Notes under the pieces: model-generated
Told to the model about the DNA's origin: nothing
What the model saw: the letters and a program-made list of their open reading frames with translations, nothing else
The model's database searches: none
Part shown: positions 1 to 19,084 of the stretch, piece after piece
Position numbering within the stretch: the stretch's first letter is position 1
How the letters are laid out: each line of letters starts with the position of its first letter
Position numbers and translations under genes: made by a program
Source: a virus
Taxonomy: Duplodnaviria; Heunggongvirae; Uroviricota; Caudoviricetes
Direction: 5' to 3' (one strand)
Virus record (IMG/VR): IMGVR_UViG_2609459794_000003
DNA: 19,084 bases

Positions 1-42
1 TGAACCGCCCCGGGTTTCCTGGAGAGTGTTTTATCTGTGAAC

Positions 43-933
43 TCAGGCTGCCAGATCATCGTTTCCGATGGAAGCATAATAAGCTTTTTCTGCTTCTGCC
101 GGAGGAGTATGGCCCAGCCTTTCCAGCAATCGTCGATTGTTATACCAGTCCACCCACGTGAGTGTGGCCAGTTCCACTTCTGCACGGTTTTTCCAGCTCT
201 TACGGTGTATTACCTCCGCTTTGTAAAGACCATTGATGCTCTCCGCCATCGCGTTGTCATACGAGTCGCCTGTACTTCCTGTTGATGCCAGTAATCCGGC
301 TTCCTTAAGCCGCTGTGTGTAGGCCAGCGATACATACTGAGAACCTTTATCACTGTGATGGACCGTGCCGGACGGTCGACGGGCCCATAACGCCTGCTCC
401 AGTGCATCCAGCACGAATGTCGTTTCCATGGACGATGAGACCCGCCACCCCACGATGTATCCGGCAAACACATCAATGATGAACGCCACATAGACGAAGC
501 CCCGCCATGTGCTGACGTAAGTAAAATCAGCCACCCACAGCTGGTCAGGTCGTTCTGCCACGAACTGACGGTTTACGCGGTCGCCTGCGGCAACGGCTTT
601 CCGGCTGATGGTCGTACGGACCTTTTTACCCCGGAGAACACCGGCAAGTCCCATAACCGCCATGAGACGTGCCACAGTGCATCTGGCCACTCTGATACCT
701 TCCCGTAACAACTGACGCCAGACTTTACGCACACCGTATACCTTGTGATTTTCATCGTATACGCGCTGTATCTCTTTCTTCAGCCAGTCATCGCGCTGCG
801 CACGGGCACTGCGTTTATCCGGATGATGTCGCTGTTGCTGACAGTGGTAATACGTTGACGGGGCAATATGTAGTTCACTGCATACCGGTCCGACCCCGTA
901 CAGCTTACGCAGCTTATCCAGCAGTGGCATCAC
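43..933 (-). CDS. IS3-family transposase OrfB (DDE catalytic domain), probably expressed as an OrfAB fusion by -1 frameshift
   Basis: 296-aa ORF with retroviral-integrase-like DDE region (...WVADFTYV..., ...HHSDKGSQY..., ...[15 protein letters not shown]...). It overlaps orfA by a few nt in the -1 frame next to an A-rich stretch (GGAAAAAG). Confidence 0.9.
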
Positions 934-1256
934 TTTTTCCAGAGGCGGTCGAACTCCGCCTTCGCAAAATAAGCGGAAGCCTGGCGAAGGATATCGTTAC
1001 TGCGGCGCAGTTCACGATTTTCACGTTCCAGCTCTTTCAGACGCTGACGTTCAGCGGTGGTGAGCCCTCCATCACCGCCCCCGGTATCCCGCTCATGCTG
1101 GCGAACCCAGACACGCAGAGTCTCCGGCGTACAGCCAATCTTTGGAGCAATGGAACAAATTGTCGCCCATTGTGAGTCATATTCGCTCTGACTTTCCAGA
1201 ACCATACGGACTGCCCGTTGACGGACTTCGGGGGAAAAACGAGTATTTTTAGTCAT
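930..1256 (-). CDS. IS3-family transposase OrfA (HTH DNA-binding subunit)
   Basis: 108-aa [22 protein letters not shown]...[36 protein letters not shown], typical IS3-family OrfA with HTH and leucine-zipper-like C-terminus. It ends ...TGGAAAAAGTGA, overlapping the orfB start. Confidence 0.9.
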
Positions 1257-1307
1257 CCTGTTTACCTCTTTCTCAGGAAGTTTAGTCTCCAGGATTCCCG
1301 GGGCGGT

Positions 1308-1443
1308 TCAGTAAGGAGATTTTGGCTTGGTTGGATCTTTACGTGTTGCCTGTAGGCGGCCTGTTCGTATCCAGTTGGTGGCGGTTGGTCTGGATATCTT
1401 AAGAAACTGACAGGCCTCATCGAGTGTGAGGCTGTATGATTCC
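1308..1443 (-). pseudogene. xis: Xis/AlpA-type excisionase, 3' end truncated by the IS insertion
   Basis: 45-aa ORF MESYSLTLDEACQFLKISRPTATNWIRTGRLQATRKDPTKPKSPY with a GAGGT RBS 5-6 nt upstream. The HTH resembles phage excisionases, and the stop codon TGA is the reverse complement of the last three bases of the IS (1308-1310). Intact homologues are usually 60-80 aa. Confidence 0.55.
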
Positions 1444-1695
1444 ATGGTTACCTCTGCTTTTTGAACGCATGTCACGTAACTTCTTAATGTGTTCTGCCGT
1501 TTCGATCTCTTCTGCTATCCGATCTGCATCAGCTTTATTCACAGGTTCAAAGTCATGATTAAAGCGGAACATGCTGGCGATACATGTTCTGCCTTTTCGG
1601 ATGTAGTGAACTTTGTTGTGGGTAGAACGCAGGATTTTGCAGGGAGTGCCGTGGTGGTCGACGTACCAGGTGTTAGGGTAAATCACTCTGAACAT
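1417..1695 (-). CDS. hypothetical phage protein (92 aa)
   Basis: ORF in the leftward early operon; its start overlaps the end of the upstream 110-aa gene and its end overlaps the xis start by 26 nt. No family recognised. Confidence 0.4.
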   Translation of the reverse strand: MFRVIYPNTWYVDHHGTPCKILRSTHNKVHYIRKGRTCIASMFRFNHDFEPVNKADADRIAEEIETAEHIKKLRDMRSKSRGNHGIIQPHTR

Positions 1696-2005
1696 TCTTG
1701 ACCTTGTGTTGTGCGGATTGATATTCAGTGCTGATATTCACCTTTATAGCGAACACCTTTACCGGTTTATCGCCAAAGTGTGGATGTGTGATTGTCTTCA
1801 CTTCATATCCGTCATACGGAACATCAATTCTGCGACTGGAATCGTCGCGCTTCGGATATCCCTTTGTGATAATCAGGCGGTCATACTCCCGGAACATAAT
1901 TCGCTTATTCCAATAGTCATTACACAGGCGATACTCCTCCGTTTTCTCTCCGCGAATCATGGCATCGAAAAATTCACTTTTAACAGGAAGTTGCAGGTTA
2001 GCCAT
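1673..2005 (-). CDS. hypothetical phage protein (110 aa), possibly PUA/ASCH-like
   Basis: ORF MANLQLPVKSEFFDAMIRGEKTEEYR...; its ATG overlaps the TGA of the upstream TraR-like gene (TGATG). Domain assignment is a weak guess from the N-terminal motif. Confidence 0.45.
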   Translation of the reverse strand: MANLQLPVKSEFFDAMIRGEKTEEYRLCNDYWNKRIMFREYDRLIITKGYPKRDDSSRRIDVPYDGYEVKTITHPHFGDKPVKVFAIKVNISTEYQSAQHKVKNVQSDLP

Positions 2006-2226
2006 CACTTAATCCCCCTTTGTTTGCGGATAAGCTCCAGATCTTGCTGGCAACTGGCGCAAGTTCGACAACCCTGAACGGCTAGGCGTCTTCGTTCATC
2101 TATCGGATCACCACACTCACAACAATGAGTGGCAGATACAGCTAGGTGGTTCAGGCGGCGCATTTTTATTGCTGTGTTGCGCTGTAATTCTTCTATTTCT
2201 GATGCTGAATCAATGATGTCTGCCAT
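2005..2226 (-). CDS. TraR/DksA-family C4 zinc-finger protein (phage-encoded)
   Basis: 73-aa ORF with the CxxC...CxxC motif (CCECGDPIDERRRLAVQGCRTCASCQ) typical of TraR/DksA-like proteins, a family that includes lambda orf73-type proteins. Confidence 0.8.
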   Translation of the reverse strand: MADIIDSASEIEELQRNTAIKMRRLNHLAVSATHCCECGDPIDERRRLAVQGCRTCASCQQDLELIRKQRGIK

Positions 2227-2279
2227 CTTCCATTAATCCCTGAATTGTTGGTTAATACGCTTGAGGGTGAATGCGAACA

Positions 2280-2303
2280 ATAAAAAAGGAGCCTGTAGCT
2301 CCC
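2280..2303 (-). terminator. putative intrinsic terminator inside the leftward early operon
   Basis: On the minus strand: GGAGC-tacag-GCTCC followed by TTTTTTATT (plus-strand stem arms at 2288-2292 and 2298-2302, A-run at 2282-2287). Confidence 0.5.
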
Positions 2304-2324
2304 TGAGGATTTTGCTTTTCATGT

Positions 2325-2540
2325 TCACCGTTCCTTAAAGGCGCCGTTTAACATACCGATTGCCAGACTTAAATGAGTCGGTGTGAATCCCATCAGCGTT
2401 ACCGTTTCGCGGTGCTTCTTCAGTACGCTACGGCAAATGTCATCGACGTTTTTATCCGGAAACTGCTGTCTGGTTTTTTTGATTTCAGCATTAGCCTGAC
2501 GGGCAATGCTGCGAAGGGCGTTTTCCTGCTGAGGTGTCAT
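2325..2540 (-). CDS. hypothetical phage protein (71 aa)
   Basis: ORF MTPQQENALRSIARQANAEIKK...; its ATG overlaps the TGA of the upstream 27-codon ORF (ATGA coupling). The listed 104-aa ORF is this gene plus an upstream extension in the same frame. Confidence 0.5.
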   Translation of the reverse strand: MTPQQENALRSIARQANAEIKKTRQQFPDKNVDDICRSVLKKHRETVTLMGFTPTHLSLAIGMLNGAFKER

Positions 2541-2620
2541 TGAATAAGTCCCATGTCGGCAAGCATAAGCACACAAAATATGAAGCCCGCTGCCAGAAAA
2601 ATGCATTCCGTGGTTGTCAT
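2537..2620 (-). CDS. putative 27-aa hydrophobic (single transmembrane-like) peptide
   Basis: ATG ACA ACC ACG GAA TGC ATT TTT CTG GCA GCG GGC TTC ATA TTT TGT GTG CTT ATG CTT GCC GAC ATG GGA CTT ATT CAA TGA = MTTTECIFLAAGFIFCVLMLADMGLIQ. GGGAGG sits 4 nt upstream of the ATG, and the ATG overlaps the methyltransferase stop while its own stop overlaps the next ATG (ATGA at both ends). Confidence 0.35.
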   Translation of the reverse strand: MTTTECIFLAAGFIFCVLMLADMGLIQ

Positions 2621-3174
2621 GCAGCCTCCCGACGGGCAAGAATCCTTGAGCCGAACGCCATCAACTCTCCACGATCAACGGTCGTAAAGTGGCAGTGTGT
2701 ACGGGGGTATGCGTGCCAGATAATGAGCATCGAGCCTTTATTATTTCCACTGACGGGTTTCTCAGTGAGTGGGTTAATAAATGCCAGTCGTCCTGCCGTG
2801 ATGAATCTGACCTCACTGGCGGTTTGTATCGCTTCATGAAACCATCCGACAGATGTGTCAGCAGGCAATAACATTACACATCCCACACTACTGAATTTGT
2901 TTTCAGTGGCTGCCTTTTTCACAAAAGGGGAAATATTGCTGTATGGTGGATTCAACCAGACATAACCAGAGGCATATCCCATTGCTTCAGGCCATGAAGT
3001 GGTTAATGTGTTCTGCTCCTGTGAGATAAAAAGCCGACATAGTCGGTTTTTTTCGCTGGCGGCAGCATCAAGTTGAAAAACGAACTCTGCATTAAGCGCA
3101 GCAAAAATCTCTGGTGGTGTGCGCCAGCTGTCGCGATGTTCGGCAGGAGTATTGCTTCCGGTGAAATCAGTCAT
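2617..3174 (-). CDS. phage-type DNA N6-adenine methyltransferase (Dam family)
   Basis: 185-aa ORF with the NPPY catalytic motif (GYVWLNPPYSN) and the N-terminal ...DSWRTPPEIFAALNAEF... pattern typical of small phage Dam methyltransferases. Confidence 0.85.
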   Translation of the reverse strand: MTDFTGSNTPAEHRDSWRTPPEIFAALNAEFVFQLDAAASEKNRLCRLFISQEQNTLTTSWPEAMGYASGYVWLNPPYSNISPFVKKAATENKFSSVGCVMLLPADTSVGWFHEAIQTASEVRFITAGRLAFINPLTEKPVSGNNKGSMLIIWHAYPRTHCHFTTVDRGELMAFGSRILARREAA

Positions 3175-3328
3175 ACAGCCCCCGTTTATTATTTATCTCC
3201 TCAGCCAGCCGCTGTGCTTTCAGGGGATTTCGGATAACAGAAAGGCCGGGAAATATCCAGCCTCGCTTTGTAACGGAGTAGACGAAAGTGATCGCGCCTA
3301 CCCGGATATTATCGTGAGGATGCTTCAT
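3167..3328 (-). CDS. possible small ORF (53 aa) bridging exo and the methyltransferase
   Basis: ATG overlaps the exo stop (ATGA) and the last codons overlap the methyltransferase start (ATGACTGA). Translation [53 protein letters not shown]. No homology recognised; it is below the 60-aa cutoff of the ORF track. Confidence 0.3.
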
Positions 3329-3920
3329 CGCCATTGCTCCCCAAATACAAAACCAATTTCAGCCAGTGCCTCGTCCATTTTTTCGATGAACTCCGGCACC
3401 ATCTCGTCAAAACTCGCCATGTACTTTTCATCCTGCTCAATCACGACATAATGCAGGCCTTCACGCTTCATCCGCGGGTCATAGTTGGCAAAGTACCAGG
3501 CATCTTTTCGTGCCACCCACATGCTGTACTGCACCTGGGCCATGTAAGCCGATTTTATGGCTTCGAAACCACCGAGCCGGAACTTCATGAAATCCCGGGA
3601 GGTAAACGGGCATTTCAGTTCAAGGCCGTTGCCATCACTGCATAAACCATCGGGAGAGCAGGCGGTGCGCATACTTTCGTCGCGATAGATGATCGGGGAT
3701 TCAATAACATTCACGCCGGAAGTGAACTCAAACAGGGTTCTGGCGTCGTTCTCGTACTGTTTTCCCCAGGCCACTTCTTTCCTGAGCGGGGCTTTGCTAT
3801 CACGTTGTGAACTTCTGAAGCGGTGATGACGCCGAGCCGTAATTTGTGCCATGCATCATCCCCCTGTTCGACAGCTCTCACGTCGATCCCGGTACGCTGC
3901 AGGATAATGTCCGGTATCAT
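3325..3920 (-). pseudogene. exo: lambda-type exonuclease (Red alpha) disrupted by an ~85-nt internal deletion and frameshift
   Basis: Two overlapping ORFs in different frames together match lambda Exo as recalled: N-terminal [51 protein letters not shown] (3711..3920) and C-terminal ...[19 protein letters not shown]...FVFGEQWR (3325..3852). The span is 596 nt versus 681 nt expected for a 226-aa Exo; the junction is at about 3767-3773. Confidence 0.8.
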
Positions 3921-4702
3921 GCTGCCACCTTCTGCTCAGTGGCTTTCTGTTTCAGGAATCCAAGAGCTTTCACTGCTTCGGCCTGTGTCAGTTCTGACGA
4001 TGCGCGAATGTCGCGGCGAAATATCTGGGAACAGAGCGGCAATAAGTCGTCATCCCATGTTTTATCCAGGGCGATCAGCAGAGTGTTAATCTCCTGCATG
4101 GTTTCATCGTTAACCGGAGTGATGTCGCGTTCTGGCTGACGTTCTGCAGTGTATGCAGTATTTTCGACAATGCGCTCGGCTTCATCTTTGTCATAGATAC
4201 CAGCAAATCCGAAGGCCAGACGGGCACACTGAATCATGGCTTTATGCCGTAACATACGTTTGGGATGCGACTGCCACGGCCCCGTGATTTCTCTGCCTTC
4301 GCGGGTTTTGAATGGTTCGCGGCGGCATTCATCCATCCATTCGGTAACGCAGATCGGATGATTACGGTCCTTGCGGTAAATCCGGCATGTACAGGATTCA
4401 TTGTCCTGCTCAAAGTCCATGCCATCAAACTGCTGGTTTTCATTGATGATGCGGGACCAGCCATCAACGCCCACCACCGGAACAATGCCGTTCTGCTTAT
4501 CAGGGAAGGCGTAAATTTCTTTCGTCCACGGATTAAGGCCGTACTGGTTGGCGACGATCAGCAATGCGATGAACTGCGCATCGCTGGCATCACCTTTAAA
4601 TGCCGTCTGGCGAAGAGTGGTGATCAGTTCCTGTGGGTCGACAGAATCCATGCCGACACGTTCAGCCAGCTTCCCTGCCAGCGTTGCGAGTGCTGTACTC
4701 AT
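3917..4702 (-). CDS. bet: Red beta single-strand annealing protein (lambda Bet)
   Basis: 261-aa [40 protein letters not shown]... matching lambda Bet along its full length as recalled; its stop overlaps the exo ATG (ATGA). Confidence 0.95.
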
Positions 4703-4707
4703 CCGTT

Positions 4708-5004
4708 TTATACCTCTGAATCAATATCAACCTGGTGGTGAGCAATGGTTTCAACCATGTACCGGATGTGTTCTGCCATGCGCTCCTGAAACTCAACATC
4801 GTCATCAAACGCACGGGTAATGGCTTTTTTGCTGGCCCCGTGGCGTTGCAAATGATCGATGCATAGCGATTCAAACAGGTGCTGGGGCAGGCCTTTTTCC
4901 ATGTCGTCTGCCAGTTCTGCCTCTTTCTCTTCACGGGCGATCTGCTGGTAGTGACGCGCCCAGCTCTGAGCCTCAAGACGATCCTGAATGTAATAAGCGT
5001 TCAT
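4708..5004 (-). CDS. gam: Gam, host RecBCD nuclease inhibitor (98-aa short form)
   Basis: [60 protein letters not shown]... matches the lambda Gam core. AGGAGG lies 6 nt upstream of the ATG, and an in-frame stop about 20 codons upstream precludes the long lambda-style N-terminal extension. Confidence 0.9.
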
Positions 5005-5079
5005 GGCTGACCTCCTGAAAATGGCTGTGAAAATATCGCCCGCGAAATGCCAGGCTGATTAGGAAAACAGGAAAGGGGA

Positions 5080-5370
5080 TTAGTGATTCAGGCCGTTACC
5101 GCGTCCGTCGAGAAAAACTTCCACGAGCAAATCACGGGTATAAGTGCGCTCGATGCCGCGATGCAGATAAAGCCGTCCGCGTAAATTAGCTGATGCAGTC
5201 CAGGTACCATCTTTGTGTTTGACCAGCATTCCTGGCATGACCGCACCTCGATTAACGGTCTGCGTTCCATAATGTTGATGAACCATAAAAACTCCTGCCC
5301 GTAAGCTGGGCTGCTGAACATATAGAGACTTCTGCGCGTATTCAGGCGGTGGATGGCCGCCGGTTGTCAT
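5080..5370 (-). CDS. hypothetical protein in the kil/cIII position (96 aa); coding status uncertain
   Basis: Only sizeable ORF between pL and gam; GC-rich, moderate RBS (GAGG about 11 nt upstream). An alternative 77-aa frame (5088..5321) exists, so this call is weak. Confidence 0.35.
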
Positions 5371-5559
5371 AACTAAGCCGCCTCGTTGAAGCGACTAAGG
5401 TATGAAATGTTGAGTTAATTTCAGCTGGTCACACCGACGTTCACGCGTCCGTTTCACCCCTCGCACTCCCCGAAGCCTGCTGAAATTCAAACTGCGGATC
5501 TAAGCGGTCATCGCAACGGTGAATCAGGTAGTTGCCGTATCGTTGTGTTGTTGCGATGA

Positions 5560-5625
5560 ACTTATTTAAAACTATAGTTGTTTTATCGTCAACAACAAAA
5601 GTTGTTTTATTGGTTGTTTTAGATA
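5560..5625 (-). promoter_or_regulatory. putative pL promoter with OL operator half-sites
   Basis: On the minus strand: -35 TTGACG (plus 5587-5592), 17-nt spacer, -10 TTAAAT (plus 5564-5569). It is flanked by repeated GTTGTT / AACAAC motifs and is nearly identical in layout to the pR region. Confidence 0.5.
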
Positions 5626-5727
5626 TAACTGGTTGTATTTAGGATGGATTTATTTTGTGACTTGAATCGCATAGCGATAACTGAAGCGAGGTTATGGTGG
5701 TTTTTTTAACGGTGTGTGATGAGGGGA

Positions 5728-5758
5728 GGGCAAAAGAAAACCCGGCACGGTGACCGGG
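5728..5758 (-). terminator. putative intrinsic terminator downstream of cI
   Basis: On the minus strand: CCCGG-ucaccgug-CCGGG followed by TTTTCTTTTG, about 120 nt downstream of the cI stop. Confidence 0.5.
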
Positions 5759-5879
5759 ATTCTTACGCCGTTAGGTAAAGATATTATTGCGGTGGCTTAA
5801 TATTACTACCTAGAGCAAAGATAGGAATTAGTTCTTTACTGAATGAGCACAATGCCCAGTTGATAATTTTTAATTGGTA

Positions 5880-6569
5880 CTACCCATGCTTCCTATATGT
5901 CTGCGGCATGCTCCCAATAACCTTACCGAAGATGAACACCCGGTTCATCTCGTCTTTCTCGATCGGGTCCCACGGTGAGTAGCTTTTGTTATCAGAGATG
6001 ACCAGCAGCTTATCCTTCATCATTTGCAGGCGCTTTACATGGGCTGTGTCGTCGTACAGAAACGCATAGATACCATCACCGTCGAAAGATTTAACTGTGA
6101 TATCAACGAACAGCAGATCACCTGGTTCGATCGTTCCTGACATGCTGTCACCACGCACGTTAATGATGCGGATATTTTCCGCCTTCCTACCATCGAACAT
6201 GTGACGAGCATCGTCAAACGAGTACTCAACCGAGCGTAGAACTTCTACAAACTCACGGTTGATGACTCCCGGCCCAGCACTGACTTCTATATCAAGAACG
6301 TCAATCTTGAAGTATTTGGAATGGCTGACAGTTGATTGTATTGGTTGCACTGTACTGTCTGACATATTTCCAACGCCAGAAGATAACCATTCTGCGCGCA
6401 CACCCAAAGCGTTCGCGATCTCCACGATTTTAGTTGTTTGATTAGCTTTCCCTGTTTCGATTTTCTGAATAGCAGCCTGGCTAACCCCGACCAAATCCCC
6501 AAGCGCCTTTTGTGTAAGGCCTCGCGCTAATCTGGCTTCTTTAAGTCTTTCTGAGAGTGTTGTTTTCAT
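5880..6569 (-). CDS. cI: CI-type prophage repressor (N-terminal HTH plus C-terminal S24 LexA-like autopeptidase)
   Basis: HTH LTQKALGDLVGVSQAAIQKIETGK; Ala-Gly cleavage-site candidate (EVSAGPG); catalytic Ser in VRGDSMSGT and Lys in AHVKRL. The start is taken at MKTTLSERL (ATG 6567-6569); the listed ORF extends 22 codons further upstream. Confidence 0.9.
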   Translation of the reverse strand: MKTTLSERLKEARLARGLTQKALGDLVGVSQAAIQKIETGKANQTTKIVEIANALGVRAEWLSSGVGNMSDSTVQPIQSTVSHSKYFKIDVLDIEVSAGPGVINREFVEVLRSVEYSFDDARHMFDGRKAENIRIINVRGDSMSGTIEPGDLLFVDITVKSFDGDGIYAFLYDDTAHVKRLQMMKDKLLVISDNKSYSPWDPIEKDEMNRVFIFGKVIGSMPQTYRKHG

Positions 6570-6580
6570 ATTCCAAATGT

Positions 6581-6672
6581 ACAACCAAGGTTTTATTCCA
6601 TCAAACGAAAATGGTTGTTGACTAAAAACAACCATAGTTTTAATCTTGATTCAAATTAACCACGGAGGTTGT
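6581..6672 (+). promoter_or_regulatory. pR promoter and OR operator region (divergent cI/cro control)
   Basis: -35 TTGACT (6618-6623), 17-nt spacer, -10 TAATCT (6641-6646). The perfect 9-7-9 palindrome ATGGTTGTT-GACTAAA-AACAACCAT (6611-6635) overlaps the -35; further GGTTGTT / ACAACC half-sites sit at about 6581-6587 and 6666-6672. Confidence 0.6.
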
Positions 6673-6673
6673 T

Positions 6674-6904
6674 ATGAACCCAGCTATCAAAACAGCGATC
6701 AATATCGTTGGTTCACAAAAGAAACTGGGCGCTGCTTGCGAAGTTTCACAGCAGGCCGTCTATAAGTGGCTTCACAACAAAGCAAAGGTATCCCCTGAAC
6801 ATGTCGGCAGCATTGTTACGGCTACTGGTGGAGTAGTGAAGGCATACCAGATTCGCCCGGATCTTCCGAAGTTGTTTCCACACACCGAAAAGAACGCAGC
6901 TTAA
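6674..6904 (+). CDS. cro: Cro-like HTH repressor
   Basis: 76-aa ORF divergent from cI with HTH GSQKKLGAACEVSQQAVYKW and GGAGG RBS at 6664-6668. Confidence 0.8.
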   Translation: MNPAIKTAINIVGSQKKLGAACEVSQQAVYKWLHNKAKVSPEHVGSIVTATGGVVKAYQIRPDLPKLFPHTEKNAA

Positions 6905-6916
6905 ATTTCCATTTCA

Positions 6917-6929
6917 CGCTCTTTAACAA
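6917..6929 (+). promoter_or_regulatory. boxA-like antitermination element (nutR position)
   Basis: CGCTCTTTAACAA immediately downstream of cro closely matches the rrn/lambdoid boxA consensus (GCTCTTTAACAA). No convincing boxB hairpin follows. Confidence 0.45.
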
Positions 6930-6973
6930 TAAGCAATCAACTTAACAGTCAATTCAAACTAAAGGAGTCAATT

Positions 6974-7513
6974 ATGCAACCACTTACATACCAACAGACT
7001 AGCGGATTTAGCCCGACTGCGGTGATAAATCGTTCTCAAACAAAACAGGTGCCAGGCCACGAAAAAATCCGTGATGCCGTCCGCGCCTGGTCGGCTGTAG
7101 ATAATCAGGATGTCGTTGCCACACTCATTGTGAATGAGTATCGGGAGCAGGGCGGCGGCACCATCGATTTCCCTGATGATGTCAGCCGTGCACGCCAGAA
7201 GCTGTTCCGCTTCCTCGATAACAAATTCGATTCTGAAAAATACCGAAATAACGTGCGTGAACTGACCCCGGCAATTCTGGCGGTACTACCGCTGGAATAT
7301 CGCGGTTACCTGGTTGAGCAGGATAGCTTCATGGCTAGGTTGGCTGAAATGGAAAAGGAACTCAGTGAGGCAAAACAGGCTGTCATTCTCAACGCACCAC
7401 GCCACCAGAAACTGAAGGAAATTAGTGAAGGTATTGTGTCGATGTTTCGTGTGGACCCAGATCTGGCTGGTCCATTGATGGCGATGGTTACTACCATGCT
7501 GGGGGCGATATGA
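6974..7513 (+). CDS. YdaT-like protein in the cII position
   Basis: 179-aa ORF with AAGGAG RBS. Motifs EYREQGGG and LTPAILAVLPLEYR resemble the Rac prophage YdaT family as recalled. Confidence 0.55.
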   Translation: MQPLTYQQTSGFSPTAVINRSQTKQVPGHEKIRDAVRAWSAVDNQDVVATLIVNEYREQGGGTIDFPDDVSRARQKLFRFLDNKFDSEKYRNNVRELTPAILAVLPLEYRGYLVEQDSFMARLAEMEKELSEAKQAVILNAPRHQKLKEISEGIVSMFRVDPDLAGPLMAMVTTMLGAI

Positions 7514-7599
7514 CAGGTTCAGAAATGGCGAAAGCCGGTCTGCTGGAACAGAACCGACTTTCAGGTGCAAATCGTAACACACTCATTGCGGGAGGAATT

Positions 7600-8529
7600 A
7601 TGGCAAACACTGCTGAGATATTCAATTTTCCAGTGCCGGATGCGGCACAAAAGGAGCCGCGCGTGGCAGATCTCGATGATGGTTATACGCGCATTGCAAA
7701 TGAGTTGCTGGAAGCTGTGATGCTGGCCGGATTAACACAGCACCAGCTTCTGGTCTTCCTGGCTGTCATGCGCAAAACATATGGCTTTAATAAAAAACTG
7801 GATTGGGTGAGCAACGAGCAACTGTCCGAATTGACCGGGATATTGCCGCACAAGTGTTCTGCTGCAAAAAGTGTTCTGGTAAAGCGTGGGATTTTGATTC
7901 AGAGCGGGCGGAATATCGGTATTAATAATGTGGTCAGTGAATGGTCAACATTACCCGAATCAGGTAAGAAAAATAAAGTTTACCTGAAAGAGGTAAATAT
8001 ACCTGAATCAGGTAAGAAAAGTTTACCCAAATCAGGTAAAGGCGTTTACCCGAATCAGGTAAACACAAAAGACAAACTAACAAAAGACAATATAAAACCT
8101 TTTTCGTCCGAGAATTCTGGCGAATCCTCTGACCAGCCAGAAAACGATCTTCCTGTGGTGAAACCGGATGCTGCAATTCAGAGCGGCAGCAAGTGGGGGA
8201 CAGCAGAAGACCTGACCGCCGCAGAGTGGATGTTTGACATGGTGAAGACTATCGCACCATCAGCCAGAAAACCGAATTTTGCTGGGTGGGCTAACGATAT
8301 CCGCCTGATGCGTGAACGTGACGGACGTAACCACCGCGACATGTGCGTGCTGTTCCGCTGGGCATGCCAGGACAACTTCTGGTCCGGTAACGTGCTAAGT
8401 CCGGCCAAACTCCGCGACAAGTGGACCCAACTCGAAATTAACCGTAACAAGCAACAGGCAGGCGTGATAGCCAGCAAACCAAAACTCGACCTGACAAACA
8501 CAGACTGGATTTACGGGGTGGATCTATGA
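7600..8529 (+). CDS. O: replication initiator O (lambda-O-like; divergent N-terminal iteron-binding domain, lambda-like C-terminus)
   Basis: GGAGG RBS at 7591-7595, then MANTAEIFNF...RVADLDDGYTRIANELLEAV...; C-terminus ...KPKLDLTNTDWIYGVDL as in lambda O. The listed ORF starts 30 codons upstream at 7510. Confidence 0.9.
   Translation: MANTAEIFNFPVPDAAQKEPRVADLDDGYTRIANELLEAVMLAGLTQHQLLVFLAVMRKTYGFNKKLDWVSNEQLSELTGILPHKCSAAKSVLVKRGILIQSGRNIGINNVVSEWSTLPESGKKNKVYLKEVNIPESGKKSLPKSGKGVYPNQVNTKDKLTKDNIKPFSSENSGESSDQPENDLPVVKPDAAIQSGSKWGTAEDLTAAEWMFDMVKTIAPSARKPNFAGWANDIRLMRERDGRNHRDMCVLFRWACQDNFWSGNVLSPAKLRDKWTQLEINRNKQQAGVIASKPKLDLTNTDWIYGVDL
7951..8105. repeat. origin of replication: four palindromic iterons plus an AT-rich segment inside the O gene
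   Basis: Direct repeats ACC(C/T)(G/A)AATCAGGTAA at 7951-7968, 7999-8016, 8022-8040 and 8045-8064, each an internal palindrome (ACCTGA-A-TCAGGT), with a degenerate copy at 7979-7996. They are followed by the A-rich tract ACACAAAAGACAAACTAACAAAAGACAATATAAAACC. Confidence 0.75.
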
Positions 8530-9227
8530 AAAACATCGCCGCACAGATGGTTAACTTTGACCGTGAGCAGATGCGTCGGATCGCCAACAACATGCCGGAA
8601 AAGTACGACGAAAAGCCGCAGGTACAGCAGGTAGCGCAGATCATCAACGGTGTGTTCAGCCAGTTACTGGCAACTTTCCCGGCGAGCCTGGCTAACCGGG
8701 ACCAGAACGAACTGAACGAAATCCGCCGCCAGTGGGTTCTGGCTTTCCGGGAAAACGGGATCACCACGATGGAACAGGTTAACGCAGGAATGCGCGTAGC
8801 CCGTCGGCAGAATCGACCATTCCTGCCATCACCCGGGCAGTTTGTTGCCTGGTGCCGGGAAGAAGCATCCGTTACCGCCGGGCTGCCAAACGCCAGCGAG
8901 CTGGTTGATATGGTTTACGAGTATTGCCGGAAACGTGGCCTGTATCCGGATGCAGAGTCTTATCCGTGGAAATCAAACGCGCACTACTGGCTGGTTACCA
9001 ACCTGTATCAGAACATGCGGGCCAATGCGCTGACTGATGCGGAATTACGGCGCAAGGCTGCCGATGAACTGGCCTGTATGACAGCGCGAATTAACCGTGA
9101 TGAGGCGATACCTGAACCAGTAAAACAACTTCCTGTCATGGGCGGTAGACCTCTAAATCGTGCACAGGCTCTGGCGAAGATCGCAGAAATCAAAGCTAAG
9201 TTTGGGCTGAAAGGAGCAAGTGTATGA
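8526..9227 (+). CDS. P: replication protein P (DnaB helicase loader), lambda-type
   Basis: 233-aa ORF MKNIAAQMVNFDREQMRRIANNMPEKYDEKPQVQQVAQIINGVFSQLLATF... matching lambda P as recalled; its start overlaps the O stop. Confidence 0.95.
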   Translation: MKNIAAQMVNFDREQMRRIANNMPEKYDEKPQVQQVAQIINGVFSQLLATFPASLANRDQNELNEIRRQWVLAFRENGITTMEQVNAGMRVARRQNRPFLPSPGQFVAWCREEASVTAGLPNASELVDMVYEYCRKRGLYPDAESYPWKSNAHYWLVTNLYQNMRANALTDAELRRKAADELACMTARINRDEAIPEPVKQLPVMGGRPLNRAQALAKIAEIKAKFGLKGASV

Positions 9228-9526
9228 CGGGCAAAGAGGCAATTATTCATTACCTGGGGACGCATAAGAGCTTCTGTGCACAGGACGTTGCCGCGGTAAC
9301 AGGCGCAACCGTAACCAGCATAAATCAGGCTGCGGCTAAAATGGCGCGGGCAGGAATCCTGGTCGTTGATGGTAAGGTCTGGCGAACGGTGTATTACCGG
9401 TTCGCTACCAGAGAAGAACGGGAAGGAAAGGTGAGCACGAATCTGATTTTTAAGGAGTGTCGCCAGAGTGCCGCGATGAAACGGGTATTGAGGGTATATA
9501 AAAGAACATCAATGGGTACACAATGA
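9224..9526 (+). CDS. ren: Ren-like protein (Rex-exclusion resistance), C-terminus divergent
   Basis: MTGKEAIIHYLGTHKSFCAQDVAAVTGATVTSINQAAAKMARAGILVVDGKVWRTVYYRFATREEREGK... matches lambda Ren as recalled; the last ~10 residues differ where the low-GC island begins. Confidence 0.8.
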   Translation: MTGKEAIIHYLGTHKSFCAQDVAAVTGATVTSINQAAAKMARAGILVVDGKVWRTVYYRFATREEREGKVSTNLIFKECRQSAAMKRVLRVYKRTSMGTQ

Positions 9527-9593
9527 TGAAACAGGTGAGTTGAGTTCAAACTGTAGTACAATTCTCTCCAGTTTGAACAGGAAAGAATATGCT

Positions 9594-9926
9594 ATGAACC
9601 CTTATATTTATCTTGGTGGTGCAATACTTGCAGAGGTCATTGGTACAACCTTAATGAAGTTTTCAGAAGGTTTTACACGGTTATGGCCATCTGTTGGTAC
9701 AATTATTTGTTATTGTGCATCATTCTGGTTATTAGCTCAGACGCTGGCTTATATTCCTACAGGGATTGCTTATGCTATCTGGTCAGGAGTCGGTATTGTC
9801 CTGATTAGCTTACTGTCATGGGGACTTTTCGGCCAACGGCTGGACCTGCCAGCCATTATAGGCATGATGTTGATTTGTGCCGGTGTGTTGGTTATTAATT
9901 TATTGTCACGAAGCACACCACATTAA
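9594..9926 (+). CDS. emrE: small multidrug resistance (SMR) efflux transporter EmrE
   Basis: 110-aa, 4-TM ORF MNPYIYLGGAILAEVIGTTLMKFSEGFTRLWPSVGTIICYCASFWLLAQTLAYIPTGIAYAIWSG... with the conserved membrane-embedded Glu in the first helix (AEVIGT). Confidence 0.95.
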   Translation: MNPYIYLGGAILAEVIGTTLMKFSEGFTRLWPSVGTIICYCASFWLLAQTLAYIPTGIAYAIWSGVGIVLISLLSWGLFGQRLDLPAIIGMMLICAGVLVINLLSRSTPH

Positions 9927-9956
9927 AATAATTTGTTTCTAAACGACTAAAATATG

Positions 9957-9996
9957 GAGGCTCTTATATTTATATGAGCCTCGTTTTATGCTTTTT
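9957..9996 (+). terminator. putative terminator after emrE
   Basis: GAGGCTC-ttatatttatat-GAGCCTC (7-bp stem) followed by GTTTTATGCTTTTT. Confidence 0.5.
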
Positions 9997-10180
9997 GTTA
10001 ATGTCTTTATTTTTTATGTATTCTTTTGTGCTTTCAAGATTATGGCGTAAGAAAATTGCAATACGATTATTGTTGTATATTCAAGATAATGTGACCTTAA
10101 TTGTCTTTTTAAATAAAAATTAAACAAAAATTATATCCCACCACTAAGGTTTATAAAAGCATACGTTAGCAGGTGTCACC

Positions 10181-11707
10181 ATGAAAAAAGCCATAGCATA
10201 TATGCGATTTTCATCACCAGGTCAGATGTCTGGTGACTCATTAAACCGACAGAGAAGACTTATTGCTGAATGGTTAAAGGTAAATAGTGATTATTATCTT
10301 GATACCATAACATATGAAGATTTAGGATTAAGTGCATTCAAAGGAAAGCATGCACAATCAGGAGCTTTTTCGGAATTTTTAGATGCTATAGAGCATGGTT
10401 ATATATTGCCAGGAACTACATTGTTAGTTGAAAGTCTGGACAGACTTTCAAGAGAAAAAGTCGGTGAAGCGATTGAACGTCTGAAATTGATTTTGAATCA
10501 CGGTATTGATGTTATAACTCTTTGCGACAATACAGTCTATAATATTGACTCTTTGAATGAGCCATATTCATTAATAAAAGCCATACTTATAGCACAAAGG
10601 GCAAATGAAGAAAGCGAGATAAAGTCAAGTCGGGTTAAATTATCATGGAAGAAAAAACGGCAGGATGCACTGGAATCAGGTACGATTATGACGGCGTCTT
10701 GTCCGAGATGGCTCTCCTTAGATGACAAAAGAACGGCTTTTGTTCCAGACCCCGACAGGGTGAAAACTATTGAGCTAATTTTTAAACTCAGGATGGAAAG
10801 GCGCTCATTGAATGCAATAGCCAAGTATTTAAATGATCATGCTGTAAAGAATTTCTCAGGAAAAGAAAGTGCATGGGGACCTTCTGTAATTGAAAAATTA
10901 TTAGCGAATAAAGCTCTGATAGGTATATGCGTACCTTCATATCGTGCAAGAGGGAAAGGGATAAGTGAAATCGCTGGCTATTATCCCAGAGTCATATCAG
11001 ATGATTTGTTTTACGCTGTACAGGAAATTCGGTTGGCACCTTTTGGTATTAGCAATAGTAGCAAGAATCCTATGCTAATAAATCTACTTCGAACAGTTAT
11101 GAAGTGTGAGGCTTGTGGTAATACCATGATTGTTCATGCGGTATCTGGAAGTTTGCATGGCTATTATGTTTGTCCGATGAGAAGATTACATCGATGTGAC
11201 AGGCCATCAATAAAAAGAGATTTGGTTGATTATAATATCATTAATGAATTGCTTTTTAATTGTAGCAAAATTCAACCAGTTGAAAACAAGAAAGATGCTA
11301 ATGAAACTTTAGAGTTAAAAATTATTGAGCTTCAGATGAAAATTAATAATTTAATCGTTGCATTGTCTGTCGCGCCTGAAGTTACCGCTATAGCAGAGAA
11401 AATAAGACTATTAGATAAGGAATTACGAAGGGCTTCGGTATCATTGAAAACTTTGAAGAGTAAAGGTGTAAATTCATTCAGTGATTTTTATGCTATTGAC
11501 TTAACCAGTAAAAATGGACGAGAGTTATGCCGTACACTTGCCTATAAAACATTCGAAAAAATCATAATTAATACGGATAATAAAACCTGTGATATCTATT
11601 TTATGAATGGCATTGTTTTTAAACACTATCCTTTAATGAAAGTAATATCCGCCCAGCAGGCGATAAGTGCTCTCAAATATATGGTTGATGGTGAGATTTA
11701 TTTCTAA
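10181..11707 (+). CDS. ybcK: large serine recombinase (resolvase/invertase catalytic domain, recombinase domain, zinc ribbon)
   Basis: 508-aa ORF with N-terminal serine-recombinase motif (AIAYMRFSSPGQ...SLNRQ), Cys cluster CEACGN...YYVCPMRRLHRCD and a C-terminal coiled-coil-like region. Low-GC gene. Confidence 0.9.
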   Translation: MKKAIAYMRFSSPGQMSGDSLNRQRRLIAEWLKVNSDYYLDTITYEDLGLSAFKGKHAQSGAFSEFLDAIEHGYILPGTTLLVESLDRLSREKVGEAIERLKLILNHGIDVITLCDNTVYNIDSLNEPYSLIKAILIAQRANEESEIKSSRVKLSWKKKRQDALESGTIMTASCPRWLSLDDKRTAFVPDPDRVKTIELIFKLRMERRSLNAIAKYLNDHAVKNFSGKESAWGPSVIEKLLANKALIGICVPSYRARGKGISEIAGYYPRVISDDLFYAVQEIRLAPFGISNSSKNPMLINLLRTVMKCEACGNTMIVHAVSGSLHGYYVCPMRRLHRCDRPSIKRDLVDYNIINELLFNCSKIQPVENKKDANETLELKIIELQMKINNLIVALSVAPEVTAIAEKIRLLDKELRRASVSLKTLKSKGVNSFSDFYAIDLTSKNGRELCRTLAYKTFEKIIINTDNKTCDIYFMNGIVFKHYPLMKVISAQQAISALKYMVDGEIYF

Positions 11708-12171
11708 ATAATGATCTCGGATTTTAAGTTATGCTATGGTGATAAAGTGCAAGACAGAATTAATTATCTTTGACGAAACTTAATGGGTAATTACTTTGTT
11801 TGCTCCCACAAGCGAGTTTTGTACGGCTGTATTGGGGTAGTAAATGAGCTATACAATCTTAATCATTTGTTAGGTGAGAACTCTTGGTCGCAGATTCAAA
11901 TACTGAAAATACGTGACAAATTATTATGAGCAAAATGGTGTATGTCACGTATTTTGAATGGTAGGTTAAAAAATAACACCGACTTTCGTAGGTATTACTA
12001 ATAATAAAGCAGAGTTTTTAGATAGTATCAATGTGCTTTGTGTATATTGTGGCAAATAATTGGGTTGGGGGTACAATTGTGATTGCTTTTGCATAAACAT
12101 TGCGCCTTTATGCATAATGAGATAAAGGAATATCAAATAAAATAACGATAGGTCATAACAAAGAGGTTTTT

Positions 12172-12723
12172 ATGAAAACACTTATCGTTTCAACTGTATT
12201 GGCATTCATAACATTTTCTGCGCAGGCTGCAGCATTTCAGGTCACTAGTAATGAAATAAAAACAGGAGAGCAACTTACAACGTCTCATGTCTTTTCTGGA
12301 TTTGGGTGTGAAGGTGGTAATACATCGCCCTCATTAACCTGGTCTGGTGTTCCTGAAGGTACCAAAAGCTTTGCCGTAACTGTATATGATCCAGATGCAC
12401 CTACAGGCAGTGGTTGGTGGCATTGGACTGTTGTTAATATTCCAGCAACAATAACATATTTGCCCGTTGATGCAGGGAGACGTGATGGAACAAAACTGCC
12501 GACTGGTGCTGTTCAAGGCCGAAATGATTTTGGCTATGCTGGGTTTGGTGGCGCATGTCCTCCTAAAGGAGATAAACCACATCATTACCAGTTTAAAGTA
12601 TGGGCTCTAAAAACTGAAAAGATTCCTGTAGATTCTAACTCCAGCGGAGCGTTAGTTGGTTATATGCTTAATGCTAATAAAATCGCAACCGCTGAGATAA
12701 CACCAGTTTATGAGATAAAGTAG
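12172..12723 (+). CDS. ybcL: secreted PEBP/RKIP-family protein (YbcL-like)
   Basis: 183-aa ORF with signal peptide MKTLIVSTVLAFITFSAQAAA and PEBP-type motifs (YDPDAP, GxHHY). Confidence 0.85.
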   Translation: MKTLIVSTVLAFITFSAQAAAFQVTSNEIKTGEQLTTSHVFSGFGCEGGNTSPSLTWSGVPEGTKSFAVTVYDPDAPTGSGWWHWTVVNIPATITYLPVDAGRRDGTKLPTGAVQGRNDFGYAGFGGACPPKGDKPHHYQFKVWALKTEKIPVDSNSSGALVGYMLNANKIATAEITPVYEIK

Positions 12724-12732
12724 GGTGAGAGT

Positions 12733-13530
12733 ATGCTGGCAAGAGGTAAGACTAACTTAAAGATCGAAGAAATACGGATGCATAAACATCATGAGATTCA
12801 TAGGGTTAAGCCTCTTATGCCAGCTTTGTGTCGTATCCGTCAGGGAAAGAAAGTTATCAATTGGGAGACGCATACTTTAACTGTTGATAATAATCAAATA
12901 ATATTATTTCCTTGTGGTTATGAATTTTATATTGAGAATTATCCTGAAGCAGGGCTTTATCTTGCAGAAATGCTTTACTTACCCATTGATTTAATTGAGA
13001 GTTTCCAAAAACTTTATACGGTAACTGATCAAATACGTAACAAAACAAGTTTCTTTTTACCTCAGAATCCTGAGTTAATATATTGTTGGGAGCAACTAAA
13101 AACATCTGTTTCCCGAGGCTTCTCAACTAAAATTCAGGAGCACTTAGCAATGGGCGTTCTACTTTCGTTAGGAGTGAATCATGTTAATCATTTACTTTTA
13201 TCATATAGTAAACAATCATTGATAAGTCGTTGTTATAACCTGCTGCTATCCGAACCCGGCACAAAATGGACAGCAAACAAGGTTGCTCGATATCTCTACA
13301 TTTCTGTTTCTACATTACATCGCCGTCTAGCAAGCGAGGGGGTAAGTTTCCAAAGTATACTGGACGATGTGAGGTTAAATAATGCGTTGTCTGCTATACA
13401 AACGACGGTAAAACCTATAAGCGAGATTGCCAGAGAAAATGGTTATAAGTGTCCTTCTCGTTTTACTGAAAGATTTCATAATCGTTTTAATATAACACCA
13501 AGAGAGATAAGAAAAGCTTCCAGAGAGTAA
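12733..13530 (+). CDS. ybcM: AraC/XylS-family transcriptional regulator (YbcM-like)
   Basis: 265-aa ORF with C-terminal AraC-type double HTH (...[40 protein letters not shown]...[30 protein letters not shown]...). Confidence 0.8.
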
Positions 13531-13646
13531 AAGTGTTTTAAGAAGGAGCAATTCTATCGATTTTGATTTTGGGAAATCAACACGGCATAATTATGTCACC
13601 GGAGCCTGAACAACTCCGGTGACTTCTGCGCTAAACGGGGACGTTT

Positions 13647-13748
13647 ATGCGCACATACAATCCAAACTCTCTTCTCCCTTCACAGATGCAGAAATGCACC
13701 TGCAATTCTTTGCATCTAGCGTTTGACCTCTGCGGAGGTGAAGCGTGA
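13647..13748 (+). CDS. ylcH: possible 33-aa small protein (YlcH-like)
   Basis: ATG at 13647 to TGA at 13746-13748 encodes [33 protein letters not shown]; its stop overlaps the ybcN GTG start. The assignment rests on position and length only. Confidence 0.35.
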
Positions 13749-14200
13749 ACCTCTCACAAGACGGCATCAAATTACATCGCGGCAACTTCACCGCTATCGG
13801 TCGGCAGATCCAGCCTTATCTGGAGGAGGGCAAATGCTTTCGCATGGTGCTTAAACCGTGGCGTGAGAAACGCAGTCTTTCCCAGAATGCACTCAGCCAC
13901 ATGTGGTACAGCGAAATCAGTGAATACCTCATCAGCAGGGGTAAAACGTTCGCCACTCCAGCTTGGGTAAAAGATGCTCTCAAACACACATATCTCGGTT
14001 ATGAAACCAAAGACCTGGTTGATGTCGTAACCGGTGATATCACCACTATCCAGTCGTTACGCCATACCTCCGATCTTGATACCGGAGAGATGTATGTCTT
14101 CCTGTGTAAGGTTGAAGCCTGGGCGGTGAATATTGGCTGCCACCTGACTATTCCGCAGAGCTGCGAGTTCCAGCTGCTCCGCGACAAGCAGGAGGCGTAA
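13745..14200 (+). CDS. ybcN: NinB-family protein (YbcN-like)
   Basis: 151-aa ORF with GTG start; nin-region position upstream of ninE; sequence matches DLP12 YbcN as recalled. Confidence 0.8.
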
Positions 14201-14370
14201 TGGCTACACCGCTTATTCGTGTCATGAACGGACACATCTACAGAGTATCAAATCGTCGTAAGCGTAAGCCTGAGCTGAAGCCATCCGAAATACCAACACT
14301 GCTCGGATATACCGCTAGCCTGGTTGATAAAAAATGGTTGCGACTGGCAGCAAGGAGGAATCATGGCTGA
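14200..14370 (+). CDS. ninE: NinE-like small protein
   Basis: 56-aa [59 protein letters not shown]; its ATG overlaps the ybcN stop (TAATG). Below the ORF-track cutoff. Confidence 0.7.
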   Translation: MATPLIRVMNGHIYRVSNRRKRKPELKPSEIPTLLGYTASLVDKKWLRLAARRNHG

Positions 14371-14653
14371 TTTGAGAAAAGCAGCGCGTGGTCGGGAATG
14401 CCAGGTAAGAATCCCTGGCGTATGTAATGGCAATTCTGAAACGTCTGTACTGGCACATATCCGGCTGGCTGGATTGTGCGGTACCGGTATCAAACCGCCA
14501 GACCTGATTGCCACCATTGCATGTTCTGCCTGCCACGACGAAATCGACCGCCGCACACATTTTGTCGATGCTGCATATGCAAAAGAATGCGCGCTGGAAG
14601 GTATGGCGAGAACACAGGTTATCTGGCTGAAAGAGGGGGTTATTAAGGCGTGA
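14363..14653 (+). CDS. ybcO: YbcO-like nin-region protein (Cys-rich, putative nuclease)
   Basis: 96-aa [45 protein letters not shown]...CSACHDEID; GGAGG RBS at 14354-14358. Confidence 0.8.
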
Positions 14654-15012
14654 ATACCTACAGTATCACATTACCCTGGCCTCCGAGCAATAATCGCTAT
14701 TACCGCCATAATCGCGGGCGCACGCACGTCAGTGCAGAGGGGCAGGCATACCGCGATAACGTCGCCCGAATCATTAAAAACGCAATGCTGGATATCGGCC
14801 TGGCTATGCCTGTGAAAATCCGCATTGAGTGCCACATGCCGGATCGCCGTAGCCGTGACCTGGATAATCTGCAAAAAGCCGCTTTTGACGCACTCACTAA
14901 AGCAGGTTTCTGGCTGGATGATGCTCAGGTCGTTGATTACCGCGTTGTGAAGATGCCTGTTACCAAAGGTGGGAGGCTGGAACTGACCATCACCGAAATG
15001 GGGAATGAATGA
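14650..15012 (+). CDS. rusA: RusA Holliday-junction resolvase
   Basis: 120-aa [53 protein letters not shown]...[15 protein letters not shown]... matching RusA as recalled; GTG start overlapping the ybcO stop. Confidence 0.95.
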
Positions 15013-15149
15013 TGTTTGAGTTTAATATGGCAGAACTTCTTCGCCACCGCTGGGGGCGTCTGCGCTTATATCGTTTCCCCGGCTCTGTTTTGACCGATTA
15101 CCGAATACTGAAGAATTACGCCAAAACACTGACAGGAGCAGGAGTATGA
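15009..15149 (+). CDS. ylcG: YlcG-like small protein (46 aa)
   Basis: [46 protein letters not shown]; its start overlaps the rusA stop. Below the ORF-track cutoff. Confidence 0.55.
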
Positions 15150-15234
15150 AGTCAGAGATAACAATCAACTAATACTGTTTTGTTGATTTTTGCTTGTAAT
15201 TGGCGTTCTGGTCTGAGTTTTGTGGAGTAAGTTG

Positions 15235-15612
15235 ATGCGTGATATTCAGATGGTTCTTGAGCGTTGGGGAGCGTGGGCGGCTAATAATCATGAAGATGTG
15301 ACCTGGTCGTCCATTGCCGCCGGTTTTAAGGGATTAATTCCTTCAAAAGTAAAATCTCGCCCGCAATGTTGTGACGATGACGCGATGATCATTTGCGGGT
15401 GCATGGCCCGTCTGAAAAAGAACAACAGCGATTTGCATGATTTATTGGTGGACTATTATGTCGGCGGCATGACTTTTATGGCGCTTGCACGTAAGCATGG
15501 GCGATCTGATTGTTGGGTTGGCAGGATGCTCCAGAAAGCTGAGGGCGTAGTGGAGGGTATGCTGATGGTGTTGGATCTCCGATTGGAGATGGATGCTGAT
15601 TGTTCAAAATAA
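15235..15612 (+). CDS. quuD: late-gene antiterminator Q (QuuD / phage 82/21 type)
   Basis: [62 protein letters not shown]...; Cys-rich zinc-binding region; located immediately upstream of a terminator, as for Q/qut/tR'. Confidence 0.85.
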
Positions 15613-15711
15613 TTAAAGGAAAAGTTGCTGTCTGATTCTCATTAGTCTAACATTTTAAATGTTGGAATCGCAACGTAGTTATTATCATATAACAGCTTGT
15701 TTCCTGATTTA

Positions 15712-15740
15712 GCCAGCCTCCCCAAAGGCTGGTTTTTTTC
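15712..15740 (+). terminator. tR'-like intrinsic terminator downstream of Q, preceded by a putative late promoter region
   Basis: CCAGCC-tccccaaa-GGCTGG followed by TTTTTTT. Candidate PR' upstream: TTGCTG (15625-15630), 17-nt spacer, TAACAT (15648-15653). Confidence 0.6.
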
Positions 15741-15767
15741 TAATAAGTATTATTTCGGGTAGGGATT

Positions 15768-16292
15768 TTATTGTTTAACCCATAATAATTCATTGACATT
15801 GAATCCCAACTTTTGAGCGGTTCGCACATAGTCTGCTTTTACTTTATCTGGAATAGTTGGGGTCCTTGCCAGAATCCATAGGTATTCTCTGTTCGGACCA
15901 CTGACAAGAGCATACTTATACTCATCATCCAGTTTGATTACATTATAGCCACCATAGAAGGGGCCAAAAAACGAAACCTTCAACGCTGCAGTTTTAGTAT
16001 CTCCAGTAAAGTATGCTTTACCTTCGCTCTCGCTCCATTTATTTTTCGTTGGATCGTATCCACGGTTAAGTACACGAATCCCTCCGTCGTTCCGTTTTCC
16101 ATAAGTAGCGCTGACCTGTTCCAGACCACGTTCGAACCGGTTCTCGAGGCGAGCTATTTCATACCATTTTCCGAGGTAGCGGTTGGCGTCAAAATTTGTA
16201 ATCGGCTGCACACCTTTAGGTGGTGTCGGGGCCTTACATGCTATAAGAGTGAAAGAGAGTGCAATGCCAGTCAACACAGGCCATAACTTCAT
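15768..16292 (-). CDS. bacterial lipocalin (Blc-like) outer-membrane lipoprotein
   Basis: 174-aa ORF with signal peptide and lipobox (LTGIALSFTLIAC); lipocalin motifs RYLGKWYEIARLENRFERG and SFFGPFYGGYNVI...YLWILAR. Clearly related to, but divergent from, chromosomal Blc. Confidence 0.8.
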   Translation of the reverse strand: MKLWPVLTGIALSFTLIACKAPTPPKGVQPITNFDANRYLGKWYEIARLENRFERGLEQVSATYGKRNDGGIRVLNRGYDPTKNKWSESEGKAYFTGDTKTAALKVSFFGPFYGGYNVIKLDDEYKYALVSGPNREYLWILARTPTIPDKVKADYVRTAQKLGFNVNELLWVKQ

Positions 16293-16484
16293 AATAAATC
16301 CTGTACTTTTGATAGTTGAGAGTAAGTATGAAAGATAGATGATTACGACCGATCACTTAAAGAACTTTCATACTATATTAGGAATAGTCCATAACAGAAA
16401 AATTGTCAGTGATGACGCCAGAAAGGCAATTTAGTCCGTGCACTACACAGTTTATGTGTTAATGAATTAGTCAAGGGGGAGAAT

Positions 16485-17444
16485 ATGATAAAAAAACCTG
16501 TGATTGGAATCAGCGGTTGTTTGGCCGGTTCTGCTGTTCGTTTTGATGGTGGTCATAAAAGAGCTGACTTTTTAATGGACAAATTAGTGGAATGGGTAAC
16601 ATTCAGACCAGTATGTCCGGAAATGGCTATAGGGCTGCCAGTTCCGCGTCCTGCTCTACGTCTTGTGCGCTCGACGCAAGGAAATATACGGATGTGTTTC
16701 AGCCACGACCAGAATGAGGATGTGACAGAGAGAATGACAGAGTTTAGTCGTTCTTATATGGACAAATTAAAGGATGTATCGGGGTTTGTGGTTTGTGCTA
16801 AATCTCCCAGCTGTGGCATGGAGCGCGTGCGTGTCTATGATGAAAATGGTAATCGAGGTCGTAAAGATGGAGTGGGACTATTTACGAGCACTTTGATGGA
16901 AAAGTTTTCCTGGCTACCGGTTGAAGAGGATGGGCGATTACATGATCCAGTGCTTCGTGAGAATTTTGTTGAAAGAGTTTTTGCTTTGCATGAGCTCAAT
17001 CACCTTTACAAGGAGAAATTATCAAGAAGAGAGTTATTAGCTTTTCATAGTCGTTATAAGCTTCAGTTGTTGGCGCATAGTCAGGCAGGCTATAAAGATA
17101 TGGGACCATTTGTGGCTGCAATGCACGAGTGGGCGGACCTTGAATCATACTTTGAGGTGTATCGTGATAAGCTGATGGCGATTCTCAGAAAACCTGCATC
17201 ACGTAAAAATCACACGAATGTGCTGATGCATATACAGGGGTATTTTAGTAACTACTTAAGTACACGCCAGCGTAAAGAGTTGAGCGAGGTTATACTTAAC
17301 TATCGTTCTGGCACATTACCTCTTCTTGCGCCGTTGACTCTGCTGAAGCATTATCTGGGTGAGTATCCTAATGATTACTTGCTTACACAGAATTACTTCG
17401 ATCCCTATCCGGACGAACTGGCTCTAAGACTGATGGTAAATTAA
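16485..17444 (+). CDS. two-domain DUF523 (TudS-like, Cys-rich) / DUF1722 (YbgA-like) protein
   Basis: N-terminus MIKKPVIGISGCLAGSAVRFDGGHKR...RPVCPE...CAKSPSCG resembles the Fe-S-binding DUF523 fold; the C-terminal half resembles YbgA-type DUF1722. Assignment from motif recall only. Confidence 0.55.
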   Translation: MIKKPVIGISGCLAGSAVRFDGGHKRADFLMDKLVEWVTFRPVCPEMAIGLPVPRPALRLVRSTQGNIRMCFSHDQNEDVTERMTEFSRSYMDKLKDVSGFVVCAKSPSCGMERVRVYDENGNRGRKDGVGLFTSTLMEKFSWLPVEEDGRLHDPVLRENFVERVFALHELNHLYKEKLSRRELLAFHSRYKLQLLAHSQAGYKDMGPFVAAMHEWADLESYFEVYRDKLMAILRKPASRKNHTNVLMHIQGYFSNYLSTRQRKELSEVILNYRSGTLPLLAPLTLLKHYLGEYPNDYLLTQNYFDPYPDELALRLMVN

Positions 17445-17786
17445 TTGTATGCGATATCATCCAAAAGGATGAGTTCCTGCATGCAGGATATTTACAATCG
17501 TAAAAACTACACTATGATACCCAGAGTGTCAGTTTGTATAAAAACTCTGTTTACGCTGAAGAAACCATTGAGATGCAACTTAAAGTTGGTAAACATGCCA
17601 GTCAAAATATATAATATTATGATTCCACGCAGCTATATATAATATAACAGATTGGTTTAATAATTTGTCTTTGTGAGTTAAATACATAATTTTATACTTG
17701 TGATGCAATGAGATTTTCCTTATTGTTGAACTGGCGAATATTGATTTTCCACCTATACTTACCTGGTGTAACCCCAATGATATCAG

Positions 17787-18527
17787 GTGGATAATATGCC
17801 ATACATATGTTCTATCATTTTGGTGTTGAACTCGTTTGATGTCCGAATTGGTAAAGAAGATATTTTGTTTAAAAAAGGAAGTGCTGTTCTCATTGATTAC
17901 AATTTAAAAGATTTTTTTTCATCAAATATAGATCATGTAATGATCGTAGATGTTGAAGAGAAAACAGTTAATGATTTCTTTAAAAGCAACACACTCTCAC
18001 CTTTTTCTGTAAGAAGGTTTTATCCGGCATACTTGATGGTGGAATGTGAAGATTTTTCATTGTTAAAGAACTTGATTGCATGCTTGAATTGTGATGGCAG
18101 AACTGTGGATTTTGTTAGAAATCAAATATCACTTGCATGTCTTGCTATCTTATCTTCAGAGAAAATAGTGCAAAGTTTTTTATTTGGATGTCTTAATAGT
18201 TTAGGAAGTAAAGTTAAGGCTATTATTCACACGGATATATCTGCAGCATGGAGACTTTGTGATATATCTTCAAGACTGTATCTGAGTGAAAGTCTGTTAA
18301 AAAGAAAATTAAAGCACGAAGGCTTATCATTTAGTAAGTTAATTCTTGAAGAGCGAATGGTGATGGCGGAAAGGTTATTAAGCTACAATTTATATTCTGT
18401 TGGAAAAGTTGCTGAGATATGCGGTTATGAAAACACGTCATATTTTGTAAGTGTTTTCAGAAGATATTTTGGTGTTCCTCCCCATCAATATTCATCAAGA
18501 CTTTTTTTAGAAAAAGACATGATGTAA
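17787..18527 (+). CDS. AraC-family regulator, AppY/GadX-like
   Basis: 246-aa low-GC ORF with C-terminal AraC HTH (WRLCDISSRLYLSESLLKRKLKHEGLSFSKLILEERMVMAERLL...VGKVAEICGYENTSYFVSVFRRYFGVPPHQY); N-terminus resembles AppY-type regulators. AT-rich upstream region. Confidence 0.8.
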   Translation: MDNMPYICSIILVLNSFDVRIGKEDILFKKGSAVLIDYNLKDFFSSNIDHVMIVDVEEKTVNDFFKSNTLSPFSVRRFYPAYLMVECEDFSLLKNLIACLNCDGRTVDFVRNQISLACLAILSSEKIVQSFLFGCLNSLGSKVKAIIHTDISAAWRLCDISSRLYLSESLLKRKLKHEGLSFSKLILEERMVMAERLLSYNLYSVGKVAEICGYENTSYFVSVFRRYFGVPPHQYSSRLFLEKDMM

Positions 18528-18588
18528 CGTGATGCGTTTTAATGATTTTGTAATTTTCGTATTTGATAATTGTATGATGCTTTCAGCT

Positions 18589-18620
18589 ACGCCAGAATAA
18601 TCGCTGGCGTTTTTCTTTTT
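18589..18620 (+). terminator. putative intrinsic terminator after the AppY-like gene
   Basis: ACGCCAG-aataatcg-CTGGCGT followed by TTTTTCTTTTT. Confidence 0.6.
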
Positions 18621-18715
18621 GAATAGATGTTCAAGCCTTACGCTAATGTAACTTCTATACCTTTCCTCTTCGTTCCGAACCGTGTACACCATCCGTTATT
18701 TGCGGAGGTGAGGCT

Positions 18716-18931
18716 ATGAAATCCATGGATAAGTTAACAACGGGCATTGCCTACGGCACCTCCGCAGGCAGTGCTGGCTACTGGTTTTTACAGCTGCTCG
18801 ATAAAGTCACGCCCTCACAGTGGGCAGCAATAGGTGTGCTGGGTAGCTTGGTATTTGGCCTGCTGACGTACCTGACAAACCTTTATTTCAAGATTAAAGA
18901 AGATAAGCGCAAGGCTGCGAGAGGTGAATAA
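18716..18931 (+). CDS. essD: class II pinholin, phage 21 S-type, with dual-start motif
   Basis: 71-aa [74 protein letters not shown] with two TM segments and Met1/Met4 starts (antiholin/holin pattern of S21). Confidence 0.9.
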
Positions 18932-19084
18932 TGCCTCCATCATTACGAAAAGCCGTTGCTGCTGCTATTGGTGGCGGAGCAATTGCTATAGCATCAGTGT
19001 TAATCACTGGCTCAAGTGGTAACGATGGTCTGGAGGGTGTCAGCTACATACCATACAAAGATATTGTTGGTGTATGGACTGTAT
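18931..19084 (+). CDS. rrrD: SAR (signal-anchor-release) endolysin, N-terminal part; gene continues beyond the window
   Basis: [51 protein letters not shown]...; Gly/Ala-rich weakly hydrophobic SAR domain. Its ATG overlaps the holin stop (TAATG). Confidence 0.8.

Follow-up and report, generated by a model that had tools for sequence, protein, structure and literature searches.

The stretch of DNA analysed here (the window: 19,084 nucleotides of the Caudoviricetes record IMGVR_UViG_2609459794_000003) opens with a complete IS629 element of the IS3 family, which occupies positions 1–1310 on the minus strand and directly adjoins a truncated excisionase gene, xis (1311–1445, minus strand). The element was identified by its full-length identity to annotated IS629 copies, and its ends were defined from the inverted repeats. 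Positions 1–1310 were 99.1% identical, over all 1310 bases, to GenBank features annotated 'IS3 family IS629' in Stx phages, and 99.5% identical to the IS interrupting a phage-21-type int in strain EC38 (AF017626); both values exceed the identity of at least 95% required for IS629, with GenBank-annotated copies as the reference. The length of 1310 bp agrees with the approximately 1310 bp expected, and the termini are imperfect repeats of the form 5′-TG...CA-3′ that begin TGAACC. The left terminal inverted repeat (1–25; TGAACCGCCCCGGGTTTCCTGGAGA) is complementary to positions 1310–1286 at 23 of 25 positions, with agreement at all of the first 14 and 5′-TGAACCGCCCCGGG at both ends; the right repeat (1286–1310) adjoins xis. 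The first-pass annotation had placed the start of the window exactly at the other IS end, and base 1 is indeed the outer base of the left terminal repeat.

The transposase genes of the element are co-directional with xis. On the minus strand, orfA (1256 to 930; 108 aa) matches the N-terminal part of NCBIfam transpos_IS3, and orfB (933 to 43; 296 aa), which encodes a DDE integrase-like catalytic domain, matches the same family with 311.6 bits; Pfam rve is present on the same OrfB protein in other genomes. The two frames overlap at 930–933, as predicted for a two-ORF DDE transposase. In addition, an ALIL pseudoknot, the −1 frameshift stimulator, was detected at the overlap (975 to 859, minus strand; Rfam RF01497, 116.2 bits against a gathering score of 50). 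The IS629 copy in the window is thus complete and apparently functional, with frameshifting predicted. IS629 produces target duplications of 3–4 bp (PMC3271280). Because the copy with 99.5% identity generates a duplication of 3 bp (TAT), the GTA at 1311–1313 is predicted to be the right-hand copy of a 3-bp target-site duplication, the left copy of which lies outside the window.

IS629 interrupts xis after codon 45

The truncated gene comprises codons 1–45 of a P22/DLP12-type excisionase (MESYSLTLDEACQFLKISRPTATNWIRTGRLQATRKDPTKPKSPY), as judged from its identity to intact Xis. It starts at an ATG at 1445–1443 on the minus strand (the coordinate 1443 quoted in the first-pass annotation is the low end of this start codon), with a putative Shine-Dalgarno sequence, AGAGGT, read 4 nt 5′ of the ATG (1450–1455, minus strand). 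An in-frame GTG at 1475, which would give a product of 55 aa, was rejected as the start because homologues begin at the ATG instead. Codon 45 is the TAC at 1313–1311, and it is followed by a TGA (1308–1310, minus strand) formed by the terminal three bases of the IS629 right end. Therefore, the earlier proposal of a 45-codon ORF ending at TGA 1308–1310 was confirmed on the minus strand, as was the claim that the IS truncates the excisionase and supplies its stop codon: IS629 cuts xis after codon 45 and places its own TGA in frame. When the IS629 right end is read in each frame, one of the three stops at once on this TGA and the other two stop within 9–14 codons; an in-frame stop at the IS629 end would be unremarkable by chance.

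The 45-aa fragment was 100% identical to residues 1–45 of the 123-aa Xis of E. coli strain KH_005 and of phages ev243 and PhiR30_1. Pfam HTH_17 was matched over residues 6–36 (E = 5.4e-9; profile positions 2–32 of 51), and TIGR01764 ('excise') scored 28.6 bits, just below its cut-off of 28.8, so that the fragment carries an N-terminal excisionase-type helix-turn-helix. In annotation, this ORF is better labelled an xis pseudogene than a 'helix-turn-helix protein'.

The same junction, ...CTCCTTAC followed directly by TGAACCGCCCCGGGAATCC..., was found in two independent assemblies, L005 (GCA_025156995.1) and L006 (a contig of a short-read metagenome assembly in ENA). This result argues against a misassembly peculiar to the window. 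That the junction is an assembly artefact, in which an IS629 contig was wrongly joined to the prophage, is suggested by the terminal position of the IS in the window and by the usually multi-copy nature of IS629; however, an identical junction in L005 and L006, with the join falling precisely at the end of the IS as it does in genuine insertions, leaves this explanation very improbable. The flank at 1311–1677 was identical in the window, L005, L006 and a further contig, L007, which is compatible with either one origin spread by recombination or repeated insertion at the same base.

The exact 45-aa product was present in 39 blocks of the protein collection, ten contigs of which were examined. 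Two of these ten were the IS629 junctions of L005 and L006, and the other eight were partial genes at contig ends, which stop at TAC or TACC without IS sequence; the next base was C, as in intact xis, in seven of the eight. We therefore rejected the reading of the 45-aa product as a widespread allele. To account for the contig ends, IMG/VR was also searched for copies of ...CCTTACC in which the next base is not T, and none was found.

The window prophage is closely related to an IS-free element at argU

Positions 1311–19084 were 99.9% identical to the KH_005 prophage at tRNA-Arg (argU). A nucleotide-level comparison of the two showed a single SNP, a deletion of 85 bp and an indel of one 11-bp repeat unit. 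The KH_005 prophage is IS-free, with int and argU directly adjacent; integration at argU is known from this sister, and a tRNA search of the window itself found none. As read from the annotated, 99.9%-identical KH_005 locus and from comparison with K-12, the gene content and order are those of DLP12 (ren, emrE, ylcJ, ybcK, ybcL, ybcM, ybcN, ninE, ybcO, rusA, ylcG, Q, essD and rrrD). By these genes, the window prophage is a fuller relative of the cryptic DLP12 of K-12.

The xis gene of KH_005 is uninterrupted; it encodes 123 aa, and its overlap with intD is 145 nt long. Comparison of this product with the 45 aa of the window indicated that the insertion removes 78 residues.

The truncation removes conserved parts of Xis

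The 123-aa Xis was 76% identical over residues 1–122 to the annotated xis products of P22, ST64T and SfV, and 80% or more of its length was covered in 161 of the 162 phage records with a match. An identical 123-aa ORF is present in records deposited as phages (ev243 and PhiR30_1), and homologues of 115–123 aa were recovered from about 15 enterobacterial genera in a large protein collection. In the homologue alignment, the residues T48, C52, I53, A54, A55, P59, V65, S66, A67, C77, G86, L98, L102 and T106, all past residue 45, were nearly invariant. The first-pass annotation had suspected that the natural C-terminus is missing and had proposed alignment to intact homologues; in that alignment the intact relatives, of 115–123 aa, were alignable end to end and no homologue naturally ended at residue 45, which bears out the suspicion.

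The AlphaFold model of a 123-aa homologue was confident for residues 1–60, with strands at residues 5–7, 33–35 and 45–48 and helices at 8–15, 19–28 and 49–57; beyond residue 60 a poorly ordered linker was followed by a helix at 91–106. A fold search identified Pukovnik Xis (4j2n), BldC and P2 Cox (4lhf) as the nearest solved structures, with 54–58 aligned columns; the match to mycobacteriophage Pukovnik Xis had a TM score on the target of 0.74–0.76 over 54–55 columns. A sequence search of solved structures with Xis returned nothing useful. The winged-helix fold spans about 55–57 residues, and the window product ends at residue 45. In terms of the model, strand 1 and both helices of the helix-turn-helix are retained in the fragment, and the last strand (45–48) and helix 3 (49–57) of the fold are missing. 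The conserved 66-residue C-terminal region of Xis is also gone; by analogy with lambda Xis, its role is probably in cooperative assembly or in contacting Int. P22 Xis itself has been shown to bind att DNA and to bend it (Mattis et al., 2008, cited in PMC7498355). A full-length P22-type Xis has 115–123 aa, the conserved C-terminal region and a 3′ gene end overlapping int, and the window encodes 45 aa. On this comparison, the window xis is a pseudogene fragment of the P22-type excisionase family.

We also considered that the 45-residue product might be a short excisionase that is natural or still works, in which case nothing would be lost. The helix-turn-helix is retained, with its HTH_17 match (E = 5e-9), and some excisionases are only about 55–70 aa long, such as Pukovnik Xis, for which the crystal shows 56 residues. 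However, the listed 45-aa entries are all IS junctions or contig ends, the homologues are strongly conserved after residue 45, the strand at 45–48 and the helix at 49–57 lie within the modelled fold as well as within the 54–58 columns of the structural matches, and the stop codon is made of IS sequence. Such an explanation is accordingly given next to no weight, and the truncation is taken as a loss of conserved structure.

Simple insertion is favoured over rearrangement

Under a simple insertion, the left side of the element is predicted to read ...GTTGTGAGGTA followed by TGAACCGCCCCGGG, leading leftwards into the 3′ part of xis, intD and argU. This junction was absent from 5,426 complete E. 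coli genomes and the JGI metagenomes. The right xis/IS629 junction was likewise absent from the 5,426 complete E. coli genomes, the JGI metagenomes, the GTDB species representatives and IMG/VR. An exact look-up of the window OrfB returned 859 blocks, and this locus was not among the 10 matches listed. The only contig that crosses IS629 is L006, whose far flank is IS91-like plasmid DNA without a GTA duplication. L006 was rejected as a guide to the left side of the window, being a short-read metagenome assembly that is possibly chimeric; its IS629 differs from that of the window at 11 positions.

An alternative is that IS629 marks a deletion, an inversion or a recombination between two copies, after which the rest of xis, int and attL would not be neighbours any more, and that the prophage was immobilised by the loss of int or an att site and not by the loss of Xis alone. 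The window begins exactly at the outer end of the IS, as when an assembler cannot choose among several flanks, which indicates that the genome probably carries several IS629 copies. Matching duplications were reported for only 21 of 47 IS629 copies of O157 genomes (PMC3271280), which makes rearranged copies common, and both the L006 flank and the failure to find the predicted left junction in the JGI metagenomes or complete genomes would also fit a rearrangement. However, the right junction is equally absent from those collections, so the negative searches are uninformative, and the far flank of L006 may be chimeric. Moreover, the IS-free KH_005 prophage is almost identical (one SNP in 17.7 kb), with int and argU adjacent; this near-identity suggested that the event is recent and that secondary rearrangements have had little time to arise. 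We therefore regard a rearrangement as rather unlikely, and the insertion in the window, judged against its IS-free sister, as probably recent and simple.

Proposed consequence for excision

We consider it likely that IS629 in xis cripples Xis and grounds this DLP12-like prophage; within this explanation, we infer the loss of excision and the polar effect on int. IS629 transposed into xis between codons 45 and 46, in the same orientation as xis and int. Its end, 5′-TGA..., lies in frame, stops translation immediately and leaves a 45-residue fragment, which should neither fold nor bind the attachment-site arm in the manner of P22 Xis. Int-mediated recombination between attL and attR would then lose its directionality factor. 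In addition, with only 92 bp between the 1.3-kb insert and the expected start codon of int downstream, the insert probably uncouples int from transcription through xis. Induced excision should drop several orders of magnitude, to a leaky level independent of Xis, as in K-12 DLP12, and the prophage would be grounded.

The DLP12 prophage of K-12 excises in fewer than 1 in 100,000 cells (PMC3105296). Since this element still excises without an intact xis, a large reduction is to be expected in the window prophage and not abolition. It is reasonable to infer, as proposed at first pass, that the prophage is probably excision-defective, but by analogy with K-12 DLP12 the term should be read as 'reduced to leaky background'. 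At most three copies of this xis segment were found per genome, and the defect could be complemented in trans if another prophage in the same cell carried a similar xis. The element is thus predicted not to excise efficiently. The grounding of a prophage by an IS is an ordinary phenomenon, and the present case is a new allele, an instance of a familiar kind.

The insertion could also be a neutral, late step in the decay of an already cryptic prophage, in which case the loss of xis changes nothing; we rate this as a serious contender, somewhat short of an even prospect. The portal gene of KH_005, the nearest relative, is already broken (a pseudogene), so the element may have become cryptic through something other than the loss of xis. 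Moreover, exo in the window carries the 85-bp deletion, which is frameshifting, and DLP12-type elements are reported to occupy their locus in 74% of 638 strains (PMC6379469). On the other hand, the repressor, replication, recombination and lysis genes of the window are intact apart from this and share 99.99% identity with those of KH_005, and the recurrence of IS3-family insertions in P22-type xis across several lineages suggests that grounding may be selected. Neutral decay is in any case compatible with the disruption of xis by IS629 and bears on its consequence alone. With its near-identical, IS-free sister, the disrupted prophage provides a dated snapshot, and the pair could be used to measure the effect of Xis loss alone on the excision of a DLP12-type element.

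IS insertions recur in P22-type xis genes

The characterised excisionase of the family, P22 Xis (116 aa), shares the layout in which xis overlaps the 5′ end of int; in contrast, the DLP12-type Xis has 123 aa and the KH_005 prophage lies at argU rather than thrW. The same IS element, with 99% identity, has been described in the prophages of EHEC O157:H7 (Ooka et al., 2009; Rump et al., 2011). IS629 prefers prophage DNA, where 62% of copies reside, and inactivates genes (PMC3271280); its location mostly in prophages, with inactivation of genes there, is also described in PMC9943667. Unlike the O157:H7 insertions, which lie in Sp/SpLE elements, the host here is a DLP12-type element. No mention of this xis/IS629 junction, or of IS629 together with DLP12, was found in the searched literature.

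Other IS3-family insertions in P22-type xis genes likewise leave a resident prophage with an IS-disrupted excisionase, and several of them fall within codons 45–57; they differ from the window in insertion point, element, host lineage and, in one case, orientation. IS629 was found at xis codon 6 of an E. coli thrW prophage (L018), after codon 54 in the opposite orientation (L020) and just before codon 57 in S. boydii (P0107), and IS911 was found after codon 53 in Shigella flexneri (P0097 and P0100). In SfX, an IS2 is annotated beside xis. Furthermore, IS629 was located in the neighbouring DUF4222 gene (L017) and in int (L003 and L001).

The insertion site coincides with a deletion breakpoint of K-12 DLP12

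The K-12 pseudogene xisD (b4633) is the same gene in the same prophage family, and neither K-12 nor the window has an intact Xis. In K-12 DLP12, the first 44–45 codons of xis are gone, by a 1,987-bp deletion into exo, and the 3′ part is kept (from about codon 45 onward); the xisD/exoD junction is without an IS, whereas the window keeps the 5′ part of xis plus IS629. The K-12 junction consists, from the int side, of the KH_005 sequence to ...GTTGTGAGGTA, followed by the sequence from window position 3301 onward, and the exo endpoint reads ...CCCGGATATTATCG. A TA microhomology at the junction is common to 1312–1313 and 3299–3300. The left breakpoint thus falls within 1311–1313, the triplet that abuts IS629 as its expected target duplication.

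A deletion at the same codon-45 site, running the opposite way, was found in L019, a divergent P22-like prophage in which xis codons 1–45 continue in frame into the C-terminal part of int. The K-12 and L019 deletions each drop the would-be IS site and one flank and keep their own copy of the duplication. The excision of IS629 that depends on IEE and transposase generates adjacent deletions, from a few bases to more than 40 kb, with joins at microhomology (PMC9943667). Both deletions match these reported products, which is consistent with IS-anchored deletions. The chance of a coincident K-12 breakpoint was estimated at about 1 in 500–1000, a rough, post hoc figure that assumes about four breakpoints of K-12 across 19 kb and a tolerance of a few bases; a caveat to the IS-scar reading is that present-day K-12 has no IS629.

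Accordingly, we speculate only tentatively, with the balance leaning against it, that codon 45 of xis is a recurrent IS629 target that seeds one-sided deletions, and that the K-12 xisD/exoD junction is such a scar. If so, the window would be a surviving intermediate of the decay route behind K-12 DLP12, which would have lost its excision and recombination genes via IS629 insertion followed by loss of the IS and a one-sided deletion. The breakpoint shared with K-12 DLP12 is a modestly interesting lead. A separate cluster of breakpoints at xis codons 50/51 (P0098, P0099, P0101, P0064 and P0103) was not counted as IS-related; the one codon-50/51 case examined at the nucleotide level, L021, was a simple deletion across a CAA microhomology, without any mark of an IS.

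Rearrangements at xis codon 45

The three bases adjoining the IS629 insertion point (window 1311-1313) contain the left breakpoint of the xisD/exoD deletion in K-12 DLP12, and this trinucleotide is predicted to be the IS629 target duplication. Comparison with the K-12 MG1655 locus (L015, 2064-2080) showed that the segment missing from K-12 corresponds to window 1314-3300, and a TA microhomology was found at the join when window 1311-1313 and 3299-3301 were aligned with the same K-12 interval. A divergent P22-like prophage (L019 4001-4480, GCA_015730635.1) carries an in-frame fusion of xis codons 1-45 with the C-terminal portion of int, encoding the protein P0105. This fusion is a deletion that starts from the same codon-45 site as IS629 in the window and extends towards int.

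Seven contigs (L008-L014), obtained from different samples and with different assemblers, all end at their 3' side in ...CCTTACC, one base beyond xis codon 45. The shared end of separate contigs suggested a common sequence variant that diverges exactly at this point; such a variant was sought in IMG/VR and not found.

Recurrent IS3-family insertions in the xis/int module

In other lineages, IS3-family elements are repeatedly located inside or beside the xis/int module (L018 2736-4045, L017 2827-4137, L016 2910-4219, L003 2891-4200, L001 731-2040, and L020 at about 1725; proteins P0097, P0100, and P0107). IS629/IS1203 elements are present at codon 6 of xis, within DUF4222, and within int, and another follows codon 54 in the opposite orientation. 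The S. flexneri xis carries IS911 after codon 53 (P0097, P0100), and the S. boydii xis carries IS629 ahead of codon 57 (P0107). Most of these elements have the same orientation as int. The recurrence could reflect either a target preference of the elements or selection for grounded prophages.

Additional sequence changes in the window and its sister prophage

Compared with the nearly identical, IS-free sister prophage of E. coli KH_005, the window has lost 85 bp between two CAGGCCA copies in the lambda-type exonuclease gene (window 3767-3773), which shifts the reading frame and makes exo a pseudogene. The 11-bp unit TTAAATAAAAA is tandemly duplicated in KH_005, and the window lacks one of these copies at the ylcJ 3' end (window 10109). 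The KH_005 portal gene (L004 29643-29870) is itself annotated as a pseudogene, truncated and with an internal stop, suggesting that the lineage may have been unable to make particles already before the IS insertion.

Annotation of intact xis and variation within IS629

Where xis is intact and encodes 123 aa, the RefSeq gene model covers no more than about 21 codons (L004 6073-6135; L016 and L017, both 2687-2752), labeled as an incomplete helix-turn-helix pseudogene. Intact DLP12-type xis genes are thus systematically under-annotated, apparently because the gene overlaps int.

All six differences between the IS629 of the window and the EC38 copy fall within 63 bp (window 871-933), inside the ALIL frameshift pseudoknot and the orfA/orfB overlap. 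This cluster may represent a recombination patch between IS629 variants.

Follow-up and report, generated by a model that had tools for sequence, protein, structure and literature searches.

A probable overlooked 27-codon membrane-peptide gene within the orf61 annotation of lambdoid phages

Gene order and overlaps in the exo-xis region

The window analysed here is a 19,084-nt stretch of Caudoviricetes DNA (IMG/VR record IMGVR_UViG_2609459794_000003). Its positions 2325-3328 (minus strand, as for all features below unless stated otherwise) belong to a defective lambdoid prophage of the DLP12 type, in which they form the exo-xis part of the early-left (pL) operon. Upstream in this operon, bet (3917-4702) encodes a RecT-type recombinase of 261 aa, and its stop overlaps the start of exo. 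The exo gene is a pseudogene (3325-3920) in which an 85-bp deletion, placed at a microhomology at 3767-3773 by BLAST against the otherwise 100% identical locus of strain KH_005, leaves fragments of 69 aa (3711-3920) and 175 aa (3325-3852). It is followed by a 53-aa orf60a homologue (DUF1317, 3167-3328; PF07026, E 1.6e-33), an orphan phage N6-adenine DNA methyltransferase of the Dam family (185 aa, 2617-3174), a 27-codon ORF (2537-2620) whose product MTTTECIFLAAGFIFCVLMLADMGLIQ is a predicted single-helix membrane micropeptide, the 71-aa Orf61 proper (2325-2540), a 31-codon ORF (2233-2328), and, as the next gene of the same operon, an orf73 homologue for a TraR/DksA zinc-finger protein of 73 aa (2005-2226). 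Two terminator-like hairpins lie within this series, one inside orf60a (3242-3264) and one with a U-run past Orf61 (2278-2304), and these equal the t1 and t2 terminators, respectively, predicted for lambda and phi24B (Table 4 of PMC4195576). The sole Rfam match in the window was the ALIL frameshift pseudoknot of an IS element.

An earlier reading of the sequence alone (the sequence-only reading) had described an unbroken chain of start/stop overlaps from bet to the 71-aa gene, and every junction can be read directly from the sequence in this way. The bet/exo junction (GCATGATA, at about 3917-3920), the exo/53-aa ORF junction (GCGATGAAG, 3325-3328), the Dam/27-aa ORF junction (GCATGACA, 2617-2620), and the 27-aa ORF/71-aa ORF junction (CAATGACA, 2537-2540) are ATGA overlaps, and the 53-aa ORF and Dam share 8 nt (ATGACTGA, 3167-3174). 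Physically, the coupling chain is interrupted at exo because the deletion frameshifts this gene into its two fragments. The pL operon of lambda is normally built with such overlaps, and they are nothing special to the present locus; the chain, like the methyltransferase within it, is ordinary. The same reading had the chain end at an intrinsic terminator. An 8-pair hairpin with a loop of 3 nt (2304-2286), followed by UUUUUUAUUG, is indeed present, but the chain continues past the 71-aa gene through the 31-codon ORF, which spans the hairpin and overlaps the Orf61 stop by GTGA here and by ATGA in lambda. The orf73/TraR gene then starts 9 nt past this ORF on the same strand. The 31-codon ORF was considered as a second small gene and ruled out by the absence of codon-position bias (7/5/7 changes at the three positions) and by the likeness of its 3′ end to that of Orf61-type genes. 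Since its C-terminal 24 aa resemble the C terminus of Orf61-like proteins, it is probably a relic of the 3′ end of such a gene.

The 185-aa methyltransferase scored 188.9 bits against PF05869 (cut-off 28.1) and 164.9 bits against TIGR01712 (cut-off 97.05), and its NPPY catalytic motif is visible in the translation as WLNPPYSN. Among the 5,426 complete E. coli genomes examined, 244 have the arrangement with Dam, that of E. coli B with a truncated gene; E. coli B and BL21 carry this shortened Dam, the small ORF, and Orf61 as a remnant in DLP12. Lambda and VT2-Sakai become homologous again precisely from the small-ORF ATG onward, and in both of these phages the stop of orf63 overlaps this ATG by ATGA, as the Dam stop does here. 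By this comparison, one gene has evidently been exchanged for another, the orphan Dam standing in for orf63 exactly from its ATG to its TGA, and the locus represents a clean cassette exchange with its joints precisely at start and stop codons. The DNA of the small ORF occurs far beyond this arrangement, in 3,064 of the same genomes and in lambda, 933W, and VT2-Sakai, with orf63/DUF1382 as its usual upstream neighbour. Dam homologues at about 75% identity (69-84%) are ATGA-coupled straight to an Orf61 homologue and lack the small ORF. These distributions contradict the proposal that the peptide is tied to, or locked stoichiometrically to, the methyltransferase, and translational coupling alone does not fix stoichiometry. 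The small ORF belongs to the downstream "orf61" module and has no special tie to Dam.

Conservation of and selection on the 27-codon ORF

The best 19-residue Kyte-Doolittle window of the 27-aa peptide has a mean of 2.33 for FLAAGFIFCVLMLADMGLI, where a mean above 1.6 served as our criterion for a membrane span. The peptide ranks first in hydrophobicity among the 99 ATG-initiated ORFs of 20-40 aa in the window, in keeping with the suggestion that it forms essentially one transmembrane helix. It is encoded at full length in 175 of 176 matching phage records, lambda among them, where the ORF occupies 30925-31008 with its ATG at 31008. The sequence-only reading had held that stops or frameshifts in homologues would count against the ORF; instead, the ORF and both ATGA junctions are intact in 165 of 169 homologous loci, and in every intact copy ATGA stands at both ends, whatever the upstream gene. 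The four exceptions comprise two error-ridden assemblies, one copy that retains the small ORF and lacks the downstream ATGA, and one with a 14-nt deletion (in Escherichia sp. E1V33) that fuses the small-ORF ATG to the Orf61 frame.

When 50,697 phage records were searched by tblastn for deeper homologues, the same locus alone came back, every copy having at least 88.9% peptide identity and all residing in Escherichia lambdoid phages. The peptide family had no match in Pfam, PHROG, NCBIfam, or PADLOC, the peptide sequence had none in the literature searched, and no equivalent small hydrophobic ORF was found at the same position beside Dam in distant relatives. The ORF is absent from the annotation in RefSeq and in phage reference records, and the exact 27-aa protein is already labelled "hypothetical protein" in some GenBank annotations. 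In a review that cites the lambda ribosome-profiling paper, the portion dealing with extra ORFs of this region names 7-aa and 31-aa ones only.

For translation, the ORF could draw on a Shine-Dalgarno-like GGGAGG at 2625-2630, within the last codons of Dam. Its supposed correct placement holds in so far as the site is usable, but the spacer of 4 nt to the ATG at 2620 is short. Distant Dam genes have conserved the same GGGAGG at their 3′ ends, and there it is the Orf61 homologue that it serves. Behind orf63 the small ORF is without a good Shine-Dalgarno sequence, and that of the Orf61 start is weak.

A synonymous-substitution bias in homologous prophages had been proposed as a check on the ORF, and it is present. 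In a substitution analysis of 167 loci (17 haplotypes), which captures polymorphism-level variation because the family is so shallow, the 27-aa frame showed 15 synonymous and 7 non-synonymous changes (S=15, N=7), with all 15 third-position changes being synonymous (p=1.1e-5; omega about 0.14). The neighbouring 71-aa gene gave an omega of about 0.20. The two sense frames other than the 27-aa frame gave S=3-4 and N=18-19, among them the frame of the annotated Orf61 extension with S=3 and N=19. Judged by its conservation, coding-type selection, hydrophobicity, overlaps, and module boundaries, the 27-codon ORF is very probably a genuine overlooked cistron, that is, a real translated gene for a hydrophobic peptide whose single helix would insert into the membrane.

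This pattern also bears on an, in our view, improbable account in which the small ORF is translated merely as a relay, two AUGA re-initiations carrying ribosomes to the Orf61 start while the peptide itself has no function. Such a relay would suit the ATGA at both ends of the ORF, the weak Shine-Dalgarno sequence of Orf61, and the restriction of the family to one lineage. Related phages couple Dam or another gene straight to Orf61 through one direct ATGA junction, and natural variants have lost the small ORF, which is thus dispensable in nature. However, a relay should be free of amino-acid constraint, yet the third-position changes are without exception synonymous, omega is as low as in the neighbouring gene, and the product is an unusually clean hydrophobic helix. 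The adjacent 31-codon ORF is likewise joined by a start/stop overlap and shows no such bias; therefore, overlap alone does not yield the synonymous pattern.

The start of Orf61 and competing readings

In Enterobacter, Klebsiella, and Lelliottia, Orf61 homologues have 72 aa, begin with MTP, and follow Dam through a direct ATGA coupling. It follows that the 71-aa form, a three-helix protein starting MTPQQENA, is the true Orf61 and that the annotations of 61 aa in lambda and 93 aa in Stx phage are wrong. These annotations add the DNA of the small ORF, read in another frame, as a spurious N-terminal extension, in which MHFSGSGLHILCAYACRHGTCS is found. The 71-aa protein matched positions 23-93 of the phrog_303 profile (E 1e-34) and aligned with the 72-aa Enterobacter type at 29% identity over 68 residues (E 2e-13). 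The alignment of the family begins at MTP in 24 sequences, and the model of the 71-aa protein has three helices from residue 3 onward (pLDDT 89.6). In lambda, a +1 A frameshift shortens the true Orf61 to 29 aa.

The three-helix model had no match with E below 1 among PDB folds, and this search likewise gave no confirmation of the label "homeodomain" carried by Orf61. ZapA (PF05164), its name in some records, was rejected at 15.9 bits against a gathering cut-off of 23.8 (E 0.017), again with no PDB fold match at E <1. Seemingly divergent E. coli-type Orf61 matches (49-77% identity) proved to be frameshifted low-quality assemblies or mosaic N termini, and a scan of species-representative genomes for Orf61 yielded mostly lambda DNA contaminating unrelated assemblies.

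That the annotation is correct after all, with Orf61 of 93 aa (61 aa in lambda) starting at an ATG in or upstream of the small ORF and the 27-codon frame arising by chance, we consider very unlikely. In its favour, no copy interrupts the extension frame, VT2-Sakai, 933W, and lambda have it annotated, phrog_303 includes it, and the deletion in Escherichia sp. E1V33 brings the coupled ATG into it. But 19 of the 22 changes in this frame are non-synonymous and its ATG lacks a usable ribosome-binding site, and the distant homologues begin at MTP and are coupled directly to the upstream gene. The 71-aa form is already the gene call of NCBI PGAP and of some phage annotators. This form models confidently on its own, whereas published models of the 93-aa protein disagree for residues 1-23 (PMC8614690) and the long form is reported to be insoluble on overexpression (PMC8614690, PMC6213356).

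Still less likely is the suggestion of the sequence-only reading that the peptide belongs to a toxin/antitoxin or exclusion module functionally tied to Dam, or that it is a type I-like membrane toxin. In size and hydrophobicity it is like Ibs, ShoB, TisB, and Hok, which are type I toxins, although here there is neither an antisense RNA nor an independent transcription unit. The prophage region does affect host survival (PMC6213356). However, more than 90% of occurrences have no association with Dam, and Dam relatives lack the peptide. The ORF is embedded by overlap in a polycistronic unit with no promoter or 5′ UTR of its own, and the sole antisense promoter-like match (2614-2643, plus strand) points away from the ORF and lies in the Dam portion of the locus, which is not conserved. 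At the level of consensus scans, there was no conserved antisense promoter, no Rfam RNA family was matched, the RNA of the small ORF folds no better than shuffled sequence (z = 0.22), and PADLOC gave no match for either the peptide or Orf61.

Finally, we see next to no chance that the synonymous pattern stems from an antisense gene (plus-strand ORF, 2553-2687). This best antisense frame has its third codon positions in common with the 27-aa frame and shows some synonymous excess (S=11, N=11, p=0.002), but it fits worse than the sense frame, turns 4 of the 15 third-position changes non-synonymous, and leaves 3 synonymous sites outside it. Its C-terminal two-thirds extend into the upstream module, which is unrelated from phage to phage (the ORF has 44 aa here and 61 aa in lambda, with different sequences), and it opposes the pL operon with no conserved promoter found.

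Proposed role, published phenotypes, and relation to known systems

We consider it likely, taking the explanation as a whole, that the locus holds an overlooked cistron for a 27-aa membrane peptide which forms one module with "orf61", that the 71-aa protein is the true Orf61, and that the peptide acts early at the inner membrane as an effector. Ribosomes that finish the upstream gene at its UGA would start again on the overlapping AUG (AUGA) with which the small ORF begins. In most phages that upstream gene is orf63; here it is Dam, whose GGGAGG may supply a real ribosome-binding site in addition. At the stop of the small ORF, a second AUGA would hand the ribosomes to the true Orf61. Produced soon after infection or induction, the peptide would be a small effector at the inner membrane and may contribute to the "pro-lytic" phenotypes so far credited to orf61.

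These phenotypes matter because lambda serves as the reference among temperate phages and because the choice between lysis and lysogeny, like the induction of Shiga-toxin prophages, is influenced by the exo-xis region. Among the published orf61 phenotypes, deletion of the exo-xis region gave more lysogeny and host survival, and a lambda "orf61 frameshift" mutant showed delayed phage development after induction (PMC4195576). Mapped onto the small ORF, the base lost in this mutant is the C at nt 52, in codon 18, and the true Orf61 ATG lies 29 nt further downstream. We tentatively raise the possibility that lambda and Shiga-toxin phages carry a selected gene for a 27-residue inner-membrane peptide hidden in the mis-annotated "orf61", and that part or all of the published orf61 phenotypes are its own, exerted via a host membrane target. 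In lambda the peptide could even be the sole functional product of the locus, because the true Orf61 there is already cut to 29 aa. If the 27-codon gene is real, the reference annotations of orf61 have an incorrect 5′ end in lambda, 933W, VT2-Sakai, and phi24B. In the published orf61 deletions, and in the frameshift mutant, two genes would then have been removed or hit, so that the phenotypes need re-assignment. The 93-aa construct employed in Orf61 biochemistry would have carried 22 spurious residues at its N terminus, which could explain its reported insolubility.

The closest known system is the exo-xis segment found in lambda and the Shiga-toxin phages (orf60a-orf63-orf61-orf73), which is the same operon in the same order and with the same DNA. 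The shared parts, namely orf60a (DUF1317), the small ORF with Orf61, the t2 hairpin, and orf73 (TraR/DksA), are 95-98% identical in nucleotide sequence to lambda and VT2-Sakai. The present copy differs from lambda in carrying Dam in place of orf63 and in its broken exo. The literature on this region, from the Wegrzyn and Donaldson groups (PMC6213356, PMC8614690, PMC4195576), treats "orf61" as one ORF of 61 or 93 aa, whereas the present evidence divides it between a gene for the 27-aa membrane peptide and one for the 71-aa protein. Compared with phage orphan Dam methyltransferases (PF05869/TIGR01712), the 185-aa protein is a clear member, with a full-length profile match, the NPPY motif, and no partner restriction enzyme; what is unusual is its position in the orf63 slot.

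Small membrane proteins of less than 50 aa, in bacteria and phages alike, were reportedly described by Hemm and Storz through ribosome profiling and comparative genomics. The predicted peptide shares with them roughly one hydrophobic helix with short polar ends, neglect by gene callers, and detection through conservation and start-site context. It differs in that its family is very narrow, being confined to Escherichia lambdoid phages, and in that its translation appears to depend on stop/start overlap in place of a site of its own. Termination-reinitiation coupling of the AUGA type is known from the lambda pL operon and from trpB-trpA. The present locus has in common with these the overlapping stop/start tetranucleotides, here at five consecutive junctions, and the weak downstream ribosome-binding sites. 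It departs from them in that a whole 27-codon cistron lies between two AUGA junctions where relatives have a single one.

The probable coding frame between Dam and Orf61

On the minus strand of the window, a 27-codon ORF (2537-2620) lies between the gene for a phage Dam methyltransferase (2617-3174) and the 71-aa ORF encoding Orf61 (2325-2540). In reference annotations this stretch is translated in a different frame and becomes an N-terminal extension of an 'orf61' of 61 aa in lambda or 93 aa in Stx phages. We took ~170 homologues of this locus from IMG/VR, GenBank and genomes and counted substitutions with each variant allele scored once. The 27-aa frame gave S=15 and N=7 (p=1.1e-5, omega ~0.14), all 15 of its third-position changes being synonymous; omega was ~0.20 for the neighbouring 71-aa gene. 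An antisense ORF whose third positions coincide fitted more poorly (S=11, N=11; p=0.002), extends into unrelated upstream modules and is a very unlikely coding frame. Counts for the third sense frame were S=4 and N=18, and those for the annotated Orf61 extension S=3 and N=19. As an internal control, a 31-codon ORF farther downstream showed no codon-position bias (7/5/7) and no coding-type substitution bias.

Nearly all matching phage records encode the 27-aa peptide (175 of 176), lambda (J02459 30928-31008), 933W and VT2-Sakai among them, and 165 of 169 loci preserve the ORF together with both of its ATGA junctions. The sequence-only reading had looked to conservation in homologous prophages, with a synonymous-substitution bias, for support of this ORF, and both are borne out. 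It had also described the product as hydrophobic, in line with its rank as the most hydrophobic among 99 short ATG-ORFs in the window. The frame is conserved, selected, hydrophobic and bracketed by two stop/start overlaps. Neither phage reference records nor current RefSeq annotations list it as a gene; some older GenBank annotations name the exact protein 'hypothetical protein'. Two points weigh against claiming more: the family is shallow, with peptide identity of at least 88.9% throughout, and the gene is dispensable, since relatives have no counterpart. In Escherichia sp. E1V33 (locus L009, 2430-2500), a 14-nt deletion within the small ORF joins the coupled ATG to the Orf61 frame, yielding a 93-aa-like fusion and a natural knock-out of the peptide.

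The Dam cassette and the small ORF's independence from it

The 185-aa Dam matches PF05869 (188.9 bits) and TIGR01712 (164.9 bits), carries an NPPY motif and is classed by PADLOC as an orphan methyltransferase. When aligned with PhiR30_1, E. coli B, VT2-Sakai and lambda, it fills the orf63 (DUF1382) slot precisely, beginning at the start ATG and ending with the stop contained in ATGA; homology breaks off at the Dam/orf63 ATG and restarts at the ATG of the 27-codon ORF. It is a clean ORF-for-ORF cassette exchange. The orf63 stop of lambda and VT2-Sakai overlaps the small ORF by ATGA in the way that the Dam stop does in the window. The small ORF goes with orf61 and not with Dam, and its frame is independent of the identity of the upstream gene.

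It had been proposed that the peptide is locked to the methyltransferase in a toxin/antitoxin-like module, which we now regard as very improbable. Co-occurrence fails, with the Dam arrangement in 244 genomes and the DNA of the 27-codon ORF in 3,064 of 5,426 complete E. coli genomes. At the ORF we found no conserved antisense promoter in a consensus scan, no RNA family and no unusual RNA structure, and PADLOC gave no defence-system match for the peptide or Orf61.

Several variants surround this cassette. E. coli B strains have, in DLP12, an N-terminally truncated Dam copy fused to a ren remnant. Upstream of Dam in distant Dam-carrying phages lie different, mutually related small hydrophobic ORFs of 32 and 38 aa (L188 285-383; L192 1096-1212; for example MTALKKHIGRWSDVYLYLAVVAYLMWLAAVIS), and peptides of this kind may recur in such early operons. 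In a mosaic variant (L110 1741-2716; L190), a 250-aa protein of unknown function, MIHFHGGPITPDTCALKAW..., follows orf60a or Dam and precedes an Orf61 that has another N-terminus (MTIEHNNALRS...); the small ORF is absent.

The overlap chain and its prophage setting

The window prophage is lambdoid, and annotated relatives integrated beside tRNA-Arg and fimZ mark it as DLP12-type. From the ORF listing and direct reading, the minus strand carries bet (3917-4702), exo (3325-3920), a 53-aa ORF of the orf60a family (DUF1317; 3167-3328; E 1.6e-33), Dam, the 27-codon ORF, the 71-aa ORF, a hairpin with U-run (2304-2286) and a 73-aa TraR/DksA zinc-finger gene, orf73/TraR, assigned by family match (2005-2226). 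Elsewhere in the window are cI/cro/O/P-like genes, emrE, ybcK, rusA and a Q-like gene. An IS3-family element (1-1310; 108-aa and 296-aa ORFs, ALIL frameshift pseudoknot 859-975, terminal inverted repeats TGAACCGCCCCGGG...) starts precisely at the window start and truncates a xis-like HTH gene (1308-1475); the integrase side of the prophage is lost at this point.

Start/stop overlaps claimed for every junction from bet to the 71-aa gene were all read directly (ATGA, ATGA, 8-nt ATGACTGA, ATGA, ATGA), as was GGGAGG, which a 4-nt spacer separates from the ATG of the small ORF. The chain is nonetheless broken at exo because an 85-bp deletion, relative to the otherwise 100% identical KH_005 prophage, shifts the frame; 7-nt microhomology flanks it (junction 3767-3773), and exo is a pseudogene in fragments of 69 and 175 aa. 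Nor does the chain end cleanly at the terminator: the hairpin is present, but the 31-codon ORF (2233-2328) overlaps the Orf61 stop (GTGA in the window, ATGA in lambda), contains the hairpin and extends toward orf73. It looks like the relic of a gene 3' end because it shares 54% identity, over its final 24 residues, with the C-terminus of the Orf61-like protein P0177. A further terminator-like hairpin within orf60a (3242-3264) occupies the place of predicted t1 in lambda and phi24B. This may be the classical tL3, going by the lambda fragment in the Red plasmid pKD46. The hairpin within the 31-codon ORF corresponds to t2, already predicted in lambda and phi24B, and lambda transcript levels fall downstream of it by RT-qPCR (PMC4195576). 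The overlap chain, Dam gene and terminator are ordinary and previously described. In a review citing lambda ribosome profiling, the extra ORFs given for this region are solely of 7 and 31 aa, which also weighs against a stronger claim for the 27-codon ORF; the 31-aa one matches the ORF downstream of orf61, and the window's 31-codon ORF is probably the 'orf2313' reported from that profiling.

The start of Orf61 and the published orf61 phenotypes

Enterobacter-, Klebsiella- and Lelliottia-type phages have Dam homologues of 69-84% identity, most of them ATGA-joined directly to a 72-aa protein, MTPANENAIRAACRRCTEEI..., of a family nearly uniform in length with an MTP start. Because this 72-aa protein couples directly to Dam and aligns over its whole length with the 71-aa protein of the window (29% identity, E 2e-13), Orf61 begins at MTPQQENA, and the 27-codon ORF appears to be an extra cistron of ~80 nt found only in the Escherichia lambdoid lineage. 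A model using this alignment shows three helices from residue 3 (pLDDT 89.6), with no significant PDB neighbour found; the 'ZapA' label of some records corresponds to a sub-threshold Pfam match. Published work fits this start: AlphaFold and RoseTTAFold differ over residues 1-23 of the 93-aa phi24B Orf61, residues 24-93 form a three-helix fold, and the overexpressed 93-aa protein was insoluble (PMC8614690, PMC6213356).

The lambda 'orf61 frameshift' of Bloch et al. 2014, a deleted C marked in primer CTTCATATTCTGTGTG*TTATGCTTGCCGACAT, delayed phage development in a plasmid assay with mitomycin C or H2O2 as inducer (PMC4195576). This C is nt 52 of the 27-codon ORF, the first base of codon 18; the true Orf61 ATG is 29 nt farther downstream. 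Later orf61 deletions also removed most of the small ORF (PMC6213356). The phenotype shows that some reading frame through this DNA matters, while leaving undecided by itself which one. The 27-codon ORF is very probably a genuine small membrane-protein gene that has been overlooked in lambda-type phages, in which case 'orf61' would be both mis-annotated and mis-attributed. Ribosomes ending orf63 or Dam would re-initiate at AUGA, make the peptide and re-initiate on Orf61; the peptide would insert into the inner membrane and may contribute to pro-lytic effects credited to orf61. GGGAGG near the Dam end is a real ribosome-binding site for the small ORF; none is evident in the orf63 context.

Lambda contigs (L010-L023) occur in assemblies labelled Shewanella, Bradyrhizobium, Pseudomonas, Paenibacillus, Kitasatospora and others; species-representative genomes have evidently been contaminated by spike-in or reagent DNA. 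The A-run of laboratory lambda orf61 (L005 1540-1725; window equivalent ~2455-2465) has one extra A, also seen in ~16 independent lambda-contaminated assemblies. With translation beginning at its true start, Orf61 of lambda would reach only 29 aa, which may account for the weaker orf61 phenotypes of lambda compared with phi24B.

Follow-up and report, generated by a model that had tools for sequence, protein, structure and literature searches.

Probable loss of exo to a recent 85-bp deletion between short direct repeats in a DLP12-type prophage of Escherichia coli

Introduction

In phage lambda, the Red module consists of three collinear genes, gam, bet and exo. The stretch of viral DNA analysed here (19,084 nucleotides, IMG/VR record IMGVR_UViG_2609459794_000003, hereafter referred to as the window) carries this module with an exo locus that is too short, raising the question of what happened to the exonuclease gene, and whether the change has any consequence beyond its loss. 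A first-pass annotation, made from the letters alone, had proposed that exo was inactivated by a deletion of about 85 nt between short direct repeats, leaving bet and gam intact. I examined this proposal by comparison with lambda, with related prophages and with public assemblies. The most probable account, in which I have high confidence, is that exo of a DLP12-type prophage became a pseudogene through one recent 85-bp deletion between two copies of TGGCCTG, most likely as neutral decay.

Anatomy of the exo deletion

The locus and its junction are as follows.

3325–3920, minus strand: exo pseudogene (lambda exonuclease / YqaJ family), 596 nt against 681, with a single 85-nt gap in alignments
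3767–3773, minus strand: deletion junction, with the single retained copy of TGGCCTG (CAGGCCA on the plus strand), located by alignments and a repeat finder

Nucleotide alignment to the exo genes of VT2-Sakai, lambda and the E. coli KH_005 prophage gives one gap of exactly 85 nt (681 to 596 nt) and no other indel, in agreement with the length estimated in the first-pass annotation, which had named the alignment to lambda exo as its check. The retained 596 nt are identical to the intact KH_005 gene, and ~97% identical to lambda exo. That the locus is exo by descent follows from this nucleotide homology to lambda exo and from its kept position in the series bet-exo-orf60a, with RecT and DUF1317 genes as neighbours. 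A megablast search of 50,697 phage records returned 252 matches to window positions 3200–4100, and in the best 40 of these 252 the 901 query bases align in two pieces to a stretch of 986 bases in the record; the window is therefore short of 85 bases that are present in each of these 40 records. The opposite polarity, under which all other phages would carry an 85-nt insertion, was rejected, since the 681-nt form encodes the crystallised 226-amino acid enzyme (PDB 1AVQ, 3SM4 and 6M9K), and is the form found in the best 40 of the 252 phage records and in ~3,040 complete genomes.

In all three intact references (lambda, VT2-Sakai and KH_005), TGGCCTG flanks the missing segment on both sides, the context in gene sense being GAAGAAG-TGGCCTG-ACATG … GCAC-TGGCCTG-GGGAAAA. 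The repeat finder places the KH_005 pair, read as CAGGCCA, at positions 8457–8463 and 8542–8548 of that locus (L002), a spacing of 85. Both the repeat that had been inferred from the window and the junction proposed at about 3767–3773 are thus found exactly where expected. Deletion length, repeat spacing and junction are mutually consistent, with the pattern of a short-direct-repeat deletion: a repeat present twice in the parent and once at the junction, and a deletion as long as the spacing.

Within the KH_005 exo, the same finder returns, besides the TGGCCTG pair, four direct-repeat pairs of 7 nt or more and at most 150 nt apart; as such, the TGGCCTG pair is therefore unremarkable and no special hotspot. 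The diagnostic point is that both deletion endpoints fall within one repeat pair. Under random endpoints, I estimate the probability of a 7-nt microhomology at well under 1 in 1,000 (~4^-7 times a few registers). When the deleted segment and its flanks were folded as single-stranded DNA, they folded no better than shuffled sequences (z = -0.65), with no hairpin favouring the deletion, which gives no support for a structure-assisted slippage hotspot.

The leftward operon

The genes surrounding exo are listed below.

3917–4702, minus strand: bet (Red-beta, RecT-family annealing protein), intact, 261 amino acids, 260/261 against lambda Bet, Pfam RecT at full length
4708–5004, minus strand: gam (RecBCD inhibitor), intact in its 98-amino acid form, Pfam Gam 1–98 of 98
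5080–5370, minus strand: kil-like cell-division inhibitor ORF, upstream in the same leftward operon, with PF27398 KilR found on the identical 96-amino acid product of four other contigs (L003–L006)
5880–6635, minus strand: CI-like repressor (HTH and S24 peptidase), with Pfam HTH_3 and Peptidase_S24 on the identical product, annotated S24 family peptidase in KH_005
3167–3334, minus strand: DUF1317 gene (lambda orf60a homologue), intact, directly downstream of exo, Pfam DUF1317 with E 1.8e-33

The order exo-bet-gam-kil-repressor is that of the lambda leftward operon, and the DUF1317 gene occupies the position of orf60a in lambda. The collinearity of the lambda Red module is therefore kept, with gam and bet intact, as had been claimed, and exo broken. 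The bet DNA is identical to that of KH_005 (WP_000100847.1), and the gam DNA to the KH_005 gene annotated as a Gam family protein; 96 of the 98 Gam residues are identical to residues 41–138 of the annotated lambda Gam. In a lysogen, the CI-like repressor presumably silences this leftward operon, gam-bet-exo included, by analogy with pL control in lambda.

Several further features of this region were observed. For gam, only the 98-amino acid form is open, and an AGGAGG precedes its ATG by 6 nt; the 138-amino acid ORF of the lambda and VT2-Sakai annotations is missing from the window, because the upstream kil region differs. At the kil-like site, KH_005 has a shorter ORF annotated as a phage-encoded cell division inhibitor. 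Downstream, the DUF1317 gene adjoins a Dam-type N6-adenine methyltransferase gene (2617–3174, Pfam Dam, E 7.6e-56), which stands where lambda has orf61/orf63. Between the kil-like gene and the repressor (5371–5879) there is no N-like antiterminator ORF, and ~500 nt hold no ORF longer than 36 amino acids. The isolated phages PhiR34_1 and Turner share these 509 nt at 99.4–99.6% identity; the annotation of PhiR34_1 leaves the interval empty and that of Turner places a single hypothetical protein in it, with no named gene in either. Rfam, scanned over the whole window, has no match in this interval. One might speculate that early antitermination in this phage group does not need N and may rely on a cis-acting RNA like that of HK022.

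Prophage context and age of the deletion

On its gene content, the element can be assigned to the DLP12-type lambdoid prophages of E. coli, an already known cryptic prophage type, with the collinear series ren-emrE-ylcJ-ybcK-ybcL-ybcM-ybcN-ninE-ybcO-rusA-ylcG-Q-essD-rrrD. According to the KH_005 annotation, the full order begins with intD at the tRNA-Arg gene argU, an xis-like gene, DUF4222, a TraR/DksA-like gene, a Dam methylase and DUF1317, continues with exo, bet, gam, kil, the repressor, a cro-like gene (YdaS), YdaT, O and P, and ends in the series from ren to Q and, after it, essD and rrrD. The argU site next to intD is visible in the relatives KH_005 and K-12; the window itself begins inside the prophage, at the end of an insertion sequence (IS). 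Against the DLP12 prophage of K-12, it is 99.7% identical over 2,967 nt.

Among its relatives, the window as a whole comes closest to the argU prophage of KH_005 (NZ_CM174518.1): window positions 1311–19084 match it at 99.9%, and the alignment falls into two pieces that part precisely at the deletion. Over these 17.8 kb, the two differ only by the exo deletion, one SNP (2143) and one 11-nt indel (10108/10109), and window positions 3767–19084 equal the annotated KH_005 prophage save for this indel. KH_005 has the same 596 nt of exo, with no substitution, but also the 85 nt and both repeat copies, which give an uninterrupted gene for 226 amino acids (WP_069905188.1). Given this near-zero divergence from the intact allele, the deletion is recent.

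The two small differences were also located. The SNP (T in the window, C in KH_005) lies inside the TraR/DksA-like zinc-finger gene (2005–2226). The indel, at the 3' end of ylcJ, consists of 11 extra bases in KH_005 (TAAATAAAAAT) between TTAAATA direct repeats; K-12 DLP12 aligns to the window without a gap at this site and thus shares its state, whereas in KH_005 a small duplication seems to have altered the C-terminus of YlcJ.

The left end of the window carries a second lesion.

1–1310, minus strand: complete IS3-family insertion sequence (IS629/IS1203-like), 1,310 bp, abutting the prophage left arm

This element has 25-nt terminal inverted repeats (1–25 and 1286–1310), OrfA and OrfB ORFs, and an ALIL frameshift pseudoknot at 859–975 (116 bits), which is the only Rfam match in the whole window. 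Homology to KH_005, where intD adjoins the tRNA-Arg gene instead, ends at position 1311. The same limit holds for L007, a separately assembled contig that has the exo deletion, an uninterrupted left arm with an integrase gene, and no IS. The IS cuts an excisionase-like HTH ORF (1308–1475) after …KPKSPY; in L007 the same ORF runs on, followed by the integrase. The IS is a second lesion of the same prophage, and since L007 has the deletion without the IS, the two are independent; the exo deletion is probably the older. Of two complete genomes (H81 and H82) that seemingly cover the window from its first base, H81 does not share this arrangement, its cover being one of joined pieces, because its IS sits in rusA/ylcG and not in the xis-like gene. 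In annotation, the prophage is best described as Red-defective and excision-compromised.

The frequency of the allele was assessed with 41-mer or 32-mer junction probes, whose arms are too short to match intact genes. The junction was found in 0 of 5,426 complete E. coli genomes and 0 of 50,697 phage records (INPHARED), and was likewise absent from the GTDB species representatives (one genome per species), IMG/VR and the JGI metagenomes as searched with these probes; these negative results speak to rarity only. The exo flanks are matched by 3,194 of the 5,426 complete genomes, and ~3,040 show an undeleted, two-piece cover of the 141-nt junction region of lambda-type exo. By these comparisons, the deletion is of very recent evolutionary origin and limited to a rare lineage.

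This bears on the possibility that the loss of exo was adaptive, with host or prophage keeping Bet and Gam as a domesticated pair for ssDNA annealing and RecBCD modulation. In lambda, mutants in exo remain viable, Bet can support oligonucleotide recombination by itself, and Gam needs no partner to inhibit RecBCD; the remaining Bet and Gam could therefore still act if expressed. Both genes are intact and encode proteins almost identical to the functional lambda proteins, and the allele persists in a much-sampled lineage in two configurations, with the IS at the xis-like gene (window) or without it (L007). However, the deletion is so recent, with exo free of further substitutions and a single SNP over 17.8 kb relative to a prophage with intact exo, that the intactness of bet and gam carries no information on selection. 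The allele is also missing from every complete genome searched, many of which retain the undeleted region, its genes sit behind a CI-like repressor, and K-12 DLP12 lost the whole of bet and gam along with most of exo, which shows no trend to keep them. I found no sign of selection for a state with Bet and Gam only, in the window or in the relatives compared, and consider adaptive loss very unlikely. Very improbable, too, is the bolder version, in which a clone of E. coli turned a DLP12-type prophage into a host-beneficial module of Bet and Gam, the exonuclease having been removed as harmful or as redundant with host nucleases; if true, such a module might serve the host by, for instance, annealing ssDNA at replication forks or modulating RecBCD.

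The first-pass annotation had described the outcome as a Red system without its cognate exonuclease. This stands for the gene content, with exo broken and bet and gam intact, but not for a functioning two-gene system, as the genes belong to a decaying and presumably repressed prophage. There is likewise no indication that selection preserves bet and gam.

Reading frames and residues of the broken gene

The preferred reading, that of a recent deletion followed by neutral decay, supposes that the locus no longer yields an exonuclease. Two ORFs are present.

3711–3920, minus strand: 69-amino acid ORF, Exo residues 1–51 (…SGKKWP) followed by 18 out-of-frame residues and a stop, from the ORF list and protein alignment
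3325–3852, minus strand: 175-amino acid ORF, 27 out-of-frame residues followed by Exo residues 79–226 (AWGKQYEND…QWR), from the ORF list and protein alignment

As 85 equals 3 x 28 + 1, translation leaves the native frame beyond codon 51. The earlier description of an N-terminal part of 51 residues and a C-terminal part of ~146 in different frames, read at the junction as KKWP and EVAWGKQ, is borne out, the second part being 148 native residues, from AWGKQ onwards, that align to lambda Exo without gaps; a continuous in-frame gene, which would have contradicted it, is not what the alignment shows. The start codon of the 69-amino acid ORF overlaps the bet stop (ATGA), as in lambda. A Pfam search of this ORF returned no match, and an exact-product look-up found its product nowhere on record; gene callers evidently call only the 175-amino acid ORF. 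For the latter, the Pfam YqaJ match (E 4.8e-22) covers profile positions 47–149 of 150 only, and the N-terminal third of the domain is absent. Its ATG at 3852 is preceded, 6 nt upstream, by a Shine-Dalgarno-like GGGGGA, and on this basis the ORF could be translated. The out-of-frame ATG and the sequence upstream of it are also present in all intact exo genes, where, as read from the alignment, the same +1-frame ORF terminates at a TGA inside TGGCCTGAC; this stop was lost with the deletion.

The residues of known role are distributed unevenly over the two ORFs. Mutagenesis, as summarised in PMC7496540, assigns Trp24 and Arg28 to the 5'-phosphate pocket, Leu78 to the hydrophobic wedge, Met53 and Lys76 to the central channel, and Glu85, Asp119 and Lys131 to catalysis. 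By protein alignment (lambda numbering), Trp24, Arg28, Arg45 and Lys49 are on the 69-amino acid ORF, residues 52–78, including Met53, Lys76 and Leu78, are deleted, and the catalytic Glu85, Asp119 and Lys131 are encoded, but only in the shifted frame of the 175-amino acid ORF. In place of one continuous ORF of ~226 amino acids over the whole YqaJ domain, as a functional Exo, a toroidal trimer of the YqaJ / PD-(D/E)XK family, requires, there are thus two partial ones, and the polypeptide with the active site has none of the pocket, wedge and channel residues. From this arrangement, the exonuclease function is predicted to be lost.

A working nuclease could nonetheless be imagined, either through ribosomal frameshifting at the junction or as an active 175-amino acid product, perhaps together with the 69-amino acid peptide. 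The three catalytic residues and the significant YqaJ match are retained, the larger ORF has its GGGGGA, and the smaller one has the native bet-coupled start. Yet even a restored frame would be without 28 residues, among them Leu78, Lys76 and Met53, which are key to the wedge and channel (PMC7496540), and the N-terminal third with the phosphate pocket is on a separate peptide. Moreover, the sole Rfam match in the window is the pseudoknot of the IS, and the internal ATG with its upstream sequence, being shared with all intact genes, was not made for the purpose. A functional nuclease from this locus is therefore highly improbable, and I suggest labelling it as an exo pseudogene (frameshifted, 85-bp deletion), rather than as two hypothetical proteins or a 'YqaJ family protein'.

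Occurrence in independent assemblies

The exact 175-amino acid product, which spans the junction, was found on nine contigs, for which six places are listed: the Logan assemblies SRR32364731, ERR9384763, ERR11737939, SRR20630406 and ERR4457265, and the ENA assembly ERZ27229552. All six loci fetched (L003–L008) have an identical 41-nt junction, absent from the intact references, and are 99.92–100% identical to the window over 2.3–10.7 kb, with 0–2 SNPs each. One junction-carrying contig was seen in eight samples. The same junction in six separate assemblies, together with these small SNP differences, shows a deletion allele that is real, heritable and slightly diversified.

That the missing 85 nt reflect faulty sequencing or assembly of a single genome with an intact gene, the other way in which the initial proposal might have failed, is barely credible: the junction is indeed missing from the complete genomes and other collections searched with the probes, and the window resembles a short-read contig beginning exactly at an IS end, but six independent contigs from different runs share the junction, their SNPs show that they are not copies of one file, and k-mer assembly yields no junction k-mer that the reads do not contain.

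Five independent Logan contigs with the deletion (L003, L004, L005, L006 and L008) break off at window position 3180 or 3202, where the DUF1317 and Dam genes overlap, which suggests that the sequence leftwards is repeated in those genomes, for example in a second lambdoid prophage. The contigs run unbroken through exo, which makes a second lambda-type exo copy in those five genomes unlikely and suggests that they hold none.

Discussion

I propose that two copies of TGGCCTG, 85 bp apart, were joined with retention of one copy, and the junction suggests replication slippage, or another RecA-independent short-homology deletion, as the likely process. Translation coupled to bet would then yield only a 69-amino acid peptide with the 5'-phosphate pocket residues Trp24 and Arg28, and the catalytic part could be made only from the fortuitous internal ATG at 3852, as a 175-amino acid product without the first 78 residues. 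No active toroidal exonuclease would be formed, and Red-type resection of dsDNA ends would be lost. The lesion is most likely neutral decay, given that a CI-like repressor stands in front of the operon and that an IS has also struck this prophage, where selection would be relaxed.

Beyond annotation and its use as a lineage marker, the finding has little importance, and represents an ordinary pseudogenisation of a prophage gene. The junction sequence is a clean clone-specific marker, absent from the complete genomes searched and present in several public read sets. The locus also offers a neat natural case of a microhomology deletion of very recent date, for which a near-identical intact allele is available in KH_005.

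Compared with lambda exo (NP_040616.1), the locus is alike in its ~97% nucleotide identity over 596 nt, the ATGA overlap with bet and the orf60a (DUF1317) homologue that comes next, and the rest of the Red module is close as well, with bet 99% and gam 98% identical. It differs in the 85 missing nt (codons 52–79, in part), which break the frame and make a product of 226 amino acids impossible.

The lacI deletion hotspots are reportedly the classic case of deletions between short direct repeats. The window deletion resembles them, since the parent has the repeat twice, the junction retains it once and the length equals the spacing, and nothing sets it apart; no stabilising hairpin was detected in the deleted segment.

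The most informative comparison is with the DLP12 prophage of K-12. In both, exo was inactivated by deletion in the course of prophage decay, and the two are closely related, with 97% identity over the 3' part of exo (the K-12 exoD pseudogene, b0539) and 99.7% over emrE-ylcJ-ybcK. K-12 DLP12 (L010) positions 2073–2378 correspond to window positions 3299–3604, and 2377–2775 to 8916–9314. The K-12 exoD and peaD pseudogenes are thus the two sides of one ~5.3-kb deletion relative to the window prophage, which took the 5' 316 nt of exo (window 3605–3920), bet, gam, kil, the repressor/immunity region, O and part of P, and left only a 264-nt exoD remnant. In the window, by contrast, just 85 nt of exo are gone, and the whole early region is still there. 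The window is an earlier decay stage of the same prophage family, and illustrates the stepwise decay of DLP12 at a point intermediate between a complete early region and the loss of 5.3 kb in K-12.

Follow-up and report, generated by a model that had tools for sequence, protein, structure and literature searches.

How can a lambdoid phage express the distal genes of its early-left operon when intrinsic terminators lie within the operon and no N gene is found in it? The question is raised by the window, by which we mean the whole 19,084 nt stretch of DNA analysed here. It comes from a lambdoid phage or prophage of the lambda/DLP12-like type. From gam through the orf61 region, its left arm shows 95-98% identity to lambda (window 5086-2015 vs. 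lambda 33193-30402), the right arm is DLP12-like (emrE, ybcK, ybcL, ybcM, ybcN, ninE, ybcO, rusA, ylcG, Q), and Escherichia phage PhiR34_1 is 99.8% identical to the window over 5000-5900. The following features frame the early-left operon.

6635-5880, minus strand: S24-type repressor, at the upstream end of the minus-strand gene order
5758-5741, minus strand: repressor terminator, preceding pL
5564-5592, minus strand: pL promoter (-35 TTGACG at 5592-5587, 17 nt spacer, -10 TTAAAT at 5569-5564)
5557, minus strand: probable +1 of the early-left transcript, 7 nt past the -10 in three promoter types and at a conservation boundary
5080-5286, minus strand: kil (PHROG 294, cell-division inhibitor), the first real gene of the operon according to the PHROG match, cross-genus homology, PGAP and the codon-position test
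3242-3264, minus strand: terminator-like hairpin, near-identical to lambda 31287-31265
2286-2304, minus strand: intrinsic terminator, AGGGAGCUACAGGCUCCUU followed by UUUUAUU, upstream of the traR-like gene, the ASCH-like ORF and xis; its lambda counterpart is at 30691

After the leader the minus strand carries kil, gam, bet, exo (apparently split), a methyltransferase gene, a small ORF and a terminator, past which come the traR-like gene, the ASCH-like ORF, an xis-like ORF and then an inserted IS3 element. The internal terminator that a preliminary description of this DNA had placed at 2280-2303 is indeed present, at 2304-2286 of the minus strand. Both lambda terminator hairpins are kept in the window, in PhiR34_1 and in an O157 prophage, and xis lies beyond both of them. 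The only match in the window to Rfam 15 at gathering thresholds is ALIL at 859-975.

Extent of the leader

The position of pL proposed earlier (about 5564-5592) agrees with our reading of the -35 and -10 hexamers, and operator-like AACAAC/GTTGTT repeats reach to about 5640. Phages with at least three other promoter/operator types have a different promoter, and their similarity to the window resumes exactly at about 5557. As conservation across immunity types starts here, we take 5557 as the likely +1.

The leader was previously thought to be about 190 nt long and to end at a first leftward ORF starting at 5370. Both estimates have to be revised: kil opens at the ATG at 5286, which makes the leader 271 nt long (5557-5287). 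Similarity to homologues in Citrobacter, Kluyvera, Enterobacter and Silvania begins exactly at this ATG, with the Shine-Dalgarno sequence AGGAG upstream of it, PGAP places the kil start at 5286 as well, and in the ORF starting at 5370 only residues 20-96 align with the PHROG Kil family. Counting variable sites by codon position in 69 distinct E. coli-type sequences gave 0/1/18 (positions 1/2/3) for kil and 2/2/2 for 5370-5287, which rules out the extension to ATG 5370 as a coding sequence. The extension is also less variable than silent positions would be, with 6 variable sites out of 84 against 18 of the 68 third codon positions of kil (p = 0.0015).

Absence of N

Neither Pfam nor PHROGs detected an N-like protein in the leader or among the early ORFs, and lambda N and the HK022 Nun ORF, used as tblastn queries, had no match across the 209 loci that carry the element described below (1.46 Mb). 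Plaque-forming isolated phages with an identical leader have no annotated N, and no lambda-type N with an N-terminal arginine-rich motif is located just downstream of pL. The preliminary description had gone further, stating that no ORF with an arginine-rich N-terminus occurs between pL and the first gene. While the operon does lack N, the broader statement overlooked one frame:

5490-5395, minus strand: arginine-rich ORF of 31 aa from TTG 5490 to the TAG at 5395, MNFSRLRGVRGVKRTRERRCDQLKLTQHFIP; not a gene

A short N-like ORF with a non-canonical start, which had been named in advance as evidence that would speak against an N-less operon, is therefore present in form. However, variable sites in 5490-5398 are distributed as 7/4/5 over the codon positions, showing no bias, and natural indels of -1, +1 and +5 occur inside the frame. 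Lacking a coding signature and being interrupted by frameshifts, the TTG ORF has to be considered non-coding, so the leader is untranslated over its 271 nt. The TAG stop of this ORF reads CAG in most relatives, which explains the 128-139 aa "Kil" proteins in some phage records. The three-codon frame reported as the only ATG-initiated one was found as described, opening at ATG 5511.

A conserved RNA element within the leader

The leader comprises a 5' hairpin, a conserved core and a kil-proximal region.

5508-5559, minus strand: hairpin H1, a perfect 10 bp repeat (arms 5559-5550 and 5517-5508) with a CA-rich 32 nt loop
5412-5511, minus strand: conserved core RNA of about 100 nt (covariance model R3, 126 bits)
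5499-5509, minus strand: single-stranded linker GACCGCUUAGA, invariant in 13 of 13 diverse sequences
5506-5504 (CGC) with 5464-5462 (GCG), minus strand: candidate short closing helix, which never varies
5470-5497, minus strand: hairpin PA (arms 5497-5488 and 5479-5470, loop AAUUUCAG at 5487-5480)
5427-5458, minus strand: long irregular hairpin P3, GGGGUGAAAC..GGUGUGACC (arms 5458-5446 and 5439-5427)
5418-5424, minus strand: pseudoknot tail CUGAAAU, pairing with AUUUCAG of the PA loop (5486-5480)
5287-5416, minus strand: kil-proximal untranslated region with three hairpins, ending in the Shine-Dalgarno sequence AGGAG (folding z = -3.0)

The inverted repeat CATCGCAAC/GTTGCGATG, noticed earlier in the leader, is real and perfect, although it spans 10 bp rather than 9 (5508-5517/5550-5559, 32 nt loop). 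Dinucleotide shuffles of 5370-5625 contain a repeat of at least 9 bp in 3.5% of cases and of at least 10 bp in 1.2%. A second perfect repeat of 9 bp (5417-5425/5479-5487) had been missed; the two leader repeats are 2 of the 12 such repeats in the 19 kb window. H1 itself turned out to be a peripheral, variable and dispensable 5' part. Its loop ranges from 14 to 40 nt, is unrelated between lineages and differs in Edwardsiella-type phages; the inner pairs (CG/AU/AU/CG in E. coli) differ in Edwardsiella types (AU/GC or AU/AU) without loss of pairing, and in the phage locus L314 the hairpin is absent altogether. Alone, H1 folds with z = -1.55. An iteron half-site within its loop was judged to be a chance match, because most relatives differ at that site. 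A main fold made of H1 and a long-range helix H2 was replaced by PA and the pseudoknot once the Edwardsiella and L314 sequences had been aligned.

The conserved structure is thus the core, which went unrecognised in the preliminary description together with its pseudoknot, while the more general claim of a structured leader stands: a covarying conserved RNA is located right behind pL. The linker may pair through its CGC (5506-5504) with the GCG at 5464-5462. PA has four pairs with compensatory changes (e.g., CG to UA, GC to AU, AU to CG). In P3, 99% of cells are paired and three pairs show compensatory changes; the G.G and A.G mismatches of this hairpin are conserved, while its hexaloop varies. 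The pseudoknot strands lie within the perfect 9 bp repeat of the window. In Edwardsiella-type sequences the pseudoknot, read in the true register, is UAUCAG/CUGAUA, where A-U takes the place of a U-A pair in E. coli; the MAFFT alignment placed the pseudoknot rows of three Edwardsiella sequences one column out of register. Aligned homologues share the invariant strands GACCGCUUAGA, GAG(U/C)GCGAGGGGUGAA and GG(U/C)GUGACCA, the stems flanking them varying compensatorily.

Structure counts were made on 13 diverse sequences, in which 92% of the cells of the core structure are paired. Double-sided changes affect seven pairs, a number reached by 6 of 500 shuffles, and fifteen cells, reached by none of the 500. 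The covariation score of 0.211 (0.134 for shuffles) was likewise reached in 0/500, and slid registers retained double-sided changes in only 0-1 pairs. The compensatory pairs are drawn from E. coli, plasmid-borne, IMG/VR and Edwardsiella phage sequences, the covariation resting on about four lineages. The comparison of leader structure across relatives, proposed earlier as a check, shows that the core is kept with compensatory changes and that the H1 loop is not conserved.

Sequences from within E. coli are uninformative as to covariation: among 45 distinct leaders with 64 RNAalifold pairs there are no compensatory changes, and the four common core polymorphisms (leader nt 67, 85, 106, and 141) are wobble-compatible or fall at unpaired positions. 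The 5' 187 nt of the leader varies about as fast as the third codon positions of kil (p = 0.23). Folding energy is not better than that of shuffles for the core (z = -0.36) or for the minimum free energy (MFE) structure of leader nt 1-140 (z = +0.5), and only the kil-proximal part (5416-5287) stands out in this respect.

Distribution and genomic context

The leader is present in 2231 of 5426 complete E. coli genomes (about 41%), where it is nearly always unannotated, and in isolated phages of the genus Bievrevirus and their relatives (PhiR34_1, Turner, IdasGreatGrand, 4C10, 4A7, and Perceval). Copies from E. coli, like the genes next to them, show 95-100% identity. BLAST against plasmids found diverged copies in E. 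coli pMTY18781-3 (86% identity) and Edwardsiella tarda pFL6-60 (77%), and motif scans of IMG/VR yielded L231, L314 and three further variants of the Edwardsiella type. A metagenome scan for further homologues returned chance matches only.

The R3 model finds one copy per phage in the window and in L001, L188, L314, L194, L230, L310, and L311, always just downstream of the leftward early promoter, and no match in HK022, HK639, lambda or the loci of other genera. Neither BLAST nor R3 detected a second copy of the leader or core, the right arm included, in the window or in any related locus.

kil follows the element in 197 of 209 loci. In pFL6-60 the element is followed by a convergent two-gene insert and then rdgC, and in L314 by a homologue of HK639_45. 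Since different genes can stand behind it, the element goes with pL rather than with kil. At least five promoter/immunity types are found in front of it, and Edwardsiella (Hafniaceae) phages carry it amid unrelated flanks.

No description of the element was found in Rfam 15 or in the searchable literature. The leader has no Rfam 15 match at gathering thresholds, and the matches with E <= 10 over 5000-7100 are chance hits to miRNA, CRISPR and ctRNA families. Kinship with the leaders of kil-first prophages in other genera was considered and rejected, as these form a different, separately structured family: a covariance model (R2) built from 24 such leaders (type A) of Citrobacter, Kluyvera and Enterobacter prophages gave no leader match above chance in the window, and nhmmer recovered only the kil-proximal segment that the window has in common with L160 and L175. 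The kil-proximal region is also homologous to the post-terminator segment of HK639-like phages.

Exchange with a put RNA

A search with put-like or nut-like models had been suggested in the preliminary description; the leader resembles neither put nor nut by any model tested. Homology to put was rejected by both blastn-short and the put covariance model R1. Built from seven put sequences, R1 scores 94 bits for HK022 putL, 59 for putR, 95 for HK639 and 95 for L175; its best match in the window (8.3 bits, E = 1.3) is at 2448-2500, outside the leader. What marks put is a set of conserved motifs, GAACGGC, GUCGG, GGCGGGUUCAGGAUGA and CAAU, arranged in two stem-loops, and the leader has no match to it in sequence or structure.

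A different kind of link to put is provided by L314. L314 and HK639 have in common the first 52 nt of the leader, the 3' flank and the first gene. Between these common flanks HK639 has an annotated putL-like antiterminator RNA and L314 has the core described here, which amounts to a precise cassette swap. The "putL-like antiterminator RNA" of HK639 is listed as King 2011, reference 31 of PMC9378689. In L314 a strong intrinsic terminator follows after about 750 nt, where HK639 has its annotated terminators. For another N-less lambdoid phage, "a put RNA-mediated mechanism like HK022" was suggested in 2025 (PMC12315714).

A conserved core occupying the position of put in a sister phage is probably a new terminator read-through RNA. 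We propose that the core is a put-analogous, cis-acting antiterminator of an unrelated RNA family, and judge this proposal to have an even chance of being correct. The preliminary description had reasoned that distal genes would need read-through of the internal terminator. Support for this comes from the covariation, from the swap with the put-like cassette of HK639 and from the retention of the terminators, while antitermination itself, together with polymerase binding by the core, is what we infer from them.

The proposed sequence of events is as follows. A transcript starting from pL at about 5557 would remain untranslated for 271 nt and open with the variable 5' hairpin. The core would fold during its synthesis into PA, P3 with its purine-purine mismatches, and the pseudoknot between the PA loop and the 3' tail. 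Acting in cis, it would stay bound to the polymerase that has just made it, and the modified polymerase would resist the lambda-type terminators at 3264-3242 and 2304-2286, so that the distal genes, xis and presumably int, could be expressed without N protein.

Several observations are to be set against an antiterminator role: the right arm has no copy, put resemblance is lacking, folding energy is ordinary and the phylogenetic range is narrow. Besides, the leader of kil-first prophages in other genera is a different one, and the terminators may simply be leaky.

Alternative roles of the leader

The alternative that survives best is a regulatory 5' UTR, in which the conserved RNA would shield the long untranslated leader against Rho or RNase E, regulate the translation of toxic kil or titrate a host sRNA. 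We consider it unlikely, although each of its variants can point to some feature of the leader. H1 begins at +1 like known 5' stabilisers, the core is G-rich and folded, and C and G alternate along the leader (C/G of 2.8 in nt 1-40, then 0.35, then 2.75 in nt 131-170). In a check for a Rho-dependent attenuator (rut site), which would be a long, C-rich and G-poor stretch without structure, C/G was at most 1.6 over 78 nt windows, and the first C-rich patch was found to lie inside H1. However, a stabiliser or Rho shield would need no invariant single strands, conserved mismatches or pseudoknot.

Control of kil translation would agree with the kil-proximal 130 nt being the most conserved and best-folding part of the leader (z = -3.0), and with the MFE structure, in which the Shine-Dalgarno sequence is paired with AACUC (leader nt 142-146). 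This pairing is broken in several natural variants, though, and the core travels with pL rather than with kil, as seen in Edwardsiella phages and L314. As to sRNA titration, the CA-rich leader nt 5-16 form a perfect 12 nt complement of the GcvB R1 seed, the sequence mimicked by the prophage anti-sRNA AgvB (PMC4104026), but the match is located in the non-conserved part of H1 and is missing from L052-type, Edwardsiella-type and L314 leaders. None of these regulatory functions explains the swap with put.

A still less probable possibility is that the element does not act alone as RNA and instead serves as a nut-like site at which a phage factor that has gone unrecognised, or Nus factors of the host, would be loaded. 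The purine-purine mismatches of P3 and the invariant single strands do resemble protein-binding motifs, and a consensus boxA is located just past cro both in the window and in two element-bearing phages of the Edwardsiella type. Against such a site, boxA is missing from the pL leader when as many as 3 mismatches are permitted, N, Nun and other antitermination families were not found among the early genes, and the annotations inspected gave no sign of a candidate protein common to the three contexts (E. coli, L314, and Edwardsiella).

It is very improbable that the leader is a functionless mosaic junction left by the loss of N/nut or of a gene-bearing segment, its conservation reflecting recent ancestry: the near-identity of E. 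coli copies and their neighbouring genes, the zero compensatory changes among the 45 E. coli variants, the unexceptional folding energy and the resemblance of the leader to a fusion of the element with the post-terminator segment of HK639-like phages would fit this, but compensatory conservation in Edwardsiella (Hafniaceae) phages with unrelated flanks, invariant strands adjoining variable stems and recurrence behind at least five promoter/immunity types speak against it.

If the core is indeed a put-analogous antiterminator RNA, it would be a second, unrelated family of the put kind, and RNA-only antitermination would have evolved more than once. It would provide a second fold for structural work on RNA control of pausing and termination, explain how xis/int and other distal early genes are expressed in very common N-less lambda-like prophages, and give synthetic biology a compact new part for terminator-proof transcription. 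As it is, the element stands unannotated in thousands of genomes.

Comparison with known systems

Among prophage sRNAs, AgvB and svsR were considered as the identity of the leader and rejected, both being encoded at different loci (PMC4104026, PMC12803456). Likeness to AgvB or to the GcvB sponge SroC is limited to the 12-mer at the 5' end of the leader, in its non-conserved part; AgvB is a 51-60 nt sRNA located downstream of pR' with its own terminator (PMC4104026), whereas here the match lies within a long mRNA leader.

Compared to the boxA-only Nus antitermination of the rrn type, the window has a consensus boxA, CGCUCUUUAACAA, in the early-right transcript, the only perfect boxA in the window (6917-6929, plus strand, after cro and without boxB). 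It is located on the other arm, while the left-arm element has none. With a post-cro boxA present in the element-bearing phages mentioned above, these appear to engage Nus factors on the right arm.

In comparison with lambda N/nutL, the element has the same place on the map, between pL and the recombination genes, and precedes the same operon with the same terminators, but there is no N gene here and the left leader contains neither boxA nor boxB.

put RNAs are cis-acting polymerase-utilization antiterminators, which cause read-through without protein factors and are blocked by mutations in the β′ zinc-binding domain. To our knowledge, they are the only phage nascent RNAs that reprogram bacterial RNA polymerase without a dedicated protein factor, and those known to us form one narrow sequence family. 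Like put in HK022 and HK639, the element occurs in a lambdoid phage without N, where it immediately follows pL, lies close to the 5' end of the transcript and has intrinsic terminators downstream of it. The core begins about 47 nt past the presumed +1; putL likewise starts no more than about 50 nt from the 5' end. The architecture differs: put has two stem-loops over about 70 nt, whereas the element combines two hairpins, one of them irregular, with a pseudoknot in about 100 nt. Besides, the element is single-copy with no right-arm counterpart, while HK022 has both putL and putR; the HK639 record annotates a left element only.

We tentatively suggest, at somewhat less than even confidence, that the element represents a second, structurally unrelated family of polymerase-modifying antiterminator RNAs, which replaces N/nut, is interchangeable with put and may be combined with a boxA-only, rrn-like right arm. 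With the same reserve, this family would extend over the commonest lambda-like prophage lineage of E. coli, found in about 41% of complete genomes, and the Edwardsiella phages, performing there the role that put has in HK022.

Stop codon and annotation of 'Kil'

The TAG at window 5395-5397 (minus strand) is replaced by CAG in most relatives (the loci concerned include L002, L007 and L008). With CAG at this position a frame stays open from the leader into kil, which accounts for the annotation, in several phage records, of a 'Kil' of 128-139 aa whose N-terminal extension is rich in Arg. We rejected this long 'Kil' as an annotation artefact, a leader frame running into kil.

Variable 5' hairpin of the leader

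Leader nt 5-16, CAACAACACAAC (window 5542-5553, minus strand), are perfectly complementary to nt 72-83 of the GcvB R1 seed, and no other 12-mer complementary to this seed occurs in the window. The match recalls the prophage anti-sRNA AgvB, but here it sits in H1, the non-conserved hairpin at the 5' end of the leader. The H1 loop also contains TACCTGATTCA (5524-5534, minus strand), which has the same sequence as the left half of these repeats:

7957-8061, ori iterons TTACCTGATTCGGGTAA, four copies, inside the O gene

Since most relatives differ at this position of the loop, the identity is probably due to chance.

On the plus strand, a promoter-like sequence TTGCGA-16-TATAGT (5551-5578) overlaps pL and is directed toward the cI end; its occurrence over pL follows from the palindromic nature of CTATAG.

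Right arm and distal left operon

One perfect antitermination consensus was located in the right arm:

6917-6929, plus strand, boxA CGCTCTTTAACAA, 13 nt past the cro stop codon

A boxB hairpin is absent at this boxA. The same layout, boxA after cro, is found in two Edwardsiella-type phages bearing the left-arm element (the conserved pseudoknotted leader RNA), near 4606 (minus strand) in L230 and near 8598 (minus strand) in L311. This arrangement suggests that the right arm uses Nus factors in an N-independent, rrn-like manner.

The distal end of the left operon carries an insertion:

43-1256, minus strand, IS3-family insertion sequence, directly left of the xis-like ORF 1308-1475
930-1256, minus strand, IS3 orfA
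43-933, minus strand, IS3 orfB
859-975, ALIL pseudoknot, Rfam frameshift element (116 bits)

This insertion may separate xis from int. exo (3325-3920, minus strand) is apparently broken up into a pair of ORFs that overlap (3920-3711 and 3852-3325), and its BLAST alignment with lambda breaks at 3767/3780; a frameshift or a small duplication could be responsible.

Kil-proximal region and leaders of related phages

The untranslated region next to kil (5287-5416, minus strand) is the best-folding part of the leader (z = -3.0) and the most conserved one, with 6 of 84 sites variable in 5370-5287. This region probably constitutes a distinct element controlling kil.

Kil-first prophages of Citrobacter, Kluyvera, Enterobacter and relatives (L010-L017, L098-L177) have a different leader upstream of kil. 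Its 5' domain contains four compensatory pairs (UCCGG/CCGGA versus CCGAC/GUCGG), and the motif GUUCCGCCAGCCUGGCGACAAGGGCAAAG recurs ahead of the first gene. U-A/U.G/C-G variation is seen in an 18-bp helix 5' of kil. This leader looks like another uncharacterised family of structured leaders. A weak second match to the covariance model of the left-arm element in L311 (2188-2280, plus strand; 18 bits, E ~0.09), on the same strand as the real copy and 7.5 kb from it, is probably fortuitous.

A segment that includes the hairpin GGCGGCCAUCCACCGCC is common to the kil-proximal region and to HK639-like phages; in the latter it stands after an intrinsic terminator. The IMG/VR contig L175 has kil, the shared segment and, about 900 nt upstream, a put element (385-460, plus strand) scoring 94.9 bits, equal to that of HK639; put-type and kil-type modules thus combine freely.

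Follow-up and report, generated by a model that had tools for sequence, protein, structure and literature searches.

A consensus rrn-type boxA without boxB or N at the nutR position of a lambdoid prophage, best read as an orphaned nutR

The DNA analyzed here, hereafter the window, is a stretch of 19,084 nt that represents the early region of a lambdoid prophage. Its immunity region is 99.9% identical to the isolated phage PhiR34_1, and close relatives are classified in Bievrevirus. The early-right genes follow the lambdoid order from cro through a cII equivalent, O, P, ren and the nin region to Q (Table 1). The cII equivalent belongs to the YdaT family, and YdaT has been described as a CII analogue (PMC8630535, PMC9986795), and its Shine-Dalgarno sequence, AAGGAG, lies ~30 nt past the boxA that is the subject of this study. 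Leftward from pL, the order is leader, kil, gam, bet and exo. Comparison of related loci places mosaic junctions at the ATG of cII, and cro and the intergenic region, boxA included, therefore move as one module.

Table 1. Genes and sequence features of the window, with coordinates counted from its first base
Feature	Position	Strand	Remarks
kil homologue, first gene of the pL operon	5080-5370	-	phrog_294, E = 1e-38; at the usual place of N
Predicted pL and leader	5371-5592	-	TTGACG at 5592-5587; leader ~190 nt; no boxA or boxB, i.e., no nutL
cI-type repressor gene, S24/HTH	5880-6570	-	Divergent from cro
Predicted pR	6618-6646	+	TTGACT-17 nt-TAATCT, read from the sequence; inside operator inverted repeat 6611-6635
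cro-type repressor gene, YdaS-family HTH	6674-6904	+	Pfam PF15943, P22_Cro, phrog_35
Candidate tR1-like Rho entry region	6869-7001	+	Most pronounced C>G (rut-like) composition from pR to Q; embeds boxA
cro-cII intergenic region	6905-6973	+	Unstructured RNA; 8.7% G, 21.7% C
boxA	6917-6929	+	CGCTCTTTAACAA; predicted NusB:NusE(S10) site on the pR transcript; unique exact match
Putative deletion scar	6942-6950	+	Single TTAACAG (6942-6948) and surviving 3′ arm CAGTC (6946-6950)
cII equivalent, YdaT family	6974-7513	+	Pfam PF06254, phrog_163; first gene 3′ of boxA
O	7510-8529	+	
P	8526-9227	+	
ren	9224-9526	+	
nin region	Downstream of ren		DLP12-like
Q antiterminator gene	15220-15612	+	

Between cro and cII lies CGCTCTTTAACAA, which is the sole exact match to the rrn/nut boxA pattern YGCTCTTTAACAA in all 19,084 bases. 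From the base composition, ~0.0016 exact matches to the 13-mer are expected per window on both strands together, and ~2e-6 on the sense strand within the cro-cII intergenic stretch. The core of the element (6918-6928) also fits GYTCTTTAANA, the functional boxA consensus of Baniulyte et al. (PMC5725501), for which ~0.13 chance matches are expected per window. A second match to this shorter consensus occurs at 18061-18071, antisense within an AraC-family gene.

The element is placed 12 nt past the cro stop codon, and 44 nt separate its end from the cII-like ATG. Measured from the end of the core to the ATG at 6974, the spacing is 45 nt, within the ~50-100 nt typical of suhB-type elements (PMC5725501), and the element overlaps a rut-like stretch. 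In the GenBank records of lambda and P22, the nutR boxA starts 7 nt and 6 nt after the cro stop codon, respectively, and the boxA of the window has the same relative position as both. The first-pass annotation had described a near-consensus rrn-type boxA at the nutR position, and the exact, unique match at the place used by lambda and P22 bears this description out: judged by motif and position, the element is a genuine consensus nutR-type boxA at the nutR position. NusB:NusE binds the rrnG BoxA with an affinity of 5-8 nM compared to 80-90 nM for the lambda nut BoxA (PMC2800207), and we infer from these values that the window carries the high-affinity rrn form.

No boxB stem-loop was found 3′ of this boxA, either by folding or by a search for inverted repeats. 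The RNA from 6900 to 6990 has a minimum free energy of -4.1 kcal/mol, which is indistinguishable from shuffled sequence (z = -0.01), and the upstream RNA from 6790 to 6935 likewise folds unremarkably (z = +0.70). Around boxA, the inverted-repeat search returned nothing except AAATTT, and no Rfam family was matched in the region. The lack of a recognizable boxB, reported previously from inspection of the letters, therefore holds under both approaches.

The composition and lack of structure around boxA resemble what is typical of Rho-utilization sites. The C/G ratio reaches 3.1-3.2 in 78-nt windows starting at 6869-6886 and at 6904-6924, which is the maximum over 6650-15700, and the GC skew is -0.67 at 6900-6959. 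A further rut-like stretch is present at 13641-13734, and untranslated gaps occur in the nin region; the early-right operon is coding. On the plus strand, no strong intrinsic terminator was predicted from pR to Q, the first convincing one being tR′ at 15711-15734. Anti-Rho activity alone could therefore suffice.

We searched for an N gene at several levels. Among the ORFs of the early region, none matched an N-like family in Pfam or PHROG, including phrog_271. Five N proteins (lambda N, the phi80 ‘N’ and three from relatives) served as tblastn queries; they gave no match in the window and none in 1.29 Mb of sequence from related loci, the complete PhiR34_1 genome included. As positive controls, they did detect lambda N, P22 gp24 and the N genes carried by relatives. 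Across 120 IMG/VR contigs with this boxA and its 3′ flank, the same leader and kil are present in 99, and an N-like gene within 6 kb upstream in none. The earlier statement that N is missing is thus confirmed by negative family and tblastn searches with positive controls, with kil as the first gene after pL.

The leftward operon likewise offers no counterpart to the element. Between pL and kil there is no boxA-like sequence, and therefore no nutL, and the window contains no second copy of the pL leader. The near-identical and viable phage PhiR34_1 also lacks boxB, N and nutL. Several other candidates were set aside. The phi80 ‘N’ (phrog_25091) is without the arginine-rich N-terminus, and it does not occur in the window. 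An arginine-rich ORF of 31 codons in the pL leader matches no family and carries a stop codon in the window, which speaks against an antiterminator. The KilS sRNA of Rac has no real similarity to the leader, and a put-like RNA in the leader was rejected since only the first hairpin is common with the HK639 and phi80 leaders and the put core is lacking.

To place the element in its population, we turn to E. coli. A 40-nt segment across boxA is present in 1515 of 5426 complete E. coli genomes (~28%) and is identical in 1505 of the 1515. A minority allele, which we refer to as W4-type and which occurs in 47 E. coli genomes, has 12 extra bases, CAAC-TTAACAGACTGA-TTAACAGTC, and these form the hairpin GACUG-AUUAA-CAGUC with a 5-bp stem 18 nt past boxA. 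Aligned with the window allele, the W4-type sequence reads TTAACAG-ACTGA-TTAACAG; the window allele corresponds to this longer form without the 5-nt spacer and without one of its two 7-nt TTAACAG repeats, and the 5′ arm of the hairpin is gone. The window form would thus have arisen by a slippage deletion between the 7-nt direct repeats. We favor deletion because an insertion that creates a direct and an inverted repeat at once is less parsimonious. Other slippage-type changes in the region are a 19-nt tandem duplication and a 1-nt deletion.

A diverged W4 sublineage keeps the stem with the loop AUGAA and has the boxA CGTTCTTTAACAA, which is still consensus and of the suhB form. This C to T change at the consensus Y, giving GTTCTTTAACA, is the only boxA substitution seen among the E. 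coli alleles. In the intergenic region, we counted ~10 mutational events outside boxA and one inside it, at the degenerate position, which is the neutral expectation; variation is too sparse for polymorphism to discriminate between the readings discussed below. Since 1505 of 1515 segments are identical and the ratio of events is what neutrality predicts, the conservation of boxA carries no weight as evidence.

For the minority hairpin, we found neither a second copy near pL nor an N-like partner, and nowhere else does it stand in a nut-like context; we therefore consider the label boxB unjustified. A scan for GACTGATTAACAGTC, made to find a partner for this hairpin, returned the five cognate loci and otherwise only unrelated matches. 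The W4 intergenic region as a whole folds with z = -1.3. In a separate IMG/VR scan for CGCTCTTTAACAAC, intended to reveal other boxA-only sites, nut-like sites with hairpins were mixed with chance matches in large ORFs, and the contexts could not be classified reliably.

Relatives of the cro gene outside E. coli point to the origin of the element. In representative genomes of other Enterobacterales, we found 11 cro homologues, with 63-86% amino-acid identity across the set. Five of them, from Erwinia, Xenorhabdus, Buttiauxella, Photorhabdus and Arsenophonus, have a canonical nutR: CGCTCTTTAACAA or a variant differing by 1-2 nt lies 6-23 nt past the cro stop codon, with a hairpin after it. Across the repressor gene, the Xenorhabdus, Photorhabdus and Arsenophonus loci have a nutL with the same boxA, in which the boxB loop is kept and the stem shows compensatory changes. 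N-like proteins are encoded at the Buttiauxella, Photorhabdus and Arsenophonus loci (phrog_271, E = 8e-6 to 5e-18) and cross-match both lambda N and P22 gp24; the Xenorhabdus locus contains, at its truncated end, a C-terminal fragment of an N-like gene. The closest three cro relatives (Kosakonia, Klebsiella grimontii and Enterobacter quasiroggenkampii) lack boxA, and in two of the three the stop codon is spanned by a GC hairpin of the phi80 type. At the equivalent position after a homologous cro, a Serratia locus has CGCTTAATAACA, which looks like a decayed boxA.

Because cro homologues carry a boxA at the same place together with boxB, and in part with nutL and N, the boxA of the window was probably inherited from a full N/nut system, and the element is best read as a nutR in which boxA is retained and its partners are gone. 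Inheritance from an N/nut system that persists in cro relatives is in our opinion the simplest account of its origin, and one that the first-pass annotation had missed. Under this scenario, the cro/immunity module would derive from an N-dependent lambdoid ancestor with boxA and boxB at nutR, a matching nutL and an arginine-rich N. N and nutL are absent from the E. coli lineage of the window, with its backbone of the Bievrevirus, phi80 and HK639 kind, and the hairpin position after boxA would have been removed, most likely by the 12-nt slippage deletion.

Sister phages show what the same operon does without the element. In 11 of 80 IMG/VR loci with the same cII, we found a different but homologous cro, here termed type B, which also occurs in the isolated, viable phages Perceval, D2, PhiR68_2 and 4A7; 4A7, 1W and 3W group with D2. 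The 3′ end of the type B cro has a GC hairpin over the stop codon, and boxA is missing. The best boxA-like string there differs from boxA at three places, including the C at position four, where the boxA mutations C4A and C4T/T6C abolish regulation (PMC5725501). Type B phages share the pL leader, kil, cII, O, P, ren and nin genes of the window, and a common downstream operon is found in PhiR34_1 and PhiR5_1, where boxA is present, and in Perceval and D2, where it is absent. After cro, HK639 and phi80 likewise lack boxA. Since viable type B phages run the same operon without boxA, the element is dispensable for the early-right operon, and any role of boxA here modulates rather than enables early-right expression.

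Based on this information, we propose that the element is an orphan boxA with a modest anti-Rho activity that depends on host factors alone, a reading to which we give about even chances. NusB:S10 should bind boxA as the pR transcript emerges, which is expected because the motif has the high-affinity rrn form. Together with NusA, NusG and SuhB, it would assemble a host rrn-type complex on RNA polymerase, and at a tR1-like position this complex would compete with Rho loading and sequester NusG. The outcome would be a modest, N-independent drop in Rho-dependent polarity over cII, O, P and onward to Q. The effect would be accessory and not required, because the sister phages work the same operon without any boxA. 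Host-factor-only antitermination, one of the two options raised by the first-pass annotation, is plausible in that it would fit the rrn form of the motif, the C-rich, unstructured site and the lack of a strong terminator. We note that coupling to ribosomes may already shield the operon from Rho because the operon is translated.

Other explanations make different predictions about what the 13 bases are for. A neutral relic, i.e., a stranded nut fragment that may bind NusB:S10 to no consequence and persists because the lineage is young and nearly clonal, is possible but on balance unlikely. It would account for sister phages that have the same operon and no boxA, for the near-invariant population over the 40-nt segment, which implies little time for decay, for the unstable neighborhood (12-nt indel, 19-nt duplication and 1-nt deletion) and for the decayed-looking Serratia sequence. 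Harder to reconcile with a relic are the 13/13 match to the high-affinity rrn form, in which the lone substitution keeps the consensus, the survival of boxA both in the window-type allele and in two sublineages of the W4 type with several flank differences, and the placement of boxA exactly in the best rut-like stretch of the operon. A negative control of the suhB type, which we regard as improbable, would turn the same complex to the opposite end: the tethered Nus complex would hinder the ribosome at the cII start, and Rho would end the uncoupled RNA at the rut-like stretch. The element would then be a host-physiology-dependent attenuator of cII, O and P, a tR1 without N that biases the lysis-lysogeny decision. 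Here the GYTCTTTAANA core within 50 nt of a start codon, the criterion of PMC5725501, and a rut-like stretch overlapping both boxA and the cII start are as such a mechanism would have them. However, the suhB boxA stands at the 5′ end of its transcript and that of the window ~275 nt from pR, after a translated gene; N-dependent relatives use the same boxA for antitermination; and the window element did not appear in the part of the Supplementary Data of PMC5725501 covered by our search.

The three readings that are left have little probability even when combined. The first-pass annotation had offered a non-canonical partner element; a related reading is a complete non-canonical nut, with a hidden RNA partner (such as a weak UAAG/CUUA stem or the minority hairpin) and an unrecognized phage antiterminator. 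The W4-type GACUG-AUUAA-CAGUC 18 nt past boxA, with a stem kept in the AUGAA-loop sublineage, could be such a partner, and the arginine-rich ORF at 5395-5490 on the minus strand, which reads ...RLRGVRGVKRTRERR... and, in Perceval and W4, shares the reading frame of kil, is a candidate antiterminator. The window allele, however, is missing the 5′ arm of the hairpin, and its RNA folds as random sequence does; the hairpin has neither a second copy at pL nor a nut context in IMG/VR, its loop is unlike the boxB loops of lambda or P22, and even the W4 intergenic z-score is modest; and the ORF begins at a TTG codon, matches no family and, in both the window and PhiR5_1, runs into a TAG stop. The suggestion of a partner element thus finds little support, and we consider a complete non-canonical nut very unlikely. 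It is no more credible that the cro-cII junction is conserved as DNA, for a PRE-like promoter or operators of the YdaT-type CII, and not as RNA. YdaT of CP-933P and Rac does bind the ydaS-ydaT junction, the site of PRE (PMC9986795, PMC11879457), and half-site-like repeats follow boxA in the window (AATCAA at 6935-6940 and AGTCAA at 6947-6952 and 6966-6971). Yet no good TTGATT-N6-AATCAA is present, the best candidate having three mismatches, and the 13-mer is common to N-dependent relatives whose downstream gene is not of the YdaT type, such that binding by YdaT would explain the flank and not boxA. Chance, finally, is effectively refuted for the 13-mer. Chance matches to the shorter motif do occur, as the antisense match in the AraC-family gene illustrates, but the expected numbers given above are far too small for the full motif, and the same motif recurs at the same place in homologous loci.

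In lambdoid phages, boxA is described as one part of a two-part site whose action requires boxB and N. Each ingredient has a precedent: boxA itself, nut sites, lambdoid phages that lack N, and orphan boxA elements in cellular genes. In the literature we searched, which did not extend to the older phi80 work, we found no account of an N-less lambdoid phage with a nutR reduced to boxA. A bolder version of our proposal, which we offer tentatively and consider doubtful, is that the N-less lambdoid prophages of a widespread family, found in ~28% of complete E. coli genomes, have turned a nut site into an rrn-type element served by host factors only. In it, boxA on a tR1-like rut would recruit NusB, S10 and SuhB and either shield the 8.5-kb early-right operon from Rho or tune cII (YdaT) and the lysis-lysogeny decision as a sensor of growth state; this would be the first natural phage early operon to rely on boxA alone.

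The observation matters in that a common prophage immunity module retains only the host-factor half of the nut site, in its strongest (rrn) form, on what is apparently the main Rho entry site. If the element is active, early gene expression or cII levels would be tied directly to host Nus factors and SuhB with no phage antiterminator, and a further member would join the few non-ribosomal targets of boxA (suhB, some toxin genes and CRISPR leaders). If it is inert, it would provide a clean, dated case of nut decay after the loss of N, marked by the deletion between 7-nt repeats and possibly by the decayed boxA of Serratia. The interest is modest at present and would grow if function were shown.

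Among known systems, the nut sites of lambda and P22 are the closest. The boxA sequences of P22 are CGCTCTTTACCAA at nutR and CGCTCTTTAAC at nutL, that of lambda is CGCTCTTA, and the boxA of the window has the same sequence at the same cro-cII position. Lambda and P22 nutR and the window have in common a location 6-12 nt past the cro stop codon, 5′ of cII, and a rut region; in lambda, rutA and rutB flank nutR, and the rut-like stretch around the boxA of the window mirrors this layout. In contrast to lambda and P22, the window is missing the boxB hairpin, nutL and the N protein. Furthermore, the lambda boxA is a weaker 8-mer, whereas that of the window is a full rrn-type 13-mer.

HK022 and HK639, which rely on put RNA, resemble the window phage in having no N. 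HK639 and the window family also share the YdaS-type cro, the YdaT-type cII and the first hairpin of the pL leader. Unlike the put phages, the window has no put-like two-stem RNA between cro and cII, and its pL leader is without the conserved put sequence of HK022 and HK639; no similarity to HK639 putL was detected, and the HK022 put sequences were compared by eye. In HK639 itself, put-like RNA occurs only at pL, and cro is followed only by the GC hairpin over its stop codon. The ydaS-ydaT junction of Rac was rejected as a comparison site: the gap there is 22 nt and therefore leaves no room for boxA.

The rrn boxA is TGCTCTTTAACAA, and in the rrn leader it is followed by a G+T-rich boxC-like stretch. 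The boxA of the window is nearly identical, with C at the first position, and is predicted to work as the rrn element does, with host factors only. Compared to the rrn leader, the window has no G+T-rich boxC-like stretch after boxA and no upstream hairpin, and its boxA lies inside a translated phage mRNA, whereas the rrn boxA precedes a long untranslated RNA. The established activity of the rrn complex, which comprises NusA, NusB, NusE, NusG, SuhB and S4, is resistance to Rho termination (PMC6614801, PMC4807359, PMC5725501).

Depending on context, boxA can also promote Rho termination instead of preventing it (PMC5725501). In suhB and a ParE-like toxin gene, BoxA represses translation of the downstream gene and thereby fosters Rho termination, with boxA overlapping the rut, and repression of the suhB type still holds where boxA and the Shine-Dalgarno sequence are as much as 100 nt apart (PMC5725501). 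Like these elements, the boxA of the window is stand-alone, fits GYTCTTTAANA, lies <50 nt from a start codon and overlaps a pyrimidine-rich, G-poor putative rut; it differs from that of suhB, which is at the transcript 5′ end, in being internal to an operon. A further parallel comes from CRISPR leaders. In the part of PMC7862264 that cites Stringer et al. 2020, an 11-bp boxA is by itself sufficient to bring back distal expression in long CRISPR arrays. As presented there, the CRISPR-leader boxA is an orphan that cuts polarity over kilobases with no phage protein; the boxA of the window is likewise an orphan, and where the CRISPR element acts on a non-coding RNA, the target here would be a protein-coding early operon.

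A perfect match to the YdaT/CII-type operator consensus TTGATT-N6-AATCAA (PMC9986795, PMC11879457), reading TTGATTTTGGGAAATCAA, is the sole exact match within the window. Hexamers resembling promoter elements overlap it on either strand, a 10-bp hairpin (GTCACCGGAG...CTCCGGTGAC) follows it, and the adjacent stretch ranks second in C-richness within the operon. This candidate operator could belong to a YdaT-controlled promoter, serving as a PaQ-like antisense promoter or as a pR-independent route to Q.

Besides the boxA at the nutR position, the window holds another exact match to GYTCTTTAANA, GTTCTTTAACA, which corresponds to the suhB form. This second match lies antisense within an AraC-family regulator gene and is probably due to chance. 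The spacer between cro and cII is polymorphic in E. coli: a 12-nt indel creates or destroys a hairpin, GACTG-ATTAA-CAGTC (47 E. coli genomes), AGTCAATTCAAACTAAAGG (19 nt) is duplicated in tandem in at least four genomes, and a further variant carries a 1-nt deletion beside the Shine-Dalgarno sequence.

Features of the window and of the compared loci. L-numbers denote loci from other genomes or phages.
Feature	Location	Strand	Detail
ALIL pseudoknot RF01497	859-975	-	116 bits (Rfam)
pL leader	5371-5555	-	conserved among phages of both cro types
Arginine-rich ORF	5395-5490	-	31 codons, TTG start; inside pL leader
Intrinsic terminator, good	5741-5758	-	CCCGGTCACCGTGCCGGG then T run; between cI and pL
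Predicted YdaT/CII-type operator	13563-13580		ybcM-ybcN gap, nin region; exact consensus match
10-bp hairpin	about 13596-13624		
AraC-family regulator gene	17787-18527		
Second boxA-consensus match	18061-18071	-	
boxA or boxA-like sequence, phi80-type pL leaders	L002 1060-1090; L087 1158-1170; L086	- (L002, L087)	
GC hairpin ending cro	L217 5020-5042; L216 370-390; L386 4575-4595; L084 and L086, after cro		
Polymorphic cro-cII spacer	L341 2809-2823; L390; L391		E. coli
nutR-like boxA+boxB	L094 3235 and 4839		Arsenophonus; 1.6 kb apart

The terminator between cI and pL probably ends the immunity transcript; directly upstream of it, relatives carry assorted inserted genes of moron or defence-like character (HipA-like and others). 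The ALIL pseudoknot, the frameshift element of IS3-family insertion sequences (Rfam family RF01497), indicates that the prophage segment carries an inserted IS at its left end. In the Arsenophonus locus, the boxA+boxB unit occurs in two near-identical copies and an additional N-like fragment is also present, which together suggest a local duplication.

The pL leader of the window has a high G+C content and a moderate degree of structure (z = -1.7). Its arginine-rich ORF had no match to any family in a family search; in the sister phage Perceval and in W4, an E. coli minority allele type, TAG is replaced by CAG and the ORF continues in frame into kil, the first gene of the pL operon.

The phi80-type pL leaders contain a boxA or boxA-like sequence: phi80 and L086 share TGCTTTTTAACAA, and the Serratia locus L087 has CGCTCTTTAACAA. 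L087 further resembles the window in its operators and carries a degenerate CGCTTAATAACA where nutR would be. Conserved hairpins lie 3′ of the boxA-like sequence, with compensatory changes in their stems (CACG-TAAA-CGTG versus TGCG/CGCA enclosing a CAAA loop). The likeness of the phi80 and HK639 leaders to that of the window is confined to the first hairpin of the window leader.

At the end of cro, a GC hairpin (GCCGCC-TAA..-GGCGGC) spans the stop codon in phi80, HK639, the type B sister phages and at least two further cro genes of this family (L084 and L086), with no T run after it. In all of these, the stop-codon hairpin stands where the window has boxA.

Follow-up and report, generated by a model that had tools for sequence, protein, structure and literature searches.

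Gene Order and Surroundings of the cII-like Gene

The window, i.e. the whole stretch of 19,084 nucleotides analysed here (IMG/VR virus record IMGVR_UViG_2609459794_000003), contains a lambdoid immunity and replication region with the gene order cI-cro-cII-O-P-ren, as judged from open reading frames, Pfam matches and RefSeq annotation. The preliminary description of this DNA had placed a 179-aa open reading frame at 6974–7513 as the first gene after cro, and the frame is present at exactly these coordinates (Table 1). It lies immediately 3′ of a cro-like gene that diverges from the repressor gene, and an O-like (PF04492) and a P-like (PF06992) replication gene are found 3′ of it. The Shine-Dalgarno sequence ahead of the same ATG is kept in relatives of the gene. 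The 4-kb immunity/replication stretch 5600–9600 has a 100% identical counterpart in the E. coli KH_005 chromosome, where it is part of a DLP12-like prophage located beside tRNA-Arg/intD with its immunity region intact; the RefSeq name of the same CDS in KH_005 is “toxin YdaT domain-containing protein”. Of 5426 complete E. coli genomes, ca. 1450 contain at least 80% of the 4-kb stretch.

Table 1. Positions of genes, predicted regulatory elements and protein segments in the window.
Feature	Position	Strand	Basis and remarks
CI-type repressor gene	5880..6569	-	Pfam HTH_3 and S24 peptidase; start 6569 per RefSeq
Cro-like gene, 76 aa, YdaS family HTH	6674..6904	+	PF15943 YdaS_toxin 4e-17; P22_Cro 8e-5; HTH_3; phrog_35
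Shine-Dalgarno sequence AAGGAG of the cII-like gene	6962-6967	+	6 nt 5′ of the ATG; sequence inspection
cII-like gene	6974..7513	+	ATG start, 179 aa; phi80-type CII, YdaT family
Predicted -10 element TAGTCT of a -35-less establishment promoter (pRE analogue)	7001 to 6996	-	conservation
Predicted CII (YdaT-type) operator GTGATAAATCGTTCTCAA, codons 17-22	7022-7039		8/12 to TTGATT-N6-AATCAA; conservation
HTH (POU-like) DNA-binding domain, residues 29-112	7058..7309	+	AF2; alignments to 8bt1/3c4r and Rac YdaT
Predicted recognition helix, residues 70-82	7181-7219	+	AF2 and alignments
Arg79 codon	7208-7210	+	aligned with Rac YdaT R57
Long helix of residues 119-138, matched by position to YdaT alpha6	7328..7387	+	AF2, pLDDT 84-89 in this part
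M3/oop-like antisense RNA region	7514..7625	-	promoter-like TTGAAT-17-CATAAT (7625 to 7597), hairpin 7530-7562
O-type replication initiator, likely true start	7600..8529	+	aligned phi80 gene 15 start; PF04492, phrog_277
Promoter-like TTGATT-17-CATAAT ahead of ylcH/ybcN-ninE-rusA-Q	13563..13591	+	promoter scan
Perfect YdaT operator TTGATTTTGGGAAATCAA over the -35 element and spacer of the nin/Q promoter	13563-13580		exact TTGATT-N6-AATCAA

The spacer between cro and the cII-like gene is 69 nt long (6905–6973) and AT-rich, and contains an exact 8-nt direct repeat, AGTCAATT (6947–6954 and 6966–6973). The cI–cro intergenic region (6570–6673) carries operator-like repeats ACAACCAAGGTTTTATTC / ACAACCATAGTTTTAATC, located at 6581–6645, a palindrome ATGGTTGTT-N7-AACAACCAT and a pR-like TTGACT-17-TAATCT promoter. 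The longest open reading frame of cI starts at 6635, versus the RefSeq start at 6569. No open reading frame of at least 40 aa was found in 5371–5879, between a kil-like gene and cI, the place at which lambda and phi80 have N. This segment holds only a minus-strand terminator-like hairpin (5758 to 5741), with no Rfam match from position 5400 on, and may reflect an N-independent, possibly RNA-based, mode of antitermination. At the other end of the replication genes, between ren and the nin module, lies a cargo island (9540–13530) with emrE (SMR efflux), ylcJ, ybcK (a 508-aa serine recombinase), ybcL and ybcM (AraC-type), as is the case in DLP12 of K-12. Related prophages carry other cargo at this place, including anti-phage genes for a phosphoribosyltransferase-like protein/NADAR, HEPN and a SNIPE-associated domain protein.

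The replication initiator had been described as directly following the cII-like gene. The O-like gene is indeed the next one, but the two are probably not contiguous. The longest O reading frame, with its start at 7510, shares bases with the cII stop codon, while the homologues of phi80, mEp237, HK225 and PHB10 start at a site that aligns with 7600 (ATGGCAAAC, with GGGAGG ahead of it), and the PHROG and Pfam matches of O begin at residues 31–51 of the long frame. Taken together, the aligned start and the position of the matches argue for an 86-nt spacer between cII and O; the start at 7510 is probably wrong, the likely one being that at 7600. The 86 nt past the cII stop (7514–7599) align with the annotated M3 (oop-like) RNA region of phi80. 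They contain the hairpin at 7530–7562, the stem of which is kept paired by changes seen in relatives; the predicted fold has an energy of -25.9 kcal/mol (z -2.5). A scan of 5400–9700 against Rfam at E ≤ 1 retrieved no family, the M3/oop-like region included. An oop/M3-like antisense RNA gene would be situated 3′ of the cII stop codon, as in phi80.

Family Assignment

The preliminary description had seen motifs of the Rac YdaT family, as opposed to those of a lambda-type CII activator, in the 179-aa protein, and profile searches against both families came out as predicted there, with YdaT assigned and CII not. Residues 67–154 match the Pfam model PF06254 (YdaT_toxin) with an E value of 8.5e-30 and 103.5 bits versus a cut-off of 21, whereas no Pfam match at E ≤ 1 was obtained with PF05269, the family of lambda CII (PDB 1xwr, 1zs4). 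In PHROGs, residues 17–179 match phrog_163, “CII-like transcriptional activator”, with an E value of 3.9e-67. When Rac YdaT was compared by hhalign with a profile of 50 homologues, residues 29–121 aligned with residues 3–95 at 97.3% probability (E 2.7e-11, 34% identity). The same comparison with lambda CII, whose query sequence was checked against 1xwr, gave a probability of 1.9%, i.e. no homology was detected. A search of solved structures with the single sequence retrieved only CP-933P YdaT (8bt1) and 3c4r, as weak matches with E values of 0.002–0.004; with the 50-homologue profile, the values became 6e-8 for 8bt1 and 9e-7 for 3c4r. Neither NCBIfam nor PADLOC has a model that matches the protein, and weak Pfam matches to TraQ and Sugarporin_N, both under their own cut-offs, were disregarded. 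The upstream Cro-like protein matches PF15943 (YdaS_toxin), and the two genes are therefore a YdaS/YdaT-type pair. Judged by its sequence, the 179-aa protein is a member of the YdaT / phi80-CII family (PF06254, PHROG 163) and is unrelated to lambda CII.

Predicted Architecture of the Protein

The AF2 model (overall pLDDT 69.8, i.e. moderate) is all-helical from residue 29, and residues 1–28 are predicted to be disordered. In the model, the DNA-binding domain is made up of helices 29–41, 45–58, 70–82, 88–95, 98–102 and 107–112. A Foldseek search of the PDB with the model gave 8bt1_D as the top and only significant match (probability 0.99, TM 0.36/0.45). The structure of CP-933P YdaT consists of a POU-like HTH domain and helix alpha6, which forms a four-helix-bundle tetramer (Prolic-Kalinsek et al., PMC9986795). 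In the predicted recognition helix, Arg79 is invariant among 50 homologues and aligns with R57 of Rac YdaT, the double mutant H56A/R57A of which has lost DNA binding (PMC11879457). We match the helix of residues 119–138 to the alpha6 tetramerisation helix by its position in the model, as the sequence alignments to Rac and CP-933P YdaT stop at residues 106–125, short of this helix. It is followed by two more conserved helices (143–178) that are absent from Rac and CP-933P YdaT. Compared with these 140–141 aa proteins, the phi80 type has a conserved N-terminal extension of 28 residues and ca. 40 additional C-terminal residues. The protein would then have a POU-like HTH domain (residues ca. 29–112) and, after it, a long helix that assembles the tetramer.

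Relatives of the Protein in Phages and Prophages

When 50,697 phage records were searched by tblastn, an identical protein was found under the annotation cII in Escherichia phage PhiR34_1; among the matches listed, 15 further records, from 12 E. coli phages, are 95–99% identical. Identity is 66–67% to phi80 cII and mEp237 CII (66% over the full length for phi80 CII, JX871397 PHI80_49, which has 180 versus 179 aa), 52% to HK225/HK639 cII and 38% to an Aeromonas phage protein. The CII proteins of phi80, mEp237, HK225 and HK639 (PHROG 163) are likewise encoded between cro and an O-like gene. In phi80, cII is flanked by gene 30 (cro) and by M3 RNA/gene 15 (O), so that the M3/oop-like RNA region lies 3′ of cII, as in the window. 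The N-terminal 28 residues and the two C-terminal helices are also conserved in the phi80 type, while the neighbouring cI and cro alleles of these relatives are unlike those found here. Most of them have a GC hairpin and the sequence taaccacgaaagggaaagca ahead of the cII ATG, both absent from the window. The hairpin (gccgcttaacggcggc) and ctaaccacgaaagggaaagca are located just 5′ of cII in most phi80-type loci (L001, L003–L005, L012–L018 and others), whichever cro allele is present; this version of the spacer or that of the window might be nutR- or tR1-like. A gene of the family holds the cro-adjacent position in more than 40 Enterobacteriaceae loci, beside differing cro and replication modules.

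CP-933P YdaT (141 aa; 8bt1, also 3c4r) belongs to the same Pfam family, with ca. 26% identity, and shares the recognition-helix residues R..QK.FR.LD with the protein studied here. Its gene has the same position and begins with an operator motif of the type predicted here. It differs from the phi80 type in lacking the 28-aa N-terminal extension and the C-terminal helices of ca. 40 aa. Rac YdaT (E. coli K-12 b1358, 140 aa) keeps the critical Arg and binds the host gene rcsA, being toxic when induced (PMC11879457). In CP-933P, the operator extends over the start codon and the last bases of ydaS, whereas the one predicted here lies inside the coding region.

The CII protein of lambda is a tetrameric HTH activator of 97 aa whose gene is located right after cro. 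It activates a leftward promoter whose elements are found in the first part of cII itself, and a gene for a small antisense RNA lies 3′. The protein studied here would work alike, as a cro-adjacent activator with a leftward promoter and an antisense RNA gene, but has no detectable sequence homology to lambda CII. The lambda CII site consists of direct repeats TTGC-N6-TTGC at the -35 position of pRE; this pattern has zero occurrences in the whole window.

A Candidate Operator and Leftward Promoter in the First 22 Codons

CP-933P YdaT footprints on TTGATT-N6-AATCAA at the ydaS/ydaT junction (PMC9986795), and the Rac YdaT box ATGATTcatgaaAATCAA, which overlaps the ydaT ATG, is required for a 29-fold activation of leftward transcription (Wons et al., PMC11879457). 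We compared 47 non-redundant genes of the phi80 type, taken from phages and from genomes of Enterobacteriaceae. Synonymous divergence in codons 1–24 is 0.22–0.34, versus 0.46 gene-wide. The codon for Ile18 is the rare ATA in 43 of the 47 genes, with Ile32 encoded by ATC or ATT. Bases that are invariant despite differing amino acids are found in NTG-ATA (codons 17–18), in NNT-CAA (codons 21–22) and at A23, T27 and A28 (counted from the ATG). The invariant bases of codons 17–22 read TGATA-N8-TCAA and thereby reproduce the core of the YdaT operator. At offset +48, the 18-mer agrees with TTGATT-N6-AATCAA at 8 or more of 12 positions in 44 of 51 loci, versus 0.4% of background positions, and in some loci the agreement is 10/12, as in mEp237 (ATGATAAATCGCAATCAA). 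The second invariant group reads TAnnnT on the minus strand, positions 1, 2 and 6 of the hexamer being fixed in all 47 genes although the codons vary. These are the three key positions of the σ70 -10 hexamer.

The distance between the two elements is also conserved. In 49 of 50 non-redundant loci, a set that includes Rac, CP-933P-like, Klebsiella, Aeromonas and Stenotrophomonas versions, TAnnnT and the box are separated by exactly 20 nt; at any other offset TAnnnT is present in at most 27 of the 50. Among Rac-type junctions of an IMG/VR set, the hexamer lies at 20–21 nt in 32 of 32, in five spacer classes that cannot be aligned with one another, and in an independent IMG/VR set of Stenotrophomonas-type junctions it lies at exactly 20 nt in 58 of 58, the distance from the box to the ATG being 38–55 nt. 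Rac YdaT has the same box-plus-TAnnnT geometry as is predicted for the gene in the window. A minus-strand -10 element TATGAT is present exactly 20 nt to the left of the footprinted YdaT-box in Rac (locus L010, E. coli K-12, 2152–2195) and in a CP-933P-like phage (locus L062, 1459–1502).

With the hexamer at -12 to -7, the box occupies -33 to -50, its centre falls at -41.5, and a -35 hexamer is absent. An activator site centred at -41.5 in the absence of a -35 element is the geometry of class II activator-dependent promoters. Leftward transcription would start at ca. 6989 and proceed through cro toward cI. A σ70 scan around cro–cII revealed no consensus leftward promoter; since this is what one expects of an activator-dependent promoter, the -10 element was sought by conservation. 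The PRE933P reporter fragment that responds to CP-933P YdaT starts ca. 18 nt beyond the box, and with its end there, the activated promoter has to be located to the left of the box, in agreement with the -41.5 geometry.

The two motifs of the window itself are weak, the box agreeing at 8/12 and the -10 element only at TAnnnT. When the window was scanned with a composite of the box and TAnnnT, six matches were found versus five expected. As the composite motif is not specific in the window taken by itself, the assignment of the operator and promoter rests on conservation. Matches to TTGATT-N6-AATCAA with up to three mismatches are not enriched in the window either (27 found versus 17.6 ± 4.3 expected), and for this reason 6646–6663 and 6923–6940 cannot be called operator sites. 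We also considered the repeat AGTCAATT (TTGACT on the minus strand) as a -35 element of pRE, but there is no usable -10 element at 15–18 nt from it, and the spacer is not common to relatives. Part of the conservation of codons 1–24 could also stem from demands of the N-terminal peptide or of translation initiation. An operator and a -10 element embedded in the first 22 codons would explain why the phi80 type has a conserved and yet predicted-disordered extension of 28 residues that is absent from Rac YdaT.

In the experimental papers on CP-933P and Rac YdaT cited here, we found neither a description of a fixed -41.5 architecture nor a start site mapped under YdaT induction. For Rac, a predicted promoter ca. 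190 bp away, PracR4, was proposed to be the one activated, with YdaT acting “from a distance” (PMC11879457). The comparison presented here suggests that the YdaT-activated promoter of Rac and CP-933P adjoins the box and is not located ca. 190 bp away.

A Perfect Operator Match in Front of the nin/Q Module

The only perfect TTGATT-N6-AATCAA sequence in the window, where 0.01 is expected by chance, is located at the promoter-like element ahead of the genes ylcH/ybcN-ninE-ybcO-rusA-ylcG-Q. The annotation of phage 82 (X92588) gives the same -35 and -10 hexamers as a putative promoter. Homology among prophages with different upstream cargo begins exactly at this box. Its half-sites are kept while the 6-bp spacer varies, as can be seen by comparing the window with phage 82, four other E. 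coli prophages, HK639, KO-TP1, CobraSix and phi80; in the latter, the box reads TTGATA-N6-TATCAA and is the single best box in the genome. Twenty phage records have a match that extends across the box; 18 of these are among the records listed with a phi80-type cII, the remaining two being phage 82, represented by a 2.3-kb partial record, and PhiR68_2, which is outside the cII matches listed. The cI and cro alleles of phages with this box differ. The conserved YdaT-type CII is therefore the best candidate ligand.

If CII binds at -35 to -18, it might repress the nin/Q promoter; we put this forward as a hypothesis, in which the functional outcome would resemble that of lambda paQ, which delays Q. 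A box-plus-TAnnnT match just after Q (15632–15649) was considered as a paQ analogue and rejected, as it is not conserved in related prophages. Downstream of the nin/Q promoter there is a hairpin (13595–13623) with a 10-bp stem and an invariant loop, CCTGAACAA, in which pairing is maintained in relatives by changes on both arms. It is annotated as a “possible regulator-binding site” in phage 82 and as “IR4” in phi80.

For the family as a whole, these comparisons may point to an operator centred at -41.5 upstream of a leftward promoter with no -35 element, contained in the phi80 type within codons 1–22 of cII, together with a second operator at the nin/Q module through which CII would directly repress the way to the late genes. 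We offer this scheme tentatively, rating its chances as somewhat below even.

A Probable Regulator of Lysogeny and Alternative Readings

On the evidence of sequence and predicted structure, we consider it highly probable that the gene encodes the CII-equivalent regulator of lysogeny establishment, of the YdaT / phi80-CII family, in a DLP12/phi80-like lambdoid prophage. The protein would be made from pR after Cro, and its binding site, an inverted repeat of the type TTGATT-N6-AATCAA, would lie at the start of the gene that encodes it. Binding would activate an otherwise silent leftward promoter, with the transcript running antisense through cro into the repressor gene, the presumed target of establishment transcription. 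The regulon may exceed pRE alone, since Rac YdaT also binds the cI–cro intergenic region and a host promoter (PMC11879457).

One can ask whether the protein is instead mainly a repressor of rightward promoters, namely of pR/cro and of the nin/Q-module promoter. The perfect operator at -35 to -18 of TTGATT-17-CATAAT (13563–13591), conserved with a variable spacer, is what one would expect in this case, as is the footprint of Rac YdaT on the ydaS promoter region (PMC11879457). A 10/12 match at 6646–6663, just past the pR-like -10 element, points the same way, but matches with two mismatches such as this one are expected by chance in 19 kb. In both relatives studied, however, what is clearly seen in vivo is that leftward transcription is activated, and PR, PRM and PL reporters were unchanged by CP-933P YdaT (PMC8630535). 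Activation and repression are not mutually exclusive. We judge a mainly repressive role to be improbable, and prefer the reading of the protein as an activator of repressor establishment.

The names in databases (PF06254 “Bacterial toxin ydaT”, PF15943 “YdaS_toxin”, as well as the RefSeq product name) would make the protein the toxin of a YdaS/YdaT toxin-antitoxin pair. That a debate exists over whether the Rac proteins act as toxins or as CII analogues had been mentioned in the preliminary description, and this was accurate (mSphere 2017–2018: PMC5700377, PMC5700373, PMC5917428). Rac YdaS and YdaT were called toxins in 2017 (PMC5700373, PMC5700377), and derepression or overexpression of Rac ydaS/ydaT does lead to growth arrest and filamentation (PMC5700377, PMC5700373, PMC11879457). 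Jobling traced the toxin-antitoxin label to a 2007 prediction and argued that the Rac proteins are the equivalents of Cro and CII (PMC5917428); overproduced lambda CII is toxic as well (as cited in PMC5917428). Jurenas et al. then found CP-933P YdaT to be non-toxic, showed that the pair is not a toxin-antitoxin module, and demonstrated activation of the otherwise silent leftward promoter PRE933P (PMC8630535), and the toxicity of Rac YdaT acts through transcriptional activation of rcsA (PMC11879457). The YdaT proteins of CP-933P and Rac bind DNA, form tetramers and switch on a promoter directed leftward to the repressor gene (PMC8630535, PMC9986795, PMC11879457). The literature of 2018–2025 largely settles the debate in favour of a tetrameric HTH activator of a leftward, repressor-establishing promoter. 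For the protein in the window, the DNA-binding fold recovered by Foldseek, hhalign and profile searches and solved for CP-933P YdaT (PMC9986795), the absence of a PADLOC match and the presence of the gene in the cII position of functional, plaque-forming phages all speak against a toxin. Any toxicity upon overexpression would be a by-product of the action of a transcription factor, as it is for lambda CII. In the case of the phi80 type, we know of nothing comparable to the rcsA binding and toxicity of Rac YdaT. The toxin reading, already largely refuted, is very improbable. Least probable of all, and already disfavoured, is an accessory role in the replication module (e.g. as a regulator of O/ori) with the cII position occupied by chance: the gene is translationally close to O, and many E. 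coli prophages have inherited it together with O/P, but in relatives it precedes unrelated modules (DnaC-type, helicase-type or primosomal), it is linked to cro and the immunity region rather than to O, and it has the fold of a DNA-binding regulator with an operator defined in relatives.

The identification of this YdaT protein as a CII is therefore correct and was already known, the homology of YdaT to phi80 CII having been recognised earlier (PMC8630535); the gene is an ordinary regulator of an already-described kind. What may be new is only the comparative geometry of the promoter and operator and the operator of the nin module. A very common E. coli prophage gene, present in about a quarter of complete genomes, carries the name of a toxin but is most probably the lysis–lysogeny regulator of a phi80/DLP12-like phage. 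If the geometry is confirmed, the YdaT-activated promoter of Rac and CP-933P would have to be relocated, and if the nin-module operator is confirmed together with it, a CII family distinct from that of lambda would gain a defined regulon and a mechanism.

Follow-up and report, generated by a model that had tools for sequence, protein, structure and literature searches.

Between ren and the nin genes, the window (the whole stretch of 19,084 nucleotides that was analysed) hosts a low-GC block with the genes emrE, ylcJ, ybcK, ybcL and ybcM (Table 1). The first-pass annotation had read its content as an efflux pump, a serine recombinase, a PEBP-family protein and an AraC-type regulator, and Pfam confirms all four. 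EmrE matches Multi_Drug_Res (PF00893, 3e-35) over residues 3-94, a full-length domain for a protein of ~110 aa, and it also matches the QacE-like PHROG 1395, which falls in the category moron. YbcL carries a PBP/PEBP domain (PF01161, 7e-42) and an N-terminal signal-peptide-like sequence, MKTLIVSTVLAFITFSAQA followed by A; with these two features it can be classed as a predicted secreted bacterial PEBP/RKIP protein. Its location is reported to be periplasmic, and the uropathogenic allele suppresses neutrophil migration (PMC4810123). In YbcM the AraC-type HTH_18 domain (PF12833, 9.5e-17) spans residues 185-261, corresponding to the C-terminal double helix-turn-helix of the AraC/XylS proteins.

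Table 1. Features of the ren-nin region, in positions of the window.
Feature	Position	Strand	Details
ren	9224-9526	+	annotated 'protein ren' in matching genome; PHROG 142 Ren-like, 6e-42
left junction	9491-9500	.	inside ren 3' end; homology breaks, GC change point at 9485
emrE module	9500-9933	+	dyad 9544-9578; emrE 9594-9926 (SMR efflux pump)
ylcJ-ybcK module	9934-11748	+	ylcJ 9974-10123; ybcK 10181-11707 (large serine recombinase, predicted)
terminator-like hairpin and U-rich tail	9957-9992	+	3' of emrE, overlaps ylcJ start
AT-rich spacer	11749-12016	.	seen only in the ybcK+ybcLM arrangement; inverted repeat 11906-11918 / 11943-11955
ybcL-ybcM module	12017-13561	+	promoter-like site 12049-12077; ybcL 12172-12723; ybcM 12733-13530
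nin leader (backbone, right junction)	13562-13744	+	alignment to every phage with other cargo restarts at 13561/13562; putative -35 13563-13568; -10 13586-13591; hairpin 13595-13623; ylcH 13647-13748
ybcN (backbone, first nin gene)	13745-14200	+	NinB/Orf-like; PHROG 72 NinB/Orf, 6e-52

YbcK has the three Pfam domains Resolvase (PF00239, 5.5e-19), Recombinase (PF07508, 2.3e-14) and Zn_ribbon_recom (PF13408, 7.9e-8), and it matches the PHROG 95 integrases at 4e-120. It retains intact AYMRFSSPGQ and LDRLSR motifs, with R9-x-S11-S12...Q15 present, and by its domains and motifs YbcK appears to be an intact large serine recombinase. It shares its three-domain N-terminal architecture and catalytic motifs with phiC31, Bxb1, TP901-1 Int and TnpX of Tn4451, yet its identity to characterised phage integrases is below 30%, and no relative with a solved structure is detectable by sequence. 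The dN/dS of ybcK is 0.07-0.08, i.e. purifying selection as strong as for P and ybcN. The neighbouring ylcJ carries a frameshift in phage Turner.

The non-coding parts of the block contain several predicted structures. The dyad ahead of emrE folds at -13.4 kcal/mol (z -2.9), and the hairpin after this gene (GGAGGCUC...GAGCCUC GUUUUAUGCUUUU) at -13.6 kcal/mol (z -3.8). The perfect 13-nt inverted repeat in the AT-rich spacer reaches -18.7 kcal/mol (z -5.3), and the hairpin of the nin leader -18.3 kcal/mol (z -5.4). No terminator was found 3' of ybcM. Promoter-like sites show no overall excess (17 found versus 15.5 expected in shuffled sequence); one of these, GTGGCA-17-TACAAT upstream of ybcL, corresponds to the RpoD promoter that the K-12 SELEX identified as constitutive for ybcLM. 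In that in vitro genomic SELEX, RpoD promoters and H-NS binding were reported for the spacers upstream of ybcK and ybcLM (PMC3946193).

Composition changes sharply after ren, as the first-pass annotation had observed, from a GC of ~0.51 to 0.36 and from a GC3 of 0.5-0.6 to 0.26-0.35. The GC is 0.363 in 9500-13561, the segment defined by homology (0.368 in 9527-13744), against 0.510 in O-P-ren (7510-9499) and 0.495 from nin to Q (13562-15612). Among all 4,062-bp stretches of the 19-kb window, the one with the lowest GC starts at 9501. All four of emrE, ybcK, ybcL and ybcM have a GC3 of 0.26-0.35, versus 0.53-0.61 for ren, P and ybcN. The long AT-rich intergenic regions it had described are also there, e.g. 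a ybcK-ybcL spacer of 464 bp with a GC of 0.33 and an emrE-ybcK spacer, holding ylcJ, with a GC of 0.25.

The block proposed at 9527-13744 is real, but its edges shift: homology places the variable segment at 9491/9500-13561, and the cumulative-GC change points, 9485 and 13594, match these breakpoints. The true left edge lies ~30 nt upstream of 9527, within ren, where homology ends at 9499 for lambda and PhiR5_1 and at 9490 for PhiR26_1 and PhiR30_1. Conservation of Ren reaches roughly codon 89-92; beyond this, the C-terminal tail varies with the downstream cargo. The last 8-10 codons are unlike those of lambda, as the first-pass annotation had stated (the protein ends in MKRVLRVYKRTSMGTQ in the window and in MKRVLAVYGVKR in lambda), and the tails of the window, lambda, PhiR26_1, PhiR30_1 and PhiR5_1 are unlike one another. 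On the right, the return to phage-like composition had been placed at ybcN. This gene is indeed phage-like (GC 0.51, GC3 0.61), but conserved phage sequence already resumes at 13562, 183 nt earlier, and 13562-13744 is therefore backbone and not cargo.

The last position of the variable segment directly abuts the -35 of a putative nin promoter known from the annotation of phage 82. At the positions of the nin leader, the phage 82 record (X92588) gives a -35, a -10 and a 'possible regulator-binding site', and it marks the dyad as well. A second, internal copy of the leader in PhiR26_1 has the same TTTGATT start, so this start recurs as a module boundary. The alignments show conserved backbone on both sides of the slot, namely the body of ren and the nin leader. 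The suggested comparison with related phages has thus defined the edges, but it yielded no flanking repeats: direct or inverted repeats and att-like sites were absent from every junction (9491-9500/13561, 9933/12017 and 11748).

Window positions 9000-14400 match the K-12 MG1655 record at 99.4% identity and 100% coverage over 5.4 kb. Among 5,426 complete E. coli genomes, 669 have at least 80% of the region. It also occurs in three complete phage genomes, at 99.7-99.8% identity (PhiR68_2, PhiR34_1 and PhiR70_1). In other phages that retain these flanks (ren at 96-97%, nin at ~95% identity), quite different genes lie between them. Sampling among the matches listed gives at least six cargo types between the two junctions. 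Perceval and 4A7 carry emrE-ybcK-hydrolase, Turner emrE-ybcK with small hypothetical ORFs, CDC#03-98 (L024) emrE-ybcK with only 280 bp, PhiR26_1 a PD-Lambda-1 gene (PADLOC, 2e-198) with Rha, PhiR30_1 an acyltransferase with a lipoprotein, and a further type two small ORFs in ~0.8 kb. When the joined flanks were used as a query, 109 places had both flanks within ~0.8 kb; the best 40 of these 109 were inspected and included no empty ren-nin site on the same backbone, all 40 holding other cargo of ~0.8 kb, the smallest load observed.

The first-pass annotation had called the block a secondary insertion and not phage core. Relatives with the same flanks bear other cargo and do not keep these genes as a vertically conserved core. 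Accessory status therefore stands, while a single recombinase-borne insertion is not supported (no repeats, an internal ybcK, separable modules). The deviant composition and the replacement of the genes in relatives are both marks of moron or accessory cargo, and both were observed here. Because cargo that lacks a recombinase uses the same two outer junctions, these junctions belong to the slot and not to an island.

Within the slot, the pattern of shared segments indicates a mosaic of at least three modules (emrE; ylcJ-ybcK; ybcL-ybcM with its upstream spacer) and not one insertion. The modules are distributed differently: emrE and ybcK occur with the hydrolase, the small genes or the 280 bp, and emrE, ybcL and ybcM occur together without ybcK beside fliE. 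In Perceval, Turner and CDC#03-98 the ylcJ-ybcK module directly adjoins emrE, and the fliE locus lacks it. The fliE locus shares 9517-9933 at 91.6% and the ybcL-ybcM module at 89.5%. The spacer at 11749-12016 has no match in Perceval, Turner or the fliE locus, and the hairpin after emrE is found in Perceval and missing from the fliE locus.

The fliE locus deserves a fuller description. In ~2,700 genomes, emrE-ybcL-ybcM without ybcK sits in a decayed prophage beside fliE; this arrangement is found in about half of the E. coli genomes, and NC101 and LF82, presumably of phylogroup B2, are among them. An integrase fragment (88% to a phage integrase) abuts fliE, and ybcM is followed by a Q fragment and an NmpC/OmpD-type porin (92% to DLP12-like phages). 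Also left in the relic are the final 10 nt of ren and the complete nin leader (186 nt), as far as the start codon of ybcN. The amino-acid identity between the two EmrE proteins is 98%. Between the phage copy and the relic, dN/dS is 0.02 for emrE, 0.10 for ybcL and 0.13 for ybcM (dS 0.19-0.40), which shows purifying selection on the cargo genes in both contexts, phage and relic. Since phage-derived remnants flank these genes, the direction of transfer is from phage to chromosome, and the 'chromosomal' emrE-ybcL-ybcM is a lambdoid prophage remnant at fliE that has lost everything but its cargo.

What fills the ren-nin slot at 9491/9500-13561 is likely to be accessory cargo (morons, for lysogenic conversion) of a lambdoid prophage of the DLP12/phage-82 type, a mosaic reshuffled by recombination. 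The three units, each with its own AT-rich upstream region, would have entered the lineage at separate times, first by illegitimate recombination from low-GC donors. Phages and prophages that share a cell may now exchange them through Red/RecA recombination, homologous or homeologous, within the conserved flanks and the modules they have in common; the block as a whole need not have been inserted site-specifically. Red-dependent exchange of lambda or phi80 with DLP12 via diverged homology has been shown experimentally (PMC3945230). The cargo genes would serve the lysogen rather than phage growth: EmrE may export cationic toxic compounds, YbcM presumably regulates ybcLM, and expression in vivo is probably kept low by H-NS.

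One observation is left unexplained by a purely passive-cargo view, namely the selection on ybcK. This selection would suit a second reading, which we regard as unlikely, that the only secondary insertion is the ylcJ-ybcK segment (9934 to 11748 or 12016). It would be a small element with a large serine recombinase as its vehicle, of a kind that settles in prophage accessory slots, and would have landed between emrE and ybcL, with the fliE relic as its empty site. In the relic, 4 nt stand where the window has 2,083 nt, so that emrE runs straight into the sequence upstream of ybcL. Other prophages and plasmids also have YbcK homologs (40-61% identity) at accessory sites: in Atlantibacter beside ssrA, in Yersinia and Erwinia at the ends of prophages, following tail-fibre genes, and in Citrobacter beside a shufflon PilV. 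Another lambdoid phage (L019) has one in its P..NinG slot with KGG and DinI genes, the three lying between two direct copies of ~200 nt from the 5' end of a DUF1367 gene. That said, the segment is without inverted or att-like ends, no candidate att site for YbcK is supported by repeats or conservation, and no conserved non-coding block was found beside the family members. Among the E. coli loci inspected ybcK stands only beside emrE, and the breakpoint at 11748 separates just two sequence types. Furthermore, the deletions in the relic end close to the retained genes, so one more deletion, the third, would explain the join just as simply. A broader version, which we hold to be doubtful, is that YbcK and its Enterobacterales relatives are the mobility engine of small, undescribed hitchhiker elements that enter accessory slots of prophages and plasmids, and that the ren-nin slot acquired ybcK, and possibly the variable genes on its right-hand side, by site-specific insertion.

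It is very unlikely that the whole block is a single mobile island inserted between ren and the nin genes by its own YbcK. An intact, selected recombinase with an integrase match in a compositionally foreign block is what such an island would hold, but ybcK does not lie at an element end; it is internal, flanked by emrE (left) and ybcLM (right), and 680 nt and 1,850 nt from the slot edges. The outer edges have no att-like or repeated sequences and are shared by recombinase-less cargo, and the modules occur apart, as in the relic. That a phage picked up host chromosomal genes by specialised capture from the locus beside fliE is hardly credible: the three genes are at fliE in ~2,700 genomes versus ~670 with them in a prophage, but that locus is in turn what remains of a lambdoid prophage.

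The gene order matches that of DLP12 in E. coli K-12 (renD-emrE-ybcK-ybcL-ybcM-ylcH-ybcN-ninE-ybcO-rusA-ylcG-quuD). The K-12 DLP12 record has an IS3 element under the P/ren part of the match, whereas ren of the window is uninterrupted, and the window has lipocalin, YbgA and HTH genes between Q and the holin where DLP12 has nmpC. The window phage has cI, cro, O and P; the K-12 prophage is presumably heavily deleted. Lambda shares the left junction, with homology to 9499 inside ren, and with a gap of 73 nt separating ren from ninB (ren-tR2-ninB) it represents an almost empty slot. However, its nin leader and ninB give no DNA alignment with the window from 13562 onward, and the relationship of YbcN to NinB is distant (Pfam 1.3e-4); lambda therefore does not provide a genuine empty site for this backbone. 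The nin region of phage 82 (X92588; orf33-orf151-orf56-orf96-rus-orf45-Q) is 97.3% identical from 13514 onward. This record, which covers 2.3 kb of the phage, begins within the ybcM 3' flank, and phage 82 therefore probably has the same right-hand module.

Like the lambdoid morons (the Hendrix/Juhala concept) and the P2/P4-like hotspots (PMC9122126), the block consists of optional genes of deviating composition, with putative promoters of their own, between conserved backbone genes. As in moron hotspots, unrelated genes occupy the same place in relatives, one of which carries the validated defence family PD-Lambda-1. Unlike defence-bearing hotspots, the load of the window is host-physiology and virulence-type cargo with a recombinase, and none of its 7 proteins matches PADLOC at E<=0.01. 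Unlike the genes of large serine integrases, ybcK lies off the element boundary, in a phage that also has a tyrosine integrase and an excisionase.

In summary, the block is an already annotated DLP12-type optional region, real but ordinary. As it is textbook K-12 annotation, the main value of the result is negative, i.e. no new kind of element. One of three modest points beyond annotation is a selected and, as predicted, intact large serine recombinase inside a phage already equipped with a tyrosine integrase. If the hitchhiker reading is true, such an element would consist of a large serine recombinase with 0-3 cargo genes, and the 200-nt target-gene duplication around the L019 homolog would be its insertion footprint. 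The slot edges, the ren 3' end and the -35 of the putative nin promoter, are exact and reusable, which makes for easy mining of cargo, including defence genes of the PD-Lambda-1 type. Finally, the fliE relic is a clean case of domestication under purifying selection.

The stretch under study represents a DLP12/phage-82-type lambdoid prophage, DLP12 being the defective prophage of E. coli K-12. Over window positions 9000-14400, identity is 100% to E. coli GmM066 and 99.4% to a K-12 MG1655 record. Collinearity with the GmM066 genome, at 99.4%, covers only 6973-19084, and the early-left region diverges. There is an Rfam ALIL pseudoknot (RF01497, 116 bits) at 859-975 on the minus strand, between the overlapping minus-strand ORFs 930-1256 and 43-933. 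ALIL is an IS3-type frameshift signal, therefore the window probably has an IS3-family insertion sequence at its left end. The gene names and coordinates in the table were transferred from the GmM066 annotation.

The first-pass annotation had proposed a low-GC island that starts after ren and ends at ybcN. This feature is real; it is the accessory region of DLP12-type prophages, which has been annotated before. GC is 0.368 in 9527-13744, compared with 0.510 in O-P-ren and 0.495 from the nin genes to Q, and GC reaches its minimum over the whole window in the 4,062-bp stretch that begins at 9501. The change points in cumulative GC (9485 and 13594) agree with this, as does GC3, which is 0.26-0.35 in the four cargo genes and 0.53-0.61 for ren, P and ybcN. 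The gene content is also as proposed: by Pfam, EmrE is an SMR pump, YbcK a large serine recombinase with three domains, YbcL a PEBP protein and YbcM a regulator of the AraC type, and the N-terminus of YbcL, suggested to be secreted, resembles a signal peptide. A second low-GC accessory slot (15613-18715, GC 0.29-0.40) lies between Q and the holin gene essD. Other DLP12-like phages carry an NmpC/OmpD porin at this position, whereas the window has lipocalin, YbgA-family and HTH genes.

Features of the window and of two related chromosomal loci
Feature	Position	Strand	Source or remark
ren	9224-9526		annotation of matching genome
emrE module	9500-9933		
13-nt dyad	9544-9578		GTTCAAACTGTAG / CTCCAGTTTGAAC; directly 5' of emrE ribosome-binding site
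emrE	9594-9926		annotation of matching genome
ylcJ-ybcK module	9934-11748		
ylcJ	9974-10123		annotation of matching genome
ybcK	10181-11707		annotation of matching genome
Perfect 13-nt inverted repeat	11906-11918 / 11943-11955		24-nt spacer, ~50 bp overall; in ybcK-ybcL spacer
ybcLM module	12017-13561		
ybcLM promoter	12049-12077		GTGGCA-17-TACAAT
ybcL	12172-12723		annotation of matching genome
ybcM	12733-13530		annotation of matching genome
Putative nin -10	13586-13591		phage 82 nin record (X92588)
Dyad/hairpin	13595-13623		phage 82 nin record (X92588)
ylcH (33-codon ORF)	13647-13748		annotation of matching genome
ybcN	13745-14200		then ninE, ybcO, rusA, ylcG, Q; annotation of matching genome
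Lipocalin gene	15768-16292	minus	Q-essD slot
YbgA-family gene	16485-17444		Q-essD slot
HTH gene	17787-18527		Q-essD slot
fliE-locus relic, L009 (E. coli NC101)	4714-8860		position in L009
fliE-locus relic, L002 (W5-6)	8001-10154		position in L002

The edges are now exact. They were located with pairwise BLAST against lambda, Perceval, Turner, PhiR26_1, PhiR30_1, PhiR5_1 and two records of a related locus beside fliE, and then read by eye. On the left, homology to phages with other cargo ends at 9490-9499, within ren, and therefore each cargo type has a distinct Ren C-terminal tail. The tail is indeed unlike that of lambda, and the Ren sequences diverge from about codon 90. On the right, homology restarts at 13561/13562 in all other-cargo phages. 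TTTGATT, which the phage 82 nin record annotates as the putative -35, starts at 13562. The variable segment is therefore 9491/9500-13561, not 9527-13744, and 13562-13744 is conserved backbone. Just past the putative nin promoter, the backbone hairpin is strongly conserved (-18.3 kcal/mol, z -5.4), and the phage 82 record labels it as a possible regulator-binding site. Its covariation is weak, with one-sided C/U changes opposite G and no double compensatory changes; such C-to-U variants suit RNA pairing.

Related phages host quite different genes in the slot between the body of ren and the nin leader. Perceval, 4A7 and others carry emrE-ybcK with an alpha/beta hydrolase, Turner has emrE-ybcK with small ORFs, and CDC#03-98 has emrE-ybcK followed by only 280 bp. 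The slot of PhiR26_1 contains the defence system PD-Lambda-1 (PADLOC 2e-198) and Rha, that of PhiR30_1 an acyltransferase and a lipoprotein, and that of PhiR5_1 Rha and hypothetical genes. Two chromosomal prophages have just two small ORFs (~0.8 kb). A joined-flank query placed the flanks within ~0.8 kb of each other in 109 genomes, and the best 40 of these all carry ~0.8 kb of cargo, with no empty site on this backbone among them. The ren-to-ninB gap of lambda is only 73 nt (tR2), and the right flank of lambda is not alignable with this backbone.

The nin leader occurs twice in PhiR26_1 (3521-3675 and 5456-5610 of its record). The internal copy also begins at TTTGATT, and the copies separate the PD-Lambda-1 module from the Rha module. 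The nin-leader sequence therefore recurs as a boundary between modules, and the two copies suggest recombination at this linker as the way in which cargo modules become stacked. An internal linker copy in the island of the window was considered as a module boundary and rejected, the best local score being 22 against a shuffle maximum of 24.

The block itself is also modular. The emrE and ybcLM modules are common to the fliE locus, while the ylcJ-ybcK module is absent from there and is common to Perceval, Turner and CDC#03-98. The remaining segment, 11749-12016, is found only in the full arrangement. It hosts the perfect inverted repeat, ~200 nt downstream of ybcK and found only where ybcK and ybcLM occur together, which may serve as an operator or as a site of recombination. 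The 11748 breakpoint was considered as a cassette-exchange site 3' of ybcK, but we rejected it as evidence for site-specific capture: it separates just two sequence types, and Perceval, Turner and CDC#03-98 share one common continuation past it.

The proposal of a single secondary insertion is only partly right. The block is an accessory region and is replaced in relatives; however, it is modular and its junctions lack repeats. At all the outer and inner junctions, flanking ones included, the search for direct and inverted repeats gave only short matches, of a kind that the repeat tool flags as often due to chance. The description that fits the block best is that of the load of a moron slot shuffled by recombination. 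Red or RecA recombination within diverged flanking homology would be the most economical route for this shuffling, and such exchange between lambda or phi80 and DLP12 has been shown experimentally (PMC3945230).

Beside fliE, emrE-ybcL-ybcM occur without ybcK in ~2,700 of 5,426 complete genomes, at ~91% identity. The DNA that separates fliE from emrE has matches to phage integrase genes (88%), that on the 3' side of ybcM corresponds to the 3' portion of Q and the NmpC/OmpD-type porin of DLP12-like phages (92%), and the locus is homologous to the window from the final 10 nt of ren through the GTG start of ybcN. This locus is therefore a decayed lambdoid prophage, and the cargo moved from phage to chromosome, not the reverse. 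The phage functions have all been deleted and only cargo genes survive, which are under purifying selection (dN/dS 0.02, 0.10 and 0.13 at dS 0.19-0.40). ybcK may have been inserted between emrE and ybcL or deleted from the relic. The dyad in front of emrE is kept in the relic, which is 91% identical, and may have a role in regulating emrE.

For the spacers 5' of ybcK and ybcLM, genomic SELEX in K-12 reports H-NS binding and constitutive RpoD promoters (PMC3946193), and emrE is followed by a terminator-like hairpin. The units therefore resemble self-contained transcription units, targeted by H-NS, that would serve the lysogen. EmrE, an SMR exporter, falls in the PHROG category 'moron'. YbcL is a periplasmic protein, and neutrophil migration is suppressed by its uropathogenic allele (PMC4810123). 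The AraC-type regulator YbcM is co-transcribed with YbcL. Searches of the island returned zero PADLOC matches for a defence function and zero Rfam matches.

The remaining thread of interest is the function of YbcK. Its catalytic motifs are intact, it matches the PHROG 95 integrases at 4e-120, and the dN/dS of ybcK (0.07-0.08) equals that of P and ybcN, which points to a maintained and presumably active gene. Characterised phage integrases are less than 30% identical to YbcK, no relative with a solved structure is detectable by sequence, and we found no literature on YbcK as a recombinase or on its activity. Among the E. coli loci inspected, ybcK occupies only this one place. Full-length homologs (40-61% identity) are found in Atlantibacter, Yersinia, Erwinia, Pantoea, Kluyvera and Citrobacter. 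In Atlantibacter (L013, 8001-10432) the homolog is the final prophage gene, behind Mu-type tail genes and before ssrA, with 540 nt separating it from the 3' end of that tmRNA gene, a position usually occupied by an integrase. Further homologs are located at prophage ends, behind tail-fibre and chaperone genes, and one is beside shufflon-type PilV and MobA. Seven loci share no conserved att-like non-coding block beside the homolog. The alignment has tRNA-3'-end-like strings near the Yersinia and Kluyvera homologs; tRNA genes there were rejected, as ARAGORN finds no full tRNA, and the strings are at most att-type fragments. In another lambdoid prophage (L019), the P-NinG slot, which also contains a SIR2-domain gene, has a homolog (59% identity) accompanied by KGG and DinI genes. 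A direct repeat of ~200 nt and 86% identity (7635-7856 and 10616-10836), a duplication of the 5' end of a DUF1367 nin gene, flanks this group on both sides. Together these contexts suggest that the YbcK family may move small cargo units into the accessory regions of prophages.

Follow-up and report, generated by a model that had tools for sequence, protein, structure and literature searches.

Cargo genes have been described between the antiterminator gene Q and the lysis gene S of lambdoid phages, stx of the Stx phages and nmpC of the DLP12 prophage of Escherichia coli K-12 being the closest examples. In the Stx phages the late promoter lies directly 3' of Q. Prophage slots of this type often house exclusion or defence genes.

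A second relevant system is RudS, a desulfidase that acts on tRNA 4-thiouridine (s4U). Cross-linking of s4U causes a growth delay and a stringent response, and RudS relieves both (Jamontas et al., NAR 2024, PMC11417400). The enzyme RudS_KT holds its [4Fe-4S] cluster with C17, C49 and C114, and its catalytic residues are E51, R60, S111 and S113. RudS_KT cut the UVA growth delay from approximately 105 to 60 min, a phenotype reported for this enzyme only. Expression in E. coli of RudS_vir, encoded by gp66 (H3V29_gp66) of phage 1H12, lowers tRNA s4U, although RudS_vir was the less active of the enzymes tested despite being well expressed (PMC11417400). The same study says that E. coli lacks RudS, and it does not discuss the prophage context of the viral gene or the lipocalin and regulator linked to it. 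A third system is the group of prophage-borne AraC regulators PatE, PsrB and AppY, which activate AR2 acid-resistance genes (PMC10877973; PMC10057817).

All three bear on the stretch analyzed here, a 19,084-nucleotide Caudoviricetes sequence (IMGVR_UViG_2609459794_000003; hereafter the window). Its Q-holin interval holds a moron block that recurs both in lambdoid prophages of the DLP12 and Qin types and among temperate coliphages whose genomes have been deposited (see table). The explanation we consider probable is that the block consists of two sub-modules whose genes serve lysogenic conversion from their own promoters, with additional read-through from Q upon induction.

A recurrent block in the nmpC slot

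The TAA stop codon of Q ends at 15612 and the ATG of the holin gene essD begins at 18716, which leaves an interval of 3103 bp (15613-18715). Its GC content is 0.383, versus 0.46 in the remainder of the window. On either side the window follows K-12 DLP12 closely, with 98% nucleotide identity to quuD up to 15594 and 96% to essD from 18705. Homology stops at the first of these positions and restarts at the second, so the block sits in the exact place of nmpC::IS5. It has the marks of a lambdoid moron: an insert of deviating GC content between conserved phage genes, replacing the nmpC of K-12 DLP12. The slot is identical and nmpC lies on the minus strand, like the lipocalin gene, but the cargo differs from both nmpC and stx. 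The Q protein itself is distantly related to Q21 (PDB 6p18, E 1.9e-8).

Features of the Q-holin interval and its flanks (positions in the window)
Feature	Position	Strand	Description
Antiterminator Q, quuD-like	15235..15612	+	125 aa; Pfam Phage_antitermQ 2.5e-51
Sub-module A	~15595-17544		Divergent lipocalin-rudS pair; GC 0.41; matches Enterobacteriaceae chromosomal locus
Candidate late promoter region	15662..15695	+	TTGGAA-15 nt-TATCAT, then ATATAACAG; presumed
Intrinsic terminator, candidate tR'	15711..15742	+	9-bp GC-rich stem and U7; 99 nt after Q
Outer-membrane lipocalin lipoprotein, Blc paralogue	15768..16292	-	174 aa; Lipocalin_2 and NCBIfam Blc subfamily
Divergent lipocalin/rudS intergenic region	16293..16484	.	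GC 0.34; own promoters presumed
rudS, predicted tRNA 4-thiouridine desulfidase	16485..17444	+	319 aa; TudS/DUF523 + DUF1722 fusion (Pfam)
AT-rich region 5' of regulator gene	17445..17795	+	GC 0.325; sigma-70-like hexamers
Sub-module B	~17545-18660		AraC/XylS regulator gene with terminator and presumed promoter; AT-rich, GC 0.32
AraC/XylS regulator, PatE/AppY/YdeO type	17796..18527	+	243 aa; HTH_18 and HTH_AraC
Intrinsic terminator 3' of regulator gene	18589..18620	+	~100 nt before holin; terminator scan
Holin essD, S21 type, first lysis-cassette gene	18716..18931	+	Pfam Phage_holin_2_1 2e-35 (P21-type holin)

Much of this had been anticipated. The initial annotation recognized a moron slot equivalent to that of nmpC, a low-GC block of roughly 3 kb, and AT-rich DNA 5' of the regulator gene, and all of these observations are borne out. 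Its gene identities (a Blc-type lipocalin lipoprotein on the minus strand, a DUF523+DUF1722 protein and an AraC regulator) also hold in every HMM assignment. What does not survive is the view that the cargo is unusual. Matches to the block turn up in 1152 of the 5426 complete E. coli genomes searched (approximately 21%), 999 of them at a cover of at least 80%; the sequences flanking it are matched in 4508 genomes. PGAP already annotates its genes as lipocalin, YbgA family and HTH, and full-length PHROG families exist for all three proteins. A comparison of the Q-S junction, which the initial annotation had proposed, finds the same gene order in 71 of 80 IMG/VR loci. The block also occurs in 12 deposited phage records, including those of the temperate coliphages IdasGreatGrand and 1H12, where the order is kept. 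It is therefore common, already annotated prophage cargo at this very position, the finding that had been named in advance as fatal to the claim of novelty, and its gene content is not new. A full-text literature search combining lipocalin, YbgA, prophage and AraC found no paper that treats the block as a unit.

The block is built from two sub-modules, A and B. Their limits are revealed by strain 23AR1183, which retains A and has IS1 in place of 17545-18660. Only the lipocalin gene and the 5' end of rudS are retained in the remnant found in E. coli B. An Rfam search at gathering thresholds returned nothing within the block; the sole match in the window is an IS3 ALIL pseudoknot at 859-975.

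What if the block is functionless, hitch-hiking DNA that is decaying in defective prophages? The E. coli B remnant would fit, as would the matches to IS1, IS2, IS3 and IS911 that mark insertions or truncations in some genomes. However, in comparison with phage 1H12, whose alleles are about 10% apart from those of the window, dN/dS is 0.065 for the lipocalin gene, 0.108 for rudS and 0.273 for the regulator gene. Purifying selection acts on all three. The high cover in 999 genomes and the intact order in most viral contigs also speak against decay, as do the intact catalytic residues of RudS and the detection of the lipocalin protein (see below). This reading is already disfavoured, and we regard it as very improbable.

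RudS and its partner lipocalin

The 319-aa protein carries PF04463 (2-thiour_desulf/DUF523) at residues 7-149 (3e-40) and PF08349 (DUF1722) at residues 192-309 (2e-40). C12, C44, E46, R55, S107, S109 and C110 are all present, which makes the seven-residue catalytic set complete. Judged by its sequence, the protein is RudS, a predicted [4Fe-4S] desulfidase that would erase tRNA 4-thiouridine. Its nearest characterized relative is RudS_vir, which is 93.1% identical, has the same length and the same TudS+DUF1722 fusion, and shares the Cys12/Cys44/Cys110 ligands and the catalytic Glu, Arg, Ser and Ser residues. The three cysteines are listed for both RudS_vir and RudS_ST (Table 1 of PMC11417400). 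The genes also occupy the same place, between the lipocalin and AraC genes of the Q-S interval. However, the two proteins differ at 22 amino acids, and the known activity is that of the RudS_vir allele.

The association of rudS with a lipocalin gene extends beyond phages. Among 62 chromosomal rudS loci from other Enterobacteriaceae, 42 have a divergent upstream lipocalin gene, the product of which is 69-82% identical to that of the prophage. In 36 of these 42 the lipocalin gene faces a MerR-transthyretin-rudS cluster, an arrangement (lipocalin, MlrA-like MerR regulator, transthyretin-like protein, RudS) found in Enterobacter, Leclercia, Lelliottia and Citrobacter. Salmonella ORF319/STM1389 is likewise under a MerR regulator (PMC11417400). 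The pair is divergent in chromosome and prophage alike, with RudS 66-77% identical. However, the prophage copy lacks the MerR and transthyretin-like genes, and it sits inside the phage late region beside an unrelated AraC gene. Two of the 42 loci (Citrobacter sedlakii and Citrobacter JGM124) have the lipocalin gene directly beside rudS, as in the prophage, with intergenic distances of 188-229 nt versus 192 nt. BLAST found no similarity between the intergenic region of the prophage pair and that of C. sedlakii. By eye, the lipocalin-proximal part resembles that of the chromosomal orthologues, and Enterobacter has CTACACTTAA there. On these comparisons, the prophage pair appears to be a copy of a conserved chromosomal locus of Enterobacter, Leclercia and Citrobacter.

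The lipocalin matches Lipocalin_2 (PF08212) at 7e-44 and the Blc subfamily model NF007786 with 316 bits (cutoff 267). Solved Blc structures match it at 1e-66 to 1e-69 (PDB 3mbt, 3.5e-69). A lipobox, LIAC, lies at residues 16-19, and Lys rather than Asp at position +2 is an outer-membrane sorting signal. The E. coli Blc protein (b4149, encoded next to ampC) has the same fold family, a lipobox and the same mature length, and the prophage lipocalin passes the cutoff of its subfamily. However, the two are only 60% identical, and Blc is encoded at another locus and belongs to another orthologous group. Identity to the rudS-linked lipocalins of Enterobacter and C. sedlakii is 80-82%. The prophage protein is therefore a Blc paralogue, and an orthology with the ampC-adjacent blc was rejected.

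The lipocalin is the same protein as WP_000780581.1, which was detected by proteomics in strain CCUG 70745 and rose two- to threefold after meropenem (PMC13459554). Envelope stress might explain this increase, as might partial induction of the prophage.

An outer-membrane lipoprotein in such a slot brings superinfection exclusion to mind. The lipocalin might, like Cor and Llp, hide a receptor, and a tRNA pool altered by RudS might hinder incoming phages. The lipobox and sorting signal fit this proposal, and so does a slot type in which exclusion and defence genes are frequent. Nevertheless, PADLOC (E <= 0.001) gave zero matches for the three proteins, which leaves a role in defence without support. 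Moreover, orthologues of the lipocalin and rudS occupy a conserved, non-phage MerR locus in many Enterobacteriaceae, and housekeeping or stress physiology fits such a locus better than defence does. We consider a role in exclusion highly unlikely.

The AraC regulator

The regulator has a C-terminal double helix-turn-helix, with HTH_18 (1e-14) at residues 161-237 and HTH_AraC at 2e-11. Its ATG start agrees with the RefSeq call and with the N-termini of PatE and AppY; a start at the GTG at 17787 would lengthen the protein to 246 aa. Identity to PatE is 54% over 235 aa (E 2e-88), rising to 67% in the C-terminal DNA-binding half, and identity to AppY is 31%. It is neither a YdeO nor a GadX equivalog by NCBIfam cutoffs: YdeO, the best model, scores 126.8 bits against 348, and GadX 85.7 against 500. 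PatE (Z0321/ECs_0287), PsrB and AppY share its size and architecture, and they are also prophage-borne and located in AT-rich DNA. They differ in position: rather than in the Q-S interval, PatE is encoded close to the end of Sp1, a prophage remnant, and AppY at the right end of DLP12. By tblastn, neither the window regulator nor PatE had a homologue in EDL933 between 1.625 and 1.690 Mb (CP-933N and neighbours). PsrA and PsrB were not found in that segment and were therefore left out of the regulator comparison. With 54% identity to PatE as the basis, we expect the regulator to feed into the gadE/hdeA acid-resistance regulon of the host. The AT-rich DNA upstream contains promoter-like sites at 17491-17518 and 17586-17615 with 10 of 12 matches, and sigma-70-like sites are no more numerous there than in shuffled sequence.

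Transcription of the block and what it may serve

The first candidate terminator folds at -14.9 kcal/mol (z -3.8, equalled by 0 of 200 shuffles) and the second at -11.3 kcal/mol (z -2.6). The late promoter is presumed to lie between Q and the first of them. The 9-nt island ATATAACAG is the only part in common with the otherwise unalignable DNA that follows quuD in K-12 (75 nt past the Q stop here, versus 69 nt). A sensitive motif search of the K-12 quuD-essD interval against that of the window recovered the flanks and words of 9-12 nt at chance level, so conservation does not locate the promoter. A regulatory region published for the DLP12 lysis operon (-121 to +650; cited in PMC7918800) might be situated 3' of the cargo slot. 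The statement in the initial annotation that all three genes are downstream of tR' is unproven: the intrinsic terminator 99 nt after Q is strong, but the promoter position is presumed, and the second terminator precedes the holin gene by approximately 100 nt. Read-through from Q is plausible.

Perhaps, then, the block serves lytic growth rather than the lysogen, being expressed through the Q-dependent late operon after induction by sunlight or UV. RudS would strip s4U, and there would be no UVA cross-linking, no uncharged tRNA and no burst of ppGpp to hold up the synthesis of late proteins. Antisense transcription would shut off the lipocalin gene. Several observations are consistent with this. 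Both rudS and the regulator gene point the same way as Q and the lysis genes and are flanked by two plus-strand terminators that Q-modified polymerase would ignore, and a leader segment 3' of Q is found only with the cargo (1113 versus 1152 genomes). Temperate phages with deposited genomes retain the block. The MerR regulator of chromosomal rudS is lost from the prophage copy, which means that control of rudS must come from elsewhere. The relief of the s4U cross-linking growth delay and stringent response by RudS also fits (PMC11417400). However, the late promoter is placed by presumption, and a strain carrying the minus-strand lipocalin gene does produce the protein. In addition, the genes remain intact, with purifying selection acting on them, in defective DLP12-type prophages that are incapable of lytic growth, which indicates a benefit to the host. 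A purely lytic role is thus improbable in our estimation.

A combined scenario is about as doubtful. Here solar UV induces the prophage, and the Q-dependent late transcript supplies RudS. With s4U erased, tRNA would escape cross-linking, there would be no stringent response, and translation would not be arrested during virion production. In the lysogen, the lipocalin would handle photo-damaged envelope lipids, having come from the same ancestral MerR-controlled locus as rudS. No paper connecting Blc-type lipocalins with light regulons came up in a literature search on LitR, lipocalin and photolyase. If true, this would be a first example of a temperate phage that safeguards its induction-coupled gene expression with a tRNA-modification eraser, and Blc-type lipocalins would be linked functionally to the near-UV response, a link absent from PMC11417400.

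The probable explanation remains lysogenic conversion with read-through upon induction. In the lysogen, the genes would be expressed from their own promoters. RudS would convert photosensitive tRNA 4-thiouridine to uridine, and the expected gain is a shorter near-UV growth delay. The lipocalin would be expected to contribute to envelope maintenance and the regulator to acid tolerance. Upon induction, Q-modified RNA polymerase starting just 3' of Q would pass both terminators toward the lysis genes, reading rudS and the regulator gene in the sense direction and the lipocalin gene in antisense.

The regulator may add a further uncharacterized protein to the group of prophage AraC regulators by which acid resistance is rewired. 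The lipocalin has a more practical implication, as omics studies could easily mislabel it as Blc. The pairing of Blc-type lipocalin genes with rudS is conserved in enterobacterial chromosomes and in phages, and it offers an inexpensive, testable route to the functions of both. Lastly, the absence of RudS holds for K-12 in the present survey, but about one-fifth of complete E. coli genomes have a prophage copy of this predicted tRNA s4U eraser. Therefore, the statement that E. coli lacks RudS, and the UVA/s4U physiology worked out in K-12, would fail for many natural isolates.

The cargo interval and its frequency

The window represents a lambdoid prophage of the DLP12 type. K-12 DLP12 is 98% identical to positions 11279-15594 (ybcK, ybcL, ybcM, ybcN, ninE, ybcO, rusA, ylcG, quuD), and from 18705 onward, on the essD side, the identity is 96%. 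Because both flanks are homologous to DLP12, the interval between them is the exact slot of nmpC::IS5 in K-12. Strain EC96, whose prophage occupies the argU tRNA adjoining intD, is 100% identical across 15200-19084.

From the end of Q at 15612 to the start of essD at 18716 there are 3103 bp with a GC content of 0.383, compared with 0.46 in the remaining window. The three ORFs that the initial annotation placed here are real, and HMM searches upheld their domain assignments. The lipocalin ORF matches Lipocalin_2 and, above cutoff, the NCBIfam Blc subfamily model. The 319-aa ORF joins a 2-thiouracil desulfurase/DUF523 domain to DUF1722, and the regulator carries an AraC-type HTH_18 domain (best NCBIfam model YdeO, sub-threshold). 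For the regulator, the most likely start codon is the ATG at 17796 (243 aa), which agrees with the RefSeq call and with the N-termini of PatE and AppY. Defence-system models (PADLOC) matched none of the three proteins.

This combination had been regarded as unusual prophage cargo, a view that is not borne out. The cargo alone (15760-18560) has matches in 1152 of 5426 complete E. coli genomes, covering at least 80% of its length in 999; with the query extended by Q and essD, 981 genomes reach at least 80% cover. Its alleles fall at three identity levels (at least 99%, about 95% and about 90%), and both DLP12-type and Qin-type prophages host it. Twelve deposited phage records contain the block, namely IdasGreatGrand (99.2% identity) plus, at 89.5%, 1H12 and the Lambda_ev/Lambda_2E9-type phages; in 1H12 and IdasGreatGrand the order of the genes was verified. 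The 319-aa protein is encoded on 127 IMG/VR contigs, and the order Q+, lipocalin-, rudS+, araC+, holin+ holds in 71 of 80 fetched IMG/VR loci. PGAP already labels the genes (lipocalin family protein, YbgA family protein, helix-turn-helix or AraC regulator), and each of the three proteins has a full-length match to a PHROG family whose function is unknown. Given this abundance and existing annotation, the block is a common, annotated moron at this position. Two contigs binned in a 'Candidatus Nanosynbacter' MAG (isolate D148_maxbin.008) encode Q, lipocalin, RudS, regulator and holin at 93-100% amino-acid identity to the E. coli block, almost certainly through binning contamination.

Elsewhere in the window, a second low-GC block (0.32-0.39) of three genes lies between ren and ybcN. 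EC96 has a frameshifted DUF4041 gene there instead of ybcK-ybcL-ybcM, which makes this another exchangeable cargo slot; PADLOC matched none of the three products. The IS3 copy at the left end has the opposite orientation and a different junction from that in the otherwise near-identical EC96 prophage, suggesting IS3-mediated inversion or independent insertion.

Features of the window and of the comparison loci
Feature	Location	Strand	Remarks
IS3 copy	1-1310		left end; ALIL frameshift pseudoknot at 859-975
ybcK, ybcL, ybcM	within 10181-13530		DLP12 genes: putative recombinase, 508 aa; 183 aa; AraC-like, 265 aa
Candidate tR', intrinsic terminator	15711-15734 + U7	+	-14.9 kcal/mol, z -3.8; 99 nt past Q stop
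Intrinsic terminator	18589-18620	+	3' of regulator gene, about 100-110 nt upstream of essD
Intrinsic terminator, K-12 DLP12	L005 7257-7290		about 100-110 nt before essD
Block remnant, E. coli C43(DE3)	L006 6007-6870		in a Qin-like prophage
Enterobacter cloacae cluster	L033 3024-5960		lipocalin divergent from MerR (MlrA_helical + MlrA_C domains), transthyretin/HIUase-like, rudS; 35 similar loci
Nanosynbacter-binned contigs	L060 1-3209; L065 1-2113		

RudS and the lipocalin

The 319-aa protein is, as judged from its sequence, RudS, in which TudS is fused to DUF1722 and which erases 4-thiouridine from tRNA (Jamontas et al., NAR 2024, PMC11417400). The enzymes assayed in that study include gp66 of Escherichia phage 1H12, under the name RudS_vir (PMC11417400). 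Its gene lies inside the same lipocalin-rudS-araC block, and it is 93.1% identical to the window protein. Cluster cysteines C12, C44 and C110 are kept (C17/C49/C114 of RudS_KT), as are catalytic Glu46, Arg55, Ser107 and Ser109 (E51/R60/S111/S113). Every RudS variant expressed in E. coli reduced tRNA s4U, RudS_vir having less activity than its expression would predict, and RudS_KT shortened the UVA growth delay (PMC11417400). The same paper describes E. coli as being without RudS. Among the genomes surveyed here, K-12 indeed has none, but roughly 21% of the complete genomes have this prophage copy.

With just 60% identity to K-12 Blc, the lipocalin belongs to a rudS-linked paralogue group and is not blc proper. 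A proteome study of E. coli CCUG 70745 quantified WP_000780581.1, by sequence identity the exact window lipocalin: its level went up 2.0- and 3.0-fold in the first 15 min after meropenem, together with envelope-stress lipoproteins (PMC13459554). Its detection means that a strain encoding the lipocalin does produce it, from the minus strand. That 2026 study labels the protein 'Blc' (PMC13459554), which, given the low identity to the chromosomal protein, masks its prophage origin. In C43(DE3), of the B lineage, a block remnant retains an intact lipocalin gene and rudS reduced by IS3 to its first 147 nt. The BL21(DE3)-type assay hosts of PMC11417400 thus have the lipocalin without a functional rudS.

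Where did the pair come from? When each species was represented by a single genome, chromosomal RudS (66-77% identity) turned up in Citrobacter, Kluyvera, Enterobacter, Leclercia, Lelliottia, Klebsiella oxytoca, Pectobacterium and other taxa. Of 62 loci outside E. coli, 42 have a divergent lipocalin gene upstream of rudS, its product sharing 69-82% identity with the window protein, and in 36 of these 42 it faces away from MerR(MlrA-like)-transthyretin-like-rudS. In C. sedlakii and Citrobacter sp. JGM124 lipocalin and rudS stand side by side, like the prophage block. By eye, the lipocalin-proximal intergenic part resembles the chromosomal copies; Enterobacter has CTACACTTAA there, a sequence similar to a sigma-S type -10 element. 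BLAST of the prophage lipocalin/rudS intergenic region against C. sedlakii detected no similarity. A MerR neighbour of rudS has been noted in E. cloacae and Salmonella, with light-inducible control suggested; the lipocalin neighbour is not mentioned and the transthyretin-like gene not discussed (PMC11417400). Perhaps the chromosomal lipocalin and transthyretin-like genes share a near-UV or stress regulon with rudS. The prophage pair itself probably derives from this conserved enterobacterial locus, a modest new point.

The regulator and a possible coupling to Q

Along its whole length the regulator shares 54% identity with PatE (ECs_0287/Z0321), from 37% in the first 120 residues to 67% in the DNA-binding half; with AppY it shares 31%. 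The prophage AraC/XylS proteins PatE, PsrB and AppY are activators of gadE, hdeA and further genes of AR2 acid resistance (PMC10877973; PMC10057817), and by analogy the best inference is a similar role here. The regulator gene and the AT-rich DNA before it (GC 0.32) are separable from the rest: strain 23AR1183 has IS1 instead of 17545-18660 and still contains lipocalin and rudS. K-12 DLP12 also has a terminator before essD, in DNA unrelated to that of the window. It seems that this slot always has a terminator just ahead of the holin.

The window Q is a distant relative of Q21. The candidate tR' is a strong terminator and lies where lambda and Stx phages would lead one to expect tR'. Beyond 15594 the window is unrelated to K-12 save for ATATAACAG, which stands at much the same distance from the Q stop, and predicted -35/-10-like hexamers, a candidate late promoter in the window, lie immediately 5' of it in both. 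The leader segment 15596-15766 is found only alongside the cargo (1113 genomes, against 1152 for the cargo). It is plausible, though the read-through as a whole is inferred, that Q carries transcription over rudS and the regulator in sense and the lipocalin in antisense. The K-12 lysis-operon promoter may lie downstream of the slot, to go by the regulatory region (-121 to +650) that a paper on the DLP12 lysis module cites for this operon (PMC7918800).

Between the window and 1H12 alleles, dN/dS is 0.065 for the lipocalin, 0.108 for rudS and 0.273 for the regulator; selection maintains all three genes. The block is ordinary lysogenic-conversion cargo of known families, abundant and annotated in public data, and one of its genes, rudS, has already been characterised experimentally through a near-identical phage copy. 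What is modestly new is its frequency in E. coli, its probable origin from the enterobacterial rudS locus and the unexplained lipocalin-rudS linkage.
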